A stretch of DNA of 41,581 nt from a virus. The position numbers were made by a program, and so were the translations under genes. Below are positions 1-41,581 of the stretch, piece by piece (positions within the stretch are counted from its first letter, which is position 1; the number at the start of each line of letters is the position of its first letter). The notes beneath the pieces are model-generated. The model was not told where the DNA came from. It saw nothing but the letters and a program-made list of their open reading frames with translations, and did no database searches. The stretch is taken from the IMG/VR virus record IMGVR_UViG_3300045988_101452. The stretch is one strand, 5' to 3'.

Positions 1-55
1 GTAATTCAGCTCCTGCATTTATTCCGCCAGACAAGACTGTACTTCCGCCAACAGA
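1..55. repeat. terminal direct repeat (nt 1-55 identical to nt 41527-41581); circular-assembly overlap
   Basis: exact identity of the first and last 55 nt read directly. Confidence 0.9.
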
Positions 56-2302
56 ACCAATAATTCCTAATAATCTTGGAATTAAGGAAGTAGCTTTTGA
101 TAAACCGCCAGAGGCAACAAGTGCTTCGCCTTCAGCAGCTACGCCTCCTTTAGTTACTGTTGAAGCAACTGTTCCAGCTTCAGCAGCAACACCTTTACCT
201 ACAGAAGATTTAATACCTCCGCCAGATAATGCATCAGATAAAGCATTAATACCTGACATTATTTTAAGTTCATTATTAATTTTTTTAACCATCGATAGAG
301 CATCGCCAATTTTATTAACTGCCCAAATACTAGCGAAAACTTTTACTGTATTTACAACAAAATCTTTATGTTCCCCGATAAATTTTACGGTATCAACGAG
401 CTTTTGGAATATTTCAGCGATCCAACCAGCAATTTCTTCAAGCCCTTGCTTGCCCTCTTTAGAATTAAATGCCTTAGCCATTGAAGTGGCTGCGTCAGAT
501 AAAACTGGCAAGAACCTTTGTCCAATCATAATTAAAACAGCCTCCCCAGCTGCTTTGAATTGTTTTAATTCGTTTTGGGTAGATTGCATATTCTTATTTG
601 CAAGATTAACAACATACCCTTGGCCATCAGCTGATTTTTTCACCTTGTCATCGAGTTCGCCTAACTGCTTAACGTTTTCAGAAAGAATTGCACCCGCCTG
701 TTGACCAGTAGTTCCAAATAAAGCGTGGAAGATTTGTCCTTTTTGGAATGAACTTAGTTTTTCTGTATGTTGGTTTAACAATCCGAAAATTTCCGTCATT
801 GACTTCATATTTCCGTTTTGGTCTACAAAATCTTTTGTGCTTAGCCCAATCTTAGTTAAGGCTGCTGCTGCTGCATCACTAGGAGATTGTAGCGAAACAA
901 TCACTTTTCTAAGTCCAGTACCTGCTTTGTCAGCTTCAAGACCATTATTAGAAAGAATACCAATTGCAGAGGCTGTTTCTGACAAGCTTAATTTGCTTTG
1001 ATGAGCCGATGCCCCTACATATTCCATTGCTACACCCATGCTTTGGAAATCAGTTGCTGTCATATCTGCTGCATAGGCCATCTGGTTAACAACTTCTTTT
1101 GTGTTTTTTGTCATGCCAGTAACATCATCAGCTCGTTTACCAAAACTTTCAAGCGCTGCTGTTGAGTTATGTACAACATCAGTAAAATCATCCCCAGAAG
1201 CTACCGAAGCTTGCAACATGGTGGGCAAAGCACCAAGAGCTTGAGCGCTCGTATATCCACGTTTTACAAGTTCTTGATATCCATCTGCTATTTCTTTTTG
1301 AGTTTTACCATACTTAACAGAAAGTTCAGAACCCTGCTCTTGCATTTTATTGACATTTTCTTGAGCTTCTTTAGCTTGTTCACCACCAGTTACTAATAAG
1401 TTAAAAGTTGTTTTATATTGGTTTTGAAGTTCAGAGGCCATTTGTGCGCCCTTAACTGCAGCTGCACCAATTGCAGCAATCCCAAAAGCACTTTGATAAG
1501 CTGCACTCTTTACTTTCTGATATCCTGCTGCCATTACATCGGTAGCTTTCTCAGTTGTTTGATAAACAGTATTTAAACCTTTACCAATGAGAGACTCGGA
1601 ATTAAACGGCTGCATCTTTGTAACTGCCAAGTTAGCTTCCAATAGTTTATTTCTATAGTTTAACAACGACGAAGCAGCTTCATTTACCCTTGTTTTTTGC
1701 TTAACAAGAGTTTCTGAACTTGTACCCTCAGCAGCTTCTAATCGTTTAAGCTCAGTTACTTGGGCCCTATAAATTTCAGTTTGCTTTGCGTATGACGTAG
1801 ATAGACCAGAAACTTCGGCTTTAGCAGCTCCCATTTTATTACGGGTCTTCTCATATAAATCAATTTGAGATTGCATGAGTTTATCATTAGCACTAAGAGA
1901 TTTATTTAAATCATCAATACCTGTTTGTTGATACTCATAAGCTGATTTTGCACGGTTTAATTGCCCTGTCATTGAGGCAAGAGAACGTTCTGCTGTAGTT
2001 AATTGAGCATTATATTTTTGATAAGCCTTCTCACCAGCATCAGTATCTCTATTGATTGTCTTCATACCTTCTGAAAGGTTAGCAATATAAGCTTTTTGCT
2101 TTTCCATTGCTTCACTAAGACCTTCATAGCGATATTTTGATGCAGAAACAGCATCTCCAGCAGATTTAGCCTGTGCTTCATTAATCTGCCATTCACGAGT
2201 ACTATCTTTAACTGCTGATTTTAAGCGGTTGATAGCCTCAACAGCTTTTGTCTCATTCAAGTCAATCCCTGTGGTGACTGAATCAACCATTATATCTGCC
2301 AT
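1..2302 (-). CDS. tail tape measure protein, N-terminal ~767 codons; ORF runs off window start and continues in frame at 41526 across the circular junction
   Basis: ATG at 2302 (minus) preceded by AAAGGAG. Hand translation of minus strand 2302->1 is stop-free and reads MADIMVDSVTTGIDLNETKAVEAINRLKSA... It is coiled-coil and TP901-family TMP-like. Frame matches ORF 38894..41560 when position 1 = 41527. Confidence 0.8.
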   Translation of the reverse strand, partial: MADIMVDSVTTGIDLNETKAVEAINRLKSAVKDSTREWQINEAQAKSAGDAVSASKYRYEGLSEAMEKQKAYIANLSEGMKTINRDTDAGEKAYQKYNAQLTTAERSLASMTGQLNRAKSAYEYQQTGIDDLNKSLSANDKLMQSQIDLYEKTRNKMGAAKAEVSGLSTSYAKQTEIYRAQVTELKRLEAAEGTSSETLVKQKTRVNEAASSLLNYRNKLLEANLAVTKMQPFNSESLIGKGLNTVYQTTEKATDVMAAGYQKVKSAAYQSAFGIAAIGAAAVKGAQMASELQNQYKTTFNLLVTGGEQAKEAQENVNKMQEQGSELSVKYGKTQKEIADGYQELVKRGYTSAQALGALPTMLQASVASGDDFTDVVHNSTAALESFGKRADDVTGMTKNTKEVVNQMAYAADMTATDFQSMGVAMEYVGASAHQSKLSLSETASAIGILSNNGLEADKAGTGLRKVIVSLQSPSDAAAAALTKIGLSTKDFVDQNGNMKSMTEIFGLLNQHTEKLSSFQKGQIFHALFGTTGQQAGAILSENVKQLGELDDKVKKSADGQGYVVNLANKNMQSTQNELKQFKAAGEAVLIMIGQRFLPVLSDAATSMAKAFNSKEGKQGLEEIAGWIAEIFQKLVDTVKFIGEHKDFVVNTVKVFASIWAVNKIGDALSMVKKINNELKIMSGINALSDALSGGGIKSSVGKGVAAEAGTVASTVTKGGVAAEGEALVASGGLSKATSLIPRLLGIIGSVGGSTVLSGGINAGAEL

Positions 2303-2325
2303 TTTTACTCCTTTCTAATTTTTGA

Positions 2326-2357
2326 GTATAAAAAAACGCCTAATTTATTTAGACGTT
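2326..2357 (-). terminator. rho-independent terminator after the moron gene (stem AACGUCUAA/UUAGGCGUU with one G-U, then U-run)
   Basis: inverted repeat aacgcctaa/ttagacgtt with flanking A/T runs. Confidence 0.55.
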
Positions 2358-2383
2358 TTATTTTTATTGAATTGAGTTTTTTA

Positions 2384-2875
2384 TCACTTTAAAATATTTT
2401 GCTTTATTCCGTATGCTAAAGTTGCACTTAGGACAGCCGATGCCCCATATGGTACTACTATCAATATTAAAGCAAAATAGAACATGAGCCCAAGGGATAG
2501 AAACCCTGAGAAAAATATTGAAAATATACTAAAAATATAAATAATAATTGAAGCTGTATAAGTTAATTTCAACTTTTTATTAATAACATTTGCATAGATA
2601 GCACAAGCTAAAATTATGAATGGAAAAATTTTCAAGTTAATAGTATATGTTCCAAAAATTTGTAAAAATTTTAAAACAACGTAAATACCAGTTATTACAG
2701 CTAAAATAATATTAGCTAAATAAGCATTTTTGAATTCTTCGACACTTTTTTTAGGTACATTAATAGCACCAGATTCTTGTTTAATATCAGTTTTATGGTT
2801 AAAATCAAAACCACAATTTGAGCAAAAATTAGATGAACTTATAATTTCTTTTCCACAATTAGGGCAATATTTCAT
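2384..2875 (-). CDS. moron: N-terminal zinc-ribbon (CPNCG...CSNCG) plus multi-TM membrane protein, 163 aa
   Basis: ORF with AGGAGA RBS. Two CxxC pairs then about 4 hydrophobic helices. Own promoter and terminator. Confidence 0.6.
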   Translation of the reverse strand: MKYCPNCGKEIISSSNFCSNCGFDFNHKTDIKQESGAINVPKKSVEEFKNAYLANIILAVITGIYVVLKFLQIFGTYTINLKIFPFIILACAIYANVINKKLKLTYTASIIIYIFSIFSIFFSGFLSLGLMFYFALILIVVPYGASAVLSATLAYGIKQNILK

Positions 2876-2902
2876 GAATTTCTCCTGATTTTTAATAAGT
2901 AA

Positions 2903-2931
2903 ATTATACCCCTATAAACTGTATATTACAA
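2903..2931 (-). promoter_or_regulatory. sigma70-type promoter TTGTAA-17-TATAAT driving the moron gene
   Basis: -35 at 2931-2926, -10 at 2908-2903 on minus strand, 17-nt spacer. Confidence 0.5.
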
Positions 2932-2942
2932 GTGAATAATTA

Positions 2943-3110
2943 TTATTGCCCAAACATCTTCTTCAAATCATCAAATGAAGCCATCTTATTATCTTCATTC
3001 GCTTTAAACACATCAATTAAATCATAATAATCATGATTATCCACTTGCTCTAATGTCCAGTGCCAATTTTCGATAATATTTTTTTCAAATAGCTGTAAAT
3101 CTATTAATTG
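2943..3110 (-). CDS. putative -1 frameshift extension of tail assembly chaperone (gpT-like part of gpGT)
   Basis: stop-free -1 frame overlapping end of 3104..3520 ORF, reads QLIDLQLFEKNIIENWHWTLEQVDNHDYYDLIDVFKANEDNKMASFDDLKKMFGQ*. Position between MTP and TMP is canonical. Confidence 0.35.
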   Translation of the reverse strand, partial: QLIDLQLFEKNIIENWHWTLEQVDNHDYYDLIDVFKANEDNKMASFDDLKKMFGQ

Positions 3111-3520
3111 GTTATGGTGGTAGACTTTTCGTTCTTCAATGCTTGAACTTTTTTTTCGGCAGAATCAACCTCCTCAGTAAACATAGTATCGATTTGATCA
3201 TCATCATACCCCTGAAGTGAAAGAACAAGTTTAGATTGCAAATTCATAAATTGGCCACGGTCAAACTCTTCTAATTTGTCTACTTCTTTTTTATTTAATC
3301 CTAGAATTTCAGTAATAAATTTTTCGGCATTATTAATTACTGACATATCATCAAGAGCGATTGCTTTTGTTAATTCTTCTAGTGTTCCATCCTGAACTGA
3401 AGCAAGTTTTTCTTGGCTTTTTGCTAGTTCCAATTGGTAGGCATGCATTTTTTTAATGTTCTTAATTGAAGTTTTAATTTCAAATGATTCTTCTCTAATT
3501 TCTGGTAATGATAATTTCAT
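3104..3520 (-). CDS. tail assembly chaperone (gpG-like), acidic 138 aa
   Basis: position between major tail protein and TMP; acidic composition. Confidence 0.55.
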   Translation of the reverse strand: MKLSLPEIREESFEIKTSIKNIKKMHAYQLELAKSQEKLASVQDGTLEELTKAIALDDMSVINNAEKFITEILGLNKKEVDKLEEFDRGQFMNLQSKLVLSLQGYDDDQIDTMFTEEVDSAEKKVQALKNEKSTTITN

Positions 3521-3599
3521 TATATTTCTCCTCTATTTTACTTTTTGTAAAGGAATAGTCAGGTATCGAACCTAATATAATAGACCATCTATCTATCCC

Positions 3600-3623
3600 A
3601 TATAAAAAGCGGATTTCTCCGCT
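3600..3623 (-). terminator. terminator/attenuator after major tail protein gene (AGCGGAGAAAUCCGCU + U-run)
   Basis: inverted repeat agcgga/tccgct plus A-run on plus strand. Confidence 0.5.
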
Positions 3624-3632
3624 ATTCAATTA

Positions 3633-4247
3633 TTAGCTTCCACTACCTGAACCACCAGTAGTCGGAGCAGTATAACCGTTAAATACATCAGCTAACATTG
3701 CAGCTTCAGTAAATTTAGCATCTCCACCATCATAGAATTTGATAGCTTCTCCACCCCAACGGCTTACAGAGAAAGCAGTAAATGTCAATGCATCATCCAC
3801 ACGTACAACCGCGTTGGTATTTGTTTGCAAGTTCAATGCGGTTTCATTCATTTTACCTGCAGCAAATCCAATATATTGAGGAGAGGCTGAACCAATTGTT
3901 GTCGTTTGAATCAAAGCCGCAACTTTAGGAACAGGACCTTGAGTATATCCACCTTTAGTATCATTAACTCGTCCAAGGAGTTTTTGTTTGATATCAAAAG
4001 GCAAACCATTGAAGTCGAATGCTACCGAAGGAGTACCTTTTGCAATATCTGCATCTACTTGACCATCATTGCCATAAATCATTGTTGGAGCGCTTGATAC
4101 ATTGGTGATATTTGCAGTCTTTGTACCTAACATTTCATCAGTAATTGGAAAAGTACCATCAGTTGATAAACCGCCAGCTCCTTTTAAAATCGCTCCAGTA
4201 TCATCTAATAGAGCAAGTGTTACCATTTTTAAACCTTTTGTTGCCAT
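3633..4247 (-). CDS. major tail protein (phi13/TP901-1-like family)
   Basis: 204 aa, G/T/S-rich, position upstream of chaperone and TMP. Confidence 0.75.
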   Translation of the reverse strand: MATKGLKMVTLALLDDTGAILKGAGGLSTDGTFPITDEMLGTKTANITNVSSAPTMIYGNDGQVDADIAKGTPSVAFDFNGLPFDIKQKLLGRVNDTKGGYTQGPVPKVAALIQTTTIGSASPQYIGFAAGKMNETALNLQTNTNAVVRVDDALTFTAFSVSRWGGEAIKFYDGGDAKFTEAAMLADVFNGYTAPTTGGSGSGS

Positions 4248-4277
4248 TTTAAATTCCTTTCTTAAATAAAAAATGAG

Positions 4278-4673
4278 TTAGCTATTTGCTATCTCACTTA
4301 ATGTCATGATGCGTTGCACCGTTAAATTTTTGATAATTTGCCCTGTATCTGGGTCTATATAGTGACTTTTTGATTGCGCAATAAGCCAATCATTATTTAT
4401 AAATGATTTCATCAGATTAATTTCGCTTTGAACAACATTTATATCCGAATCTTCAGCGTTCGAATAAAAGATTTGAATATAAACGCCATATAAAAGTGAA
4501 ACAAATTCTGAATTACCATAATCACTTGGTCCATTATCAGATTCTGTCAGTAAAACTTGCGTTTCATTACTAGAATCTAATTTTTCACTAGGAATAGAAT
4601 CAAGAAAGATTTCACTGTATGGAAAGTCACTAGTTGCAATTATGTCTTGAACAATTTCAACTGGTCTTTTCAT
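4278..4673 (-). CDS. tail component (tail terminator-like), 131 aa
   Basis: position between gp10-like protein and MTP. Confidence 0.4.
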   Translation of the reverse strand: MKRPVEIVQDIIATSDFPYSEIFLDSIPSEKLDSSNETQVLLTESDNGPSDYGNSEFVSLLYGVYIQIFYSNAEDSDINVVQSEINLMKSFINNDWLIAQSKSHYIDPDTGQIIKNLTVQRIMTLSEIANS

Positions 4674-5176
4674 AAGTTACTCTCCTTCTTTTTTCTATTA
4701 ATTATTTTTCTCATTGCTTCAGCTTCAGCTTTTAATATTCCTTGCTGAACAATAGGATTTTTTCTTGTTTCTTCAATAAAATGATCTGCATGAACTGCAA
4801 CTTCACCAGGTTTTTTATATTTTCTTCCAGAACGTGTTGTGAACTGAGGAAAACGACTACCATTATTAATGATGTTGGCGATATAGCCTTTAGTATGAGT
4901 GCCTTTTTCTGTACTTCTTTCCCATCCTACAACACTTTGACCATCTTTAACTCCATCAATATTCTTATTCTTCATAACAATACTATCTGCTAAATGTGGG
5001 TCTTCTCCAGTATCACGATGGCGGTAGTGCCTATTTCTAACTTCATAAGCTAATGCTTGTTCAAAAACTTTAGCACCAGCTTTAGTAACTTCCGCCTTAT
5101 CTTCTACACTCATCTTTGTACTTAATTCTTCAGCTCTATCGACAATAAGCTGCATCGCATCATAAAACGAAACCAT
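4670..5176 (-). CDS. HK97 gp10-family tail completion protein
   Basis: 168 aa; synteny; gp10-like sequence. Confidence 0.55.
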   Translation of the reverse strand: MVSFYDAMQLIVDRAEELSTKMSVEDKAEVTKAGAKVFEQALAYEVRNRHYRHRDTGEDPHLADSIVMKNKNIDGVKDGQSVVGWERSTEKGTHTKGYIANIINNGSRFPQFTTRSGRKYKKPGEVAVHADHFIEETRKNPIVQQGILKAEAEAMRKIINRKKKESNL

Positions 5177-5177
5177 A

Positions 5178-5528
5178 TTAAGCCCCTTTCTTCTTCGATT
5201 GAAGAGTCAAAATATCAAATTTAATAAGCTTTGCGGATTCATCTGAAGAAATATTAATAATGTTGTAAAGAACATCATCTATTTCAACACACATTTTCTT
5301 TGTAACTAGCTTATTATGTCTAATTGCAATATCAAATGTATCAGCTGTAGTTGTACCAATTATCTGAAATTGAAGCGCAAGTGATCTCATTTTAGCTGCG
5401 AATCGAACATTTAAAACCGTTGATGGGTCAATTTTTTCAACCTTACCTCCGGTAGGAGTAGTTACTGTTTTAGTAACTCCAATCTGGCATTTTCTGTTAA
5501 AATCATTAGGTTTGTACGTTTTGACCAT
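5178..5528 (-). CDS. head closure / head-tail adaptor protein
   Basis: 116 aa, synteny after gp6-like connector. Confidence 0.5.
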   Translation of the reverse strand: MVKTYKPNDFNRKCQIGVTKTVTTPTGGKVEKIDPSTVLNVRFAAKMRSLALQFQIIGTTTADTFDIAIRHNKLVTKKMCVEIDDVLYNIINISSDESAKLIKFDILTLQSKKKGA

Positions 5529-5826
5529 CTTGCGCCTCCTTCCATGAAGAATAAAGACCTCTCAACTGCCCAACCATATGATCTACAGCCGTAGTAGGAG
5601 GCATAGTCGTAGAACGATTAATCCACAAATCCATCGAGTAACTTAGAACAGCTATATCATAAATCGGAGAAACATTTTCTACACTGAAAAATGGAGCGTC
5701 AACTGTATCAGAACTCACTGCATTTTTCACATATGCTGTTGCTGTATCAAAATAAATTTGAAGTTGTGGTTTGCGATCATCATCTTCTGATAGCTGATCT
5801 AGTAAGTCATCAACAGTTACGCTCAT
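5506..5826 (-). CDS. head-tail connector (gp6-like, DNA-packaging family)
   Basis: 106 aa acidic N-terminus, immediately after MCP. Confidence 0.6.
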   Translation of the reverse strand: MSVTVDDLLDQLSEDDDRKPQLQIYFDTATAYVKNAVSSDTVDAPFFSVENVSPIYDIAVLSYSMDLWINRSTTMPPTTAVDHMVGQLRGLYSSWKEAQDGQNVQT

Positions 5827-5841
5827 TTAAATCCCTCCTGA

Positions 5842-7083
5842 TTATCCGGCAGTAGTTGTTGTAGTTTTGAAGTTCCCTACTTGGTCAGCAATTGCAGTAA
5901 ATGAACCAGCAACTAAAGCTTCCGAGTCAGTAGCTTGTACATCGAAGCGGTCAATTACACGAATTTTAGTCGTATCAGTTTCATAAGCACCACCGCCGAT
6001 ATTAGTAGCAAGTAATGACATGTTTTCACGGTCAAATAAAGTAATTGCTTGTGACATATCACCATAGTAAAGTGGATAAATTGGTGCATTTGCTGTTCCG
6101 CCATTTGGAAGCCAACGATCTGCAATGACGATTACCCGTTTACCTTTAACAATATAAGTATTTGGTTTTGTTGGGTCTGGTTCAAGCAAATATTTACCTT
6201 CAGCAGTTTTTACTAAAGCGAGTTTATTAAGACCAGATTGATTTGTATAAAGGTTTGATGTTGCAATGATTGCAGGGTCGACTGCTGTATTAATCATAGT
6301 AATAACATCATCAAAATTAGTGATTGTTGCTTTTTTAGGAACTGCACCCATCAATGCAATAATTTCTTTATTACGAGAAACAACTACCTTCTTAGCGATC
6401 CAAGAAGATAACCAAGCAAGAATATTTTCGGCAGTATCTTTAAGCAAAGAATTTGTGGCTGTGATAATACCTGCATAGCGTCCAATCAAGTATTTAATGA
6501 TTGTCAAACGTGGGTTATCTAGGTTTGGAATCAATCCATCTTCTGCATCCATTCTAGTCAATGGAGTAATATCTGTCCATTTTTCATATACACGGCTACC
6601 GCTTAGAGTAGTAACATTTTCAACTCTTACATATTGTTGCAATGAATCATACTGGCGAACCAAAGTATTGATTGCTGTACGAATATCTTGTGGAATAGTA
6701 AGCCCAGCAGCACTGTCGTTTCCATCAGATCCATTGTCTGTATTTGAAGATACAGTATTCATAAACGCCATAGGATTACGAACCATATTTACGAAATCTG
6801 AAACAAATTGATCTTTAAGATTATTTTCTTTTTTAGTAAGTGGCACTTTATCTTCTTCACGCATATTAACCACTTGCTCAGCTTGAGCTTCAACAAGTTG
6901 TTCTCTCAATGCGTCACGGCGAACTTTTTCATTATCACGTTTATTTTTTAATTCTGACATGGCTTCTGCTGAAAAATTATCATCGTTAAGAGCCATATTG
7001 ATTTGGTCATTAAAGTCTGTGACTTTATCTCCTGAAGCAATCCATGCTTCGTTCAATTGATTTACTGTTAATTTAACTCTCAT
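5842..7083 (-). CDS. HK97-family major capsid protein with N-terminal delta (scaffold) domain
   Basis: 413 aa, coiled-coil N-terminus then HK97-like core; follows ClpP-like protease. Confidence 0.8.
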   Translation of the reverse strand: MRVKLTVNQLNEAWIASGDKVTDFNDQINMALNDDNFSAEAMSELKNKRDNEKVRRDALREQLVEAQAEQVVNMREEDKVPLTKKENNLKDQFVSDFVNMVRNPMAFMNTVSSNTDNGSDGNDSAAGLTIPQDIRTAINTLVRQYDSLQQYVRVENVTTLSGSRVYEKWTDITPLTRMDAEDGLIPNLDNPRLTIIKYLIGRYAGIITATNSLLKDTAENILAWLSSWIAKKVVVSRNKEIIALMGAVPKKATITNFDDVITMINTAVDPAIIATSNLYTNQSGLNKLALVKTAEGKYLLEPDPTKPNTYIVKGKRVIVIADRWLPNGGTANAPIYPLYYGDMSQAITLFDRENMSLLATNIGGGAYETDTTKIRVIDRFDVQATDSEALVAGSFTAIADQVGNFKTTTTTAG

Positions 7084-7094
7084 TTGAGTCTCCT

Positions 7095-7805
7095 TTATTT
7101 TTCTAATAAAATAGCCAACTTACGATAACGTAAATCGGCTTGTTTGTTTTCTATAATTGGTTCTTCTTTCGGAGGGTTATTCCGATTTTTGAAATTCATG
7201 AAATTCATAAATTCATTAAGTTTATCAGCAGTTGGAATATTGCCGATTGAGTTAGAAAATACTGGTTTATTAGCATCTACAAACATAATATTATCTGCAA
7301 ATCCTTTATCCACTGCATCTTGAGCTGTCATCCATGTTTCGTTAGACATCAACTGCAATAAGTCAGATTGTTTCATACCAGTTTTTAATTCATAAGCTGC
7401 AGCAATAGATTGGTCAATTCCATTCAACACCTGAACTTCATGTTCTAAATCGTCAGCATTGCCTTGCGGACTACTCATTGATTTATGAATCATCAATTGA
7501 GCTGTAGGAGAAATATTTACCGTATCTCCAGCCATCGCAATTACTGAAGCTGCAGATGCTGCCAACCCTTGAATATTTACTACCACATTTTGGTTTATAT
7601 TTTTAAGCACTGAGTATATCTCAGAAGCTGCAAATACATCACCACCATTTGAAGCAATATTAACTATAATCTCTTCTTCTTCAGGTGCAGAAGATAAGGA
7701 TTGAGATAAGTCTTTTGGAGTATAGCAATCTAATCCAAAAAAATCGTACATCATTTTATAATCATTGCTAACAATGTCACTTTTAATTTCAATTACTGTC
7801 ATCAT
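7095..7805 (-). CDS. prohead protease, ClpP-like (S14)
   Basis: 236 aa; ClpP-like motifs (GLAASAASVIAMAGD, MIHKS). Confidence 0.8.
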   Translation of the reverse strand: MMTVIEIKSDIVSNDYKMMYDFFGLDCYTPKDLSQSLSSAPEEEEIIVNIASNGGDVFAASEIYSVLKNINQNVVVNIQGLAASAASVIAMAGDTVNISPTAQLMIHKSMSSPQGNADDLEHEVQVLNGIDQSIAAAYELKTGMKQSDLLQLMSNETWMTAQDAVDKGFADNIMFVDANKPVFSNSIGNIPTADKLNEFMNFMNFKNRNNPPKEEPIIENKQADLRYRKLAILLEK

Positions 7806-7847
7806 TTACCTCCTTTCTAAGAATAATCACCATGACCACCTCCTTTC

Positions 7848-9026
7848 CTATGGTACTGGCTCATTACTTTGGCCAGTTGTCTTTTTATTTGTATTTTCAG
7901 GGGCTGGTAGGTCTTTAGGAATATATCCTGCTTCTTGCAAGACAAATGTAGCTTGATTTTCAGCTAATGCACCCCATCTTGTAGCAGTACTAATAGTAGA
8001 TAAGTAATTATCACCAAGAGGGTCAATAGCTGGTCTCATGTTAACGCTTATTCGGTCGCTTAACTTATACTCCAATTCACTTATAGCTGGTCTTAAAAAG
8101 CGATTTAAGGCGCTTGCATATTGCCCAGTCATCATTTGGATTGATGATTGTTGATCTCCTTGACCACCAACAAAGCTGTCAGATAATCCATATACTTTGG
8201 CGTATTGTTTAGAAGTCCAATCAGTTTGTGCTAACAATTGAGCTACATTTGATTTAATTTCTAGTGCAGTAAATTCTTCAAGGTCATCTAATACTACAGG
8301 ACCACCACTTCTTGAACGTTTCATAAACGAACGAGAACGAGATGCTTTATCTTTATCACTAAGAAGTCCACCACCTTTAACAGTAAGTACACCAGGAACA
8401 TTTAATGAACTATTCAATGAACTAAGTGTTAATCTATCAGAGGCTCTTTGTATTTTTGATTCACGTCTCAAAGAGTAAAGTGGACTAATTCCAGTTTTAC
8501 CACCATCAATTGATAGTAGTTTCATATGAATTAAATCGCTTTGAGGAGCTGAAAAAATAGGATCTATCTTAGGGTCATCAAAAGTAACGTTATAATACAT
8601 TCCGTTTTCATACTCGAAATAATAAGTATTTACTTGAGATGGCCTTAAATATTCCCATTTCATATCAGCGCCATTAGCATTTCTCCAACGATAAGCGAAT
8701 GCTTCGCCTCCTAAAAGCAACTGCGCAAACATTGATTGCCAAAACCCATGCTTATTAGCATTAGTACTTGGATTATCAATGATTCCTTGATTCTTTTTCT
8801 TTTCAGCATTGATTTTAACTATTGCCAAATCACTAGATAGTTGCAAGATAATAGAAAATAAGTCTGAATTTCTTAATGCTGCACGAGCTGAAACCCATTC
8901 ATTATTATCACCAAGCAAACTTTCCATTATTTGCGCATCATTTCCATCTGGAAAATAGCTTTGAACACTGCCAACTTCTGGCGGATCATTTGTTTGGTTG
9001 ATAAAGTTTAATATTGGCAAAATCAA
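7848..9026 (-). CDS. portal protein, HK97 family
   Basis: 392 aa, position after TerL, portal-like sequence. Confidence 0.8.
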   Translation of the reverse strand: MILPILNFINQTNDPPEVGSVQSYFPDGNDAQIMESLLGDNNEWVSARAALRNSDLFSIILQLSSDLAIVKINAEKKKNQGIIDNPSTNANKHGFWQSMFAQLLLGGEAFAYRWRNANGADMKWEYLRPSQVNTYYFEYENGMYYNVTFDDPKIDPIFSAPQSDLIHMKLLSIDGGKTGISPLYSLRRESKIQRASDRLTLSSLNSSLNVPGVLTVKGGGLLSDKDKASRSRSFMKRSRSGGPVVLDDLEEFTALEIKSNVAQLLAQTDWTSKQYAKVYGLSDSFVGGQGDQQSSIQMMTGQYASALNRFLRPAISELEYKLSDRISVNMRPAIDPLGDNYLSTISTATRWGALAENQATFVLQEAGYIPKDLPAPENTNKKTTGQSNEPVP

Positions 9027-9214
9027 TCACCTCCCTTCTTTTCTATAAACTCGGAAATTAATCCTGCTAAAATAAAAACAACTGATAAAGTAACGCCACC
9101 AGCTGTTATATTCCACATAAACATTGTTACTGTTATGGTTACTGCAAAAGCAATAAACATAAGTACATCAAATATTTTCCAAATTAAAGAAAATAAGTTT
9201 TTAAAAATCTTCAT
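9023..9214 (-). CDS. small 2-TM membrane protein filling the TerL-portal gap
   Basis: ORF tiles gap 9027-9200; two hydrophobic helices. Confidence 0.35.
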   Translation of the reverse strand: MKIFKNLFSLIWKIFDVLMFIAFAVTITVTMFMWNITAGGVTLSVVFILAGLISEFIEKKGGD

Positions 9215-11189
9215 CGAATCCCCAATCATCATCTATTTCATCATCAAGGTCTAACAAGCCAGATTCTTGGCTAGTAACCCATTCTTTTACTTGTTCTGGT
9301 GTCATGTGCTCAACTTGCCAACTCTTATCATTTGCCATACCATAATCCTCAAAGTGATACATCCCTTGAAATAAAGCATCAATAATCGCATCAACAACAT
9401 CAATTTTTAAAGTTGCTTTTCGTTTATCTACCTGTATTCCTATTGAATCTTCACGTAAAACCGCATTTAAAAGCGATTTTTCCATGATTTTATCATCTAG
9501 CCTACTAATAGATCCCTCTACAAATAGTTTTTGTAAAAATTTTGTAGGGTCTTTCAACTCACTCGTTCTTTGACGGATAGGTTGTAAATTATAGCCCGTA
9601 TTATTCATGAGCATTTGAATTACTTTTGTGATACCCATTGCATCATAACCAAAAAAGATAACATCCAATGCGTTATCTTCAATATAATTAACAATCCATT
9701 CATAAACCTCATCATCATTGATTAGGCCTTGTTGGTGGCTTGTAACTGTACAAAAACCATATTTTTCTAGTTCTCTATAATTAATACCATCTTGTTTTTC
9801 TTTAGCATCAATTGAACCTGCTCTTTGGAATGGAACAAACGAATGCTGTTCAACATGCCACTTAGGCTTTCCTTCATCATCTAAATAAGGAAAAACGAAA
9901 GCAATCGCTGTATTATCTGACATCATTGAATAGTCAATGCCTATATAACAGCGTTGCCCATGAATGCTAAATTCAGGAATAATCGCTTTTTCAACATCAG
10001 CAAGATTTAAGTAACTATCTACATCTTGTTGAAGCCACATATTAAGGTTTTTAGTTTGGAAATCGTGTAGCGTTCCTTGTAATAAGTCACTGTTTCGCTT
10101 GTCAATCAATCCTTTTAGTAAAATATCTTTTTTATCTTCCAATTCAAGAAGGGGGTTTGATTTTACCCAAGTTTCTGGCTCGAATGTTTCTGATAAATCA
10201 TCTTGCGCCCATACCAAACATAAAGAAGTATCTGCTTCTCTATCCCAATCTTTCTCCATAGCTTCTTGAAGTGTCTTTTGGTCTTTTCTAAAAGGAACGC
10301 TAGGGTCTGGATAGGAAGTTGAAATTTGTACAAACTGATGATTTTTAACCAAAACTTGCCCAGAAACAATTTTAGAAATTTTTTCTCTATTAGTTACCTC
10401 TCCGATTTCATCAAAAATAGCAGTTGTAAAGTGAAAACTATCATATTGACCAGCTTCATGAGAAATAGCACGAATTTTATTATTCATTTTCTTCATGACA
10501 ACTTCATCATTCAGAATAGAACGATCAGTCAACCCTGTTTCAGAAGCAATTGTTTTAAATGGTTCAATTTTTATAACTGTCTTAAGCATCGTCTTAACAT
10601 ATCCAAACAATTTGCTTGTCTGTTTAAAGTTTATCGAGGAAACTAAAAAGTCCTGATTTGATAAACCAAGACTTTCAAATAAAAATGAATAAACCATCAA
10701 AATTGCTAGAATATAAGTTTTACCTTGCCCACGAGATACTGATATTATAGCGACAGTAAACCTTTTTCCACCTTCGCTATTCCTCCAGCCTATCAGCATA
10801 CACATAATGAATTTTTGCCAAGACATTAGCTCAGTTGGTTCGCCTGTATCAACATTCGGGACAACTGAAGCAACTTTTAGTAAATTTTTTATTTCCTTTT
10901 TAGAGTATCTGTAAGGAAAATCTTCACGCCCAATTCTTTGAAGGTCTCTTAAATGTCTAAATGCTGCTAATTTTGTTAGATATCCAGATTTTGTTATACC
11001 GTCTAATACTGCGAATGCATATCTTGTGCCAGGGTCTCTATATTTAGCACGTATTCCTGAAAAATCAATACTATGATAAGCTCCTAAGACGTTGTGGTCC
11101 TGCGTTAAATCAACTTTAAATTCAATGATAAGATTATTCATTATTTTTGTAGGAGCTAACTCAGTAATCATCGTCATCACCTCCATCAA
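9201..11189 (-). CDS. terL: terminase large subunit
   Basis: 662 aa, Walker A-like VSRGQGKT, C-terminal nuclease-like region, synteny. Confidence 0.85.
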   Translation of the reverse strand: MMEVMTMITELAPTKIMNNLIIEFKVDLTQDHNVLGAYHSIDFSGIRAKYRDPGTRYAFAVLDGITKSGYLTKLAAFRHLRDLQRIGREDFPYRYSKKEIKNLLKVASVVPNVDTGEPTELMSWQKFIMCMLIGWRNSEGGKRFTVAIISVSRGQGKTYILAILMVYSFLFESLGLSNQDFLVSSINFKQTSKLFGYVKTMLKTVIKIEPFKTIASETGLTDRSILNDEVVMKKMNNKIRAISHEAGQYDSFHFTTAIFDEIGEVTNREKISKIVSGQVLVKNHQFVQISTSYPDPSVPFRKDQKTLQEAMEKDWDREADTSLCLVWAQDDLSETFEPETWVKSNPLLELEDKKDILLKGLIDKRNSDLLQGTLHDFQTKNLNMWLQQDVDSYLNLADVEKAIIPEFSIHGQRCYIGIDYSMMSDNTAIAFVFPYLDDEGKPKWHVEQHSFVPFQRAGSIDAKEKQDGINYRELEKYGFCTVTSHQQGLINDDEVYEWIVNYIEDNALDVIFFGYDAMGITKVIQMLMNNTGYNLQPIRQRTSELKDPTKFLQKLFVEGSISRLDDKIMEKSLLNAVLREDSIGIQVDKRKATLKIDVVDAIIDALFQGMYHFEDYGMANDKSWQVEHMTPEQVKEWVTSQESGLLDLDDEIDDDWGFDEDF

Positions 11190-11637
11190 AGAATGCCTTC
11201 ATCTTATCTTTAGTGCTTTTTTCATTTGTATCTTGCATGTTAAGATCTATCAATTCAGAACGTGATTTTGGAGATAACCCTAACTCAGAACCAATTTTTG
11301 TAAGATTTTTTATTGCATCTGAGTAAATTTGAGTCATTGGATTACGTTTGAAACCTTGAAATTGTCGGTCAATAATTTCACCAGTCATATCTTGAACTGG
11401 TTTATAAATTTCTTGAACCTCACCATGTTTTTTTAGATGTTCATATGAATTTCTATAAATTTCATACTGAGTACAGTACATTTCAACTAAAAACGAATCA
11501 ATCTTATCAACTGGCTTTTGTTCCTCAAGAAAGGGAACAGTTTTACGCCAACAAGCACTTGCGAGAGGAGAAAGGTGCTTAGGTGCACGATAGGACAACT
11601 TCCCATCATTACTGTCTTTGAACTTCTTAGCTGTCAT
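11161..11637 (-). CDS. terS: terminase small subunit (P27 family-like)
   Basis: 158 aa, LSPLASACWRK... motif, acidic C-terminus, upstream of TerL. Confidence 0.7.
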   Translation of the reverse strand: MTAKKFKDSNDGKLSYRAPKHLSPLASACWRKTVPFLEEQKPVDKIDSFLVEMYCTQYEIYRNSYEHLKKHGEVQEIYKPVQDMTGEIIDRQFQGFKRNPMTQIYSDAIKNLTKIGSELGLSPKSRSELIDLNMQDTNEKSTKDKMKAFFDGGDDDDY

Positions 11638-11764
11638 TTTTTCTCCTTTCTTTTAGTGTTTTGACCCCCCCTATATAAAAATTTTCAAAATTGGGTTTTC
11701 ACGCATGATGATACCTATGTGTGTGGTTTCCCTATGAAAAGATACGGGGGAGGGTTATTAAAAA

Positions 11765-12319
11765 TTATCGAATATTTTTTTGAAAATCTGGTAAGTCTTT
11801 TACATTTCTGATAGGGATAGCATTCTTTAACTTATTGCCCATTCCAGTTCCATAATAAAGTTGTTCCCATTTTGTCTTAGCTGTGTGGCATTTGCTACAA
11901 GCTATTGCAATGTTAGCTAAGTTAGTCCTATTCTCAGGCTCTACCTCATAAGGGACAATGTGGTCTCCGATGTTACCAGTTCTTACTCGCTTATGATTCA
12001 AACAATACTGACATAAATAGTTGTCACGTCTGAGTGCAATCTTTCTTATTGAGCGCCATTGTTTGCCTTGATAGAACTTATGTTGCTCTGCTTTAAATGG
12101 GTTTTTACTTCTCATTCGATCATAATCTTTGTATCGTTTACTATTATCAGTACGATTAGCCCATCGTTCTCTGCTTGCTTGATATGCTGCTTCTTTATCA
12201 GCGTGCTTAGTACAATAGTGCAGTGGTCTAATAACTACAGCGTGGCAGTTAGGCTCACGACAGCGTCCAGTCATTGGCAAGATAGCATCTCCTCTCATCA
12301 ACAATAAAAGGCTGCCCAT
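11765..12319 (-). CDS. HNH endonuclease (terminase-associated, cos-phage type); real start possibly internal Met
   Basis: CQYC...DHIVP...N...C..CH HNH motif; adjacent to terS. Confidence 0.75.
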   Translation of the reverse strand: MGSLLLLMRGDAILPMTGRCREPNCHAVVIRPLHYCTKHADKEAAYQASRERWANRTDNSKRYKDYDRMRSKNPFKAEQHKFYQGKQWRSIRKIALRRDNYLCQYCLNHKRVRTGNIGDHIVPYEVEPENRTNLANIAIACSKCHTAKTKWEQLYYGTGMGNKLKNAIPIRNVKDLPDFQKNIR

Positions 12320-12343
12320 TGGACAACCTGTAATAAAATATAA

Positions 12344-12415
12344 TTCAGGATAACGGGATTGAACCGTTCTATTCTAGCTTATGAAACTAGCGTGACGCCT
12401 TGCCACCCATCCTGT
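12344..12415 (-). tRNA. tRNA-like element with CAU anticodon loop (Met-like); non-canonical (A1-A72 mismatch, G8G9)
   Basis: hand-folded cloverleaf: acceptor ACAGGAT/ATCCTGA, D GTGG/TCAC, anticodon stem CTAGT/GCTAG with loop TTCATAA, T-arm AACGG-TTCAATC-CCGTT. Confidence 0.35.
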
Positions 12416-12793
12416 TTGAAGCGAAGTTTTACATACTATCAAATGGAAGTCCTCGCAAACCATTTAATACTGAACTCCTAGCTTTGAAGCCCACAATAGC
12501 AAGATAGAGGCTCGAACTCTATAACTTCTAATAGCGAAGTCGTTTCTATTCCTTGCTTACCCACTAAGCTGCTGAAAAACATTGGAAACCCATTTAACTT
12601 GCAATCCTTACGCAAGCACTTAGCTATAAACGTTTAATAGCAAGTCAGGGAGTCGAACCCTAACAAGCTTAGAAGTATATCCAACCGAACGAATTACATT
12701 TTGTTTGCTTTCGCTGATAACTTCATGCTACCATTATCGCATGTAAATCAGGAAATAAATGGGTTAAAAACGGGTCAAAAACGGAACGCAAAA

Positions 12794-13195
12794 TCAGTCC
12801 AAAGTATTTCTCCATAATCCATCCCTCAATGTTTTCTTAAATGATACGTATTGTTTTCTTGCAGCGTCTTCATCTAAGCAAACTCTTATTCCCACTTTAT
12901 ACCAAGATAACCGATGTTTAAATCTAGCGATAATAACATCCTTTACAATTGTTCCATGAATAACTTCCATTAATTCGTCAAGCGTTTGTTTCTGGTCATT
13001 AAGTCTACCAAGTTCTTTGTCAGCTTCTTTAATCAAATAGTTGCGCTCTTGTGGTGCAGTGTTTGAACTACTCCCACCACTTCCGATTCTTTCCTCATGT
13101 TTCTCACGAGTGATCCATCGTTCTCTTGAATTAATTTTAACTTGAAGCATTCCAGTCATGTAGTCACTTAATAACAAATCTAATCTATCCGCCAT
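12794..13195 (-). CDS. ArpU-family late transcription activator (candidate)
   Basis: 133 aa, position immediately upstream of packaging module, GGAGGAA RBS. Confidence 0.45.
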   Translation of the reverse strand: MADRLDLLLSDYMTGMLQVKINSRERWITREKHEERIGSGGSSSNTAPQERNYLIKEADKELGRLNDQKQTLDELMEVIHGTIVKDVIIARFKHRLSWYKVGIRVCLDEDAARKQYVSFKKTLRDGLWRNTLD

Positions 13196-13215
13196 TTAAA
13201 AGATTCCTCCGTCTG

Positions 13216-13271
13216 TGGTATAATAGTATTAGATACAATCATGCCGAAGCCCATTGCCGTGGGCTTTTTTT
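13216..13271 (+). ncRNA. putative small plus-strand transcription unit: TGgTATAAT promoter then GCCCA-UUGCCG-UGGGC hairpin and U7
   Basis: extended -10 at 13216-13224; terminator 13249-13271; antisense to ArpU leader. Confidence 0.3.
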
Positions 13272-13275
13272 GATG

Positions 13276-13479
13276 TTATTTTTTATTTTTCAATTTATTA
13301 GCAGCATTATTTAAAAATTCAACTATCTTTTCTGTACCCCATTCATGCAATTCTATTTTTTCAACGCAATCTTCCAAAATGCTTGATATTGTTTTAGCTG
13401 CTATTTCTTTCGTTTGTTTCAGATAAATCAAAAACATCGCTATCGCTCCAATTAATAAGCCTAAAATAAATGTAATCAT
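13276..13479 (-). CDS. hypothetical protein, N-terminal TM helix
   Basis: ORF tiling early operon. Confidence 0.45.
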   Translation of the reverse strand: MITFILGLLIGAIAMFLIYLKQTKEIAAKTISSILEDCVEKIELHEWGTEKIVEFLNNAANKLKNKK

Positions 13480-13776
13480 TTATTCAACCTCGATTCCAAG
13501 TTCTTTAGCCAACTCATGGATAAGAGCTGTATTATCTTCAATGTTTTGTTCCAGCAAAGGGATGAGTGTTGCAACACTAACGTTAAAAGAACATGGTGTA
13601 AATCCACTTAAATTTAATCCGACTTTATCAGTCAAAAGAGCATCACTCTTTTTATAATGTTCTAAAGCATTTTTCTGATTTTTAACATAATAGATTAAGC
13701 TTTCAAGTCTTTCAATTTTAATTTTGGTTTCAACAATTTGCTCTGAAAAATCAACAGTAATTTCTTGTGGTATCAT
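13480..13776 (-). CDS. hypothetical protein
   Basis: ORF tiling early operon. Confidence 0.45.
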   Translation of the reverse strand: MIPQEITVDFSEQIVETKIKIERLESLIYYVKNQKNALEHYKKSDALLTDKVGLNLSGFTPCSFNVSVATLIPLLEQNIEDNTALIHELAKELGIEVE

Positions 13777-13817
13777 TTCTCCTCCAGTTGAGTTTAGCGA
13801 GTTCCTAGCTCAGTATG

Positions 13818-13905
13818 TGATATAATGTAACTGACCAAAAATATTTAAAAATATTATAATAAGTTGTAAATCCTTTCGCTCGAGCCTGGTCAGTTCGGGC
13901 TTTTT
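13818..13905 (+). ncRNA. putative small plus-strand transcription unit (TGtgaTATAAT promoter, hairpin + U-run terminator)
   Basis: promoter motif gtgatataatgtaa.tgac shared with cassette promoter at 26029; terminator 13883-13905. Confidence 0.3.
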
Positions 13906-13913
13906 TATTTTAC

Positions 13914-14228
13914 TTACCTCAAATTCTTAAATCTGTCAGCAACTCTTTTTTGCCGTTCATCAAATTCTTTGTCGAGCTGCTCCATTTTTGATTTATGCTC
14001 AGCAAGTTCTTCATCAATTTTTTGAAGTTCTTTATCCATTTGATTGTTCAATATTACCCAAGCTATTGAGAAAATGATGGTACCCATAATTACAACAATT
14101 AGTGCTCTAAGGGCAAGGTAATTAATTCCCATAAGTATTGTCACAATAAGTGTTGGCAGAGATATAATAAGCGATACAATGCTCATAGCCATAATGATAA
14201 ATAAAACTAATTTTGATGCATCTTTCAT
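13914..14228 (-). CDS. membrane protein (2 TM + C-terminal coiled coil); start at MKDAS with GAGGAGG RBS
   Basis: internal ATG 14228 with strong RBS; hydrophobic helices. Confidence 0.45.
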   Translation of the reverse strand: MKDASKLVLFIIMAMSIVSLIISLPTLIVTILMGINYLALRALIVVIMGTIIFSIAWVILNNQMDKELQKIDEELAEHKSKMEQLDKEFDERQKRVADRFKNLR

Positions 14229-14473
14229 TCCACAACCTCCTCGATATATGCAACTTTGAAAGCACCGTTGATACCAGTGTACCAACCTGCATTGCTTTCA
14301 ATTTCTTGTATTACTTCATCAAAACTATCGGCTTCAACAAACTGGTATTTTGAACAAAATCCTCTATCTTTGTCCATAAGCAAGTTACTTACTAATCTAA
14401 ATTTTTTCATCTCCACCTCAATCCATATGTTTATCAAGCCATTTTTCAGGGAACACATTCTCCGACTCGTCAA
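14225..14473 (-). CDS. hypothetical protein
   Basis: ORF tiling early operon. Confidence 0.4.
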   Translation of the reverse strand: MTSRRMCSLKNGLINIWIEVEMKKFRLVSNLLMDKDRGFCSKYQFVEADSFDEVIQEIESNAGWYTGINGAFKVAYIEEVVE

Positions 14474-14600
14474 GGTCAGAGCGTGTAATTCGTTTATCTC
14501 TGATATAGCAACGCCGACAAAATCGTTCCTCGTGAGTGGTAAATAAATTAACTCTCCATTTCGACCACTTATGCCCGAACAGCTTACACATTAGTTTCAT
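14418..14600 (-). CDS. small Cys/His-containing protein (possible Zn finger)
   Basis: ORF; CxxxH...CxxC pattern. Confidence 0.35.
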   Translation of the reverse strand: MKLMCKLFGHKWSKWRVNLFTTHEERFCRRCYIRDKRITRSDLDESENVFPEKWLDKHMD

Positions 14601-14799
14601 TGGTTGTCCTCATTTTCGTTAATTGTTTTAGAACTCTATAGAAAGCATCCGTTATTTTTCTGGCAGCCTCACTAACTCTAATTCCTAATTCAGCAATATT
14701 TTTAAATCCATATTTTCTGACAAAATTATTTCGCCATCTTAATAACTTAATTTGCCGTTTTTTAGTTGCTTGTCTTTGCTTCTTCCAGCTTGATTTCAT
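14584..14799 (-). CDS. small basic protein
   Basis: ORF tiling early operon. Confidence 0.4.
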   Translation of the reverse strand: MKSSWKKQRQATKKRQIKLLRWRNNFVRKYGFKNIAELGIRVSEAARKITDAFYRVLKQLTKMRTTNETNV

Positions 14800-14817
14800 T
14801 CAATCCCTCCCCACCAG

Positions 14818-15153
14818 TCATTGACCAGCGATATTAGTTTGTCGGTATTTCTCCATAACTCTTGGATACTTTTCTATAAATTTTAATTGTTCTTGGTGCA
14901 GACGTTCCGACCAGCGGAAAAGTCTATCCATTTCTGCTAAAGCACTCAACTTTTGGTAAGTTTCTTTAATGTAGAACTCTGCATTTCCTACTGATTTCCA
15001 ATACGCCGATGTTCTGACAGAGTTCCCATTTTCAGCAAGTTTATGTGCGTTAATATCCGCATTTTCTTTTTTTGTCATCAGGCTATCAATTTCTTTGAAT
15101 ATAATTTTCATCAACTTAATTTGGTAGTTCCGCACGATTTCCTCCGCTGTCAT
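14818..15153 (-). CDS. hypothetical protein
   Basis: ORF tiling. Confidence 0.45.
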   Translation of the reverse strand: MTAEEIVRNYQIKLMKIIFKEIDSLMTKKENADINAHKLAENGNSVRTSAYWKSVGNAEFYIKETYQKLSALAEMDRLFRWSERLHQEQLKFIEKYPRVMEKYRQTNIAGQ

Positions 15154-15644
15154 CCCTCCACCACTTTCACTAAATCATTATCCACCATGTAGAGATAGAT
15201 TATATTACGATGTGAACATCCGAGTAAGGCATCATTAGCTGGAAACATAAATTTATAAAGCTCACTATCTTCATCAAGTCCATCAGTGATTACTTCCATA
15301 TAAGCCCCAACATCACTATAAGAACGAATGTAATCGTTACTATATGCTTCTTCAATTTCTTCTTCCAACTCATCCGCAATGCTTTTCGGAATCGTGAGCT
15401 GAGCATGAAGCTGTTTGTAGTTTTCATATAACTTTTCTCTCATGTCATGCGCCGTTTTTGGAGAGTAGATATAAATCACTTCATCTTCGACAAACTCTGT
15501 CGAGATACCATGTTCAAGCACTTCTTCAAGAGCTTTTATTTCAGATTCAAGCTTAATTTTTTCGACTTGTCGTTCTTCTTCCTGTCGTACAATATTCCGT
15601 GCAATATTTTCTATTTCACTCATCGCCGCTCCCTTCATTTCCAA
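15150..15644 (-). CDS. hypothetical acidic protein
   Basis: ORF tiling. Confidence 0.45.
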   Translation of the reverse strand: MEMKGAAMSEIENIARNIVRQEEERQVEKIKLESEIKALEEVLEHGISTEFVEDEVIYIYSPKTAHDMREKLYENYKQLHAQLTIPKSIADELEEEIEEAYSNDYIRSYSDVGAYMEVITDGLDEDSELYKFMFPANDALLGCSHRNIIYLYMVDNDLVKVVEG

Positions 15645-15898
15645 GTTTCTTTAAACTTCTCAGTTTTGATGATGTTTCCATCTAAATCTAATTTATTCCG
15701 ACATAGCTCGACATGATAACCATTTCGCCAACTTGTTGCGTAAAACCTTAAAGCGCTGTTTATATCATCGAAATCAGTTGTACTTACCAATTCTCCGTAA
15801 TCGTACACTTCAACAAAATATTCGTTTTTATTCATCATCCCCTCCAATCGCTGCGAGTGCATCAATGGCATCTTTACGGATATCATGGTTTCTCTCAA
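15635..15898 (-). CDS. hypothetical protein
   Basis: ORF tiling. Confidence 0.4.
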   Translation of the reverse strand: MRETMISVKMPLMHSQRLEGMMNKNEYFVEVYDYGELVSTTDFDDINSALRFYATSWRNGYHVELCRNKLDLDGNIIKTEKFKETWK

Positions 15899-16160
15899 CG
15901 TAATATGTTTCTAGTTCATCACGTTCAGTTCTCCACTTAATGTTTGTCAGTGCCTTTTTCGCAGTGTTAAGCTGTTCTTGGAGTTTTTCAGCTCTGAGAT
16001 ATTCCATCAAGTGAGCACCAGAAGCTTCTGACCATTGAGTACGCCAGAATTCTGCATTTAAATTATATTTAGGGGGTTTAGGTACATCTTCTGACCTTCC
16101 TGTAGGTTGGAAACCGCAAAGTTCTGTTTCTTCAGTCATTATCTTCTTCCTCCACTTCAA
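15828..16160 (-). CDS. hypothetical protein
   Basis: ORF tiling. Confidence 0.4.
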   Translation of the reverse strand: MKWRKKIMTEETELCGFQPTGRSEDVPKPPKYNLNAEFWRTQWSEASGAHLMEYLRAEKLQEQLNTAKKALTNIKWRTERDELETYYVERNHDIRKDAIDALAAIGGDDE

Positions 16161-16488
16161 GTGCTGTATTTTCAGCTAATACAACATCAATATTCTTTCC
16201 GGTCACTTTTTCAATGTACTTGGTTACATTTTCATGGTTTTTAGCAAGCTTGGAAAGTCTAGAATCAACAAAATTTCCTATCACAATATTTTCATCACCG
16301 TTTGCTAGGATACTGATAGTAATTAAAGTTTGAATGCAACTCTCTAGTTCTTCTTGGAGTTTTTCAACCGAAAGTTTGTCAGTGGTGATTGAATATAAAT
16401 TATCGCAATATGGACAATACCATTCTTCCGGTTTATTTAAATCAATCGCATATTCTTCGTTACATTTAGCGCAATTTATTACTTTCAT
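16132..16488 (-). CDS. zinc-ribbon protein (CAKCN...CPYCDN)
   Basis: two CxxC pairs. Confidence 0.45.
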   Translation of the reverse strand: MKVINCAKCNEEYAIDLNKPEEWYCPYCDNLYSITTDKLSVEKLQEELESCIQTLITISILANGDENIVIGNFVDSRLSKLAKNHENVTKYIEKVTGKNIDVVLAENTALEVEEEDND

Positions 16489-17078
16489 TCTCCGTCCTCC
16501 ACAGGCACAAGCTCGAAAGCTTCGTTATTTACAAAAGCACCGTCTGAAATTTTAGCAATTTCTTGTTCTTTAAATGTATTTTTTACATTGTTATGGTTAG
16601 TCCAATCAAGGTACTTTTTGTCAACGAAAACTTTACCCGTAGCATGATTTAGCCATAAATAGTAATTACTAATTGTTGCATTCTTTAATTTCAGTCTGAA
16701 CAACTGCGGTCTTTCGACTTCATATTTGCCGGTGATAAATGCTAGAGCGAACTCTTCTGGATGATTAAGCCGCCAAACAATTGCTTCATTCCAATACTTT
16801 GCAGGGCATTCGTCAAATTTACTATTGAATGCAAACGTTAAATTATTGCCTGCTTTTTTCACTTTAGTAATAAATTCACCAACAAACTCAGGCACGACTG
16901 GCAGGGATTGCTGTTGGAGGTATAGCTCAGCTTCCCCGTTGCTTAGTAGTAAATAATCATATAAGGCAGAAGATGTTTTAAATTTGATTTCATTTCCATC
17001 TGATGTTGGTATCATCTTTGCTGTTGCCATTAATTCTTCTTCAAACTTAGTCATTTTTAATCTCCAATTCTGTTCCAA
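16485..17078 (-). CDS. hypothetical protein 197 aa
   Basis: ORF tiling. Confidence 0.5.
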   Translation of the reverse strand: MEQNWRLKMTKFEEELMATAKMIPTSDGNEIKFKTSSALYDYLLLSNGEAELYLQQQSLPVVPEFVGEFITKVKKAGNNLTFAFNSKFDECPAKYWNEAIVWRLNHPEEFALAFITGKYEVERPQLFRLKLKNATISNYYLWLNHATGKVFVDKKYLDWTNHNNVKNTFKEQEIAKISDGAFVNNEAFELVPVEDGE

Positions 17079-17379
17079 TATATTTTGCTGTCAGAAACCA
17101 ATCAAGTTTTGGAGAATTTTCTTCTAGCAAAACATTCCAATTAGTCACACTGCAATTAAAACCGCTCCGTGACTTTCTGACCTGTGCTGGAGTTGTGACT
17201 TGCATAAATCCCAACATATCAAATCCAACTAACCATTGGATTCTTTTCCCTTTTTGATAGAAACCACGTTTCAACTCTTTTTCCCTAACAAAAGATATTA
17301 ATTCGTTCGCTGTTTCAAACTTAGTCATTTTCATTTCTCCATTTCCCTGGACAGCATTGACTGCAAAAACAGTTATCAT
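17047..17379 (-). CDS. hypothetical protein (start probably MKMTKFE at about 17331)
   Basis: ORF tiling. Confidence 0.4.
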   Translation of the reverse strand: MITVFAVNAVQGNGEMKMTKFETANELISFVREKELKRGFYQKGKRIQWLVGFDMLGFMQVTTPAQVRKSRSGFNCSVTNWNVLLEENSPKLDWFLTAKYIGTELEIKND

Positions 17380-17438
17380 GATTCCATTTATATTTCTTAG
17401 CTCTTAATGGAACTATCAGAGGGATTAACTTAATTTTA

Positions 17439-17657
17439 TTAGTCATTTTTCGTGTCCTCCAAGTAAATATTTAAATCGAACTGATTTTTAATTTCAGTTT
17501 TTTTAATTTTATGGAAAAGAAAACTTGCAGAAAATACTTCAATAGCATCTCCGAATTTAAAACGGATAATCATATTTCCATAGCAATCTTTTACATTAAC
17601 TGTCATTCCTTCTGAAATTGTTTTTAGTAAACTTTCAACTGTCATTTTCCACCTCAC
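17439..17657 (-). CDS. hypothetical protein
   Basis: ORF tiling. Confidence 0.4.
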   Translation of the reverse strand: MRWKMTVESLLKTISEGMTVNVKDCYGNMIIRFKFGDAIEVFSASFLFHKIKKTEIKNQFDLNIYLEDTKND

Positions 17658-18163
17658 TTCGTCGCATTGACAGCGTCGTCTGATAAATCTTTAGTTTGTT
17701 GTGCATCAGTCACAGCCTGAGATAGCTCGTCAGTCTTTTGTTGAGCGGCAACTAGCTTTGAGTTCAAATCGCTGACTTGTTGAGCCATGCTCGCCTTATC
17801 TTGGTTCGCTTGATTCAACTGATTGGTAACATCCGCTTTCTGCTGATTGAGTGCGTTCAGTTGATTTTGATAGCTAGCAGCTTGATTTTGCAAGTTTGAG
17901 TTGTCTTGATTGATTTGGTCTTTCAACTGGTTAATTTGATTGTTCAATTGATTCAATCGGTCTGCATATTGCTGTGAGCTATTATTAGCCTGTTTAAGCT
18001 GTTCGTTTCGGTCTAGCAAGCGTTGTTTCAAGATAGAGATATTCTGTTGCACAGCGACCATATTTTGATGTCCTGCCCACGCATTAGCTGCATAAGCTCC
18101 AAAAGTTGCTGAACCAAAGATTCCTGCTGCGACTACTGCTGTTGTAATTAATTTTTTATTCAT
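17654..18163 (-). CDS. secreted/anchored Q/N-rich coiled-coil protein with signal peptide (MNKKLITTAVVAAGIFGSATFGAYA)
   Basis: N-terminal hydrophobic signal with AYA-AN motif; long heptad-like Q/N/L repeats. Confidence 0.5.
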   Translation of the reverse strand: MNKKLITTAVVAAGIFGSATFGAYAANAWAGHQNMVAVQQNISILKQRLLDRNEQLKQANNSSQQYADRLNQLNNQINQLKDQINQDNSNLQNQAASYQNQLNALNQQKADVTNQLNQANQDKASMAQQVSDLNSKLVAAQQKTDELSQAVTDAQQTKDLSDDAVNATK

Positions 18164-18166
18164 TGT

Positions 18167-18733
18167 TTATCCTAATTCTTCTTTTTGCATTTTTTCAATC
18201 ATCATTTTCATTTTTAACTTGCGTTTATATCTGCGTTCTGCCCGTTCCTCTTTGGTCAAAGAATAATATCCTTTTTCTTCTTCCTCGTTCGGTTCCATTA
18301 AAATATCTCGATTAGGGAAACGTTTTTTAGTTTCAGATTGATTTAAAACTGCATGATTTCTTTTACTTCTATATGAGTGCTCTCTTTTCCCAACTTGAAC
18401 ATAGTAGAAAACAGTTTTTATTTTTAAACCTAATCGCTCAGAAATTTCTCTCGCTGTTCCGGTCATGATGAATTTTTCTTTTTCATAAAAATCATAGACA
18501 GATGCTGGAAGTTGTTTCATTGTTTTCTTATTTTCCTGTAAAAGCGCATCTGTTTTTTCTTGATTTAATAAAGCGTGCTTATATTTCGGTATTGCTCTAT
18601 CTTTACTTTTTCCATTTTTTATCCAAAGTGAAACTGCTGTTTTAGAAACTTTGAAGATTTCCATTAATTCTTCTATTGTTCCAGTTGCGACTTTATCTCC
18701 TTCAATAAATACATCAAAGACTTTCGTTGCCAT
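18167..18733 (-). CDS. putative DNA-binding protein (two HTH-like segments, basic C-terminus)
   Basis: ORF; HTH-like segments. Confidence 0.4.
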   Translation of the reverse strand: MATKVFDVFIEGDKVATGTIEELMEIFKVSKTAVSLWIKNGKSKDRAIPKYKHALLNQEKTDALLQENKKTMKQLPASVYDFYEKEKFIMTGTAREISERLGLKIKTVFYYVQVGKREHSYRSKRNHAVLNQSETKKRFPNRDILMEPNEEEEKGYYSLTKEERAERRYKRKLKMKMMIEKMQKEELG

Positions 18734-18905
18734 TTTCCTTTCCTCCTAATTTTTTAATTCTTTCGTGAAACTCAGCCTGCATTTCCTGGTTAAATTTACT
18801 TTGACTATCTAACTCATATTCTGTTTTAGTTAAATCACTCGATATATTTTGACTAGCAAGCTTGCTTATTCTCCTAGCTTCATTTCTTGTGTCGTAATAT
18901 CCCAT
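18714..18905 (-). CDS. hypothetical protein
   Basis: ORF tiling. Confidence 0.35.
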   Translation of the reverse strand: MGYYDTRNEARRISKLASQNISSDLTKTEYELDSQSKFNQEMQAEFHERIKKLGGKENGNESL

Positions 18906-19016
18906 AACTTATACCTCATATTTTAGCTTCTAAGCGCTTTTAGGCTGTTCGTGATAAATTATCCATGAAACAGTTTAAGCGCTCAATGTAACCGTAATTT
19001 TCATGAATTAGAGCTA

Positions 19017-19262
19017 TTAAAGTTCAATTGCTAAACCTTGAATTAATTCTTCAAGTATTTTGTATAAATCTTTCCACTTCATTTGCTTTGAGTGGTTGTA
19101 TTTATTGCAAATATCTAAGTAAAGCTGAGAAAGTTCGTGATTGTACTTAGTCCGACCGCTGATTTTCACATATAACTCTTTTTTAGTGGCTTTGAAATTG
19201 TTATTTCTTGCCAATCCATATAGTTTTTTCAAAGTGACAAAATTTGTTTTAATCATACTCAT
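19017..19262 (-). CDS. hypothetical protein
   Basis: ORF tiling. Confidence 0.4.
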   Translation of the reverse strand: MSMIKTNFVTLKKLYGLARNNNFKATKKELYVKISGRTKYNHELSQLYLDICNKYNHSKQMKWKDLYKILEELIQGLAIEL

Positions 19263-19633
19263 ATCTCGCTCTCCTCGAACATATTTATTCTTGCTACTTT
19301 CTTAGCAATTGTTATCGGAATTCCATATCTGTTAGCAAATAATTTTGCTTTCATTTTAAATTCAGGTAGGACCATGCCTTTTACATCGACAACTTTGATA
19401 ATCTCGTTAGCTTCATTTCTGAAAACAAAGTCCGCTTTATAAGCTATTTCTCTATAAAGTTTTCCGTTTAATCTGAATTTATCCATAAGAACAAACTTCT
19501 CTTGCATGGTCATCCGCTCATCATTTTTATGTTGTAAATAGTAGATTGATTCAGCTTTGCTATCAAATACAACGCCATCTACCGTTGTTTTCTTTGCCCC
19601 ATATTTTGACTTTTTAGTTTGCTGGAACTTCAT
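19259..19633 (-). CDS. DUF1064-like putative nuclease/resolvase-like protein
   Basis: KYGAKKTTVDGVVFDSKAESIYY...DFVF...VDVKG pattern. Confidence 0.45.
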   Translation of the reverse strand: MKFQQTKKSKYGAKKTTVDGVVFDSKAESIYYLQHKNDERMTMQEKFVLMDKFRLNGKLYREIAYKADFVFRNEANEIIKVVDVKGMVLPEFKMKAKLFANRYGIPITIAKKVARINMFEESEI

Positions 19634-20355
19634 CTCTGGTGTCCTGTACTTGAGAAATTCATTACTTGCGCATTATTGAGTTTAAATTTCAATCTTGCTG
19701 GCAATTGTTCAAGCCTTTCATCACTTTCTGGAATTGTTAGTATAATAATTGAGCAGTTATCACTTGCGCTTAATAAAGGGGTCAATGCTTTTTCAGCTTG
19801 ATTTGCTGTAAAATCTGCCAATGAATCGAAAATAAGAATTTCTGCTTCTTCAATATCATGTAATATTTTCAAATATTTTTCTCTTGCTTCATCACTAGAA
19901 AATCTATTTTCAGCAATCTGTATGTACTTTCTGACCTTTAATCGTTTTACTTTTTTCTGTCTACCAACATTGGTAACAATCCACTTGACCATGTTGTCAC
20001 AAGATACAACACTTAATTCATCAGCGAAATCATATTTAACAATGACATTTTTAGTCAAATCAATACCTTTTTTAGCTTTGAATTCTCCTAAGAAATCATT
20101 GACAGCTTTAGCAGAAACTGTTTTTATTCCTTCAGCATGACACATCGGGCAAACTCTTACATCATATAAGTAAGGTTCTCCAATCACTTCGCCTTTTTCA
20201 TTCTTAGGATATGAAAGCACAGGTTTCTTAGAACCGATAATCTCACAGCCGTGAACTTCACATGCTCCAAGTTCCCCGCCTTCTTGATAGTTTTTTAAAA
20301 CATCAGTTGCTTTTATAGCAAACTCTCCATCATCTCTCCATGTATCAAAAGCCAT
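19630..20355 (-). CDS. replication-module protein with CxxC/CxxH pairs, unknown function
   Basis: ORF between replisome organiser and DUF1064 gene. Confidence 0.4.
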   Translation of the reverse strand: MAFDTWRDDGEFAIKATDVLKNYQEGGELGACEVHGCEIIGSKKPVLSYPKNEKGEVIGEPYLYDVRVCPMCHAEGIKTVSAKAVNDFLGEFKAKKGIDLTKNVIVKYDFADELSVVSCDNMVKWIVTNVGRQKKVKRLKVRKYIQIAENRFSSDEAREKYLKILHDIEEAEILIFDSLADFTANQAEKALTPLLSASDNCSIIILTIPESDERLEQLPARLKFKLNNAQVMNFSSTGHQR

Positions 20356-21137
20356 TAGATAAGACCCCCGAGAGTTTCTTTTTTAACTTTTACTTTTTGC
20401 TGGAATGATTTAAAAGTTGCACTTTCTAAAAACGCATAGGCATTTATACTAAATTTTTTTGTTTTATCTTCTGGACTTTCTTGTTTGTACCATTCAAAGT
20501 AATTTTTAGCTCCGATTACTGCTTGTTTCTTTTCTTCTGATGAGAGTTTCATGAATTCAACTTGTGCCATTGCTCTTTTTGCAATATTTTTACTAGAAAA
20601 TTCAATAAATGAATCAAGATATTCAGAAAGAAGTGAGTTTATATCTTCTCCTGAACTTTTTTCTTGGAAAGCATTTGGTTGCGAAGCGTCTATACTATCC
20701 TTACCTATACTATCCTTACCTAACCTAACCTCTCCTATCCTATCCTGTGCGGACATTTGGTTGCCATTTGGTTGCGGAATGGTTGACACTTGGTTACCAA
20801 GTAGATAAGACCCTTTACTATCAAGAGATAACAGTGTTTTTTCTTCTGTATATATCGTTGGTTTTTGTCTATCTTTTCTTATTTTGTTGTTCAAATTCCA
20901 ATCTTTAACAACTGTGACTCCACTCGGAAATGCAATGATAAATCCTTTGGCTTCCAAAAGTTTCAAATCATCATTATTTGAGCCATAAGCTCTGCTTAAC
21001 ATTTTTGCATTACCAATAAATCCTTCGTCATCAGCTTCCATTCCTAAATGAAAGTATAAAAGTTGACTTGATGACGGCATATCAACGAATAAATCACTCG
21101 TTGTTACTTCTTTGCTGAACATTCTTCTTTGTGCCAC
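20355..21137 (-). CDS. replisome organiser / replication initiator with internal ori iterons
   Basis: N-terminus similar to lactococcal replisome organiser; tandem DNA repeats at 20670-20800. Confidence 0.6.
   Translation of the reverse strand: MAQRRMFSKEVTTSDLFVDMPSSSQLLYFHLGMEADDEGFIGNAKMLSRAYGSNNDDLKLLEAKGFIIAFPSGVTVVKDWNLNNKIRKDRQKPTIYTEEKTLLSLDSKGSYLLGNQVSTIPQPNGNQMSAQDRIGEVRLGKDSIGKDSIDASQPNAFQEKSSGEDINSLLSEYLDSFIEFSSKNIAKRAMAQVEFMKLSSEEKKQAVIGAKNYFEWYKQESPEDKTKKFSINAYAFLESATFKSFQQKVKVKKETLGGLI
20670..20800. repeat. ori-like iteron cluster inside the replisome organiser gene
   Basis: tatactatccttacc x2 (20691-20720), taacc x2, cctat x3, atttggttgc x3, tggtt spaced about 11 bp. Confidence 0.6.
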
Positions 21138-21270
21138 GAATACTCCTTTCTTCTATATTTATTTCAAGTTTTATTTTTCAAATTAAAAGCTGGCGATGAG
21201 TGGTTATGTGTAAACACTAAATACTCATTGACTTTACGGCTCGTTCCGCCACCCTCCAGCAATAACTTAA

Positions 21271-21621
21271 TTAAAATGGTAGGTCTTCGTCGTTGATTTC
21301 CATTTCTTCGCCAATATTTGGAATATCTTTAGCAGGATATGAATTTGAAGCAGCTCCTTTGGGCTTATACAAGCGTTCCACCGTAGGGAAAGCAAAGTTA
21401 TTATTCAAATACTGACCATCTTCCCTTTGCTCAATTCGTCCACTTATTGTTAGAATATCGCCTGGCTCAACTTTGAAATTAATAAATGCCGAGGCGTATA
21501 CCCATTTACCTGTTGAATCTTTAATAATAGGAGTACTGATGATTTGCTTTTCCCCTTTTTGAGTGTTGACTGTTCTAGTATTTTTATCATTGACCTGAAC
21601 TACTGTTGTTATAATACTCAT
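21271..21621 (-). CDS. ssb: single-stranded DNA-binding protein
   Basis: OB-fold-like 116 aa ending in acidic DEDLPF tail. Confidence 0.75.
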   Translation of the reverse strand: MSIITTVVQVNDKNTRTVNTQKGEKQIISTPIIKDSTGKWVYASAFINFKVEPGDILTISGRIEQREDGQYLNNNFAFPTVERLYKPKGAASNSYPAKDIPNIGEEMEINDEDLPF

Positions 21622-22229
21622 GATTTTTTCTCCGTATTTTCATTAATCCATTTTGCAATTTCTTTAATGGCTTGCACTTTCTGCAATTTATTCCACTCAG
21701 TTAGAAGCTCCATTGGAGCACCTTTTTCTTTTGCTGCTTTCAGCCCATTTTCAAATTGGGTGTTAAGTTTAGCAATTTTAGATTGCCGCTCTTTTTCTGC
21801 TTCTATATCGGCTTTTTTAGCTCTATTTTCGCGTTCTGTGCGATTTTCGTTGCTGTCGCTATCCTTTGTGTCATCAATCAAGAACAAGCCGTTCATAGCG
21901 TATTTACGAGCGTATGAACTAGCCGTTCCTGTTATCTGGCTATCATCCATTCCTTTTTTATTGAGTGATTCTCTAGCATATCCAGTAACCTCGACCGTAT
22001 CCTCACCGTCAGTAAGGATAACTTTAGCTTGAATATAGTAACGCTCACCAACCTGCTCAATAATATCTGTTATCGTCATTAAAAGACCTTGCTCGGTTAG
22101 TAGTGGTTTAACGGCTTCAAGAATATCTTCCGCACTCCGATAGTAATAACTACCGAAATCATTATGCTGCCCTTTAGGTGCTTTTAACTCTGATTGAACT
22201 TTGATAAGCTTTTGAGTTATATTCTTCAT
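21618..22229 (-). CDS. ERF-family single-strand annealing protein (candidate)
   Basis: NDFGSYYYRSAEDILEAVKPLLTEQGL motif; adjacent to SSB. Confidence 0.5.
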   Translation of the reverse strand: MKNITQKLIKVQSELKAPKGQHNDFGSYYYRSAEDILEAVKPLLTEQGLLMTITDIIEQVGERYYIQAKVILTDGEDTVEVTGYARESLNKKGMDDSQITGTASSYARKYAMNGLFLIDDTKDSDSNENRTERENRAKKADIEAEKERQSKIAKLNTQFENGLKAAKEKGAPMELLTEWNKLQKVQAIKEIAKWINENTEKKS

Positions 22230-22239
22230 TTATTGAACC

Positions 22240-22629
22240 TCACGCATCCCATTTAAGAGGTGGCTTATTTTTAGTAGTTACTACTGGCAATTCGTTTTCG
22301 ATATCTTTCCCGAATTTTTCTATTAATTTGCCCAATGGAATTGGTTCTACACAATCCCAACCTCGAGAAATTACTAAATCACGCTTCTGTTTATTATTCA
22401 TTTTTAAAACTCTTCGTTCGGATGCTTTGCCGTAACTCAAACGTTTAAATTCCTGTCCTTCATCAAGCCGTTTCTTAGCTTCTGACTCAGCTTTTTTGTA
22501 AAGATCAACTATAATTTTCCCTTGAGCTAAGAACCCTGTAAGTGCGGCATTATCCATATCTTTTATAGCTGATGGATTCAAGTCAACCCTTTGTCCATCG
22601 CCATCTACTGGTATAAGTTGTAAGTCCAT
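22240..22629 (-). CDS. hypothetical protein
   Basis: ORF tiling. Confidence 0.45.
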   Translation of the reverse strand: MDLQLIPVDGDGQRVDLNPSAIKDMDNAALTGFLAQGKIIVDLYKKAESEAKKRLDEGQEFKRLSYGKASERRVLKMNNKQKRDLVISRGWDCVEPIPLGKLIEKFGKDIENELPVVTTKNKPPLKWDA

Positions 22630-22644
22630 TTAAATTCTCCGTTT

Positions 22645-22995
22645 CTATCTAATACATGCTTTAATTTCTTCGAAAATCTCTCTAGCAGTATCTACATCCT
22701 GATTTGTGTACCATCTTGTATATGAACCAGAATGAAGAGTTACCATTGTCCGCCAAGTTTTATAAAGACTTGTACAAGATAGACCAGTTACGATTGCATT
22801 TAAGCATTTAAGGTGCATGCGACCATTTGGAGAGGTAAAGAATTCTTGAACTTCTTCATCCAACTCTTCCCAAGGAGTTTTTTCTCTAGCTACTTTTTTA
22901 GGATTAATAAAAGACTTGCGTTCAATCAGTCCTTTATATTCTTCAATTGGGATTGTCACTGTTTTAGTTAAATTAGTATTTTCATCAATGCTCAT
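22645..22995 (-). CDS. hypothetical protein
   Basis: ORF tiling. Confidence 0.45.
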   Translation of the reverse strand: MSIDENTNLTKTVTIPIEEYKGLIERKSFINPKKVAREKTPWEELDEEVQEFFTSPNGRMHLKCLNAIVTGLSCTSLYKTWRTMVTLHSGSYTRWYTNQDVDTAREIFEEIKACIR

Positions 22996-23028
22996 TTAAT
23001 TTCTCCATTTCAAATTTTTAGGCATTCG

Positions 23029-23100
23029 TGGTATAATTTAAGTAGAAGTTTTGGCGAATTTCCTACTTGCTCTGCGTGCCATGCAGGGCTTTTTTATTTT
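23029..23100 (+). ncRNA. putative small plus-strand transcription unit (TGgTATAAT then CUCUGC-GUGCCAUG-GCAGGG hairpin + U6)
   Basis: extended -10 at 23029-23037; terminator 23070-23100. Confidence 0.3.
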
Positions 23101-23130
23101 GTCGTTCTTTTCGCTCTTTTGTTAAGTCTG

Positions 23131-23481
23131 TTAGTTCCGTTTTTCTTCCTCCTCATCGTATTCCATAAAATCAAACCAAGACTCGAATTCATCTTTGTCT
23201 TCAAGCATTTCAATGATTTCATCAAGCTCTTCACGCTCACTTTTAACTCGTTTTAATTCAGATTCACGTAAAACTTCAAGCAAAATTGGCATTTCTGGGA
23301 TTTGATAATCTTTCATATCTTCGAACGCCCATTCTTCAATGTGACCGGGTTGGCAAGCGATAAAACCTTCAACTACTTTTTTAATTTTGTAAATATCTAC
23401 TTTTTTCTGAGTTCGCATAGCAAATTTCACTAATAATTCAATTTCTTCTTTTTTCATTTTGTTCTCCTTATAATTTGTCAT
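23131..23481 (-). CDS. hypothetical acidic protein
   Basis: ORF tiling. Confidence 0.45.
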   Translation of the reverse strand: MTNYKENKMKKEEIELLVKFAMRTQKKVDIYKIKKVVEGFIACQPGHIEEWAFEDMKDYQIPEMPILLEVLRESELKRVKSEREELDEIIEMLEDKDEFESWFDFMEYDEEEEKRN

Positions 23482-23959
23482 TCCAGTTTGGAATGCCTTT
23501 TTTATAGCGACTTAGTATGTATTCTTTGGCTCGTTCTGCGTCTTGTAGCGTTGAAAAACTTTGACAATATTTTCTTTTATCCCGAATGATAGCTACTTGA
23601 TAACAAGCAGAAATAGCACGAGGTACATAACTAATATTTTTTATTCCAGTTGACAGATTAGTAATAAAAGCTTTATTACTTTCGTTTATTGTGCAAACAG
23701 CTTTATTTCTAACTTCCGGGGTATGAACTTTCAGAAATCGTTTGTCTTCCAAGGAGGCTTTAGTATTAATATCCCTCATTAAACATCCGCAGGATGCTGT
23801 ATTGCCGCTTCTTAAGCTTCTTCCCGCAATAATTTTTATATTTCCACAATCACATTGACACTTCCAAACTGCAGCTGTTCTGTCCTTCTTAATGTTACTT
23901 CGTTCAATCACAGTCAGGCGGCCAAATCTTTGCCCAGTTAAATCAATAAGTCTGCTCAT
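23468..23959 (-). CDS. Cys-rich N-terminal domain plus AP2-like DNA-binding domain protein
   Basis: GQRFGRLTVIERS...CQCDCGN...CGC then YQVAIIRDKRKY...AERAKEY. Confidence 0.45.
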   Translation of the reverse strand: MSRLIDLTGQRFGRLTVIERSNIKKDRTAAVWKCQCDCGNIKIIAGRSLRSGNTASCGCLMRDINTKASLEDKRFLKVHTPEVRNKAVCTINESNKAFITNLSTGIKNISYVPRAISACYQVAIIRDKRKYCQSFSTLQDAERAKEYILSRYKKGIPNWNDKL

Positions 23960-24159
23960 CAGTAAACCTCCAGCAATACTCCACCGCTTCTAAGTGGTGT
24001 AAAGTTCATTGTCTTACCTTGATAAAGCACTGTATCGCTTGTTCGTGTGATAATCCACTTAGCACCATCGATTAGAGCAGTTTGAAGCGCAGCATCTGCT
24101 TCTCTTGTTGTTAGAATTATGTTTTTCATTTTATTAATCTTTCTAGCGAAGCACCGCAT
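23959..24159 (-). CDS. hypothetical protein
   Basis: ORF. Confidence 0.35.
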   Translation of the reverse strand: MRCFARKINKMKNIILTTREADAALQTALIDGAKWIITRTSDTVLYQGKTMNFTPLRSGGVLLEVY

Positions 24160-24195
24160 TTAATGAATTAATTTTGTGTGTGTGGAGGTAGTCGT

Positions 24196-24223
24196 TTTCT
24201 CCTTAATCATGTCTTGCCCGACA
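24196..24223. repeat. 28-bp perfect direct repeat copy A (tttctccttaatcatgtcttgcccgaca)
   Basis: identical 28-mer at 28665-28692; partial inverted copy at 30132-30144. Confidence 0.9.
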
Positions 24224-24225
24224 TT

Positions 24226-24495
24226 TTAGTAATAAAAATCATGTAAATCTTCCAAGAGATAGAAGACTGAACCGCCTCTATTTATTGAAGGTAATCCGTT
24301 TTCTCTCCACTTTTTCAACGTATCTGATGACATGTGGAATTCTTTCAACAAATCAACCTGCCTGATTTCTCCGGTCTTACTTTCATATTTAAACAGCTCC
24401 TTTTGGAATTTCAGCCATTCATTCGTCATCTTACGAAACTCTTCCAGGACGCCATTGGCTAGATACGCAGCCATTGGATCATATCGTTCTCCCAT
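24226..24495 (-). CDS. HTH (excisionase/MerR-like) DNA-binding protein, candidate Xis
   Basis: SDTLKKWRENGLPSINRGGSVFYLLEDL HTH-like segment. Confidence 0.4.
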   Translation of the reverse strand: MGERYDPMAAYLANGVLEEFRKMTNEWLKFQKELFKYESKTGEIRQVDLLKEFHMSSDTLKKWRENGLPSINRGGSVFYLLEDLHDFYY

Positions 24496-24507
24496 AGATT
24501 CTCCTTT

Positions 24508-25254
24508 CTAACTAGCTAAATCTTGTAAGAATTTGTTTACAAAATAGATTTGACCTTTGCCTGTTACTTTGGGCGTTTTGGTTACGGTGATCTTCCCACT
24601 ATTATGAACGTGAGTGTTTTCGGTAAACTCTAAAATACCTAAATTCATCGAACGTTGAGTTGGTGAGTTGTAGTCACTACCAATTTTCTTGACAAGGTAT
24701 CCATTATCTCTAAGCCAAGTAAATAATCGTTTCTCTCCGATATCAATTCCATTTTGTTTCAGGATTTTAGCTAAATCTCGAATGAGAATCGTGTTTTCGG
24801 AAGCTGAAACACTATCAGCGAATAACGCTTTTGGTTTCATTTGGCTTTTTTCAAGTTCAAGTTGCTTAATCTGATTTCCTGCTTGGAGTAGCAAATCAGC
24901 TAAACCATTACCAGAGATAACATCTTGAGCTTTTGCATCCGTCATATAAGCTCCGTGCTTGCGGATTGTTTTCAAAATTTCTTTTACTTTTTTCTTGAAA
25001 ACTTTAGCTTGTGGCTTTTTAGATGACATAAGAACTTCGTAAAGTCCATCTTCGGTTAAAAACCACATATTACGATTTTGACCTGATGCAAGGATTGGTT
25101 GCATTAGCTTTTCATCATCATCAACTGTTTTTAGCATTTCGGACGCTCTTGAGTGTTCGATGAGTTCTGCAATATCTTTTGCGAGAAATAAAGGATTTTC
25201 TGCTGTTCCGTAGATTTTGGCATTAAATCCATCAATATTTTGTAATTCATTCAT
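24508..25254 (-). CDS. antirepressor (Bro-N N-terminal, KilA-C/ANT C-terminal)
   Basis: Bro-N-like N-terminus; follows cro-like gene. Confidence 0.65.
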   Translation of the reverse strand: MNELQNIDGFNAKIYGTAENPLFLAKDIAELIEHSRASEMLKTVDDDEKLMQPILASGQNRNMWFLTEDGLYEVLMSSKKPQAKVFKKKVKEILKTIRKHGAYMTDAKAQDVISGNGLADLLLQAGNQIKQLELEKSQMKPKALFADSVSASENTILIRDLAKILKQNGIDIGEKRLFTWLRDNGYLVKKIGSDYNSPTQRSMNLGILEFTENTHVHNSGKITVTKTPKVTGKGQIYFVNKFLQDLAS

Positions 25255-25265
25255 GTTCCACCTCT

Positions 25266-25511
25266 TTAGCTAGCTTTTTCTTTTATACTGTTTAAACCGT
25301 ATGTTTTTCCTAAAAAAATAAAATCCATAGGATAATGATATATTTCAGACAACTCAATTAGCAAGCCTGTTGGAATGTTCTCACTATCCTTTTCATAACT
25401 CAGAATAGTTTGGTAGTGCTTTTTGACAATTTCTCCAACTTCTTTAGCTGTTAATCCAGCGTTGACTCGTGCTGCTTTTAATGTAATTTTTGGTGGTGTT
25501 TTCTCTGCCAT
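25266..25511 (-). CDS. Cro-like XRE-family HTH regulator
   Basis: LTAKEVGEIVKKHYQTILSYEKDSENIPTGLLIELSEIY HTH_3-like. Confidence 0.6.
   Translation of the reverse strand: MAEKTPPKITLKAARVNAGLTAKEVGEIVKKHYQTILSYEKDSENIPTGLLIELSEIYHYPMDFIFLGKTYGLNSIKEKAS
25285..25302. promoter_or_regulatory. operator-like site atactgtttaaaccgtat (1 mismatch to palindrome ATACTGTTTAAACAGTAT) upstream of antirepressor gene
   Basis: matches 16-bp perfect palindrome at 27135-27150. Confidence 0.45.
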
Positions 25512-25617
25512 ACTGGCTCCTTTCTGTGTGTGTATTTGAATCCTCCGAGTGCTATAATATTGTTGTAAATATTTCTCAGATATTTACTCAAAATTATGGA
25601 AAGGAGGAAATTAAATT

Positions 25618-25752
25618 TGAAAATTGATGCTGAAAAGTTTGCTTTAGCTGTTGTTTCGAGTTCTAGTCCAGACATGAAACTAGTTGAAAAACTATCGTTA
25701 TATGCCGAGGCATATAATATGATTGATAAAAACATCGAAAACGGTGGCATGA
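25618..25752 (+). CDS. small ORF (44 aa, TTG start, AAGGAGG RBS)
   Basis: strong RBS 9 nt upstream; followed by terminator-like hairpin 25770-25815. Confidence 0.3.
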
Positions 25753-25959
25753 AACAATCATAAAAATTTAAGTAACTCTGCAAGGGCCGATACCATTGCA
25801 GGGTTTTCTTTTGTGTTTGGATTTTCAAGAGTTTCCGTTACAAACTTTTCGATAGCAGGACAGATATTTTCTTTTCTTTGTTGTGCTGATTCAATGGCGT
25901 TTTCAAGAAATGATTCTCCCATTTTAAACTCCTTTCATTTAATTTATTCTGCATACGCA

Positions 25960-25996
25960 GTAAGGGAAATTCAGGAATCGAACCTGTTCGCCAGTC
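25960..25996 (-). other. tRNA 3'-half-like fragment (T-arm CAGG-TTCGATT-CCTG + acceptor-like ATTTCCC)
   Basis: minus strand reads ...CAGGTTCGATTCCTGAATTTCCCT; no complete cloverleaf. Confidence 0.35.
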
Positions 25997-26007
25997 TTCC
26001 CTGCTCA

Positions 26008-26039
26008 TTGTGAGCGATATCACAACTCCGTGATATAAT
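26008..26039 (+). promoter_or_regulatory. cassette promoter (extended -10 TGaTATAAT at 26031-26039) overlapped by three alternating TGTGA/TCACA half-sites
   Basis: TTGTGA 26008-13, TCACAA 26020-25, GTGAT 26030-34. Confidence 0.45.
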
Positions 26040-26075
26040 GTAAGTGACTAAACTAAAATTATATTGGAGGTTCTT

Positions 26076-26516
26076 ATGAACGATTTTAAATTGCCCGAGC
26101 ATAGGCAAGAGTATATCTCAAATTTCATGTCAGAAAATATCTATGTAGTTGAGGGGAAAAACGATATTAATTTTTCTGCTACATTGATTAATTTAAATTA
26201 TGAAAATGGTGCAGTCTACTATTTTTCGATATATATTTATGAAATCGAAAAGTATGAACTACTCCTTTCTGGAAAGCTTGAAGATTATCAAGCTCGAAAG
26301 GGAGGGATCGGTCAGAAAGTCGGACTTGTTCCCTTACTATCAAAATCAGACTCTTATTCACTTCCTAGCTATATTGATCTCCCAATACAAATGACTGTAA
26401 AAAACTTAAAATATGATACAGATAAAATTTATGCTGCAGTCTTCAAACTCAAAAATAAAGAGGGAAAAGAAATTTCGAAATCAGTGACATATTTGAAAGG
26501 GACTAATAATGGCTAA
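26076..26516 (+). CDS. cassette gene A: soluble 146-aa protein of unknown function
   Basis: GGAGG RBS 5 nt upstream of ATG 26076; no recognisable domain. Confidence 0.6.
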   Translation: MNDFKLPEHRQEYISNFMSENIYVVEGKNDINFSATLINLNYENGAVYYFSIYIYEIEKYELLLSGKLEDYQARKGGIGQKVGLVPLLSKSDSYSLPSYIDLPIQMTVKNLKYDTDKIYAAVFKLKNKEGKEISKSVTYLKGTNNG

Positions 26517-26802
26517 TAAATTTATCGATAACGAATTTGGCTCAATGTCGTACCAAGATAAAACTGAACCTTATGTTAAAAATACAATTCATGACGAAAT
26601 AAAAGCTCCTCTAATTGAAATTGCAAATTTAAAAGAACGAATCCTAAAAATAGAGTCAAAGATGGAATCTCAAGAAGATTTTGAAAGAATATCGAACGAG
26701 AGGCATAATAGATGGATTGCAATCATAACTGCTATTATTACGTTTTTTGTAGGTATACCAGGTATAATTTCTCTCATAATTCAGTTGTTTTCAAAGCATT
26801 AA
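26509..26802 (+). CDS. cassette gene B: 97-aa protein, coiled-coil N-terminus and C-terminal TM anchor; start overlaps stop of gene A (ATGGCTAA)
   Basis: translational coupling overlap; hydrophobic C-terminus IAIITAIITFFVGIPGIISLIIQLF. Confidence 0.6.
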   Translation: MANKFIDNEFGSMSYQDKTEPYVKNTIHDEIKAPLIEIANLKERILKIESKMESQEDFERISNERHNRWIAIITAIITFFVGIPGIISLIIQLFSKH

Positions 26803-26989
26803 ACTCGAACCATAGTACATTTTGGGTATTAATGCTATATACTTTCCCAGACGTTTTATCAAGATGCTTTAATATTAATTTTCGCGATAAAACTTCCTCT
26901 ATTTTTTCAATATCATTTTCAGATATCTTCATAGGAAGCTTTAATACATGCGATGGGAAAATTATAGATAATTGATATACTTGCTCCAT
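26774..26989 (-). CDS. first ORF of leftward early transcript (Cro position), about 71 aa from ATG 26989
   Basis: downstream of early promoter PL; convergent 29-nt overlap with cassette gene B. Confidence 0.35.
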   Translation of the reverse strand: MEQVYQLSIIFPSHVLKLPMKISENDIEKIEEVLSRKLILKHLDKTSGKVYSINTQNVLWFEFNALKTTEL

Positions 26990-27004
26990 ATTAGTAACCT
27001 TTCC

Positions 27005-27029
27005 GCCCCACTGGGGCTTTTTATTTGCC
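27005..27029 (+). terminator. plus-strand terminator GCCCCA-C-UGGGGC + U5 closing the cassette
   Basis: inverted repeat gcccca/tggggc followed by tttttattt. Confidence 0.55.
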
Positions 27030-27127
27030 AAACTTGCTACTTACGCTGAGTTGAATACAACGTGTAACTACATTCACAGAAGCTATGCAACTGTTTTGTT
27101 CGTTCGCTTGTTTGACTTTATGAGTTA

Positions 27128-27156
27128 ATTGTACTACTGTTTAAACAGTATGTCAA
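27128..27156 (-). promoter_or_regulatory. early leftward promoter PL: TTGACA-17-TACAAT with 16-bp perfect palindromic operator tactgtttaaacagta (27135-27150) in the spacer
   Basis: -35 27156-27151, -10 27133-27128 on minus strand. Confidence 0.55.
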
Positions 27157-27207
27157 GACGAAAATATTAATAAATACGAAAAAAACCGTATTTTTCACAA
27201 AAAACTG

Positions 27208-27236
27208 TTGATTTATACTGTTTAATTCGTTATAAT
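27208..27236 (+). promoter_or_regulatory. repressor promoter: TTGATT-17-TATAAT with operator half-site atactgtttaa in spacer
   Basis: -35 27208-13, -10 27231-36, cI-like ORF begins 27273. Confidence 0.5.
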
Positions 27237-27272
27237 AACGATATAATAAAATTCAAGAAAGAGATTCATACA

Positions 27273-27854
27273 ATGGGCAGAGGAACTTTAACACCTCAAG
27301 AAGAGGAATTAAAAAAGGTTATATCTAATAATATTAGAACAAAAATAAAAGAAGAAGGCATCTCTCAAGCTGAATTTGCTAGAAGAGCTGGAATACCTCC
27401 AACAACTTTGTCTGGATATATAAAAGGTGTAACTAGACCTAATGCTGGTAACCTTCAAAAAATTTCGGACACACTTGGCCTCCTAAAGTCTGATATTGAC
27501 CCTTCATATAAACAAGGCTACTCATTGGAAGATTGGAACAATAATAAAAAACAATCTCATTTGGTGAAAAAAATCACTGAAATCAGTTCTCAACTTGAAG
27601 AACCTCGCCAAAAAATAGTACTTGATACAGCTTCTTCTCAATTGGAAGAGCAAGAAAAGGCTAAAAAAGCTATTAAATCAAAACCAAAAATAACTCCTCT
27701 GTTCGATATAAATTCTCCGCTTACTGACGAAGAACTTCAAGAGGCTGTTGACGAAGCTGTAGCTTTTGATGGTGTCCCTCTGACAGATAGAGAAAAAGAA
27801 CTCTACAAGCATTTGCTCCGTGAAGCATGGGAAGAAGACCATGGCAGGGGGTGA
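27273..27854 (+). CDS. cI-like repressor, XRE-family HTH, 193 aa
   Basis: ISQAEFARRAGIPPTTLSGYIKG HTH; divergent from early promoter. Confidence 0.7.
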   Translation: MGRGTLTPQEEELKKVISNNIRTKIKEEGISQAEFARRAGIPPTTLSGYIKGVTRPNAGNLQKISDTLGLLKSDIDPSYKQGYSLEDWNNNKKQSHLVKKITEISSQLEEPRQKIVLDTASSQLEEQEKAKKAIKSKPKITPLFDINSPLTDEELQEAVDEAVAFDGVPLTDREKELYKHLLREAWEEDHGRG

Positions 27855-27859
27855 AATAT

Positions 27860-28294
27860 ATGTCAGTTATAAAGGAGTTATTGTTAGGACTCTCAGTAAA
27901 AATAAAATACTATAATCCTTCTGATTATCCGCATCTTAAAGATGGTATGAAATTTAATATTAGAGGACTAACATATATTTTTATTGATATCTTTAATAGT
28001 GAAATGGTCACTCAGAATATATTACTTCACGAAATGGGTCATGTTTCTTTTGGGCATAGGCATCTCGATTGTCGTTCCTCTGGTTGGGATAGAAAGCAAG
28101 AAAGAGAAGCTGACCGCTATATGATTGAATACAGAGCCGATGAGTGGTTAGCTCAATTCGACTGGGAACCAGACATTATTGATTATGATGCATTTATTGA
28201 GCATTTTGAGTTAGAAAAGCGTCATTATGGGTTAGTTGTTGAGGTGTTTGATGAAATGATCGGTCATGCTCAACTACATAGCCACTGTTTATAG
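27860..28294 (+). CDS. ImmA/IrrE-family zinc metalloprotease (HEMGH)
   Basis: HExxH motif LLHEMGHVSFGH; directly downstream of repressor. Confidence 0.65.
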   Translation: MSVIKELLLGLSVKIKYYNPSDYPHLKDGMKFNIRGLTYIFIDIFNSEMVTQNILLHEMGHVSFGHRHLDCRSSGWDRKQEREADRYMIEYRADEWLAQFDWEPDIIDYDAFIEHFELEKRHYGLVVEVFDEMIGHAQLHSHCL

Positions 28295-28307
28295 TAAGGG
28301 GTGAAAA

Positions 28308-28643
28308 ATGGATTACACAGAATTTAGAAAATATGTTGAAGAAAACACTCGTGCCCAAGGTAAGTTTTTGGAAAAAGCTACAGTTTACTTGCTAGATAAA
28401 AACGCTAGTAGAAAACCAGCTGCTAAATGGACTGATTCCCGCATCGAAAAAGAAGCTAACAAGATGTGGGACATGAACATAAGCGGTGCTTTTAACAACG
28501 TGGCAGAAGGAATTAAAAATGCAGAAGGTAAGCCTCGCTTTCATAATCACGAGGAACAAGTTACTTACTGGATACAATTTATGAATGAGTATGAGTTTTT
28601 AGAAAACTTCACTGAAGGTATCGATGATATGGAATTTGAATAA
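28308..28643 (+). CDS. hypothetical acidic protein between protease and integrase
   Basis: ORF with GGGGTGA RBS. Confidence 0.5.
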   Translation: MDYTEFRKYVEENTRAQGKFLEKATVYLLDKNASRKPAAKWTDSRIEKEANKMWDMNISGAFNNVAEGIKNAEGKPRFHNHEEQVTYWIQFMNEYEFLENFTEGIDDMEFE

Positions 28644-28664
28644 ATAAAACTTTGATACTATTGC

Positions 28665-28692
28665 TTTCTCCTTAATCATGTCTTGCCCGACA
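28665..28692. repeat. 28-bp perfect direct repeat copy B, upstream of integrase
   Basis: identical to 24196-24223. Confidence 0.9.
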
Positions 28693-28710
28693 ATAGAGCA
28701 GGAGAAAAAA

Positions 28711-29892
28711 ATGAATATTAAAGAAGTCAAAAAAAAAGACGGTACAACCGTCTATAAAGTAAATGTTTATCTTGGTGTAGATAGCCTAACAGGTAAGCAA
28801 GTACGTACCACGGTTACAGCCAAGAACCGTAAAACGTGCGAGAACAAAGCTCACCAAGCTATGAATAAGTTTATCAAAAATGGGTCTACTGTTGCAAGAG
28901 AAAAAGTTTCATTTGACAATTTTAATGCCTTAGCCGCTAGTTGGTTTGATTCTTATAAATTGACAGTAAAAGCAAATACTATCAGAATCAATAGTAATTT
29001 TTTAAAAAATTATATTTTGCCAGCGATCGGAAACTATAAAGTTGAGAAAATTACAACTATACTATTGCAAAATATTGTTAATGACTGGGCTAGAAATGCC
29101 AATACTGCTGAAATAGTTAATGGTAATCGTGAGAAGGGAAAAAGCAAAGACTATAAGCTATTACTCAATATCATCAAACGCATTCTCGATTATGGTATGC
29201 AACTAGGTGTCATCTCAGACAATCCAGCTATAAAAGTATTTTCTCCAAAACTTAAGACAAGAACAGTCAAAAAAATAAAGTATTTTAATAATGATGAACT
29301 TAAACGCTTCTTAGCTTACCTTGACACTTTAGAATCAACCACAGCAAATAAAAAGAGCGCTACTCTATACAAGCTTTTACTTGCTACTGGTTTGCGTATC
29401 TGTGAGGCTTTAGCCTTATCATGGTCTGATATTGATTTTGTCAATAATACCGTTAGTGTATCTAAGACACTCATACAATACAGCAATGAGATACAAGACA
29501 GTGCAAAAACAAAAGAAAGCAATCGTTTAGTTTCTGTAGATAGCGAGACAATTTCAATGTTGAAAGAGTGGAGAAAACAACAAAATGACGGTGCTATATC
29601 TTTGCATGATTCTTTAGTTTTCTCATATCATCAAAAAATGAGAACTTACGAACTCGAAAGACAGCACTTAGTTCGACACTTTAAAAACGCTAAAGTTCCT
29701 AACATAGGTTTTCATGGTTTCCGTCACACTCACGCAAGCCTACTAATGAACAATGATGTAAATCCTAAAGAAATTCAAATGAGATTAGGACATGCAGATT
29801 ATTCAATCACAATGAATTTGTACAGTCATCTTGCTAAAGAGAAAAAGAAAGAAACTGCTGAAAAGTTCGCTAATATACTTAAAGCACTATGA
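28711..29892 (+). CDS. int: tyrosine integrase (phage integrase family)
   Basis: RHTHASLL and LGHADYSITMNLYSH catalytic motifs; GGAG RBS. Confidence 0.85.
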   Translation: MNIKEVKKKDGTTVYKVNVYLGVDSLTGKQVRTTVTAKNRKTCENKAHQAMNKFIKNGSTVAREKVSFDNFNALAASWFDSYKLTVKANTIRINSNFLKNYILPAIGNYKVEKITTILLQNIVNDWARNANTAEIVNGNREKGKSKDYKLLLNIIKRILDYGMQLGVISDNPAIKVFSPKLKTRTVKKIKYFNNDELKRFLAYLDTLESTTANKKSATLYKLLLATGLRICEALALSWSDIDFVNNTVSVSKTLIQYSNEIQDSAKTKESNRLVSVDSETISMLKEWRKQQNDGAISLHDSLVFSYHQKMRTYELERQHLVRHFKNAKVPNIGFHGFRHTHASLLMNNDVNPKEIQMRLGHADYSITMNLYSHLAKEKKKETAEKFANILKAL

Positions 29893-29911
29893 TTTTTTGA
29901 GTTTTTTTCCG

Positions 29912-30201
29912 AACGTAACTAAAAACGTAACTAACTGATATAATGACATCTGAAATCCCTTTATATAAGGGGTTCTAAGGATTTGTTGTGATACAGAGCT
30001 ATTATGGCATACTGTGTCAATAAATGTCAATAGATACCGCTAAACCTTGTTTTGTGGGATTTATAAAAATTATTGTACTAATGAATATCTATGAGTTACT
30101 TCTAAAACGTAACTAAAAACGTAACTAATTTTTGTCGGGCAAGAGGCTGTATATCTAAGATATACAGTTTTTTTATTTTAATTAACGTAACTAAAAAAAC
30201 T
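29912..30201. repeat. attP-like region with iterated aacgtaactaa(a) units (candidate integrase arm-type sites)
   Basis: aacgtaactaaaaacgtaactaa at 29912-29934 and 30106-30128; partial at 30185-30201. Confidence 0.6.
30147..30178 (+). terminator. plus-strand terminator ctgtatatct-a-agatatacag + T-run
   Basis: 10-bp perfect inverted repeat then tttttttatttt. Confidence 0.6.
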
Positions 30202-30239
30202 CCTTTTAGAAGTTTCTACTATTTTAATATACATTTTTA

Positions 30240-30313
30240 TGGTTCTTGCTGGACTCGAACCAGCGACCGAACGGTTATGAGCCATTAGCTCTGACCAACT
30301 GAGCTAAAGAACC
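30240..30313 (-). tRNA. tRNA-Met (anticodon CAU)
   Basis: canonical cloverleaf by hand: GGTTCTT acceptor, D-arm AGCTCAGTTGGTCAGAGCT, anticodon loop CTCATAA, T-arm GCTGG-TTCGAGT-CCAGC. Confidence 0.8.
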
Positions 30314-30438
30314 GAGTATGATAATCTGTAGCACTTATAAATTTATAAGTGTGGACGGTACTGCAGATTATCAAAGATACTGTAAAAGAAATAATTTTCT
30401 CGTCCACTAAATATATTATAACACACTACTATAAATAA

Positions 30439-30580
30439 TTGACAATTGTCTGAAAAATTGATAATATTTAAATTGTTAGTGCCTCCTATGTTTTGTATAT
30501 AGTAAACTTTTTCTGAACTTGTACTAACACACATCATCCTCTAGTTGGACTCCTTGAAGTCATCCAGCTAGAGCTTTTTT
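30439..30580 (+). ncRNA. candidate sRNA: promoter TTGACA-17-TAATAT (30439-30467) to terminator T1 (30539-30580); about 105 nt, contains CCUCC
   Basis: near-consensus promoter and 11-bp stem + U6 terminator; no ORF. Confidence 0.35.
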
Positions 30581-30585
30581 ATTTG

Positions 30586-30609
30586 AAAAAAGCCGCTCCG
30601 AAGAGCAGC
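30586..30609 (-). terminator. minus-strand terminator T2 (GCUGCUC-UUCG-GAGCGGC + U6)
   Basis: inverted repeat with UUCG tetraloop and U-run. Confidence 0.55.
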
Positions 30610-30659
30610 TAATGAGGAGAGTAAAACTCTTCATCGATGTCCAATAATATTATAGCACA

Positions 30660-30777
30660 AAAAAAGCCCCGCGAGAGTGAGGCATTTAGCAAAATATGCA
30701 GTGAGTATTTCATGGATTAAAATACTCAGTGATTATTTATGGTAACTAATTATAGCGCTATCATTATTTTTTGTCAA
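30660..30777 (-). ncRNA. candidate sRNA: perfect-consensus promoter TTGACA-17-TATAAT (30777-30749) to terminator T3 (30684-30660); about 80 nt with a 12-bp hairpin
   Basis: exact consensus hexamers with 17-nt spacer; internal inverted repeat cactgagtattt/aaatactcactg; U7 after hairpin. Confidence 0.4.
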
Positions 30778-30809
30778 GAAAAAAGCGTCCCAGTTAGGAG
30801 AGAGACGCT
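30778..30809 (-). terminator. minus-strand terminator T4 (AGCGUC...GACGCU + U6), directly abutting the consensus promoter
   Basis: inverted repeat agcgtc/gacgct, A-run 30778-30783 on plus. Confidence 0.5.
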
Positions 30810-30870
30810 TAGGAGTCTTTATGAAAAATTTTTTTTGGAATAAGAACATTATATAACTTTCCGTTCTTTT

Positions 30871-30901
30871 TGTAAAGAAAAAGCCCTGACCGAAGCCAGG
30901 G
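30871..30901 (-). terminator. late-operon terminator T5 (CCCUGGC-UUCG-GUCAGGG + U-rich)
   Basis: 7-bp stem with UUCG tetraloop right after stop of the last lysis ORF. Confidence 0.6.
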
Positions 30902-30906
30902 TTAAT

Positions 30907-31032
30907 TTATTTTCTGCTATTTAATTCAGCCAAGATAATCAGACCGACAACTATAATCAGCCAAATCCACCAGTAATCTAAAAATAGTTTCATATCGGGC
31001 AATTCTTTTATTCTTTGGAAAAATTCTACCAT
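30907..31032 (-). CDS. small membrane ORF (41 aa) immediately downstream of endolysin
   Basis: ATG 3 nt after lysin stop; MVEFFQRIKELPDMKLFLDYWWIWLIIVVGLIILAELNSRK. Confidence 0.35.
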   Translation of the reverse strand: MVEFFQRIKELPDMKLFLDYWWIWLIIVVGLIILAELNSRK

Positions 31033-31035
31033 AGT

Positions 31036-31953
31036 TTATTTCCAAGCAATTTCTACTGTTTTTTGATTGATTGCTTGCATGAAACGGACGTACCAAGGTG
31101 CATCTGTTCTCCAACTATACTGTTTCAAGTCTTTTCCTGTTGTCTCTTTATAGATTTGACGAATAATTTTAAGTTGATCTTCATGAGACAAAGCAACTAC
31201 TTTATTTCCATCATAGTAATAAATAGTTCCTTGCGTTTTTCCTGTTTTTGCATCAATAATTTGATATGTAAATTTCATAAGGTCATCATCCTCCAATTGT
31301 GAATTATTATTTGCGTTATTGTTATTTTGTTCTGTAGAATTTCCACCAGCTAGTTGCTTCCATTGATTAGCGTTGATATAAGCCAAGTTCAAATCAAGCT
31401 GTCCGTTCCAGTTCATTAAAGTTCCTGACGAGCTATACTGATGAATCGCTGCAGAACTCCAAGCGCCATATCCTTTGCCATCTGACCAAGGTTCTGATTG
31501 ATAGCCTGTAGGACTTGTAGAAGCATATTGAGCAACCCACAAAGCATTACTACTTGAAATAGTACTCCAATTAAACTGACGAGTGACTTCTGCAGACATG
31601 TAAATCATTGGATTGATGCCCGTTTTTTCTTTTACACGATTCAAAAATTGACGAGCACCAACATTTCCCCATGCGTTGATTGCCCCAGCTTCGAAATCTA
31701 AGACGAGAACTGCTTTACCAATATATTCTTTAACAACACTGATAAAGAAGTCTGCCTCAGCGATTGGATTTCCAGTGCTAGCGAAATGATAGAAACCTAG
31801 AAGCTTATTTGCTTGAGTGACTTGACCAGCTTGTTCTCGCCAAGTTGGATTAATATATTTTGTTCCCTCAGTAGCTTTAATAAATACAAAGTCAGAAGGA
31901 ACAATTCCAGCATTCAATTCTGCTTGATAGCTGGAAATGTCAATTCCATTCAT
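31036..31953 (-). CDS. endolysin, GH25 muramidase N-terminal domain + C-terminal cell-wall-binding domain
   Basis: MNGIDISSYQ...FVFIKATEG...GFYHF motifs of GH25 lysozymes. Confidence 0.8.
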   Translation of the reverse strand: MNGIDISSYQAELNAGIVPSDFVFIKATEGTKYINPTWREQAGQVTQANKLLGFYHFASTGNPIAEADFFISVVKEYIGKAVLVLDFEAGAINAWGNVGARQFLNRVKEKTGINPMIYMSAEVTRQFNWSTISSSNALWVAQYASTSPTGYQSEPWSDGKGYGAWSSAAIHQYSSSGTLMNWNGQLDLNLAYINANQWKQLAGGNSTEQNNNNANNNSQLEDDDLMKFTYQIIDAKTGKTQGTIYYYDGNKVVALSHEDQLKIIRQIYKETTGKDLKQYSWRTDAPWYVRFMQAINQKTVEIAWK

Positions 31954-31962
31954 AATAGCCTC

Positions 31963-32424
31963 CTATTCTTCAGTGAGTCCTTCTGTTCCATTAATAATTG
32001 GTTCCACAAGATTAGCCAGTTCTTCAGCATCGGTAGAAATATTATCTGCTGTTTTAGACACTGATTGAGCAACTTCAGATGTAGCTTGTGCAACCTCTTT
32101 AATAGTTTTAACTGGGTCAGAAGTAAAATTCTTTTTCAATTGAGCCAAAGAAGCTTCAATTTGAGCTTCAATCTGAGCGGGATTAGTTTTGATTTTAATT
32201 CGTTTAGCCTCTTCTGTCACATAGTTAATAGCTTCAGACAACTTCTCAGGGTTCTCGTTGAAGTTCTTTTCTGCCCAAGTCACTCCTTGATTTGCCAATT
32301 TAGCTAAAGCATCGATATTTTTTACATTGCTATGCTTTTTAGCTGCCTGTGAGATGAAGTAAGAGACTACTGTTCCTACTAAAGTTAAAATACCGCTAAA
32401 GATTGTCATTAAATTTTGATCCAT
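31963..32424 (-). CDS. holin (LL-H-type architecture: one N-terminal TM, long charged tail); start at MDQNLM with GAGGA RBS
   Basis: position immediately upstream of lysin; TM IFSGILTLVGTVVSYFI. Confidence 0.5.
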   Translation of the reverse strand: MDQNLMTIFSGILTLVGTVVSYFISQAAKKHSNVKNIDALAKLANQGVTWAEKNFNENPEKLSEAINYVTEEAKRIKIKTNPAQIEAQIEASLAQLKKNFTSDPVKTIKEVAQATSEVAQSVSKTADNISTDAEELANLVEPIINGTEGLTEE

Positions 32425-32569
32425 TTTATTTTTCCTCTTTCTTGAATGAGCTGAAGTGTTGCATTGTGTCGCCTTGATAGCTCGCGACATCAATACCGTT
32501 TGTGTTGGCTGATACACTACCTGCGATAACAACATCTGAAATACTATTTACTTGCATGTTATTTCCCCT

Positions 32570-33190
32570 TTAAATATAATCTTCTGGTGCCGGTGTCCAA
32601 GGGGTTGCGGTTGAACCAAACTCTTGCTTTGGTTTTCTAACTCTAAATGTAAAACTACCTTCACTCGTACTAGTGAATCCAGCCTGAAATATGGCTTGTG
32701 TGTTGACAGATGGGTCTGCATAAGGAGGTATCGTTGAAGTTTGTGTTATTCTTATCCACTGATTCAGCATTTGACTAGGGTCTTTAGGTAAATCAATAGA
32801 ACATATGAATTTATAACTGGTTATTGTTCCATCACTACTTGCAGTATATCTTTGACCAAACCAAAATTCTTTAACAGTTGTCCCAGCAGGAAGATTCCAA
32901 CTTGTAAACATAACATCCATACTAATGGTATATTTATCACCTGGTTTATAGCCCCTAGGTTGAATAGAGAAACCAGCCGACAGGTCTCTACTGACATAGG
33001 TATTAGTCCCCTTCATTGTCGCTTCGCCATAGTCATTTTCTACTTTGTCAAAGTTTTTAAAGAACCCATCTTTGGTCTTAGCAGAACTATTAACTAACAA
33101 ATTCCGACCATAAACCAACTGACCGTTTGAATACACTCTATCAAGTGGTTTACCGTCCTTGACAAGCGCCTTACCATTTATAATTGCCAT
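32570..33190 (-). CDS. putative receptor-binding/tail fibre protein 206 aa
   Basis: position after collagen-repeat fibre gene, beta-rich composition. Confidence 0.4.
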   Translation of the reverse strand: MAIINGKALVKDGKPLDRVYSNGQLVYGRNLLVNSSAKTKDGFFKNFDKVENDYGEATMKGTNTYVSRDLSAGFSIQPRGYKPGDKYTISMDVMFTSWNLPAGTTVKEFWFGQRYTASSDGTITSYKFICSIDLPKDPSQMLNQWIRITQTSTIPPYADPSVNTQAIFQAGFTSTSEGSFTFRVRKPKQEFGSTATPWTPAPEDYI

Positions 33191-33191
33191 A

Positions 33192-34109
33192 TTAACCTCC
33201 TATAAAGTAAACGCCTGTCTTGTCGGTTAGTGCATTATATTCTGCTTGCGTAACAACGTTGATTACAGCGTCTTTACCATTAGTGCCGTCTTTACCAGAT
33301 GGTCCCTGAATACCTTGAATCCCTTGAGGTCCAGTGTCTCCCTTGATACCTTGAACACCTTGTATACCTTGTGGTCCAGTGTCTCCCTTGATACCAGTAG
33401 CACCTGACATATCAGTAATAAAAGTAAATTCAGTACCATTCCACAGATACAATTTTGCGTTGTCTGGGTCTTCAACGGTTGATGAAATCATAACAAAGTC
33501 TCCCTTTGTTAAACCGTCACCACTCATTGACGCAACACTTGGAAACGTTTCGGCAATTGAAAAATCTTTACCAGCTACTCCTTGAACACCTTGCTGTCCT
33601 TGTTCTCCCTGCTCGCCACGCTCGCCCTGAATACCCTGAATTCCTTGCGGTCCTATTTCTCCCTTTTCGCCTTGTGGACCAACCTTTCCTTCTGGTAGGT
33701 TATCAATAAGTTCTTTGGCTAAGTCACTAAACTGTTGCTGGAATTCGCCTAAAGTAATTGATGAAATCAAGTTACCGGAAATACCAGTAGCGTTTTGATT
33801 GATGGATAACTTGACGAAACCAGAATCAGGATAAATCTCATAGCCGCTTGAACTGCTCAACCACAACTCTAATAAGTAACTACCAACAGGTAAGTCACTC
33901 AAATCTCCAGAACTAATCACAATATGTTTATCGACCCATTTTGCTGAAACACTTTTGAGGTAGCCGATATCAACTTGTTTAATTTTGATAGTGGCTGATA
34001 AAGTGCTGTCACTGATAATCACACCGTTTTGTAATGCTCTAAAACTTAAGTCTGTCTCATTATCTGCGAATTTAAAACTAGTCACATCTAGTGTTAATAT
34101 TTTAGCCAT
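33192..34109 (-). CDS. tail fibre/baseplate protein with collagen-like G-X-Y repeats
   Basis: GPQGEKGEIGPQGIQGIQGERGEQGEQGQQGVQG and GIKGDTGPQGIQGVQGIKGDTGPQGIQGIQGPSGKDG. Confidence 0.6.
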   Translation of the reverse strand: MAKILTLDVTSFKFADNETDLSFRALQNGVIISDSTLSATIKIKQVDIGYLKSVSAKWVDKHIVISSGDLSDLPVGSYLLELWLSSSSGYEIYPDSGFVKLSINQNATGISGNLISSITLGEFQQQFSDLAKELIDNLPEGKVGPQGEKGEIGPQGIQGIQGERGEQGEQGQQGVQGVAGKDFSIAETFPSVASMSGDGLTKGDFVMISSTVEDPDNAKLYLWNGTEFTFITDMSGATGIKGDTGPQGIQGVQGIKGDTGPQGIQGIQGPSGKDGTNGKDAVINVVTQAEYNALTDKTGVYFIGG

Positions 34110-34132
34110 AAGCCCTCCTTATTTTTCCTCTT

Positions 34133-34480
34133 TTATCTAATTAATTTTATAACTTCCATGATAATCGTATATATGAAAGCCGAAGCTCCACCAATTCCGA
34201 AAATCAATTTCCAAAAGTTTGTTTTATCAAGCAACTTCAACTGAAACTGTCGTTCATCTGAGCTTTCATTACCTTTAATAACAGCCTGTAGGATTTGAGC
34301 ATTCTGTTCAGATTGTCTGGTGTTCTGCTCTCTTAAAAAGCGATTGGATTCATCAACACGTGTCAAGCCATCATTCATCTGCTTTTGCATTTCAACCGAC
34401 ATGTCGTTAAGTCGGGACAGTTCCTTATCATGTTGTTTGAGTTTAGTCTCATGCTGTTCTACTAGCTGTTTTAATTCCAT
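34133..34480 (-). CDS. XhlA-like protein (coiled coil + C-terminal TM)
   Basis: architecture only. Confidence 0.35.
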   Translation of the reverse strand: MELKQLVEQHETKLKQHDKELSRLNDMSVEMQKQMNDGLTRVDESNRFLREQNTRQSEQNAQILQAVIKGNESSDERQFQLKLLDKTNFWKLIFGIGGASAFIYTIIMEVIKLIR

Positions 34481-34492
34481 AACCCCTGCTTT

Positions 34493-34723
34493 CTAATTTA
34501 CGGTAGCAATATATGTTTTGGCTTGAGCGGTAATTTCCTCAAGTAATTTTTCTATTTCTGAATTAACTTCAGTACTATTAGCATGATATGACTCTGCTTC
34601 GCTAATACTGATATTGAAATTGAATGCACCATCAGCTCCTAGTGAAGCAGACACTGAAACAATTTCTTTTGTATCTTGTGCAATAGAGTAACTATAATTT
34701 TCACTTTTCTTTTCTGTTTTCAT
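34493..34723 (-). CDS. hypothetical protein 76 aa
   Basis: ORF tiling. Confidence 0.4.
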   Translation of the reverse strand: MKTEKKSENYSYSIAQDTKEIVSVSASLGADGAFNFNISISEAESYHANSTEVNSEIEKLLEEITAQAKTYIATVN

Positions 34724-34737
34724 TTTTTCTCCTTAAA

Positions 34738-37350
34738 CTAATCCATTGGGCAAATTAAAAATCCATTAAACCCTTGCCCAGAAGTCGTATTACTTGCTGG
34801 GACAATCGCAACTTTTCCATCACCAGAATCATTGTATTGAATACGTGTAGAGTTAGTTGCTGACATAACACCAAAGGAGTCATATCCATCTGAAGCTCTT
34901 CCATTTGCTGGAACATAACAAAGAGTATTTGGCTGATTTCCCGTTATAGCTGGGCAAACAATTTTTCTAAAGTGGATGTATAAAACACCATTTTTAACTC
35001 GATAACGAGCTTTTCCCCCAGAACCAATACTAAAACCACTGGCAAGTGTTAGATTTGTCCAAGGAACATCAGTTGATAAATCAGTACCTCGAGGTGTAAG
35101 TTGAGCATAGTTTCCATCTGAGTCGCTTATGAACGGTCCTTGAAAATTAATCCCAGCTAATCTGTAAAATCCTGTATTAATGTTCGTAAATTTCTGAGCT
35201 AGTCCTTGTTCAGAATCAAGTGCTATATCGTTTCTAGTATTAACAGTTCCGTCTGTCTTTGAAATTATAATATGATTATCTTTGATTTCAGTAGAGATTG
35301 AAACTTGACCATTAGTTGTTGTGCTTACAAACTCACCATCAGTAATTGTTAAATTGTTACCGTTGATATTATGTGCATTTATTTCGCTTAATATCCAGTT
35401 AGTTCCTGACCAATAGTATTCAGTGCCAGATAATATAACTGTTCCGTCACTCGCTGTAAGGTCAGACGTACCTAAATATTTCCAAGTTAAACCTTTGAAT
35501 CGAGTGGTCGGCTCAGTATCGGAAACAACTTTACCTGGGTCACCGTTACTTCCAGCAGGGCCTTGAATACCTTGGTCTCCCTTATCGCCTTTATCACCTT
35601 TAATCAAGCTCCATGTATACTTACTTGGGTCTGTAGAATCAGTGCTCGTAAAGTCTGTATATTGTCCGATATAAGTTTTACCAGTCGCATTTGATACATC
35701 AAATCCAGCCGTACCGGTTGAGTTTGTAGCATAAGCGATGTGAAGATAACTTGTTTTTCCGTCAGCTCCGGCTTGTCCGGGGATACCAGTTGCTCCAGGG
35801 TCACCTTTTAATCCTTGCGGACCTTGCGGACCCTGTGCGCCCTTAGCGCCATCATTCACATTAGTGATAGTCACCGACTGACTTGCGACTACTTTACCGC
35901 CAACTGTCGCTTTAAAGCTGTAAACTGCCTTATTCGCAACTCCTCCGGCATCCACAGTGATTTCTTGAACGTTTGCGACAACCGTTCCGTCTTTCGACCA
36001 TTCGTAGCTGTCTGCGTCTGTTTCAGTCGTATCTGACCCAAAGTAGATGTGGGCGCCTAATGTAGTCGTTCCTGTTCCATTTTTAAATTGAGTACCGTTG
36101 GTAGAGGTTATGTCCGGCCGATAAGGAGTGCTATCTTTAATCAACTGAGCCAACCGAGCTTCTAAATCATCTGAAATTCCACTCTCTAATTCAATGTAAT
36201 TACTAAAGGTCAATTTATTATTAGAAGGGTTAGAAAAACTTATCTCAAGCTCAGAAACACGGGCTTGAAGAATCAAGCCACCTGTTTGAGTGTTAAAGTT
36301 TTCATCTTGGATTCGTACCGTATCGCCAATGGATAAAGGTTTACCATCGCCAACTGCTTGACTCACTAATTGACTTTTAGCACTCACTTCATAAGTGACT
36401 AATGCATAAGCATATTTTTTAAACTGGCTAAGGGCATAGCCCCACATATCATTAACATTAGTATATTCAGTTTCAAAATCCTTACGTATCCAGATATCAC
36501 CAGTTGCAGATTGTATTTGTGATGGATATAATTCAGCAGATAATGGCGCAAAAGCTAATGTTGAGCCTTTTCTCTTATAAAATTCTTCTACACCATCCGC
36601 ATTTTTAACAGACCATTCTGAATTATTCCAATTTAAACCATCTGCTCCAGTTATATTTGTAGCATTAAAAATTTGAGTACGATCTACTGTTCTTCTAACT
36701 TCTGAAACATTTTTTCCAAAATATAAAGTAACATCATTTCGCCATGTTCCCACCCCTTGAATATTTGCGCCATCATTAGCTTTATAAATATTTAAGGTCA
36801 TCCCTTTTAATGTCCCATCATCATTTAGCTCTGTCACAAATTCAAATTCTGCATCAAAGTTACCAATTACAGATAAGAGCCGAGCAAGTTTGGTTTCTTG
36901 GCCATCATAATTGATTGTACGAGTAAGACTAGAGACTTCATTAATCCCAATCATAATTTGAGCATTAGAAATGAGCTGCATTTGGTCAAAATACCATTGG
37001 ATATTATGACTTGAGCTATTGACTAAAGGATTCGCTTGTTCATTTCTAAGTTCAAGATTCAAAGTCGCAGTATTCAAGGTAATGACATCATCTGTTTCTT
37101 CAGAGGTCAGAACACTAAATAGAAAATCTTCTCCTTCATAAGTAAAACTAATATAGGCTTGGTCATTTAGAAATTGACAATAATCTTGCAAAGCTCCGTT
37201 TTTAAATTTATTAACCGAGAAATCAAAGGTAGCTGCCCCTTCCGCCAAATAGCGGTGCCAATTATCATTGAAAAAAGAAGGGAGCCCAGGCACTTCGTTA
37301 CTTAAGAACCCCACTCGATTCATTTGGTTGTCGTGAATTGTAATCTGCAT
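34738..37350 (-). CDS. tail-associated lysin/anti-receptor (Tal) with collagen-like repeats; start MQITIHDN overlapping Dit stop (TAATG)
   Basis: N-terminus typical of prophage tail endopeptidase family; GAKGAQGPQGPQGLKGDPGATGIPGQAGADGK repeats. Confidence 0.7.
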   Translation of the reverse strand: MQITIHDNQMNRVGFLSNEVPGLPSFFNDNWHRYLAEGAATFDFSVNKFKNGALQDYCQFLNDQAYISFTYEGEDFLFSVLTSEETDDVITLNTATLNLELRNEQANPLVNSSSHNIQWYFDQMQLISNAQIMIGINEVSSLTRTINYDGQETKLARLLSVIGNFDAEFEFVTELNDDGTLKGMTLNIYKANDGANIQGVGTWRNDVTLYFGKNVSEVRRTVDRTQIFNATNITGADGLNWNNSEWSVKNADGVEEFYKRKGSTLAFAPLSAELYPSQIQSATGDIWIRKDFETEYTNVNDMWGYALSQFKKYAYALVTYEVSAKSQLVSQAVGDGKPLSIGDTVRIQDENFNTQTGGLILQARVSELEISFSNPSNNKLTFSNYIELESGISDDLEARLAQLIKDSTPYRPDITSTNGTQFKNGTGTTTLGAHIYFGSDTTETDADSYEWSKDGTVVANVQEITVDAGGVANKAVYSFKATVGGKVVASQSVTITNVNDGAKGAQGPQGPQGLKGDPGATGIPGQAGADGKTSYLHIAYATNSTGTAGFDVSNATGKTYIGQYTDFTSTDSTDPSKYTWSLIKGDKGDKGDQGIQGPAGSNGDPGKVVSDTEPTTRFKGLTWKYLGTSDLTASDGTVILSGTEYYWSGTNWILSEINAHNINGNNLTITDGEFVSTTTNGQVSISTEIKDNHIIISKTDGTVNTRNDIALDSEQGLAQKFTNINTGFYRLAGINFQGPFISDSDGNYAQLTPRGTDLSTDVPWTNLTLASGFSIGSGGKARYRVKNGVLYIHFRKIVCPAITGNQPNTLCYVPANGRASDGYDSFGVMSATNSTRIQYNDSGDGKVAIVPASNTTSGQGFNGFLICPMD

Positions 37351-38894
37351 TATAAGTAGCGCTCCTTCCATTGGATTTCTATTTGAGGCGGAGTAGTATT
37401 CCATGATGATTGATAAATGTCAAGTTCAGTTTCTCCAGATGGAAGCGAGATAAATTCTGAACCTGTAACCAGCTCATTATTAGATGAAATACCATCTTTT
37501 GTTATCTTTCCGTTTTCCATATCTAATTCCATTACCGAACCAGCTTGATAACGATTAGGCAAATCATGCCATACATCGACTTTATCTTTCCGACACCAGA
37601 ATCTACGAAGTGATAATTCTCCCAGAAATTTATTTGAATTTGTGAAATTACCAATAAAAATATAAACCCTCTCAATTGGTACATTTTCTAATTCAGGAAC
37701 ATTAATCGTTTGTCGGCTTCCTTTCCAGTAAAAGCCTAAACTTGCACCTTGTTTGACAAAATCAGCTGACCCTTTTTTACTGTTGAACATGGTGTTGTTA
37801 TTGGGGTCTTTAGTCTGCTCTCCATCATTCGTTGTAAAGGTAATTGATTTATACTCTTTAGGATGGTCTCCGCCAACCCAAAATTTCGCTGCCCCTGTGT
37901 TACCTGTCTTATCAGATTTGACAATTCCGTAACCAGCTACGAATTTATCATTTGAGTCCGTGAACATAATTTGGAGCAATCCTGTCTGACCATTTTGTAA
38001 AGCGTGAACAAAAATATTAAACCATGCATAAAAATTAACAGAACCTTTTTCTCCATTTGAATCTGGTGGAATGTCAAGAGACAGCATTCCTCCTCTATGA
38101 GTACTTCCAGTAGCTGTGCTTTGGGTTATAAGCCTTAATCCATCTTTTAAATAACCAATTTTCCCTGTCGTATCACAAGTTCCACCGACTGATGCAATTT
38201 GTGGGTTAACTTTACCACTCGCATCTACAAAATCACTAAATTGCAAATCAGAATCAGTTGTATATAATACCTCACTTTCAGGAACCGTTTCTCCATCTGC
38301 TTCATCTCTTTTCCCAAGCTCTAAAATACCATTCTCATTAACAAGACCAAGATAACCATTTTCATGAGCATTGGTAATTTTTATTTTTGGGAAAGTTTCA
38401 AGAGTTCCTTGATTGTTAATTTGAACTTTTGTCGAACCATCAGCATTATGAGTAATTGTTCCAAACTCTCCTCCTGAATTAGATTCATTCAAAACTTTGG
38501 TATCTATTGTCGTTGAATAACCGTCAGGAATTAAAAACGTAATTGAACCTACGGCTTGATAAAATGTTGATTCATCTAAAGTTGGCACTCCATCTGGAAC
38601 TGCCATCCAAACCTGGTTGACATCATCATCAAAAATAAGCGGTTGAGGCGCTGTTACATTTAATGCTTTAGCCAGTTGTTTTCTAATTGAGGTAAATCTA
38701 TCAGGTTTAACATTTACAATAAAATTTATTGTTATTGACTTACTATCGATCGAATTGCGTATAAAGTCAGAACCTACTTTTAAATTTGTCTGAGTATTAT
38801 TAGTCCAACCAGAACCAATATTTCTTGTAATAGCAGTAAATCCATCTACAATTGTAGATAAATCTATGCCATTATATAAAACTTTAAATCCCAT
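37350..38894 (-). CDS. distal tail protein (Dit), enlarged 514 aa (likely carbohydrate-binding insertion)
   Basis: position between TMP and Tal; N-terminus Dit-like. Confidence 0.6.
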   Translation of the reverse strand: MGFKVLYNGIDLSTIVDGFTAITRNIGSGWTNNTQTNLKVGSDFIRNSIDSKSITINFIVNVKPDRFTSIRKQLAKALNVTAPQPLIFDDDVNQVWMAVPDGVPTLDESTFYQAVGSITFLIPDGYSTTIDTKVLNESNSGGEFGTITHNADGSTKVQINNQGTLETFPKIKITNAHENGYLGLVNENGILELGKRDEADGETVPESEVLYTTDSDLQFSDFVDASGKVNPQIASVGGTCDTTGKIGYLKDGLRLITQSTATGSTHRGGMLSLDIPPDSNGEKGSVNFYAWFNIFVHALQNGQTGLLQIMFTDSNDKFVAGYGIVKSDKTGNTGAAKFWVGGDHPKEYKSITFTTNDGEQTKDPNNNTMFNSKKGSADFVKQGASLGFYWKGSRQTINVPELENVPIERVYIFIGNFTNSNKFLGELSLRRFWCRKDKVDVWHDLPNRYQAGSVMELDMENGKITKDGISSNNELVTGSEFISLPSGETELDIYQSSWNTTPPQIEIQWKERYL

Positions 38895-41581
38895 TATTTC
38901 CCCCTCAATAAATCAATTTTTTTCTGATAATTGTCTATAGCCCTATTCATTTCAGGTGCTAAACCATTTGATAGACTTCGTTCATCAATGATAGGGGTAG
39001 GCATATTAGATACTGCATAAAGTTGCCGCTCATTAACTCCTAAAATTTGAGAAAGTAATCCAACTGTTTGAAATAATATGCTAGAGATATCATTAGAATT
39101 ATTTTGATTATCTGAATTATTGTTAATCGTTTGACTTGCTTGATTCAATAATTGTGTCGCTCTCGATTTCTTTTGAGGGTCAAGGGGAATCACCATCTCA
39201 GGACGATTTCCTTCAGCAATTTCATAAAATCCATGAGCATTTATGATTCCACCATTTTCATAGCCATGCCCATTTCCAAGAAATGATAAACTTGGGCCAT
39301 AGGTTTTTTTAGCATAATTAAGAGCAGCTAATAAGTTATCGTAACCATTAAAAATATCACCGTGACCAGGGAATTTATTGGCATTGAAAGTTGAGGAAAT
39401 TGTTTGCATTAGTCCTTTAGCAAGGTCACCAGTAATATTATTAATATCTCCAATATTTCCTTGTACAGCTTTTTCATTACCGCTTGATTCTGTTGCGATT
39501 TGGCGAAGTACACGGTCAATCATATCTTGGCTAGTGCTCAATCCGTTAGCTGCAAGTGCCTGTTTAACTTGTCCAGCCCAACGTTGAACACCAGTACCAG
39601 ATGGCGAACCTTGTGAACCTCCTGCATCTGATTCAGCTTTTTTGAAGAATGACTGTAAGAATTTAATAAAATTATCCTCAGCAGTTTGAGCAGAACCTTT
39701 TGCCATCCTAGTTACAACTGGCGGAAAGTCATTTTCTAAATTGTCTAATCCTAAGCCATTATAAATAGCTTCTACAACTCCTTTGGGGCCTTTTGAAATA
39801 ACGCTAGTAACATCTTTATATGTTGATTTAACCCATCCAAGCGCATCTGACAAGAAACCAGATACTCCGTCAGCATGAGCTGGTAAATTAGCTGTTAATG
39901 ATAAGAATTCTTTTGACATTGAGTGAGGAAGAATCGAAGTACCAGCTTTCAAGTTACGAATTTCAGGGCCCTGTTGTCCAACTGCAAAAATACCACGGCT
40001 TTGATGGTGAGCAAGCTCAAATCCTTCTTCACCAACTAAAGCTGTTTCATCTTGAGCTAATCCACGAGTACCTACAGCATATCCTTTAAGGCTAACGTGA
40101 CCGATATTTCCCCAACCTTTATGCAGGAAGTTAAGGACGCCATTAATCCCGTCAACAAATGAGTTAATTAAGTCTCTTGAATCTCTAAATCCTTTTGTAT
40201 ACTGTTCTACCGTTTGTTTTTGTTCTCCTGCAGCAGCTTTTACATTTTTGTCAGCCTTATCATTAGCAAAGTCAATTGTTTCTTTATGAGTTTTTTGTGC
40301 CTTATCTACTACGCCTTTATATTGTTCATTAGCGTGACCAATTGAATCATCACGTTGCTTTTTAGTAGTTTTTATCATTTCATCATATTGAGCTTTTGTT
40401 ATAGAACTATTTTCTGCACGTTGTTTATCAATTGCTGCAACGGATTTTTTATATTGTTCATTTGCTGCTTTTACAACATCATCTTTTTGTTTTTGCGCCT
40501 TATCCTTAACACCTTTATATTCATCGTCAGCCTTTTCGAGCGTATCAATTAATTGTTTTTGATTTAATTTACCTTTTTTATTCTTTAAATCATCAAGTAA
40601 ATCTAGTTGTTTATTTTGAGCGATCTTAGTAGCAGTATTTATTTGATTATTCATCTGCTCTTCAGATTTTGTTTGTGTTTTAGCATAGTCTTTTTCAATC
40701 TTATTCATATTGTTGCTATGCTCTTTTTTATTTTGCTCTTGCTTATTATCAAAAGAATTTGTTGCTCTTAAAATTTCAGCCATCATCTCTTTTTGATATT
40801 GAGGTGAATTTTTACCGTATTTCTTTTCCAGTGCTAAAAGAGCATCAGTACTGCCTGATTTAATTTTTTTAATCTCAGCATCATGATCTTTAGTTAATCT
40901 TGTATTAGCATCATTAGCTCTTTTTTGCTCTTTAGAAACACTAGCGTAGTAGTTATCAGTATTCTTCTTCATCTCATCAAGATTCTTCTTCTGAGCAGCT
41001 TTCTGCTTATCGTCTGAATCTTTTTGGCCTTTGGTCATTTTGTCTGCTTGAGCTTGAGTAATTACACCATTTTTAACTAGAATATCTACTTGCTTTTTAG
41101 AATCTTTTTCTTGATTCTGATAAAACTTATCAATATCTTTGGACATCTTTGCATAAGCATCAGCAGTTGCTTTCTTAGCTTTTTCAAGTGATTTCTCATC
41201 GACAATATCAACATTTGATGCCTTGTTAATTTTATCCAAGAATCCTTGGTAGTCCTTGGAGAACTCTTTCATATCTTTTGTTGGTGCTTTAGGGTCAAAC
41301 TTAACAACTGGTAGCTTTTCGCTTTTTAATGAAGATTCTTTTAAACCGTCATTAATCAAATTCCCAAGCTTTTTACCTAAGTTTTTACCACCCATTCCAC
41401 CTATTGCTGCACCAATTGCTGTACCAATACCAGGAGCGATAAGAGAACCAATCGCTGCTCCTGCCGCTGCTCCACCAAGTGAGCCAGCAACTCCGCCAGT
41501 CTTTTGAGCTGTACTATCTTTACTGAGTAATTCAGCTCCTGCATTTATTCCGCCAGACAAGACTGTACTTCCGCCAACAGA
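38894..41581 (-). CDS. tail tape measure protein, C-terminal part (same ORF as 1..2302 across the circular junction); M at 41560 is internal
   Basis: stop-free to window end; coiled-coil, Gly-rich segments and a C-terminal region typical of TMP. Confidence 0.8.
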   Translation of the reverse strand, partial: SVGGSTVLSGGINAGAELLSKDSTAQKTGGVAGSLGGAAAGAAIGSLIAPGIGTAIGAAIGGMGGKNLGKKLGNLINDGLKESSLKSEKLPVVKFDPKAPTKDMKEFSKDYQGFLDKINKASNVDIVDEKSLEKAKKATADAYAKMSKDIDKFYQNQEKDSKKQVDILVKNGVITQAQADKMTKGQKDSDDKQKAAQKKNLDEMKKNTDNYYASVSKEQKRANDANTRLTKDHDAEIKKIKSGSTDALLALEKKYGKNSPQYQKEMMAEILRATNSFDNKQEQNKKEHSNNMNKIEKDYAKTQTKSEEQMNNQINTATKIAQNKQLDLLDDLKNKKGKLNQKQLIDTLEKADDEYKGVKDKAQKQKDDVVKAANEQYKKSVAAIDKQRAENSSITKAQYDEMIKTTKKQRDDSIGHANEQYKGVVDKAQKTHKETIDFANDKADKNVKAAAGEQKQTVEQYTKGFRDSRDLINSFVDGINGVLNFLHKGWGNIGHVSLKGYAVGTRGLAQDETALVGEEGFELAHHQSRGIFAVGQQGPEIRNLKAGTSILPHSMSKEFLSLTANLPAHADGVSGFLSDALGWVKSTYKDVTSVISKGPKGVVEAIYNGLGLDNLENDFPPVVTRMAKGSAQTAEDNFIKFLQSFFKKAESDAGGSQGSPSGTGVQRWAGQVKQALAANGLSTSQDMIDRVLRQIATESSGNEKAVQGNIGDINNITGDLAKGLMQTISSTFNANKFPGHGDIFNGYDNLLAALNYAKKTYGPSLSFLGNGHGYENGGIINAHGFYEIAEGNRPEMVIPLDPQKKSRATQLLNQASQTINNNSDNQNNSNDISSILFQTVGLLSQILGVNERQLYAVSNMPTPIIDERSLSNGLAPEMNRAIDNYQKKIDLLRGK

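What the first reader, a model, noticed from the sequence alone, without database searches (positions are those of the whole stretch)
2303..2940. Self-contained moron between gpGT and TMP: zinc-ribbon multi-TM protein with own promoter and terminator
A 163-aa ORF sits inside the otherwise co-linear tail module. It has TTGTAA-17-TATAAT, AGGAGA, an N-terminal CPNCG...CSNCG zinc ribbon, about 4 TM helices and a strong terminator. Autonomous promoter/terminator units in this position are classic morons expressed from the prophage. Membrane proteins of this kind are candidates for superinfection exclusion (block of DNA injection) or other host-modifying functions. The zinc-ribbon plus TM combination is not a named Sie family as far as I know.
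Basis: partly seen in the sequence, partly recalled or inferred. Interest (0 to 1): 0.7.

Follow-up and report, generated by a model that had tools for sequence, protein, structure and literature searches.

The report
Membrane-protein moron in phage tail operon
A lactococcal phage carries, between two tail-assembly genes, a small add-on gene with its own on and off signals that encodes a zinc-binding membrane protein; related phages leave this slot empty or fill it with other membrane proteins, so it is a good but untested candidate for phage-resistance genes.

Summary
A 163-aa ORF (2384-2875) lies between the gpG/gpGT tail chaperone (stop at 2943) and the tape measure gene (ATG 2302). It has TTGTAA-17-TATAAT, AGGAGA, an N-terminal CPNCG...CSNCG zinc ribbon, four hydrophobic helices and an 11-bp hairpin plus U7. 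The terminator is moderate (-10.2 kcal/mol), not strong.

The gene is already in databases: BK5-T ORF14 and phage 4268 orf42 (99% identical), PHROG 22898, function unknown.

Comparative data support a moron:
- Among 45 related loci surveyed (44 related loci plus this window), 24 have an empty 47-50 nt site.
- The rest carry this gene, a 241-aa two-TM protein, a 225-aa DUF4352 lipoprotein, or a 121-aa DUF805 membrane protein.
- All variants share a sigma-A promoter format and a common terminator; three share a near-identical promoter, and two of these also share the 5'UTR/RBS.
- GC is 25% against 35-39% in neighbouring genes.
- dN/dS is 0.13 overall and 0.07 in the TM domain.

HK97 gp15, the original moron and a superinfection-exclusion protein, occupies the same slot. 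No sequence similarity links this protein to gp15, Sie2009 or any PADLOC model. Function is inferred, most likely a membrane-level block of phage DNA entry. It is a new member of a known kind.

The parts
3104..3520 (-). Tail assembly chaperone gpG (138 aa), upstream neighbour
   Evidence: Pfam PF06896 Phage_TAC_3, E 1.4e-42; PHROG 1346
2943..3155 (-). gpT extension reached by a -1 frameshift at A AAA AAA (3155-3149). The gpGT product is 192 aa and its stop codon ends at 2943. The cassette begins immediately after.
   Evidence: Frameshift reconstruction gives an open frame to 2943. This stretch is conserved in all related loci.
2903..2931 (-). Sigma-A type promoter: -35 TTGTAA (2931-2926), 17-nt spacer, -10 TATAAT (2908-2903)
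   Evidence: It is one of only 5 TTG-N20-TATAAT sites in the window. The same format is kept in divergent cassettes L005, L008, L009, L036 and L041. It is annotated as putative -35/-10 in the BK5-T record.
2881..2886 (-). Ribosome-binding site AGGAGA, 5 nt upstream of the ATG
   Evidence: Sequence read. The identical 5'UTR/RBS is shared with the lipoprotein cargo.
2384..2875 (-). CDS of the 163-aa zinc-ribbon four-TM protein (stop included), equal to BK5-T ORF14 and 4268 orf42
   Evidence: 98-99% identity. PHROG 22898 end-to-end, E 6e-108. dN/dS 0.13 against the 66%-identical L005 homolog.
2804..2869 (-). N-terminal zinc ribbon, aa 3-24 (CPNCG...CSNCG), predicted cytoplasmic
   Evidence: PF13240, 32 bits, and PF13248, 28.9 bits, both above their cut-offs. 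All four Cys are invariant in homologs.
2405..2731 (-). Membrane domain, aa 49-157: four helices with inferred N-in/C-in topology from the positive-inside rule
   Evidence: Hydropathy and Lys positions. AF2 helices (low confidence). dN/dS 0.07.
2330..2359 (-). Intrinsic terminator: 11-bp stem AAAACGUCUAA/UUAGGCGUUUU, 5-nt loop, U7 run. It ends about 14 nt before the TMP RBS.
   Evidence: dG -10.2, z -6.1. It is conserved behind all four cargo types, and L036 shows a C-G to U-A compensatory change.
2..2302 (-). N-terminal 767 codons of the tape measure protein, downstream neighbour. It continues at the other end of the window because the assembly is circular.
   Evidence: PF10145, E 3e-46, and PHROG 167. 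A 55-nt terminal repeat joins 1-55 to 41527-41581.

Best explanation
This is a moron: an accessory transcription unit sitting in a fixed slot of the tail operon of BK5-T-like (Sandinevirus/P335) lactococcal phages, immediately after the gpGT stop codon and immediately before the tape measure gene. SHOWN in silico: the unit consists of a sigma-A promoter, RBS, 163-aa CDS and hairpin-U7 terminator. Relatives with near-identical flanking genes have the slot empty, or filled with one of three unrelated envelope proteins placed between a promoter of the same format and the same terminator type. The coding sequence is under purifying selection, strongest in the membrane domain. INFERRED: the promoter fires from the repressed prophage, and the gene is also read through from the late operon. 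The protein inserts in the cytoplasmic membrane with its zinc ribbon and both termini inside and only about 8-residue loops outside. There it most likely acts as a superinfection-exclusion factor. It would interfere inside the membrane with channel formation or DNA passage by the tape measure or tail tip of incoming siphophages, or with a host membrane factor they need. This is the way HK97 gp15, which occupies the same slot, is thought to act. The terminator, of which a weaker version also exists at empty sites, probably also attenuates late transcription before the low-copy tape measure gene.
For: - Presence/absence: among 45 unique surveyed loci, 24 have an empty 47-50 nt site and the others carry a 536-864 nt insert at exactly the same junctions. 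TAC is mostly 96-99% identical across surveyed loci (three hits 83-84%).
- Shared expression shell: the Zn-ribbon, 241-aa and lipoprotein cargos share a near-identical promoter (TTGTAA/TTGTAT-17-TATAAT) and the terminator AAAACGTCTAAATAAATTAGGCGTTTTTTT. The Zn-ribbon and lipoprotein cassettes also share the 5'UTR/RBS up to the start codon.
- Divergent shells (L005, L008, L009, L041) keep TTGnnn-17-TATAAT despite different spacers.
- The terminator folds at -10.2 kcal/mol (z -6.1) and shows a compensatory C-G to U-A change in L036.
- GC is 25% in the cassette against 35-39% in the flanks.
- Purifying selection: 15 synonymous against 1 non-synonymous difference to BK5-T; omega 0.13 overall and 0.07 in the TM domain against L005.
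- All four cargos are membrane or envelope proteins. One is a DUF4352 lipoprotein, and DUF4352 is the domain of the mycobacterial membrane antiphage protein Mpr (PMC12596739).
- HK97 has the same layout, gpGT then gp15 moron then terminator then TMP. gp15 is an inner-membrane Sie protein expressed from the prophage (PMC3594210).
- The phage is temperate: integrase, CI-like repressor and ImmA-like protease are present. No Sie2009-type TM gene lies between repressor and integrase.
Against: - No expression or phenotype data could be found. The BK5-T lysogen-transcript papers are not held.
- There is no sequence or profile similarity to any known Sie or defence protein.
- The protein exposes almost nothing outside the membrane, so any block must be intramembrane or cytoplasmic.
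- The gene is kept in phage 4268, listed among lytic P335 phages. Prophage expression therefore cannot be its only selective context.
- The structure model is too poor (pLDDT 57.6) to add functional information.
- Guilt by position is indirect evidence.
Confidence: 0.45

Rival explanations
1. The protein is a lytic-cycle accessory membrane protein. It would be co-transcribed with the late tail operon and act late in infection, for example by tuning lysis timing, by preventing secondary adsorption or injection into an already infected cell, or by countering a host abortive-infection system. It would not be a prophage-expressed conversion gene.
For: The gene has the same orientation as the late operon and lies inside it, so it must be transcribed late regardless of its own promoter. 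It is retained at 99% identity in phage 4268, which is listed among lytic P335 phages, and at 98-99% in the dairy isolates CHPC148 and CHPC836.
Against: A perfect -10 and a 17-nt spacer are conserved across divergent cassettes, which would be unnecessary for a gene served by the late promoter. The slot is empty in about half of otherwise near-identical phages, so no lytic step depends on it. The window has a separate lysis module with its own lysin.
Confidence: 0.2
2. It is a lysogenic-conversion gene unrelated to phage defence. A small membrane protein would alter host physiology, for example ion or small-molecule flux, envelope stress tolerance, or signalling through the cytoplasmic zinc ribbon.
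For: One alternative cargo is a DUF805 inner-membrane protein, a family common in bacterial chromosomes. A 93-aa chromosomal relative of the TM domain (P0006, 37% identity over 87 aa) lies among transporter and regulator genes rather than in a prophage. No defence-model hit was found.
Against: The TM domain has no detectable relatives outside this tiny family among 1.84 billion representatives, which is atypical for a general physiological function. The precedents for this exact slot (HK97 gp15) and for the DUF4352 cargo (Mpr) are both anti-phage.
Confidence: 0.15
3. It is an abortive-infection or toxic membrane effector. The four-TM domain would permeabilise the membrane when the cytoplasmic zinc ribbon senses an infection cue, killing the cell before phage release.
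For: Small multi-TM effectors are a recurrent output module of defence systems (general knowledge). The cytoplasmic zinc ribbon plus a poorly conserved linker could act as a sensor or interaction module.
Against: It is a single gene with no partner. There is no PADLOC match. It sits behind a near-consensus promoter that looks constitutive, which would be hazardous for a toxin. It is co-expressed in the phage's own late operon without an obvious antidote.
Confidence: 0.1
4. It is a structural or tail-assembly component, for example a membrane-associated helper of tape measure assembly, or a spurious ORF.
For: Only its position between the tail chaperone and the tape measure genes.
Against: It is absent from 24 of 45 related loci, including complete functional phages such as bIL286 and CHPC974, and it is replaced by unrelated proteins in others. 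A spurious ORF is excluded by dN/dS of 0.02-0.13 and by the invariant Cys ligands.
Confidence: 0.03

Closest known systems
HK97 gp15 moron (Juhala et al. 2000; Cumby et al. 2012; reviewed in PMC3594210)
   Same: It occupies the identical slot: directly after the frameshifted gpGT gene and directly before the tape measure gene, followed by a terminator. It is absent from most close relatives, encodes a small cytoplasmic-membrane protein, and differs in base composition. gp15 is expressed from the prophage and blocks genome entry. Both have a distant chromosomal small-membrane-protein relative: YebO for gp15 and P0006 here.
   Different: There is no sequence similarity. gp15 is 62 aa with one TM helix and no zinc ribbon, whereas this protein is 163 aa with a zinc ribbon and four TM helices. 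The host is Gram-positive, so there is no periplasm or outer membrane. Function is untested here.
BK5-T ORF14 / phage 4268 orf42 / PHROG 22898
   Same: It is the same gene: 98-99% amino-acid identity, the same flanks, and the same promoter, which is annotated as putative -35/-10 in NC_002796. The PHROG match is end to end.
   Different: Nothing of substance differs. The database entries carry no function ('zinc ribbon domain-containing protein', 'hypothetical').
Lactococcal Sie2009-type superinfection exclusion proteins (Tuc2009 orf2; bIL286 orf2)
   Same: They are prophage-encoded membrane-associated proteins of P335 phages of similar size (173 aa). Their reported action is to block DNA entry of some 936-type phages (as cited in PMC6127208).
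   Different: There is no sequence similarity (E 5.7). Sie2009 genes lie between repressor and integrase, whereas this gene lies in the tail operon. Sie2009 has no zinc ribbon.
Mpr (DUF4352) of Mycobacterium smegmatis and Ltp-type lipoproteins of streptococcal phages
   Same: They are envelope-anchored anti-phage proteins acting at or just after DNA injection (PMC12596739; PMC3952083, listed). A DUF4352 lipoprotein is an alternative occupant of this very slot, behind the same promoter and terminator.
   Different: They relate to the sister cargo, not to the zinc-ribbon protein, which has no lipobox, no DUF4352 and almost no extracellular mass.

Membership tests
Moron (sense of Juhala et al. 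2000) | Extra DNA between two genes that are adjacent in related phage genomes | tested here: met
   gpGT and TMP are 47-50 nt apart in 24 related loci and 626 nt apart here, with the same junctions.
Moron (sense of Juhala et al. 2000) | Own promoter upstream and own terminator downstream | tested here: met
   Sequence evidence only. TTGTAA-17-TATAAT is conserved in format across divergent cassettes. The hairpin plus U7 folds at dG -10.2, z -6.1, with a compensatory change in L036.
Moron (sense of Juhala et al. 2000) | Base composition different from the surrounding genes | tested here: met
   Cassette GC is 25.4% against 34.7% (TAC to tail tube) and 38.7% (TMP). Part of this reflects the Ile/Phe/Lys/Asn-rich membrane protein.
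Moron (sense of Juhala et al. 2000) | Transcribed from the repressed prophage | not testable with these tools
   No transcript data were reachable. BK5-T lysogen papers are not held, and the KF147 supplements are images only.
Pfam PF13240 / PF13248 zinc ribbon | Profile match above the gathering score, with two CxxC knuckles | tested here: met
   32.0 bits (cut-off 25) and 28.9 bits (cut-off 27) over aa 1-24. C4, C7, C18 and C21 are invariant.
Sie2009 family (lactococcal P335 prophages) | Sequence similarity to Tuc2009 orf2 | tested here: not met
   BLASTP E 5.7 over 8 residues.
Sie2009 family (lactococcal P335 prophages) | Gene located between the repressor and integrase genes | tested here: not met
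   The gene is in the tail operon. The ORFs between the CI-like repressor and the integrase here are an ImmA-like HEMGH protein and a soluble 111-aa protein.
HK97 gp15 / YebO family | Sequence similarity to gp15 | tested here: not met
   No local alignment at E <= 100.
HK97 gp15 / YebO family | Position gpGT, then moron, then terminator, then TMP | tested here: met
   The HK97 record lists gpGT ending at 8145, gp15 at 8203-8391, a terminator at 8398-8422 and TMP from 8435. The layout here is the same.
Ltp-type lipoprotein Sie | Signal peptide with lipobox, and surface-exposed domains | tested here: not met
   The N-terminus is MKYCPNCG, a zinc ribbon with no signal peptide. The first hydrophobic segment starts near aa 50.
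Known defence systems (PADLOC-DB 2.0) | Match to any defence-protein profile | tested here: not met
   The only hit is a spurious E 0.045 match of the zinc knuckle to a homing-endonuclease model. Two sister proteins (the 241-aa cargo and P0003) gave none; the DUF4352 and DUF805 cargos were not scanned against PADLOC.
Virion structural or tail-assembly protein | Conserved presence in all phages sharing the tail module | tested here: not met
   It is absent or replaced in most related loci whose TAC is mostly 96-99% identical.

The most novel reading that the evidence does not exclude
The gpGT/TMP junction of BK5-T-like lactococcal phages is a dedicated, recombination-exchangeable expression slot with a conserved promoter format and a conserved terminator. 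It carries a rotating set of envelope-targeted anti-phage proteins. The zinc-ribbon four-TM protein would then found a new, lineage-restricted superinfection-exclusion family that blocks tape-measure-mediated DNA entry from within the membrane. The 241-aa, DUF4352-lipoprotein and DUF805 cargos would be three further uncharacterised exclusion or defence proteins.
Probability: 0.3. Interest if true: 0.6.

Novelty: new member of a known kind. Interest (0 to 1): 0.42.

Why it matters
P335-type prophages are present in most dairy Lactococcus starter strains, and they shape which virulent phages can attack a culture. The known lactococcal Sie genes all lie next to the repressor. A second, overlooked slot in the tail operon would give four ready-made candidates for new phage-resistance determinants. 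Their cargos are swapped between near-identical phages behind a promoter of conserved format and a common terminator. A published survey that lists the 225-aa gene only as 'phage-related protein' states that lysogenic conversion is uncommon in dairy prophages (PMC3757294), and this slot may qualify that view. It would also extend the HK97 gp15 paradigm, a membrane moron placed just before the tape measure gene, to Gram-positive siphophages. That raises a directly testable question: is this position favoured for proteins that act on tape-measure-dependent DNA entry? If the protein has no exclusion phenotype, the finding remains an ordinary, already-catalogued accessory gene.

Tried and rejected
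- Remote homology: the word-indexed search found only three close clusters plus zinc-ribbon noise. An exhaustive HMM search with the TM domain against 1.84 billion representatives added only a 93-aa chromosomal relative. A PDB profile search returned only zinc-knuckle noise such as L32 and RpoM.
- Structure: AF2 on the four-sequence alignment gave pLDDT 57.6 and pTM 0.45. I therefore ran no fold search, because matches to such a model are meaningless.
- Defence libraries: PADLOC gave nothing for the Zn-ribbon protein, the 241-aa cargo or P0003; the DUF4352 and DUF805 cargos were not scanned.
- Literature: the BK5-T genome paper (PMID 11472933), the BK5-T lysogen-transcript paper (PMC167717) and the HK97 gp15 primary paper (PMC3430355) are not held. 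Searches for BK5-T with orf14 or moron found nothing relevant. KF147 carries the sister lipoprotein cargo (pp224), but its transcriptome supplements hold only per-gene PNG files.
- Mobile-element idea: I tested whether the promoter or terminator shell is a mobile cassette found elsewhere. Exact scans of IMG/VR returned only this locus, so I rejected it.
- Tai and Tab tail-assembly-blocking defences: considered and set aside. Tab lies between the terminase genes and its reported target is the tape measure protein/tail assembly, not membrane entry.
- Holin role: rejected. There is no holin-family hit, the lysis module is elsewhere, and the slot is dispensable.

Full report
**What is there**

The feature is on the minus strand. 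Reading 5'->3' on that strand:
- The tail tube gene is 4247-3633 (PF04630). It is followed by the tail assembly chaperone gpG, 3520-3104 (PF06896).
- A -1 frameshift on A AAA AAA (3155-3149) opens a frame that runs to a stop at 2945-2943. This gives a 192-aa gpGT.
- Right after that stop come -35 TTGTAA (2931-2926), a 17-nt spacer, -10 TATAAT (2908-2903), AGGAGA (2886-2881) and ATG at 2875.
- The ORF ends at 2384 (163 aa).
- An 11-bp hairpin with a U7 run follows at 2359-2330. It folds at -10.2 kcal/mol, z -6.1.
- The tape measure gene starts at 2302 (PF10145, PHROG 167).

The protein has the following features:
- A PF13240/PF13248 zinc ribbon at aa 1-24, above both gathering scores.
- A poorly predicted linker (aa 28-43).
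- Four hydrophobic helices.
- Lys clusters before TM1 (PKKSVEEFK), between TM2 and TM3 (NKKLKL) and at the C-terminus. By the positive-inside rule these imply N-in/C-in topology, with only about 8-residue external loops. This topology is an inference.

**Is it more than chance?**

A relaxed promoter scan is uninformative in this AT-rich DNA: 39 sites found against 39.6 expected. The strict pattern TTG-N20-TATAAT occurs only five times on both strands of the window (1.16 expected; 2 of 100 shuffles reached 5). One of the other sites lies directly upstream of the CI-like repressor gene.

The comparative evidence is stronger. Six cassette versions with different spacer sequences all keep TTGnnn, 17 nt, then a perfect TATAAT. 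These are the window/BK5-T, L036, L009, L008, L005 and L041. The terminator is conserved behind every version, and L036 carries a compensatory C-G to U-A change.

**Identity**

The protein is 98-99% identical to four known phage genes: BK5-T ORF14 (NC_002796 8821-9312), phage 4268 orf42, and genes of CHPC148 and CHPC836. The BK5-T record already annotates putative -35/-10 signals there. PHROG 22898 matches end to end, with unknown function. The exact sequence is in NCBI as 'zinc-ribbon domain protein'. It is seen on 275 contigs and in L. lactis chromosomes.

The window itself is a complete circular assembly. It has a 55-nt terminal overlap, giving a 41,526-bp genome. It is a mosaic temperate P335/Sandinevirus-type phage with integrase, CI-like repressor, ImmA-like protease, antirepressor and a GH25 lysin.

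**How narrow the family is**

- The word-indexed search found only clusters at 98%, 90% and 66% identity.
- The 66% member (P0003, 258 aa) has an extra N-terminal DUF4236.
- An exhaustive profile search with the TM domain against 1.84 billion representatives added only P0006. This is a 93-aa chromosomal membrane protein, 37% identical over 87 aa and not in a prophage.
- All phage homologs sit between the TAC and TMP genes.
- There are no PADLOC hits, no PDB relatives, and no similarity to Tuc2009 Sie2009 or HK97 gp15.

**The slot**

I used the TAC protein to fetch 38 IMG/VR loci and added the phage-database and metagenome loci. I then measured what lies between the gpT stop codon and the TMP RBS. 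After removing duplicate records, the counts are:

| Content of the slot | Unique loci | Notes |
|---|---|---|
| Empty, 47-50 nt | 24 | keeps a weaker hairpin, ACCUAA-UGU-UUAGGU plus U7, -7.3 kcal/mol; its 3' arm is homologous to the filled-site terminator |
| Zinc-ribbon gene | 8 | includes the window, the 90% variant and the DUF4236 variant (three contigs, counted once) |
| 241-aa two-TM protein | 7 | includes CHPC1175; no family match |
| 225-aa lipoprotein | 5 | lipobox LASC; DUF4352, E 2e-10 |
| 121-aa membrane protein | 1 | DUF805, E 3e-22 |

CHPC148 and CHPC836 also carry the zinc-ribbon gene, but I did not measure their slots.

Further points about the slot:
- The zinc-ribbon and lipoprotein cassettes share the whole 67-nt promoter/5'UTR up to the start codon. 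They also share the roughly 55 nt that include the terminator. The 241-aa cassette shares the promoter and terminator.
- TAC identity to the window is mostly 96-99% across surveyed loci (three hits 83-84%). The cargos are therefore exchanged between near-identical backbones.
- Exact scans of IMG/VR for the promoter shell and for the terminator return only this locus. It is a fixed slot, not a wandering element.
- Cassette GC is 25% against 35-39% in the flanks.

**Selection**

Against BK5-T there are 15 synonymous differences and 1 non-synonymous difference. Against the 66%-identical L005 gene, omega is 0.13 overall, 0.07 in the TM domain, 0.31 in the ribbon and 0.47 in the linker. The protein is functional. 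Its membrane domain is constrained far beyond simple hydrophobicity, which suggests specific intramembrane contacts.

**Closest precedent**

[quoted passage not shown] It is expressed from the prophage, inserts in the inner membrane and blocks genome entry. Sensitivity to it maps to the incoming phage's tail tube or tape measure region (PMC3594210).

The HK97 record shows the same layout: gpGT, then gp15, then a terminator, then TMP. gp15 also has chromosomal small-membrane relatives (YebO), paralleling P0006 here.

The DUF4352 sister cargo has a second precedent. Mpr of M. smegmatis is a membrane antiphage protein whose DUF4352 domain is reported to be of phage origin. Phages escape it by a minor-tail-protein mutation (PMC12596739).

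**Interpretation**

Moron status passes all criteria that can be tested in silico. The mechanism is inferred, not shown. I favour a membrane-level block of DNA entry (superinfection exclusion), for four reasons:
- The slot precedent of HK97 gp15.
- The envelope location of every alternative cargo.
- The strong constraint on the TM domain.
- The absence here of a Sie2009-type gene next to the repressor.

Three points count against it. There are no expression or phenotype data. The protein has almost no external mass. The gene is retained in phage 4268, which is listed among lytic P335 phages, so a late-infection role is a live rival.

The terminator sits about 14 nt before the TMP RBS in filled and empty sites alike. 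Another hairpin follows the tail tube gene (3623-3608, -11.2 kcal/mol). These probably step down late transcription toward the low-copy tape measure protein. The moron's 'own' terminator may therefore be a modified resident attenuator.

**Novelty and score**

The sequence and its putative promoter are already in public records. The kind, a membrane-protein moron before the tape measure gene, is known from HK97. In the literature reachable here, I did not find the four-cargo, shared-shell slot described for lactococcal phages. One survey lists the 225-aa cargo simply as 'phage-related protein' and considers lysogenic conversion uncommon in dairy prophages (PMC3757294).

I rate it a new member of a known kind, of moderate interest. 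It is mainly a directly testable source of candidate resistance genes for dairy lactococci.

Noticed in passing
Related loci: L024 3647-4324 (also L015, L017, L027, L036); L004 2180-2905 (also L009, L018, L023, L026, L029, L057); L041 1065-1430: Three unrelated cargos fill the same gpGT/TMP slot, each between a promoter of the same format and the same terminator type: a 225-aa DUF4352 lipoprotein, a 241-aa two-TM protein with no family match, and a 121-aa DUF805 membrane protein. All are uncharacterised. The lipoprotein corresponds to phiKW2 gene 1792 and KF147 pp224.
   Followed up: partly
window 1-55 and 41527-41581: There is a perfect 55-nt direct repeat at the two ends of the window. The window is therefore a circular assembly of a 41,526-bp phage genome, cut inside the tape measure gene. 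The gene is intact across the junction.
   Followed up: yes
window 12344-12415 (-) and 30240-30313 (-): The phage carries two tRNA-Met (CAT) genes. One lies in the lysin-integrase intergenic region, where attP is expected, and scores 66.7 bits against Rfam tRNA.
   Followed up: partly
window 29893-31035, minus strand: The roughly 1.1-kb lysin-to-integrase region has no convincing ORF. It holds a near-consensus promoter TTGACA-17-TATAAT (30777-30749), several hairpin-plus-U-run terminators and the tRNA. It may encode small RNAs or a second moron-like unit in the classical lysogenic-conversion position.
   Followed up: no
window 26064-26802, plus strand: Two ORFs of 150 aa and 97 aa lie on the lysogeny strand upstream of the CI-like repressor. 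The 97-aa product ends in a hydrophobic tail anchor (WIAIITAIITFFVGIPGIISLIIQLF). It could be another prophage-expressed membrane protein.
   Followed up: no
window 27827-28294 (+) and 28308-28643 (+): Between the repressor and the integrase there is an ImmA/IrrE-like HEMGH metalloprotease ORF and a soluble 111-aa ORF. The membrane Sie2009-type gene usual in P335 prophages is absent.
   Followed up: partly
window 3608-3623 (-); empty sites such as L002 2194-2242: A terminator-like hairpin follows the tail tube gene (-11.2 kcal/mol). A weaker one (-7.3 kcal/mol) precedes the tape measure gene even in phages without the cassette. This suggests stepwise attenuation of the late tail operon.
   Followed up: partly
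window 33304-33669 and 35552-35605: There are 45-nt tandem or dispersed repeats with a 9-nt substructure inside the distal tail genes on the minus strand. They look like collagen-like Gly-X-Y repeats of the BK5-T type.
   Followed up: no
window 24196-24238 and 28665-28707: A 43-nt direct repeat (84% identical) overlaps the start of the integrase gene and also occurs at a site about 270 nt downstream of the antirepressor gene (24508-25254, minus strand). Its meaning is unknown.
   Followed up: no
L005 5001-5777 (P0003); L061 5001-5282 (P0006): A 66%-identical homolog carries an extra N-terminal DUF4236 domain but sits in the same slot. A 93-aa relative of the TM domain, without a zinc ribbon, lies in a non-prophage bacterial chromosomal context.
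   Followed up: partly

What the first reader, a model, noticed from the sequence alone, without database searches (positions are those of the whole stretch)
12330..12790. 470-bp non-coding stretch with three evenly spaced tRNA T-arm motifs; one folds as a near-canonical tRNA-Met(CAU)-like cloverleaf
The minus strand carries GGTTCAATCC (12355-12366), AGTTCGAGCC (12509-12519) and GGGTTCGACTCC (12648-12660) about 140-155 bp apart. The first is part of a 72-nt cloverleaf with anticodon loop TTCATAA but a mismatched 1-72 pair and G8G9. The other two have a T-arm and acceptor-like pairing but I could not complete a cloverleaf. The stretch may hold phage tRNAs, degenerate tRNA remnants, or tRNA-like structured RNAs, and it is placed between the late activator and the packaging genes.
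Basis: seen in the sequence. Interest (0 to 1): 0.6.

Follow-up and report, generated by a model that had tools for sequence, protein, structure and literature searches.

The report
tRNA and tRNA-like modules, phage late leader
The non-coding stretch is the transcribed leader of a Lactococcus phage's late (packaging) operon, holding one unusual but conserved tRNA gene and two members of an undescribed family of cut-down tRNA look-alikes that probably act as RNA-processing marks.

Summary
Three tRNA T-arm hairpins lie on the minus strand at 12352-12368, 12505-12521 and 12646-12662. The whole 41.6-kb window has six such hairpins on both strands, against 0.9 expected.

The window is a P335-group (BK5-T/4268-like) Lactococcus phage. 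The stretch lies between a DUF722/Alt-like late activator and HNH-TerS-TerL. It starts with activator-type direct repeats and a -10 box, and ends with a conserved terminator-like hairpin.

- **Element 1 (12344-12415):** a conserved, non-canonical tRNA(CAU) with A1·A72, G8 and C14. It scores 24.8 bits in Rfam, below threshold. Compensatory changes in three stems support the cloverleaf. It is shared with 949-group phages, and one homolog has anticodon UAU.
- **Elements 2 and 3:** neither tRNAs nor random remnants. They belong to a family of reduced tRNA-like modules, with an acceptor stem and T-arm, no D-arm, and an anticodon arm absent or truncated. The 23-mer core is exact in more than 120 viral contigs. 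Stems covary, and G·U pairs fit only the sense strand.

In relatives the same slot holds tRNA-Lys, Pro, Ser, Asn or Trp, or ROOL RNA. The even spacing is incidental.

The inferred role is RNase P/Z punctuation. This would release the tRNA or ncRNA cassettes and leave a hairpin-capped late mRNA. It is untested.

The parts
12794..13195 (-). Late transcription activator gene (DUF722 / Alt-like), immediately upstream of the leader
   Evidence: Pfam DUF722 at 3.6e-45 and PHROG 2198 'Alt-like transcription activator' at 1e-46. RefSeq annotation of the BK5-T and 4268 homologs agrees.
12753..12784 (-). Three imperfect direct repeats at 10-11 bp period (CCGTTTTTGA / CCCGTTTTTAA / CCCATTTATTT). This is the putative activator binding site of the late promoter.
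   Evidence: Read from the sequence. The distant relative L052 has four such repeats. TP901-1 Alt is reported to bind repeats at -76 to -32 (PMC3152322). Binding here is inferred.
12725..12741 (-). Two overlapping extended -10-like boxes (TGCGATAAT and TGGTAGCAT). The predicted late transcription start lies at about 12718-12731.
   Evidence: Read from the sequence. The box is conserved in 50 of 58 activator-anchored loci. The start site was not mapped and is inferred.
12672..12724 (-). Conserved 5' leader stem (GAAGTTATC...GATATACTTC) enclosing a CGGTTGGAT motif
   Evidence: Conserved at 91-100% identity as a separate module in most loci. A second sequence version keeps a closing stem, ATGAAG...CTTCAT. 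Its function is unknown.
12638..12669 (-). Element 3: a Type A tRNA-like minihelix. Acceptor-like AGCTTGT pairs with ACTTGCT (5 of 7 pairs, with a U·U/U·U mismatch). T-arm is TAGGG-TTCGACT-CCCTG. The discriminator is A and no CCA is encoded.
   Evidence: The core 23-mer GGTTCGACTCCCTGACTTGCTAT is exact in more than 120 IMG/VR contigs and 55 Lactococcus phage records. It is present even in minimal leaders of 140-146 nt.
12559..12625 (-). Spacer module: AGCTAAGTG ... CAGCTTAGTGGGT flanks around a variable hairpin (CTTGC-GTAAGGAT-GCAAG at 12598-12616)
   Evidence: The flanks are conserved while the internal hairpin changes sequence and keeps its pairing (CTTGC/GCAAG, GCTACT/AGTAGT) in TP901-1, BK5-T, L007 and L039.
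12497..12557 (-). Element 2: a Type C tRNA-like module. Acceptor AGCAAGG pairs with TCTTGCT (7 of 7, including one G·U). A 29-nt insert carries a 5-bp stem ACTTC/GAAGT with a 7-nt loop GCTATTA. T-arm is TAGAG-TTCGAGC-CTCTA. The discriminator is A.
   Evidence: The core is nearly invariant in 34 distinct contexts with at least four different 5' flanks. Only the linker and loop positions 58 and 60 vary. There is no D-arm.
12416..12496 (-). Spacer module preceding the tRNA, with a hairpin AAATGG...CCATTT at 12441-12465
   Evidence: The same spacer precedes tRNA-Met in L028 and tRNA-Pro in L051.
12344..12415 (-). Element 1: a non-canonical phage tRNA(CAU) gene with A1·A72, G8, G9 and C14. It has an elongator-type anticodon stem and no encoded CCA.
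   Evidence: ARAGORN. Rfam gives 24.8 bits, E = 0.012. There are 11 distinct homologs, including the 949-group phages. Four pairs carry compensatory changes, and the covariation score is 0.222 against 0.149 in shuffles, with 0 of 500 reaching it. RNAalifold returns a cloverleaf.
12302..12329 (-). Conserved terminator-like hairpin (AGGTTGTCC-AAT-GGGCAGCCT, 9 bp with two G·U pairs) followed by the U-tract TTTTATTG. This is the 3' boundary of the leader.
   Evidence: dG -12.6, z -3.0. In 158 instances across loci the loop varies, the stem is kept through wobble-compatible changes and the U-tract is nearly invariant.
12278..12296 (-). RBS GAGAGGAG and the probable TTG start of the HNH gene. The ATG at 12319 listed by the ORF finder lies in the hairpin loop.
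   Evidence: Read from the sequence. The HNH domain is confirmed. The start codon is inferred.

Best explanation
The stretch is the 5' leader of the phage's late operon (HNH-TerS-TerL-morphogenesis). It is transcribed on the minus strand from an activator-dependent promoter just after the Alt-like gene.

The leader is a modular 'tRNA island'.
1. Element 1 is a functional, non-canonical tRNA(CAU) made late in infection. It possibly decodes AUA (Ile) after lysidine modification.
2. Elements 2 and 3 are reduced tRNA-like modules. Each is an acceptor stem stacked on a T-arm, with no D-arm and little or no anticodon arm. They are not adaptors.

Proposed mechanism, inferred and not shown: acceptor/T-arm minihelices are the minimal substrates of RNase P, RNase Z and the CCA-adding enzyme, so the modules would act as punctuation. 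Cleavage at them would release the tRNA, and in relatives other tRNAs or ROOL RNA. It would also detach the leader, leaving a late mRNA whose new 5' end is capped by the conserved hairpin at 12309-12329. That hairpin may also terminate part of the transcripts. This would give more leader RNA than mRNA.

Shown: sequence anatomy, conservation, covariation, strand, and synteny with tRNA/ROOL sites. Inferred: the promoter, transcription, cleavage, and the stabilising or terminating role of the hairpin.
For: **Context.** The flanks are DUF722/Alt-like upstream and HNH, TerS and TerL downstream. Direct repeats and a -10 box follow the activator's stop codon directly. TP901-1 Alt binds repeats at -76 to -32 of a promoter upstream of terS.

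**Cassette site.** Between the conserved -10 box and the conserved hairpin, leader length ranges from 140 to about 1600 nt. Depending on the phage, the slot holds:
- tRNA-Lys(UUU), 55 bits, including in TP901-1
- tRNA-Pro, 62 bits
- a 44-46-bit tRNA that ARAGORN missed, which I read by eye as tRNA-Ser(GCU)
- tRNA-Asn + ROOL RNA (168-177 bits) + tRNA-Trp
.

**Element 1.** Homologs in 949, PMBT69 (annotated there as tRNA-Met), P1048 and LW81 show compensatory changes at pairs 3-70, 6-67, 27-43 and 49-65. Cells paired are 94.7%, against 34-43% when the partners are slid. P1048 has anticodon UAU.

**Elements 2 and 3.**
- Anchoring only on the 3' tag CTTGCT[AT]T, 35 of 36 T-loop-bearing sites have a perfect 5-bp T-stem, in 14 different stem sequences.
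- On 39 modules, 9 of 12 pairs show double-sided changes. The covariation score is 0.519 against 0.191, with 0 of 500 shuffles reaching it.
- Alternative acceptor sequences keep the same architecture: GACTCAAA/TTTGAGTC, TAGCTAA/TTAGTTA and GCAGG/CTTGC.
- Many G·U pairs would be A·C mismatches on the other strand, so the RNA is sense to the late genes.
- Every module ends with discriminator A followed by U-rich sequence and no CCA. From established knowledge, this is the context of RNase Z substrates in Bacillus.
- The minihelix persists in the shortest leaders, which have no tRNA at all.

**Other positions in the same phage.** Comparable modules sit in the early-lytic leader, followed by a small hairpin and an RBS. 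Another sits between the major-tail and tail-assembly genes, just after a terminator-like hairpin.

**ROOL.** In relatives ROOL abuts the flanking tRNAs with no spacer.
Against: - No transcript, 5'/3'-end or cleavage data were available for this or any related phage. The literature searches found none.
- The promoter and start site are predicted, not mapped.
- Element 1 fails the Rfam tRNA gathering score. It lacks U8/A14 and has a 1-72 mismatch, so its activity in translation is unproven.
- Element 3's acceptor helix has two U·U mismatches (5 of 7 pairs).
- Element 2's T-loop varies at position 58, which is A in nearly all tRNAs. A true T-loop fold is therefore not guaranteed, and its stems are invariant and give no covariation evidence.
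- The module set was chosen partly by pairing, which inflates the percentage paired.
- The near-invariance of the acceptor-like sequences could reflect a sequence-specific partner rather than a helix.
- A hairpin with a U-tract directly upstream of the late genes could be a strong terminator. That would need an antitermination step not accounted for here.
Confidence: 0.55

Rival explanations
1. Elements 2 and 3 are inert debris. They would be decayed tRNA genes and recombination scars left by repeated gain and loss of tRNA cassettes at this hot spot. Only element 1, if anything, would be functional.
For: - The site is clearly a cassette-exchange hot spot with chimeric joints. For example, L010 fuses a module's 5' half to the tRNA(CAU) 3' end.
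- TP901-1, L004 and L007 carry longer versions of element 3 with a class-II-like body and an anticodon-like loop. This suggests descent from a real tRNA.
- Element 2's loop position 58 is not conserved.
Against: - The 23-nt core is exact in more than 120 contigs while its flanks are mosaic.
- T-stems change sequence but keep pairing in 35 of 36 cases.
- The minihelix is retained in the shortest leaders.
- Element 2's 60-nt core is nearly invariant in 34 contexts with four or more unrelated 5' flanks. Neutral debris would not behave like this.
Confidence: 0.13
2. The modules are tRNA mimics that act in trans. They would be excised and act as decoys or sponges for host factors that recognise the acceptor/T-arm. 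Candidates are tRNA-targeting abortive-infection toxins, nucleotidyltransferase toxins, the CCA-adding enzyme, EF-Tu, or modification enzymes. This would protect host or phage tRNAs late in infection.
For: - The architecture is exactly the part of a tRNA that acceptor-end enzymes recognise.
- The co-located real tRNAs include Lys(UUU). From general knowledge, Lys(UUU) is a frequent target of anticodon nucleases.
- The acceptor sequence is strongly conserved. This would fit a sequence-specific protein partner.
Against: - No defence-related partner is known or encoded nearby.
- Similar modules lie in 5' UTRs and intergenic spacers directly upstream of ribosome-binding sites. That fits a cis role in mRNA maturation better.
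- The idea rests on analogy only.
Confidence: 0.12
3. The leader RNA structures act in cis on RNA polymerase as put-like processive antitermination elements. This would let late transcription read through the conserved terminator-like hairpin at 12309-12329 and through internal terminators. The arrangement would be comparable to the lambda PR'-6S-tR' arrangement, but RNA-mediated as in HK022.
For: - A well-conserved hairpin with a U-tract lies between the promoter and the first late gene in 158 instances.
- Structured modules occur just downstream of both the early-lytic and the late promoters, as put sites do.
Against: - The T-loop sequence with a G-C closing pair and the acceptor-like helix are specific to tRNA recognition. 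They are not needed for a put-like fold.
- The third module lies after, not before, a terminator-like hairpin.
- Leader content varies enormously between phages that share the same hairpin.
Confidence: 0.1
4. The motifs function as DNA. They would be a packaging (pac/cos) signal, an activator or recombinase binding site, or site-specific recombination targets for cassette exchange.
For: - The stretch lies directly upstream of the packaging genes.
- TAGCAAG...CTTGCTA is an inverted repeat.
- Cassette boundaries coincide with the CTTGCTAT tag.
- Several deposited phage records start or end inside the leader.
Against: - The same modules occur in cos-type phages (with HNH: BK5-T, 4268, this window) and in pac-type phages (TP901-1, Tuc2009) with unrelated TerS.
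- The record ends of BK5-T fall downstream of HNH, not in the leader.
- The stems use G·U pairs that are mismatches in the complementary strand and in a cruciform's other arm.
- Record start points differ between phages.
Confidence: 0.05

Closest known systems
Phage-encoded tRNA genes and tRNA islands (for example the tRNA cluster of lactococcal 949-group phages)
   Same: Element 1 is 78-93% identical to a tRNA(CAU) gene of 949, PMBT69, P1048 and LW81. There it sits among tRNA-Cys, Trp, Asn and Pro. Relatives of this phage carry Lys, Pro, Ser, Asn and Trp tRNAs at the same site.
   Different: Here the island is embedded in the leader of the late operon of a small temperate phage. Most of its units are not complete tRNAs. 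The tRNA itself departs from consensus (A1·A72, G8, C14) and falls below the Rfam threshold. It is not annotated in three of the four 949-group records.
ROOL / GOLLD loci: large ornate phage RNAs next to tRNA islands (Rfam RF03087; PMC5737381, PMC12286853)
   Same: This is the same genomic slot. In more distant phages with the same activator family and the same 5' leader, the space between the promoter and the first late gene holds tRNA-Asn, ROOL and tRNA-Trp. Published work notes that ROOL and GOLLD lie near tRNAs in prophages and may be co-transcribed with them.
   Different: There is no ROOL or GOLLD in this window. The modules here are 32-61 nt, not about 580 nt, and show no sequence relation to ROOL.
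Acceptor/T-arm minihelices and tRNA-like domains (tmRNA tRNA-like domain, mascRNA of MALAT1, viral tRNA-like structures, armless mitochondrial tRNAs). These are cited from general knowledge.
   Same: They share a coaxial acceptor and T-arm stack with a UUCGA-type loop and a G-C closing pair. The D-arm is missing and the anticodon arm is reduced or absent. The 3' end is single-stranded after a discriminator.
   Different: - ARAGORN finds no tmRNA.
- There is no G3·U70.
- The modules are not at a genome or mRNA 3' end. They lie inside 5' leaders and intergenic spacers.
- Some subtypes have loops that depart from the T-loop consensus (CTCGAAC, TTCGNGN).
tRNA punctuation of polycistronic transcripts (mitochondrial model; tRNA-mRNA co-transcripts such as the E. 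coli tufB operon; RNase P cleavage in operon spacers). These are cited from general knowledge.
   Same: tRNA or tRNA-like units lie between functional RNAs or ORFs on one strand. ROOL abuts the flanking tRNAs directly.
   Different: Processing has not been shown here. The use of reduced minihelices rather than real tRNAs, in phage leaders, has not been described in the literature I could search.
Lambda late-operon leader (PR' - 6S RNA - tR'). This is cited from general knowledge.
   Same: A late promoter is followed by a short non-coding transcript region and a terminator-like hairpin before the first late gene.
   Different: The activator here is an Alt/DUF722-type DNA-binding activator, not a Q-type antiterminator. 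The leader is filled with tRNA-type units.

Membership tests
tRNA (Rfam RF00005): element 1 | Score at or above the curated gathering threshold (29 bits) | tested here: not met
   24.8 bits, E = 0.012, for 12347-12413(-). Close homologs score 27.1 bits. ARAGORN does call it tRNA-Met(CAT).
tRNA (Rfam RF00005): element 1 | Four-arm cloverleaf maintained in evolution | tested here: met
   Across 9 distinct homologs, 94.7% of cells are paired, against 34-43% when partners are slid. Four pairs carry compensatory changes. RNAalifold predicts the cloverleaf on its own.
tRNA (Rfam RF00005): element 1 | Conserved core nucleotides: U8, A14, G18G19, U33, R37, G53-C61, T54-Ψ55-C56, A58 | tested here: inconclusive
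   Present: GG in the D-loop, U33, A37, G53-C61 and TTCAA in the T-loop. Absent: U8 (it is G) and A14 (it is C). Both are invariant in all 9 homologs.
Bacterial initiator tRNA-fMet: element 1 | 1-72 mismatch, plus three G-C pairs at the bottom of the anticodon stem, plus A11-U24 | tested here: not met
   Only the mismatch is present (A1·A72). The anticodon stem is C-G, U-A, A-U, G-C, U·G, and pair 11-24 is U-A. One homolog has anticodon UAU.
tRNA-Ile2 (CAU read as AUA after lysidine): element 1 | C34 modified by TilS; charged by IleRS | not testable with these tools
   The only hint is that the P1048 homolog has anticodon UAU. AUA is used at 13.5-17.8 per 1000 codons in this phage. No host reference was available.
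tRNA (RF00005): elements 2 and 3 | D-arm and a 5-bp anticodon arm with a 7-nt loop (U33, R37) | tested here: not met
   Between the acceptor 5' strand and the T-stem there are 0 nt (element 3) and 29 nt (element 2). Real tRNAs in the same loci have 39-42 nt. Element 2's loop GCTATTA lacks U33 and R37. There is no Rfam hit even at E <= 10. ARAGORN calls them only at 80% threshold, with a 2-nt or 4-nt 'anticodon' or as an improbable tRNA-Phe(AAA).
Acceptor/T-arm minihelix (tRNA-like structure): elements 2 and 3 | 7-bp acceptor helix contiguous with a 5-bp T-stem, a 7-nt T-loop and a G53-C61 closing pair | tested here: met
   Element 2 has 12 of 12 pairs, including one G·U. Element 3 has 10 of 12, with a U·U/U·U mismatch. 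Both T-stems are perfect, with loops TTCGAGC and TTCGACT. Family-wide covariation holds in 9 of 12 pairs.
Acceptor/T-arm minihelix (tRNA-like structure): elements 2 and 3 | Recognition and cleavage by RNase P and RNase Z, and CCA addition | not testable with these tools
   Only indirect support: a discriminator A followed by U-rich sequence, and no encoded CCA, in all 39 modules.
ROOL RNA (RF03087) | Match to the covariance model at or above 99.1 bits | tested here: not met
   There is no hit in the window at the gathering threshold or at E <= 10. The syntenic site of L052-L055 scores 168-177 bits.
tmRNA | tRNA-like domain plus a tag reading frame | tested here: not met
   ARAGORN in tmRNA mode finds nothing in the leader or in the window.
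Intrinsic terminator: hairpin 12309-12329 | G+C-rich stem followed directly by a U-tract | tested here: met
   The stem has 9 bp with 5 G-C pairs, followed by TTTTATTG. dG is -12.6 kcal/mol with z = -3.0. It is conserved in 158 instances. Termination activity was not tested.

The most novel reading that the evidence does not exclude
Lactococcal P335-type phages would use a dedicated family of reduced tRNA-like minihelices as punctuation marks in their early, late and structural-gene transcripts. Host RNase P and RNase Z would cut at them. That cutting would (a) release late-expressed tRNAs and ornate RNAs such as ROOL from the late leader, and (b) create hairpin-capped, stabilised mRNA 5' ends. 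If so, the ends of ROOL-type RNAs are defined by tRNA-processing enzymes, and these phages carry a tRNA-punctuation system analogous to that of mitochondria. The modules might additionally act in trans as tRNA decoys.
Probability: 0.35. Interest if true: 0.75.

Novelty: new variant of a known kind. Interest (0 to 1): 0.6.

Why it matters
- **An overlooked region in model phages.** TP901-1, Tuc2009, BK5-T and P335 are model dairy phages. Their late-promoter region has been studied, yet the leader is annotated as empty in all 55 matching records. It in fact contains tRNA genes, including an unannotated tRNA-Lys(UUU) in TP901-1. It also contains a conserved family of tRNA-like modules.
- **A testable system.** This is a genetically tractable system for asking how tRNA-like structures shape phage mRNA maturation and the timing of tRNA supply.
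- **A link to ROOL.** The same slot carries ROOL RNA in relatives. This ties the unexplained ROOL/GOLLD-tRNA association to a defined promoter, the late activator-dependent one. It also suggests how those RNAs get their ends.
- **Annotation practice.** Standard tRNA annotation by Rfam or tRNAscan-type thresholds appears to miss a conserved non-canonical phage tRNA.

Tried and rejected
- **Small-protein reading of element 2.** The 45-aa TTG ORF at 12478-12615(-) stays open in TP901-1 and BK5-T. In the majority of contexts an in-frame TGA lies directly upstream and no start codon follows. The variable positions are not biased to third codon positions. Rejected.
- **Elements 2 and 3 as full tRNAs in relaxed mode.** ARAGORN at an 80% threshold gives a 94-nt model with a 3-bp D-stem and a 4-nt anticodon for element 3. 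That model uses the probable -10 box as its acceptor strand. For element 2 it gives a tRNA-Phe(AAA). Mitochondrial mode at the same threshold returns ten overlapping calls on both strands, which is noise. Rejected.
- **Other Rfam families.** The only matches were sub-threshold chance hits: snR73, sau-66, TtnuCD22 and two lncRNA fragments. tmRNA: none.
- **cos site in the leader.** Several D-series phage records begin or end inside the leader, but at different positions. The BK5-T record ends fall after HNH. Not supported.
- **attP-type tRNA fragment.** The integrase is 16 kb away, and the modules form a covarying multi-copy family. Rejected.
- **Even spacing as a meaningful period.** It is not kept in relatives.
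- **Expression data.** The MG1363 dRNA-seq paper reports 28 sRNAs in prophage intergenic regions, but its tables are not held. The TP901-1 late-promoter paper, PMC93353, is not held. Searches for tRNA-like elements in P335 phages returned nothing.
- **Codon usage for AUA.** Computed but not decisive without a host reference.
Full report
**1. Observation**

The three T-arm motifs exist on the minus strand: GGTTCAATCCC at 12355-12365, AGTTCGAGCCT at 12508-12518 and GGTTCGACTCC at 12649-12659. Each is the loop of a hairpin with a perfect 5-bp stem, a 7-nt loop and a G-C closing pair. The motif RGTTCRANYCY occurs five times in the window against 1.24 expected, and none of 100 shuffles reached five. 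Complete T-arm hairpins number six on both strands against 0.91 in 200 Markov simulations, and five of them have an acceptor-like partner against 0.39 expected. Three of the six lie in this 470-base stretch, on one strand. ARAGORN calls tRNA-Met(CAT) at 12344-12415(-). The Rfam tRNA model gives only 24.8 bits against a threshold of 29.

**2. Context**

The window is a Lactococcus P335-group phage of the BK5-T/4268 type. It is probably a complete, circularly permuted genome, with integrase at 28678-29892 and lysin at 31036-31953. Genes around the finding run on the minus strand:
- a DUF722/Alt-like late activator at 12794-13195
- the non-coding stretch
- an HNH endonuclease, then TerS, then TerL.

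Directly after the activator's stop codon come three 10-11-bp direct repeats (12753-12784) and two overlapping extended -10-like boxes (12725-12741). For TP901-1, Alt is reported to bind repeats at -76 to -32 of the late promoter upstream of terS (PMC3152322). I therefore read the stretch as the 5' leader of the late transcript. This step is inferred, because no start-site data could be retrieved.

The stretch ends with a hairpin at 12309-12329 followed by TTTTATTG. The ATG that the ORF finder uses for HNH lies in the loop of this hairpin. A TTG at 12280, preceded by GAGAGGAG, is the more likely start.

**3. Comparative anatomy**

I anchored on the activator protein and collected 57 related loci. 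TP901-1, TP712 and 949-group regions came from annotated records.

Between the conserved -10 box and the conserved hairpin, the leader ranges from 140 to about 1600 nt and is built of interchangeable modules. The shortest leaders (L019, L027, L013, L020) consist only of a conserved 5' stem, the element-3 minihelix and the hairpin.

Longer leaders add cassettes. Depending on the phage, these include:
- tRNA-Lys(UUU), 55.3 bits, present but unannotated in TP901-1
- tRNA-Pro(UGG), 61.8 bits
- a 44-46-bit tRNA in L004 and L007, which ARAGORN missed and which I read by eye as tRNA-Ser(GCU)
- the tRNA(CAU) of this window
- in more distant phages (L052-L055), tRNA-Asn, a full ROOL RNA (168-177 bits, threshold 99.1) and tRNA-Trp
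.

In those phages the ROOL match overlaps the ends of both tRNAs, so there is no spacer. ROOL and GOLLD are known to lie near tRNA islands in prophages, possibly co-transcribed with them (PMC5737381, PMC12286853). This window has no ROOL.

**4. Element 1 (12344-12415)**

BLAST found 11 distinct homologs in P335-type leaders and in the virulent 949-group phages 949, PMBT69, P1048 and LW81. Only PMBT69 annotates it as a tRNA. In 949 a hypothetical ORF is drawn over it.

On nine distinct sequences the cloverleaf pairs in 94.7% of cells, against 34-43% when the partners are slid. Four pairs (3-70, 6-67, 27-43 and 49-65 in tRNA numbering) carry compensatory changes. No shuffle out of 500 reached the observed covariation. 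RNAalifold predicts the cloverleaf unaided.

The departures from consensus are themselves invariant: A1·A72, G8, G9 and C14. It is not an initiator, because the anticodon stem lacks the three G-C pairs and pair 11-24 is U-A. The P1048 copy has anticodon UAU. This hints that the family reads AUA (Ile), as a lysidine-modified tRNA-Ile2 would. That is a lead, not a result. AUA usage in the phage is 13.5-17.8 per 1000 codons, which cannot be judged without a host reference.

The phage also has a canonical tRNA(CAU) at 30240-30313 (66.7 bits).

**5. Elements 2 and 3**

No cloverleaf can be completed for either. In real tRNAs of these loci, 39-42 nt separate the 5' acceptor strand from the T-stem. 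Element 3 has 0 nt and element 2 has 29 nt.

Both belong to a family with this layout: [T]AGCAAG, an insert of 0-30 nt, a T-arm, then (A)CTTGCT, A and TT.

I then anchored only on the 3' tag CTTGCT[AT]T, which makes no assumption about pairing.
- 43 of 51 distinct sites are such modules.
- 35 of the 36 with a T-loop have a perfect 5-bp T-stem.
- Those stems fall into 14 different sequences (CAGGG/CCCTG, CTAGG/CCTAG, TAGAG/CTCTA, CACTG/CAGTG, CGAGG/CCTCG and others).

On 39 distinct modules, spliced to acceptor plus T-arm, 9 of the 12 pairs show double-sided changes. The covariation score is 0.519 against 0.191 in shuffles, with 0 of 500 reaching it. A caveat applies: the 5' strands were chosen by best pairing, so the percentage paired is inflated.

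Further points from the comparison:
- The same architecture occurs with other acceptor sequences: GACTCAAA/TTTGAGTC, TAGCTAA/TTAGTTA and GCAGG/CTTGC.
- The inserts of the 21-30-nt class contain small hairpins that also covary: ACAC/GTGT, GTAC/GTAC, TACG/CGTA and GCAC/GTGC.
- Many pairs are G·U in the sense orientation and would be A·C on the other strand. The same holds for the terminal hairpin. The functional molecule is therefore RNA of the late-gene sense strand, not duplex DNA.
- The 23-mer core of element 3 is exact in more than 120 IMG/VR contigs, at which point the scan hit its limit. Many of those contigs have no detectable homolog of this activator.
- A 49-nt probe finds 55 phage records. 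All are Lactococcus, and none is annotated at the site.
- Element 2's 60-nt core is nearly invariant in 34 contexts with at least four unrelated 5' flanks. Only a linker and T-loop positions 58 and 60 vary.

Two weak points remain. Element 3's acceptor helix has a conserved U·U/U·U mismatch. Element 2's loop is not a strict T-loop.

**6. Other modules in the same phage**

A similar module lies in the early-lytic leader at 25964-26001(-), between the switch operator and the cro-like gene. It is followed by a small hairpin and the RBS. It is conserved in TP712, bIL309, D7138, 63301 and BK5-T.

Another lies at 3552-3599(-), between the major tail protein and tail-assembly genes, just after a terminator-like hairpin. 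It is conserved in 19 records.

So tRNA-like modules sit in three leader or spacer positions, always sense and always shortly before a ribosome-binding site.

**7. Mechanism**

It is established knowledge that the acceptor/T-arm minihelix is the minimal substrate for RNase P, RNase Z and the CCA-adding enzyme. It is also established that CCA-less precursors followed by U-rich sequence are RNase Z substrates in Bacillus. All modules here have a discriminator A followed by U-rich sequence, and none encodes CCA.

The best-supported reading is that the modules punctuate the transcript. Cleavage would free the tRNA, and in relatives other tRNAs or ROOL. It would also remove the leader, leaving a late mRNA that begins a few nucleotides before the conserved hairpin. 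In Firmicutes such a hairpin would protect a monophosphorylated 5' end from 5'-exonuclease. The hairpin with its U-tract may also terminate a share of transcripts, raising the ratio of leader RNAs to mRNA. None of this has been observed directly. I put it at about 0.55, counting the identification (high confidence) and the processing role (moderate) together.

**8. Rivals**

- **Inert tRNA debris (0.13).** This is contradicted by conservation, by covariation and by the module's presence in minimal leaders.
- **Trans-acting tRNA decoys (0.12).** This is compatible with the architecture but rests on analogy alone.
- **put-like antitermination (0.10).** It would explain the terminator-like hairpin, but not the tRNA-specific features or the module that lies after a terminator.
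- **DNA-level packaging or recombination site (0.05).** This is contradicted by the G·U pairs and by occurrence in both cos- and pac-type phages.
- **Small ORF.** Rejected.

**9. Novelty**

Phage tRNAs and tRNA islands with ROOL are known, and tRNA-like minihelices are known in other settings. Three things are not described in Rfam or in the searchable literature:
- this conserved family of reduced tRNA-like modules in the operon leaders of P335-type phages
- the link of the ROOL/tRNA slot to the activator-dependent late promoter
- the non-canonical tRNA(CAU) shared between temperate and virulent lactococcal phages.

I classify the finding as a new variant of a known kind, of moderate to good interest.

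Noticed in passing
window 30240-30313 (-): A second, fully canonical tRNA(CAU) lies between the integrase and the lysin gene (Rfam 66.7 bits). It has promoter-like sequence upstream and a T-run downstream. The phage therefore carries two CAU tRNAs, one of which may be Met and the other Ile2.
   Followed up: partly
window 25964-26001 (-), hairpin 25949-25960: A reduced tRNA-like module sits in the early-lytic leader: GGGAAG, a 9-nt insert, CAGG-TTCGATT-CCTG, then ATTTCCC. It lies between the switch operator TGTGATATCGCTCACA and the cro-like gene. A small hairpin and the RBS follow it. It is conserved in TP712, bIL309, D7138, 63301 and BK5-T.
   Followed up: partly
window 3552-3599 (-), hairpin 3609-3622 plus U-tract 3604-3608: A tRNA-like module lies in the spacer between the major tail protein and tail-assembly genes: GGGATAG, a 17-nt insert with a hairpin, TTAGG-TTCGATA-CCTGA, then CTATTCC. 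It comes directly after a terminator-like hairpin. It is 92-95% conserved in 19 phage records (BK5-T, 4268, bIL286 and others).
   Followed up: partly
L052 3692-4294; L053 3600-4196; L054 3617-4237; L055 3617-4219: ROOL RNA (RF03087, 168-177 bits) sits in the late leader of phages with a 56-60% identical Alt-like activator. tRNA-Asn and tRNA-Trp flank it without spacer. The ends of ROOL may therefore be set by tRNA processing.
   Followed up: partly
L001 1800-1870 (-), which is TP901-1 AF304433.1 about 13136-13206: TP901-1 has an unannotated tRNA-Lys(UUU) in its late leader between alt and terS (Rfam 55.3 bits; ARAGORN). It is followed by an 88-nt class-II-like tRNA-like unit, which ARAGORN calls 'tRNA-Ala(cgc)', and by an element-2 homolog.
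   Followed up: partly
L060 1501-1573 (phage 949), L061 and L062 301-373 (P1048, LW81): The element-1 homolog is not annotated as a tRNA in 949, P1048 or LW81. In 949 it lies under 'hypothetical protein ORF90'. The P1048 copy has anticodon UAU.
   Followed up: yes
window 12679-12687 (-); many cassettes in L001, L004, L005, L010, L021 and L030: A recurrent motif, GGTTTGAATCC, is often followed by TAAAA. In the window's 5' leader it appears as CGGTTGGAT. It is T-loop-like, with a short stem that partly covaries. Its function is unknown.
   Followed up: no
L005, L016, L030, L021 leaders (for example L005 about 950-1180): A structured cassette of about 200 nt is shared by several leaders (...GGTTGATAATAATATTCC...CAAGGGTTACAGCGTAGCAAG...). 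It ends in a tRNA-like module and has no Rfam match. It may be a further undescribed ncRNA.
   Followed up: no
window 12278-12319 (-): The ATG at 12319 that opens the longest HNH ORF lies in the loop of the terminator-like hairpin. A TTG at 12280, preceded by GAGAGGAG, is the more plausible start.
   Followed up: partly
records OP323077 (D6890), OP323076 (D4840), OP323071 (D2544), OP323074 (D4044): Several deposited P335-type phage records start or end inside this leader, at different positions. These correspond to window positions of about 12726 and about 12682, and to a point within the minihelix. Whether these are physical ends or arbitrary linearisation is unknown.
   Followed up: no

What the first reader, a model, noticed from the sequence alone, without database searches (positions are those of the whole stretch)
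25960..26048. tRNA 3'-half fragment and a triple TGTGA/TCACA dyad at the cassette promoter
Upstream of the cassette the minus strand carries a T-arm + acceptor-like piece (CAGGTTCGATTCCTGAATTTCCC) with no 5' half. This is the kind of scar left by tRNA-targeted integration or recombination. The cassette promoter (TGaTATAAT) is overlapped by TTGTGA-N6-TCACAA-N4-GTGAT, resembling CRP/FNR- or Rex-type dyads (Rex consensus TTGTGAA-N4-TTCACAA). This would tie cassette expression to a host regulator or redox state.
Basis: inference. Interest (0 to 1): 0.55.

Follow-up and report, generated by a model that had tools for sequence, protein, structure and literature searches.

The report
Conserved phage switch-region junction, not tRNA scar
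The flagged stretch is a roughly 115-base regulatory junction shared by about a hundred Lactococcus temperate phages, holding a promoter for an ever-changing accessory (often anti-phage) gene slot next to a conserved tRNA-like hairpin block, and it is not an integration scar or a demonstrable redox or sugar switch.

Summary
The window is a complete P335-type Lactococcus phage. Its real tRNA-linked attachment region, with integrase, arm repeats and an intact tRNA-Met, lies about 4 kb away at 29.9-30.3 kb.

The flagged region is part of a roughly 115-bp intergenic module found in 104 loci (9 GenBank phage records plus IMG/VR contigs). It always sits between a variable minus-strand early gene and, in 89 of the 104, a conserved TGnTATAAT promoter. 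That promoter faces a hypervariable plus-strand slot holding at least 25 unrelated protein families, several of them homologues of defence proteins.

The tRNA-like piece is a T-arm look-alike. No tRNA model accepts it, and it is shared by phages with unrelated integrases.

The perfect TGTGA/TCACA dyads are private to this window. Relatives read TCATAA, and some replace the TGTGA hairpin with unrelated hairpins. The conserved features are therefore the hairpin and the -10 box, not a Rex or CRP site.

Best reading: a prophage accessory-gene promoter back-to-back with a structured leader of the early lytic transcript. The promoter part is well supported. The RNA role is inferred.

The parts
25758..25922 (-). 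54-aa early-side ORF that directly follows the block in minus sense. Its Shine-Dalgarno sequence AAAGGAG is at + 25929-25935.
   Evidence: ORF list. The sequence shows GAAAGGAG-N7-ATG. In relatives this position is taken by at least 10 unrelated small genes, mostly cro-like HTH proteins, always behind the same SD and block.
25949..25960 (-). Hairpin a: CTGC-ATAC-GCAG.
   Evidence: The stem is invariant in 56 unique copies, while the loop varies (ATAC, TTTC, ATTC, ATCC and 5-nt loops). It is predicted in every fold.
25963..26002 (-). tRNA-top-half-like core. Read on the minus strand it runs: 5' strand GGGAAG (+ 25996-26001); linker (+ 25987-25995); T-arm-like CAGG-TTCGATT-CCTG (+ 25972-25986); AA; 3' strand TTTCCC (+ 25964-25969).
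   Evidence: Inverted repeat I6. T-loop motif present in only 1% of shuffles. 35-mer exact in 77 IMG/VR contigs. Block identity is about 95-96% whether or not the flanking genes are related. The same T-arm occurs in real tRNA-Ile genes. Closest 3' end is tRNA-Pro(UGG). No tRNA call.
26003..26015 (.). Hairpin c: GCTCA-TTG-TGAGC. Its right arm supplies the TGTGA half-site and the weak -35-like GTGAGC.
   Evidence: Four different hairpin versions occupy this same position in relatives: GCTCA/TGAGC, GCTCACAA/TTGTGAGC, GCTCAAG/CTTGAGC and GTGGC/GCCAC.
26008..26036 (.). Overlapping dyads TTGTGA-N6-TCACAA (26008-26025) and ATATCAC-N6-GTGATAT (26017-26036). A cre-like 14-mer, TGTGAGCGATATCA, sits at 26009-26022.
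   Evidence: The C at 26023 that perfects both dyads is private: 83 of 89 copies read TCATAACT.
26031..26039 (+). Extended -10 promoter element TGATATAAT. The predicted transcription start is near 26046.
   Evidence: TG and TATAAT are conserved in 89 of 89 promoter-bearing copies. In several classes homology breaks directly after the -10 box.
26040..26075 (+). 5' UTR of the accessory slot, with SD GGAGG at 26066-26070.
   Evidence: The UTR and the first codons (ATGAA) are shared by unrelated downstream genes.
26076..26802 (+). The 'cassette': a 146-aa ORF (26076-26516) and a 97-aa ORF with a hydrophobic C-terminal stretch that looks like a membrane span (26509-26802). Function unknown.
   Evidence: No Pfam or PADLOC hit. 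One weak PHROG hit of unknown function for the 97-aa ORF. The exact proteins are on about 275 contigs and are named only 'hypothetical'. The AlphaFold model is poor, pLDDT 52.
27005..27027 (+). Plus-strand intrinsic terminator GCCCCACTGGGGC followed by a T run. It ends the cassette transcript inside the leader of the early promoter.
27128..27156 (-). Early lytic promoter (equivalent to BK5-T P1), TTGACA-17-TACAAT. It is the only strong (11 of 12) minus-strand promoter match upstream of the block.
   Evidence: The equivalent consensus promoters in BK5-T and bIL309 are likewise the only strong minus-strand promoters upstream of their blocks.

Best explanation
The region is one copy of a conserved, roughly 115-bp intergenic junction module in the lysis/lysogeny switch region of P335-type Lactococcus temperate phages. 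It has two halves.

**Right half: a promoter.** Hairpin c is followed by TGnTATAAT, an outward-facing sigma-A promoter with an extended -10 box. It drives a hypervariable plus-strand slot of prophage accessory genes, many of them homologues of anti-phage defence proteins. The transcript ends at the terminator at 27005. The promoter is probably expressed in the lysogen without a phage-specific operator.

**Left half: a structured leader.** Hairpin a and the tRNA-top-half-like core lie inside the early lytic transcript, which starts at the promoter next to cI. They always sit about 12-14 nt upstream of the Shine-Dalgarno sequence of whichever early gene comes next. I infer that this half acts at the RNA level, as a leader that stabilises or processes the 5' end of the downstream early message. 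I also infer that both halves serve as the homologous 'linker' at which gene modules are swapped.

**What is shown and what is inferred.** The anatomy, the conservation and the mosaic breakpoints are shown. Promoter activity is inferred from consensus and conservation. The RNA role is inferred.
For: **Phage context.** The window is a complete P335-type phage.

**Distribution.** The element is aligned in 9 GenBank phages. It is found in 104 loci overall and once per phage.

**Flanks.**
- The left flank holds at least 10 unrelated genes, joined at the SD.
- The right flank holds at least 25 unrelated protein families, joined just after the -10 box or after ATGAA.
- Slot proteins include Abi_alpha, DUF4145/PD-T7-4, TIGR02391/PD-Lambda-3_B and a TIR-like effector.

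**Promoter.** TG plus TATAAT is invariant in 89 of 89 promoter-bearing copies.

**Constraint on the block.** Block identity is 95-96% even where neighbouring genes are unrelated. It is 95% where homologous neighbours are only 83% identical.

**Hairpins rather than sequence.** Hairpin c is kept as a hairpin through four different sequences. Hairpin a keeps its stem while its loop varies.

**Independence of the two halves.** BK5-T, bIL309 and L239 keep the block without the promoter. In those phages it lies inside the P1 early operon, with no other minus-strand promoter nearby.

**Transcription through the block.** No minus-strand terminator lies between P1 and the block in the window.
Against: - No transcript data were available, so promoter activity and lysogen expression are unproven.
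- The -35 region is weak: GTGAGC at 18 nt.
- No base pair shows a compensatory double change beyond one locus in hairpin c.
- The predicted minimum-energy folds do not use the T-arm pairing itself, and z-scores are modest at -1.1 to -2.3.
- The window's own cro gene (25266-25511) has a junction without the block, so the block is not needed in front of every early gene.
- High identity could partly reflect recent spread or gene conversion rather than selection.
Confidence: 0.6

Rival explanations
1. The fragment is a scar of tRNA-targeted integration or recombination. On this reading it is the 3' part of a host tRNA left behind by an integrase.
For: - The T-arm string is identical to that of real tRNAs.
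- The T-arm plus CTTCCC resembles the 3' end of Bacillota tRNA-Pro(UGG).
- The T-loop motif is rare by chance.
Against: - The fragment is not next to the integrase gene. The true att region, with arm repeats and an intact tRNA-Met, is at 29.9-30.3 kb.
- The same block occurs in phages with unrelated integrases (29% identity), always at the cro-side junction.
- It differs from tRNA-Pro by an indel and substitutions. The best local alignment score is 30, against a background of 24-27 elsewhere in the window.
- Rfam gives 13 bits, E about 1.
- A scar would not be expected to carry a matching 5' acceptor strand, or to be more conserved than the neighbouring genes.
Confidence: 0.06
2. The dyad over the -35 region is an operator for a host global regulator, so that cassette expression follows carbon or redox state. 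The candidates are CcpA acting at a cre site, Rex, or a CRP/FNR-type protein.
For: - TGTGAGCGATATCA fits the classical cre consensus TGWNANCGNTNWCA exactly, and this is its only match in the window (11% of shuffles).
- The TTGTGAGC left part of the 14-mer is unchanged in 60 of the 89 promoter copies.
- It is centred near -30, a position suited to repression.
- CcpA and Rex are universal in Streptococcaceae (PMC3616900).
- The window has an exact TGTGA-N6-TCACA.
Against: - The TCACA half-site is private: 83 of 89 copies read TCATAACT.
- TGTGA itself varies (TGCGA, TATGA). In some classes it is replaced by unrelated hairpins while the promoter is kept.
- The site has 4 mismatches to the streptococcal Rex operator. 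A Rex-like match is expected by chance in 43% of shuffles.
- The central CG is off the centre of the 18-bp dyad.
Confidence: 0.13
3. The block is a tRNA-top-half mimic: an acceptor-like stem stacked on a T-arm, with the D and anticodon arms replaced by a short linker of about 7-9 nt. On this reading RNase P and/or RNase Z recognise it in the early transcript. They cut the message free from the upstream RNA, which is antisense to the cassette, and leave hairpin a at the new 5' end.
For: - The 7/5 architecture is present. It has 6 Watson-Crick pairs plus an A.A pair, then an A.A pair plus 4 pairs, a canonical T-loop, a discriminator and no CCA.
- Real tRNA-Ile genes use the same ACAGG/CCTGA T-stem.
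- Two flank classes break exactly at the 5' end of the acceptor-like stem.
- Single-sided changes in that stem are G.U-compatible on the minus strand in 9 unique sequences, against 2 on the plus strand.
- Acceptor/T-arm minihelices are known minimal RNase P substrates (established knowledge: McClain, Guerrier-Takada and Altman 1987).
Against: - The 9:2 bias falls to about 6:2 independent changes, which is not significant.
- There are no compensatory pairs.
- Minimum-energy folds prefer other inner pairings.
- BK5-T and L239 lack the 5' strand.
- There are two central mismatches.
- There is only one copy per genome, so it is not a general punctuation system.
Confidence: 0.12
4. The block has no function of its own. 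It is a short homologous linker kept near-identical by frequent recombination and gene conversion among co-resident prophages, and it hitch-hikes with the adjacent ribosome-binding site and promoter.
For: - Mosaic breakpoints fall at several different positions on both sides.
- All copies are at least 93% identical, and no diverged homologues were found outside lactococcal phages.
- Unpaired positions are as invariant as paired ones.
Against: - The block is more conserved than adjacent homologous coding sequence (95% against 83%).
- Hairpin c is replaced by other hairpins rather than by random sequence.
- The block is retained in architectures that lack the promoter.
Confidence: 0.15

Closest known systems
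Prophage 'moron' or defence-hotspot loci: an accessory gene with its own promoter and terminator at a fixed site between conserved phage genes. Examples are the P2/P4 hotspots (Rousset et al. 2022) and the lactococcal sie genes between int and cI (Mahony et al. 2008, cited in PMC7693887).
   Same: A fixed position between conserved flanks. Its own promoter and its own terminator. Unrelated genes from phage to phage, several with homology to defence families. Orientation opposite to the lytic genes.
   Different: The slot lies between the cro-side early genes and the cI-proximal early promoter, not between int and cI, so the early lytic transcript must read through it in antisense. The conserved flank is a 115-bp non-coding module rather than a gene. 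I found no description of this slot in the literature I could search.
tRNA 3'-end fragments at attP/attB sites of tRNA-targeting integrases
   Same: A T-arm and acceptor-like 3' strand sequence.
   Different: It is not adjacent to int and is not tied to one integrase family. It has an internal-deletion-like shape with a 5' strand. It does not match any tRNA end sampled. The phage's real att region is elsewhere and holds a complete tRNA-Met.
Structured intercistronic or leader elements of phage early operons. Examples are the T7 RNase III sites, the lambda N-leader, 5' stabiliser hairpins in Gram-positive mRNAs, and the RNase P-processed C4 RNA of P1/P7 and CI RNA of P4.
   Same: A cluster of conserved hairpins just upstream of a ribosome-binding site, inside an early polycistronic transcript.
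   Different: The stems are too short for RNase III. No processing data exist. The resemblance to a tRNA top half is the only pointer to a specific nuclease.
Rex, CRP/FNR and CcpA (cre) operators
   Same: An 18-bp dyad with TGTGA/TCACA arms, or a cre-consensus 14-mer, overlapping the -35 region.
   Different: The dyad is imperfect in nearly all relatives and is replaced in some. The spacer is GC-containing where Rex sites are AT-rich. The match is statistically unremarkable.

Membership tests
tRNA gene or tRNA fragment | Recognised by tRNA detectors or a covariance model | tested here: not met
   ARAGORN calls only 12344-12415 and 30240-30313. Rfam shows no tRNA hit in 25850-26150 at E up to 10. 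A search allowing a 5'-truncated match gives tRNA-Sec at 13.1 bits, E 0.96, against a gathering score of 47.
tRNA gene or tRNA fragment | Canonical T-loop (GGTTCGAWTCC) closed by a T-stem, followed by a 7-nt acceptor strand | tested here: met
   The same ACAGG-TTCGATT-CCTGA arm is present in ARAGORN-called tRNA-Ile genes. A complementary 5' strand, GGGAAG, is present (I6).
tRNA gene or tRNA fragment | Match to the 3' end of a host tRNA | tested here: inconclusive
The pattern hits mainly tRNA-Pro(UGG) of Bacillota, including Streptococcus: CAGGTTCGAATCCTGTCTTCCCGA against the element's CAGGTTCGATTCCTGAACTTCCCT. That is one indel plus substitutions. No Lactococcus genome was in the sample.
Integration (att) scar | Adjacent to the integrase gene or att site, and specific to one integrase family | tested here: not met
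   The int gene is at 28678-29892. Arm repeats and tRNA-Met lie at 29912-30313. The same block occurs with an integrase only 29% identical and in BK5-T, bIL309 and TP712.
Rex operator | Fit to TTGTKAWAAWWTTCACAA or TTGTGAANNNNTTCACAA, and conservation in orthologous promoters | tested here: not met
   4 mismatches to the streptococcal motif. 2 mismatches to the general motif, a level reached by 43% of shuffles. 83 of 89 copies read TCATAACT.
CRP/FNR-type site | TGTGA-N6-TCACA dyad, conserved and suitably placed | tested here: not met
   The dyad is exact in the window but private to it and two other loci. It is centred near -30 rather than the -41.5 or -61.5 typical of activation. Whether a cognate regulator exists in Lactococcus was not tested.
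cre site (CcpA) | Fit to TGWNANCGNTNWCA near a promoter | tested here: inconclusive
   Exact fit at 26009-26022, reached by 11% of shuffles. It is kept in most copies but lost in the variant hairpin classes. Binding cannot be tested here.
Sigma-A promoter with extended -10 | TGnTATAAT with a downstream SD and start codon. A mapped transcription start. | tested here: met
   The sequence feature is met and invariant in 89 of 89 copies. The simple scan did not list it because the -35 region is weak. The transcription start cannot be tested with these tools.
Prophage moron or defence hotspot | Unrelated cargo genes at one position between conserved flanks, with some cargo belonging to known defence families | tested here: met
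   At least 25 protein clusters occupy the same position. Pfam and PADLOC hits: Abi_alpha, DUF4145/PD-T7-4, TIGR02391/PD-Lambda-3_B, TIR-like, PDC-S47. The window's own two cargo proteins have no hit.
Structured RNA element | Base pairs supported by compensatory changes | tested here: inconclusive
   0 of 13 consensus pairs show double changes. Hairpin c exists in four sequence versions. One-sided changes in the outer stem favour the minus strand 9:2. Fold z-scores are -1.1 to -2.8.

The most novel reading that the evidence does not exclude
The invariant block is a tRNA top-half mimic embedded in the early lytic mRNA of P335 phages. It consists of an acceptor-like stem, a short linker of about 7-9 nt and a T-arm. 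On this reading, host tRNA-processing enzymes (RNase P and/or RNase Z) use it as a punctuation signal. They detach the early message from the upstream RNA that is antisense to the defence cassette, and expose a hairpin-protected 5' end.
Probability: 0.12. Interest if true: 0.7.

Novelty: new member of a known kind. Interest (0 to 1): 0.4.

Why it matters
The element marks a previously unremarked, easily searchable address in lactococcal prophages: a 35-nt tag followed by TGnTATAAT. Behind it sit dozens of different accessory genes, several related to known anti-phage systems and many with no annotation. This could be used to mine new defence genes in dairy starter strains. The adjacent invariant tRNA-like hairpin block is more conserved than the genes around it and has no assigned function. 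If it proves to be an RNA processing or stabilising signal, it would explain how early lytic transcripts cope with reading antisense through a lysogen-expressed cassette.

Tried and rejected
- **Rfam.** I ran cmscan on the whole window, on the 301-nt region, and on a 38-nt stretch cut so that a 5'-truncated tRNA match was allowed. No family fits.
- **tRNAs in the held loci.** None matches the fragment beyond the T-loop.
- **Minus-strand promoter.** I looked by eye and by scan for a sigma-70-type minus-strand promoter inside or beside the block. None was found in the window, BK5-T or bIL309.
- **Intrinsic terminator.** Rejected, because no T or U run follows any of the hairpins on either strand.
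- **Phage repressor operator.** Rejected. The cI and cro-like proteins differ between phages that share an identical element. This phage's cI region has different palindromes.
- **LexA/Cheo box.** CGAAC-N2-GTTCG inside the block has the wrong spacing, N2 rather than N4.
- **PurBox, CIRCE and ComX-box readings.** Checked by eye and all fit poorly.
- **Repeated punctuation signal.** Rejected, because nhmmer finds one copy per phage.
- **Diverged homologues in other phage groups.** None found.
- **Literature.** Searches and five papers gave no description of the element. Two older papers were not held.
- **Structure of the 146-aa cassette protein.** The prediction was too poor to use, pLDDT 52, so I did not run a fold search.

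Full report
**What the window is.** Megablast places the region among Lactococcus P335-type temperate phages. The gene content confirms a complete, circularly permuted phage.
- On the minus strand lie terminase, portal, capsid, tail (Dit, collagen-repeat tail proteins, BppA-like), holin and GH25 lysin.
- The early genes include a cro-like HTH gene (25266-25511) and an antirepressor (24508-25254).
- The lysogeny module is on the plus strand: a cI-like HTH gene (27273-27854), an ImmA-type metalloprotease (27827-28294), a small ORF and the integrase (28678-29892).
- Between the integrase and the lysin lie repeats of ACGTAACTAAAAACGTAACTAA and an intact tRNA-Met at 30240-30313. ARAGORN calls this tRNA, and Rfam scores it at 66.7 bits.
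- That is the phage's real attachment region, and it is tRNA-associated. It is about 4 kb from the finding.

**The observation.**
- The T-loop 11-mer GGTTCGAWTCC occurs once in the window, and only 1 of 100 shuffles has a match.
- The 101-nt element is enriched in perfect inverted repeats of at least 6 bp: 4 against 0.5 expected, and 14 of 1000 shuffles reach this.

Two details need correcting.
- The tRNA-like piece is not without a 5' partner. On the minus strand GGGAAG lies 9 nt upstream of the T-arm-like hairpin and pairs with the 3' strand (I6). The whole piece looks like a tRNA that has lost its D and anticodon arms.
- GTGAT is one arm of a separate 7-bp repeat, ATATCAC-N6-GTGATAT (I2).

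**The element is a conserved module.** A 156-nt query finds it in 15 records of the phage collection: TP712, 63301, D6867, D7138, D7893, bIL309, BK5-T (some held as duplicate records) and three unnamed phage assemblies. I aligned nine of these phages with the window. Three pattern scans of IMG/VR bring the total to 104 loci, with 90 unique sequences.
- On the left, the element is always followed in minus sense by a 12-14-nt AT-rich spacer, the SD AAAGGAG and a start codon. The gene behind it belongs to at least 10 unrelated families, mostly different cro-like HTH proteins.
- On the right, 89 of 104 copies continue with ...GAGCGATATCATAACTCCGTG(A/C)TATAAT. After that, homology breaks, either directly after the -10 box or after a shared 5' UTR and the first codons (ATGAA).
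- The first plus-strand ORF belongs to at least 25 unrelated clusters.
- Some of these clusters hit Abi_alpha, DUF4145/PD-T7-4, TIGR02391/PD-Lambda-3_B, a TIR-like effector and PDC-S47.
- The window's own cargo has no family hit apart from one weak PHROG match of unknown function for the 97-aa ORF. It consists of a 146-aa protein and a 97-aa protein with a hydrophobic C-terminal stretch that looks like a membrane span. Databases name both only as hypothetical. The structure model was poor.

**The promoter.** TG and TATAAT are invariant in all 89 promoter-bearing copies. The SD and ATG sit at a fixed distance. A plus-strand intrinsic terminator follows the cargo at 27005-27027. The -35 region is weak (GTGAGC at 18 nt), which is why the simple scan did not list the site. 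From established knowledge of extended -10 promoters, a strong -35 is not required. I regard a promoter here as well supported by sequence and conservation, but it has not been demonstrated.

**The dyads.** The C at 26023, which makes both dyads perfect, is private.
- 83 of 89 copies read TCATAACT, 3 read TCATTCTT, and only the window and two loci of another class read TCACAACT.
- The closest relative carrying the same cargo (L067) has T at this position.
- The TGTGA arm varies (TGCGA, TATGA).
- The 13-nt palindrome GCTCA-TTG-TGAGC that contains the TGTGA arm is replaced in other classes. The replacements are GCTCACAA-TAAT-TTGTGAGC, GCTCAAG-ATAACA-CTTGAGC and GTGGC-TAAT-GCCAC. What is conserved there is a hairpin, not the TGTGA sequence.
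- The site has 4 mismatches to the streptococcal Rex operator (PMC6018154). A Rex-like match appears by chance in 43% of shuffles.
- The sequence does fit the classical cre consensus exactly (11% of shuffles). CcpA and Rex both exist in Streptococcaceae (PMC3616900). Host control therefore cannot be excluded, but the comparative data do not point to it.

**The tRNA-like block.** No detector calls it a tRNA. A search that allowed a 5'-truncated match gives 13 bits, E about 1.
- A scan of representative genomes, cut at 120 rows, shows that the pattern belongs mainly to tRNA-Pro(UGG) of Bacillota. The element differs from it by an indel and substitutions.
- The best local alignment score is 30, only slightly above the background of 24-27 in the window.
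- The T-arm 19-mer itself is identical to that of real phage tRNA-Ile genes, so descent from a tRNA, or mimicry of one, is possible.

An integration scar is not supported, for three reasons.
- The block sits at the same switch-region junction in phages whose integrases are only 29% identical.
- It is far from int.
- It is under constraint. Block identity is about 95-96% whether the neighbouring genes are unrelated or homologous, and 95% where homologous neighbours are only 83% identical.

**Which strand matters.** In BK5-T and bIL309 the block is present without the plus-strand promoter. There it lies inside the early operon that starts at the consensus promoter next to cI, and no other minus-strand promoter is nearby. 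In L239 the block is fused directly to the leader of that promoter.
- In the window the equivalent promoter is at 27156-27128, and no minus-strand terminator lies between it and the block.
- The early lytic transcript therefore reads through a small ORF (26774-26989), then antisense through the cargo genes, then through hairpin c, the tRNA-like core and hairpin a, and reaches the next SD.
- The plus-strand cargo transcript starts downstream of all these hairpins. In most phages, therefore, only the minus-strand RNA contains them.

This arrangement, and the fixed coupling of the block to an SD, lead me to favour an RNA-level role as a leader that stabilises or processes the 5' end. The evidence is indirect.
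- Hairpins are conserved through changes of sequence.
- One-sided changes in the outer stem favour minus-strand G.U pairs 9:2. This reduces to about 6:2 independent kinds of change, which is not significant.
- No compensatory pairs appear in the consensus fold.
- Predicted minimum-energy folds use other inner pairings than the T-arm, with modest z-scores.
- The window's cro gene has a junction without the block but with a similar promoter core, CTCCGAGTGCTATAAT. The block is therefore not obligatory before every early gene.

**Comparison with what is known.**
- The right half behaves like a prophage moron or defence hotspot with a conserved promoter.
- In lactococcal phages the described accessory slot is between int and cI, holding the sie genes (PMC7693887). 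I found no description of this cro-side slot or of the conserved element in the papers I could search.
- The left half is closest in kind to the structured intercistronic elements of phage early operons. Its tRNA-top-half shape recalls minimal RNase P substrates, which is a lead and not a test.

**Verdict.**
- The 'integration scar' and 'Rex/CRP' interpretations are not supported.
- The promoter reading is supported.
- The thing itself is a widespread, conserved junction module of P335 phages: a new member of a known kind, with one unexplained and unusually conserved tRNA-like component.

Noticed in passing
window 29900-30320: This is the likely attP region. Repeats of ACGTAACTAAAAACGTAACTAA (29912-29935, 30106-30130, and a partial copy near 30185) flank a complete tRNA-Met (CAT) gene at 30240-30313 (-), between the integrase and the lysin. 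The phage carries a whole tRNA at its attachment region.
   Followed up: partly
window 12344-12415 (-): ARAGORN calls a second tRNA-Met here, but Rfam does not report it at gathering threshold. The sequence has an odd D-arm region. It may be a degenerate or false tRNA call between two minus-strand ORFs (11765-12319 and 12794-13195).
   Followed up: no
window 25541-25763: There is a second, block-less copy of the accessory promoter core (CCTCCGAGTGCTATAAT, -10 at 25553-25558), divergent from cro. It is followed by a small plus-strand ORF (TTG at 25617 to 25763, 48 aa, PHROG 6930 of unknown function). That ORF converges on, and overlaps by 6 nt, the 54-aa minus-strand ORF.
   Followed up: partly
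window 26774-27031: The second cargo gene (ending at 26802) overlaps, convergently by 29 nt, a small minus-strand ORF (26774-26989, starting MEQVY like BK5-T ORF36). The cargo terminator (27005-27027) sits in that ORF's leader. The lysogen-expressed cargo mRNA is therefore fully antisense to the first early gene.
   Followed up: partly
related loci L010-L105 (for example L058, L033, L066, L042, L072): The slot behind the conserved promoter holds at least 25 unrelated protein families. They include Abi_alpha, DUF4145/PD-T7-4-like, TIGR02391/PD-Lambda-3_B-like, a TIR-like protein and DUF2321, plus many small membrane proteins with no annotation. These are candidate new defence or exclusion genes.
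   Followed up: partly
L004 2852-2864, L005 about 2720-2740 and about 2925-2945, window 27005-27017: A GC-rich hairpin followed by a T run on the plus strand (GCCCC-N3-GGGGC TTTTTATTT in the window and bIL309, a GCCC/GGGC variant in BK5-T) recurs just upstream, in minus sense, of the SD of early small ORFs. It occurs even in phages that have no plus-strand cargo gene to terminate.
   Followed up: no
window 27273-28294: The cI-like repressor (193 aa) shows only an HTH domain hit, with no peptidase domain detected. It overlaps an ImmA/IrrE-type metalloprotease gene by 28 nt. This suggests protease-mediated derepression rather than RecA-stimulated self-cleavage.
   Followed up: no

What the first reader, a model, noticed from the sequence alone, without database searches (positions are those of the whole stretch)
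30400..30905. Non-coding island between lysis cassette and tRNA-Met: consensus promoters, four stacked minus-strand terminators and two or three putative sRNAs
On the minus strand the late operon is followed by T5, T4, T3 and T2 (two with UUCG tetraloops). T4 abuts a perfect TTGACA-17-TATAAT promoter (30777-30749) that would give an RNA of about 80 nt containing a 12-bp hairpin, ending at T3. T3 abuts a TGcTATAAT element (30658-30650) giving an RNA of about 55 nt ending at T2. On the plus strand TTGACA-17-TAATAT (30439-30467) would give an RNA of about 105 nt containing CCUCC (anti-Shine-Dalgarno-like), ending at an 11-bp-stem terminator (30539-30580). No credible ORFs are present. Exact-consensus promoters are rare in phage genomes. 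A cluster of short convergent RNAs at the att-proximal end is the usual place for lysogenic-conversion regulators or type I/III toxin-antitoxin-like RNA elements.
Basis: inference. Interest (0 to 1): 0.65.

Follow-up and report, generated by a model that had tools for sequence, protein, structure and literature searches.

The report
Small-RNA cassette array after phage lysin
The stretch between the lysis genes and the tRNA of this Lactococcus phage is a row of tiny self-contained transcription units (promoter, 55-110 nt non-coding RNA, terminator) that recurs in shuffled form in nearly all related dairy phages; the RNAs are not yet shown to be made and their job is unknown.

Summary
On the minus strand, 30314-30930 carries 4 intrinsic terminators and 3 promoter-to-terminator cassettes; dinucleotide shuffles give 0.05 cassettes (0/300 reach 3). 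The plus-strand unit is also real.

The window is a whole P335-group Lactococcus phage. The island is its copy of a modular array found downstream of the lysin in 52 distinct related arrays: 193 cassettes, median 3 and up to 10 per phage, roughly 20-25 cassette families. Each terminator's T-run leads straight into the next promoter. Four of the five phages that have no integrase gene next to the array keep only cassettes A and C. Promoter hexamers survive replacement of the surrounding sequence. Hairpins stay 98-99% paired, and cassette B shows compensatory changes around an invariant loop. ORFs called across the cassettes (phrog_11039) keep neither frame nor start.

Most likely these are independently transcribed small RNAs, in effect non-coding morons, with C/U-rich unpaired motifs. 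Transcription and targets are untested. No target was found in the phage itself, and there is no Rfam match. A toxin-antitoxin reading is not supported. The array ends in a tRNA-Met that most relatives carry as a 61-nt form lacking the anticodon arm.

The parts
30884..30901 (-). T5: intrinsic terminator of the late (lysis) operon, UUCG tetraloop. Its T-run leads into the -35 of the next promoter.
   Evidence: 7 pairs, 5 GC, then CTTTTTCTTT; sequence. Different terminator hairpins occupy the same place after different lysins in relatives.
30848..30876 (-). Promoter of cassette A: TTTACA-17-TATAAT (11/12).
   Evidence: In 28 distinct homologues the -10 is invariant. The -35 and 17-18 nt spacing persist where the spacer or upstream sequence is replaced (L056, L022, L118).
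30784..30841 (-). Cassette A RNA, about 55-60 nt. It has an unstructured A/U-rich 5' part with CAU...ACUCCU. The T4 hairpin (30809-30784) has a 10-nt loop, UCUCCUAACU, within the CUCUCCUAAC motif.
   Evidence: Present in most of the ~50 related phage and prophage loci. The hairpin is 99% paired and its loop is nearly invariant.
30749..30777 (-). Promoter of cassette B: TTGACA-17-TATAAT, exact consensus.
   Evidence: The identical promoter precedes B-type bodies in D6867, D4044, bIL311 and other loci.
30660..30742 (-). Cassette B RNA, about 80 nt. Long hairpin at 30738-30692 with apical loop containing AUCCAUGA, then terminator T3 (30683-30666).
   Evidence: Fold -20.1 kcal/mol, z = -4.9. In 7 distinct homologues, 6 of 15 pairs keep pairing through changes on both sides while the loop ATCCATGA stays invariant.
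30649..30657 (-). Promoter of cassette C: extended -10, TGcTATAAT, directly after the T3 T-run.
   Evidence: Sequence. TG and the -10 are invariant in 32 distinct homologues whatever lies upstream.
30585..30642 (-). Cassette C RNA, about 58 nt, body variant C2. A small hairpin carries ACUCUCCUCAUUAG, followed by terminator T2 (30610-30591, UUCG loop).
   Evidence: z = -3.2. The same body occurs in L108, L086 and L051. Most phages have a different body (C1) between the same promoter and terminator. C1 helices are 98% paired, with 2 pairs changed on both sides.
30439..30467 (+). Promoter of the plus-strand unit: TTGACA-17-TGaTAATAT. The -35 overlaps the 10-bp palindrome GACAATTGTC.
   Evidence: The -35, TG and -10 are invariant in 19 distinct homologues.
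30474..30585 (+). Plus-strand RNA, about 105-110 nt. A long-range stem (GUUAGUGC/GUACUAAC) precedes an 11-bp terminator hairpin (30539-30573) with a T-run to 30580. It converges on T2 without overlapping it.
   Evidence: z = -3.3. Alignment A4 has 94% column identity and the terminator is invariant.
30415..30423 (-). Extended -10 promoter TGtTATAAT for the leader-tRNA transcript.
   Evidence: Sequence. The -10 is conserved in 16 distinct homologues.
30314..30408 (-). Structured leader of about 95 nt upstream of the tRNA. A 13-bp stem (UGAUAAUCUGCAG / CUACAGAUUAUCA) encloses an apical hairpin.
   Evidence: Fold z = -4.0. The stem is kept in 16 sequences, with no change on both sides of any pair. 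The GUGGAcG/CgUCCAC versus GUGGAuG/CaUCCAC co-variation is seen.
30240..30313 (-). tRNA with anticodon CAU, called Met. It is the last unit of the array; the integrase-specific attP region begins just beyond it.
   Evidence: ARAGORN; Rfam tRNA 66.7 bits. 8 of 29 related loci have a full tRNA (9 genes, since L118 has two); the other 21 have none called. Those aligned carry a 61-nt version without the anticodon arm, which Rfam scores at 37.8 bits in the four armless loci scanned.

Best explanation
The island is this phage's version of a modular array of autonomous small non-coding transcription units, in effect RNA-only morons. The array sits between the lysis genes and attP in P335-group lactococcal phages.

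Anatomy (shown):
- Each unit has its own host-type sigma-A promoter. This is either -35/17 nt/-10 or an extended TGnTATAAT.
- Each unit has a 55-110 nt body with one hairpin or an unstructured A/U-rich stretch, and its own intrinsic terminator.
- The terminator's T-run leads directly into the next promoter.
- In the window the order on the minus strand is: late-operon terminator T5, cassette A, cassette B, cassette C2, then leader plus tRNA(CAU). A single plus-strand unit converges on cassette C2.
- Units are duplicated, diverge, and are exchanged between phages at the shared promoter and terminator junctions.

Mechanism (inferred):
- Host RNA polymerase transcribes the units constitutively, both from the prophage and early in infection.
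- The products act as RNAs.
- The most likely mode is base-pairing through C/U-rich, anti-Shine-Dalgarno-like unpaired motifs. Examples are CUCUCCUAAC in the A terminator loop and ACUCUCCUCAUUAG in C2.
- These would pair with ribosome-binding regions of host mRNAs. Lactococcus is taken from general knowledge, not tested here, to lack Hfq.
- The stacked terminators also stop late-operon read-through into attP and the lysogeny genes.

I put about 0.65 on the units being real small-RNA genes and about 0.3 on the anti-SD pairing mechanism.
For: Non-random architecture:
- 3 cassettes, 4 terminators and 5 promoters on one strand against 0.05, 0.23 and 1.25 in shuffles.
- The tool's terminator scan found 6 against 1.2.

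Conservation as an array:
- There are 52 distinct arrays with 193 promoter-to-terminator cassettes and a median predicted RNA of 64 nt.
- Sense-strand terminators run at 5.4 per kb against 1.9 per kb antisense.
- The distance from terminator to the next -10 is bimodal, at 5-14 and 25-39 nt.
- The array flanks different lysins and different integrase types.

Promoters under selection:
- The -10 of A and the TG plus -10 of C are invariant.
- They are retained when the flanking sequence is replaced.

RNA-level constraint:
- Helices are 98-99% paired.
- Cassette B has 6 of 15 pairs with compensatory changes and an invariant apical loop.
- The 10-nt loop of the A terminator is nearly invariant, although its 5' body varies.

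Not coding:
- ORFs called over cassettes A-C (phrog_11039) keep neither start nor frame.
- The plus-strand mini-ORF in A loses its ATG in about a third of variants.

Strand-specific C/U-rich motifs:
- Anti-SD-like 4-mers occur at 36 per kb on the RNA strand and 6.6 per kb in late-gene sense sequence.
- Unpaired C:G is 151:73.

Indirect expression evidence:
- dRNA-seq of L. lactis MG1363 found 28 sRNAs in intergenic regions of its prophages (PMC4829306). MG1363 carries t712.
- The TP712 record has the array Y-X-A-C-leader-tRNA-like.
Against: - No transcript has been mapped to these promoters. The MG1363 sRNA table is not held, so I cannot say the 28 sRNAs include these units.
- No Rfam family matches.
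- No cassette RNA has 13 nt or more of complementarity to the rest of the phage. None has a predicted duplex with a phage translation-initiation region better than shuffled controls. The A loop has no phage target with 2 or fewer mismatches.
- Host targets could not be searched.
- The relatives are closely related and recombining. Conservation is partly shared ancestry, and covariation is sparse except in cassette B.
- Only 12 of 25 families have more anti-SD-like than SD-like 4-mers.
- GC-rich terminator stems inflate the counts of both motif sets.
Confidence: 0.5

Rival explanations
1. The array is a passive transcriptional insulator. Stacked terminators stop late-operon read-through into attP and the oppositely oriented lysogeny genes. 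The promoters are relics or by-products of A/T-rich terminator tails, and the short RNAs have no function of their own.
For: - The array always follows the last late gene, and its terminators are strand-biased.
- T-runs overlap the -35 boxes.
- No target was found for any RNA.
Against: - Exact or near-exact promoter hexamers at 17 nt spacing are kept even where the surrounding sequence is swapped.
- Loops and bodies that a plain terminator does not need are conserved, and stems co-vary.
- Cassettes have multiplied to as many as 10 per phage.
- One or two terminators would be enough to insulate.
Confidence: 0.22
2. The conserved junctions are DNA-level module boundaries. They would be short shared sequences that serve as homologous-recombination linkers for exchanging lysis, moron and integration modules among P335 phages.
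For: - Different cassette bodies (C1 and C2) sit between identical promoter and terminator ends.
- D4044 carries a B body with an A-type terminator.
- The integrase-specific sequence starts right after the tRNA or tRNA-like element.
Against: - This explains the shuffling but not why the junctions are consensus promoters and terminators.
- It does not explain why the bodies show conserved loops with compensatory stem changes.
- It is compatible with the main explanation rather than exclusive of it.
Confidence: 0.12
3. The cassettes are small protein-coding genes: micro-ORFs, or the 66-84 aa 'hypothetical proteins' annotated in phiLC3, 50101, TP712 and D7138.
For: - phrog_11039 matches those annotated ORFs.
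- The plus strand of cassette A has AGGAG followed by an 11-codon ORF in the window.
- One relative (L118) has a genuine-looking 47-aa glycine-rich membrane ORF in cassette format.
Against: - The annotated ORFs run through terminator hairpins and promoters.
- Their starts and frames differ between variants, and ORF length from the same start ranges from 0 to 65 aa.
- Indels of 1-2 nt are common.
- The ATG of the mini-ORF is lost in 9-10 of 28 variants.
- The window ORFs have no PHROG match.
Confidence: 0.04
4. The island is a type I or type III toxin-antitoxin-like RNA element.
For: - RNAs converge at 30580-30591.
- The element lies at the att-proximal end of a prophage, where such systems occur in other Firmicutes.
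Against: - There is no hydrophobic ORF with a ribosome-binding site in either convergent RNA.
- The two terminators sit back-to-back, so the RNAs do not overlap.
- There is no tandem approximately 35-nt repeat array.
- There is no adjacent endoribonuclease gene.
Confidence: 0.03
5. The units are promoter-proximal termination modules awaiting a phage antiterminator, in the style of lambda PR'-tR'. Once antiterminated, transcription would run on through attP, antisense to the lysogeny genes, and into the early lytic genes.
For: - Each unit is a strong constitutive promoter followed within 55-110 nt by a terminator.
- In the integrase-less relatives CHPC836, 4268 and phi31, early genes (cro and antirepressor) lie downstream of the array on the same strand.
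- Cassette X can fold into an alternative to its terminator (seen by inspection; not tested).
Against: - No antiterminator gene or conserved loading site was identified.
- Several terminators in series, each followed by a fresh promoter, is not the known design.
- The tRNA would lie in the path of the read-through.
Confidence: 0.07

Closest known systems
Morons of temperate phages (autonomous promoter-gene-terminator units inserted between phage genes, as defined for HK97/HK022-type phages; from general knowledge)
   Same: Each unit is an independent transcription unit with its own promoter and terminator. The units lie between the lysis genes and attP and vary in number and order between related phages.
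   Different: The payload is a 55-110 nt non-coding RNA rather than a protein gene. The units are packed head-to-tail, so that each terminator tail overlaps the next promoter.
Tandem or multi-copy anti-Shine-Dalgarno sRNAs of Firmicutes (Listeria LhrC1-5; streptococcal cia-dependent csRNAs; from general knowledge)
   Same: Both are short RNAs with their own promoter and terminator, paralogous copies in series, and C/U-rich unpaired or loop motifs complementary to ribosome-binding sites. The host is taken from general knowledge to lack Hfq (not tested here).
   Different: There is no sequence or covariance-model match. The promoters are plain sigma-A consensus rather than regulator-dependent. 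The units are phage-borne, shorter, and have no known targets.
Prophage-encoded sRNAs reported in bulk in L. lactis MG1363 (28 sRNAs in prophage intergenic regions; PMC4829306)
   Same: Same host species and same phage group. MG1363's prophage TP712 carries a homologous array.
   Different: That study gives no location, family structure or comparative analysis in the text I could read. Identity with these cassettes is not established.
Phage-borne tRNA genes and tRNA-like elements
   Same: The last unit is a tRNA(CAU) with its own promoter. A 'predicted unspecified tRNA' was drawn in the genome map of prophage phiKW2, whose attR sequence resembles the sequence just 3' of the tRNA-like element in L009 (PMC3757294).
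   Different: Most relatives carry a 61-nt form that keeps the acceptor, D and T arms but lacks the anticodon arm. It could not decode, and it may serve as a processing or stability module.

Membership tests
Intrinsic (Rho-independent) terminators | G+C-rich hairpin immediately followed by a U-run | tested here: met
   T5, T3 and T2 were found by the scan. T4 and the plus-strand terminator were found by reading and folding. Hairpins are 98-99% paired across homologues.
Sigma-70/sigma-A promoters | TTGACA and TATAAT hexamers 16-18 nt apart, or TGnTATAAT | tested here: met
   The sites score 12/12, 11/12 and 10/12 plus TG, and there are two extended -10 boxes. They are conserved in homologues.
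Sigma-70/sigma-A promoters | Transcription initiates there in vivo | not testable with these tools
   No transcriptome data could be reached. The MG1363 sRNA table is not held.
Type I toxin-antitoxin | Small hydrophobic toxin ORF with a ribosome-binding site, plus an overlapping antisense RNA | tested here: not met
   Neither convergent RNA has such an ORF. The terminators sit back-to-back without overlap.
Type III toxin-antitoxin (ToxIN/AbiQ type) | Tandem approximately 35-nt RNA repeats followed by an endoribonuclease gene | tested here: not met
   There is no tandem array; only two-copy promoter and terminator similarities appear. No ORF exceeds 64 aa.
Anti-SD base-pairing sRNAs (csRNA / LhrC type) | Unpaired C/U-rich motif complementary to Shine-Dalgarno sequences | tested here: inconclusive
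   The motifs are enriched 5.5-fold over late-gene sense sequence, and unpaired C:G is 2:1. However, only 12 of 25 families show the bias. The CCUCC of the plus-strand RNA is not conserved.
Anti-SD base-pairing sRNAs (csRNA / LhrC type) | Homology to the described families | tested here: not met
   There is no Rfam match other than tRNA at the gathering threshold, and only chance-level hits at E up to 10.
Anti-SD base-pairing sRNAs (csRNA / LhrC type) | Identified mRNA target | tested here: inconclusive
   No phage target beats shuffled controls. No host genome was available to search.
Morons | Autonomous promoter-payload-terminator unit, variable between related phages, in the lysis-to-att region | tested here: met
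   The payload is RNA rather than protein, so this is a variant of the concept.
tRNA | Cloverleaf with an anticodon arm | tested here: met
   The window copy is called by ARAGORN as Met(CAU) and scores 66.7 bits with Rfam. In 21 of 29 related loci no tRNA is called. The aligned copies lack the anticodon arm and score 37.8 bits.

The most novel reading that the evidence does not exclude
P335 phages may maintain a fast-shuffling toolkit of roughly 20-25 families of tiny constitutive sRNAs. Alongside it sits an anticodon-armless tRNA-like RNA that keeps only the acceptor, D and T arms. The phages would use these to reprogram host translation or to blunt RNA-targeting abortive-infection defences, both as prophages and during lytic growth. 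The tRNA-like element would work as an RNase P/CCA processing handle, or as a decoy, rather than as a decoder.
Probability: 0.2. Interest if true: 0.8.

Novelty: new variant of a known kind. Interest (0 to 1): 0.58.

Why it matters
- P335 phages and prophages are present in most dairy Lactococcus starters. A conserved block of constitutive small RNAs that has gone unannotated, or been annotated as 'hypothetical protein' (phrog_11039), would be an overlooked layer of phage-host interaction in an industrial organism.
- It offers a concrete candidate origin for some of the 28 unexplained prophage sRNAs seen in MG1363. That link is not established.
- It extends the moron concept to RNA-only payloads.
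- It shows a compact design in which the terminator tail doubles as the next promoter. That design is also a ready-made set of insulated expression parts.
- The anticodon-armless tRNA-like element found in most relatives is an oddity worth testing.

Tried and rejected
- Rfam at the gathering and E-value thresholds, on the window and on 10 related arrays, found only tRNA.
- Long complementarity of each cassette RNA to the rest of the phage reached at most 11-12 nt, which is chance level.
- RNAduplex against 41 phage translation-initiation regions gave nothing better than shuffled sRNAs.
- The complement of the A loop has no match in the window with 2 or fewer mismatches.
- The single genome-contig scan used a 17-mer that was too short. 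85 of the 86 hits look like chance, and only L. cremoris HP is real, so taxonomic range rests on the phage and IMG/VR collections.
- The first IMG/VR pattern (a UUCG terminator) also pulled in many unrelated loci, which I filtered out by BLAST.
- The plasmid collection gave one weak hit.
- Literature searches for P335 non-coding regions, tRNA and BK5-T transcripts found no description of this array.
- Two papers were not held.
- The MG1363 sRNA table is not held, and the 2017 supplement lacks the relevant ids.
- Coding readings were rejected on frame and start inconsistency: the plus-strand 11-aa ORF in A, a near-leaderless ORF in C, and phrog_11039.
- The protein-homology, structure-prediction and covariance-model tools were not used, because nothing in the island is credibly coding and the homologues are too similar for a model to add reach.
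Full report
**Context.** The window is a complete, circularly permuted genome of a P335-group temperate Lactococcus phage.
- Every match of the island and its flanks in the annotated phage collection is to Lactococcus or unnamed phages. A search with the 21.6-kb right half of the window was likewise dominated by Lactococcus phages such as 4268, BK5-T, bIL286 and the CHPC series, with a few Leuconostoc, Streptococcus and Staphylococcus records.
- A tyrosine integrase lies at 28678-29892 (+). An endolysin (31036-31953) and a holin (31963-32535) lie on the minus strand.
- Between them are a tRNA with anticodon CAU (30240-30313, minus) and the non-coding island of the finding.

**Check of the observation.**
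- Minus-strand terminators are T5 (30901-30884), T4 (30809-30784), T3 (30683-30666) and T2 (30610-30591). T5 and T2 have UUCG loops.
- The 12/12 promoter at 30777-30749 is the only exact consensus in the window. With up to one mismatch there are three matches against 0.86 expected, and two of them lie in the island.
- TGcTATAAT sits at 30657-30649, one base off the stated position.
- The plus-strand promoter is at 30439-30467, with a TG extension. Its 11-bp terminator is at 30539-30573, with a T-run to 30580.
One is an 11/12 promoter at 30876-30848, which makes T5-to-T4 a third minus-strand unit. The other is TGtTATAAT at 30423-30415, ahead of a 95-nt structured leader and the tRNA.
- With one parser applied to 30314-30930, the minus strand has 3 promoter-to-terminator cassettes, 4 terminators and 5 promoters. 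Dinucleotide shuffles average 0.05, 0.23 and 1.25, and none of 300 reaches 3 cassettes.

**The same thing elsewhere.** The most informative result is comparative.
- Sub-blocks of the island recur in 68 phage records.
- I printed the strand that carries the late genes for 17 annotated phages. Every one has, downstream of its lysin, a row of units of the form promoter, 40-110 nt, intrinsic terminator. Each terminator's T-run leads straight into the next -35 or into a TGnTATAAT box.
- After adding IMG/VR loci, I had 52 distinct arrays containing 193 such cassettes. The median is 3 per array and the maximum is 10.
- The median predicted RNA is 64 nt.
- Terminators run at 5.4 per kb on the sense strand and 1.9 per kb on the antisense strand.
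- The distance from a terminator to the next -10 is bimodal, at 5-14 and 25-39 nt.
- The predicted RNAs fall into 36 clusters. About 20-25 of these are genuine cassettes rather than gene ends.

**Which cassettes are where.**
- The window carries cassettes A, B and C, the plus-strand unit, and the leader-tRNA.
- Most relatives lack B. Many have cassettes X or Y, which the window lacks.
- X and A share a TATTCCAAA motif and a homologous terminator, so they look like diverged duplicates.

**Independence from neighbours.**
- The array follows different lysins (GH25, and the amidase-type lysin annotated in D4044). It precedes different recombinases: a tyrosine integrase in the window and D6867, and a gene annotated as a DNA-invertase in D4044.
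- Phages with no integrase gene next to the array retain it. 4268, phi31, P335 and CHPC836 keep A and C only, with X as well in phi31. ul36 keeps X, A, C, part of the plus-strand unit and a tRNA-related stretch.
- This argues against an att-specific or purely lysogenic role.
- Skunavirus (936-type) phages that share the lysin's C-terminal domain have no such array: 0.38 cassettes per 1.5 kb on either strand.
- One weak plasmid hit was found.

**Evidence that promoters and RNAs are under constraint.**
- Cassette A, 28 distinct copies (A1). The -10 is invariant. A -35 at 17-18 nt persists even where the spacer or the whole upstream sequence is different. The terminator is almost invariant, including its 10-nt loop within the CUCUCCUAAC motif, although the 5' body varies. 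Pairing is 99%.
- Cassette C, 32 distinct copies (A2). TG and the -10 are invariant whether the unit follows a terminator or unrelated sequence. Two helices are 98% paired, and two pairs are changed on both sides.
- The window's C unit has a different body (C2) between the same promoter and terminator. That body is shared with three other loci.
- Cassette B and its bIL311-type relatives, 7 distinct copies. They give the clearest signal: 6 of 15 pairs keep pairing through changes on both sides, and the apical loop AUCCAUGA does not change.
- Plus-strand unit, 19 copies. The -35, TG, -10 and terminator are invariant. Its CCUCC is not conserved.
- The leader's 13-bp stem is kept in 16 copies without double changes.
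- The window's B, C2, plus-strand and leader RNAs fold better than shuffles, with z from -3.2 to -4.9. A does not (z = -1.0), which fits a mostly unstructured RNA.

**Not protein-coding.**
- No island ORF exceeds 64 aa.
- ORFs annotated across cassettes in phiLC3, 50101, TP712 and D7138 fall into phrog_11039.
- Those ORFs run through promoters and terminator hairpins, start at different places, and change frame between variants.
- A tidy AGGAG-plus-11-codon ORF on the plus strand of cassette A loses its ATG in about a third of variants and otherwise varies from 7 to 11 codons.

**What the RNAs might do.**
- On the RNA strand, anti-Shine-Dalgarno-like 4-mers occur at 36 per kb, against 6.6 per kb in late-gene sense sequence. 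That is twice the rate of their complements.
- Unpaired positions have twice as much C as G.
- Several terminators have unusually large C/U-rich loops.
- This resembles base-pairing sRNAs of Firmicutes, but it is suggestive only. Just 12 of 25 families show the bias.
- I found no target in the phage itself and could not search a host genome.
- Rfam has nothing.
- A dRNA-seq study of MG1363 found 28 sRNAs in prophage intergenic regions. MG1363 carries t712, and the TP712 record has a homologous array. The table that would link them is not held.

**The tRNA end of the array.**
- Of 29 related loci, 8 have a full tRNA(CAU).
- In the other 21 no tRNA is called. The aligned copies carry a 61-nt version that keeps the acceptor, D and T arms but lacks the 5' anticodon stem and loop.
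- Rfam's tRNA model scores that version at 37.8 bits in the four armless loci scanned, and it folds with z = -3.0.
- A third variant (L118) has the same acceptor and T arms with a different anticodon stem.
- Integrase-specific direct repeats begin just 3' of this element in each phage. It therefore marks the boundary of the integration module.

**Verdict.**
- The toxin-antitoxin and lysogeny-specific suggestions are not supported.
- The best description is a modular array of non-coding, moron-like sRNA cassettes. This is a new variant of a known kind, and I found no prior description of it.

Noticed in passing
window 30240-30313 (-); L001 2507-2567, L005 67-127 and about 20 other loci: The window has a full tRNA(CAU). 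Most related phages carry a 61-nt derivative without the anticodon arm (GGTTCTTTAGCTCAGTTGGTAGCTAACCGTTCGGTCGCTGGTTCGAGTCCAGCAAGAACCA). ARAGORN ignores it, but Rfam's tRNA model scores it 37.8 bits. The full tRNA has G1-C72 and only two G-C pairs in its anticodon stem, so it is not an initiator. From memory, it resembles tRNA-Ile2 (lysidine) more than elongator Met; this was not checked.
   Followed up: partly
window 12344-12720 (-): The intergenic region between the early genes and the packaging genes holds three T-arm-like motifs (GGGTTCGACTCCC, AGAGTTCGAGCCTCT, CGGTTCAATCCCG) about 130 nt apart. Only the last is called a tRNA-Met by ARAGORN, and Rfam scores it 24.8 bits, below its threshold of 29. 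This may be a cluster of degenerate or unusual tRNA-like genes.
   Followed up: partly
window 30907-31032 (-): A 41-aa ORF starts 4 nt after the endolysin stop (MVEFFQRIKELPDMKLFLDYWWIWLIIVVGLIILAELNSRK). It has one hydrophobic helix and a charged tail. The corresponding DNA is conserved in phage 4268 (94% identity), and there is no PHROG match. It could be a small lysis-associated membrane protein.
   Followed up: partly
window 29912-29925, 30106-30119, 30184-30197 (also 29898-29934 and 30092-30128): There are three exact copies of AACGTAACTAAAAA and a longer 37-nt repeat between the integrase stop and the tRNA. These are probably integrase arm-type sites of attP. Other phages have their own repeat motif at the same place (GTAGCA, GTGCCAAA, AGGGGCA).
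   Followed up: no
window 30441-30450: A perfect 10-bp palindrome, GACAATTGTC, overlaps the -35 of the plus-strand promoter. It lies between that promoter and the divergent tRNA-leader promoter, and the full palindrome is intact in 16 of the 19 homologues (three have G->A at its eighth base). It may be an operator.
   Followed up: no
L004 128-370, L016 221-475, L005 253-489, L008 1846-2043: The PHROG family phrog_11039 ('unknown function') appears to be built from ORF calls that run across cassettes A and C, including their promoters and terminators. It is probably not a real protein family.
   Followed up: yes
L118 7640-7905: In one large related array a cassette-format unit (promoter, AGAGAGGAA ribosome-binding site, terminator) encodes a 47-aa glycine-rich two-helix membrane peptide (MKKGNMGLGIGTGLCLGVAFGIIFHNLAMGIGIGLLFGLAFDYGKKK). 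So protein morons and RNA cassettes share the same slot.
   Followed up: no
window 30141-30173 (+): A 15-bp-stem terminator-like hairpin on the plus strand lies between the integrase gene and the tRNA, about 250 nt past the integrase stop.
   Followed up: no
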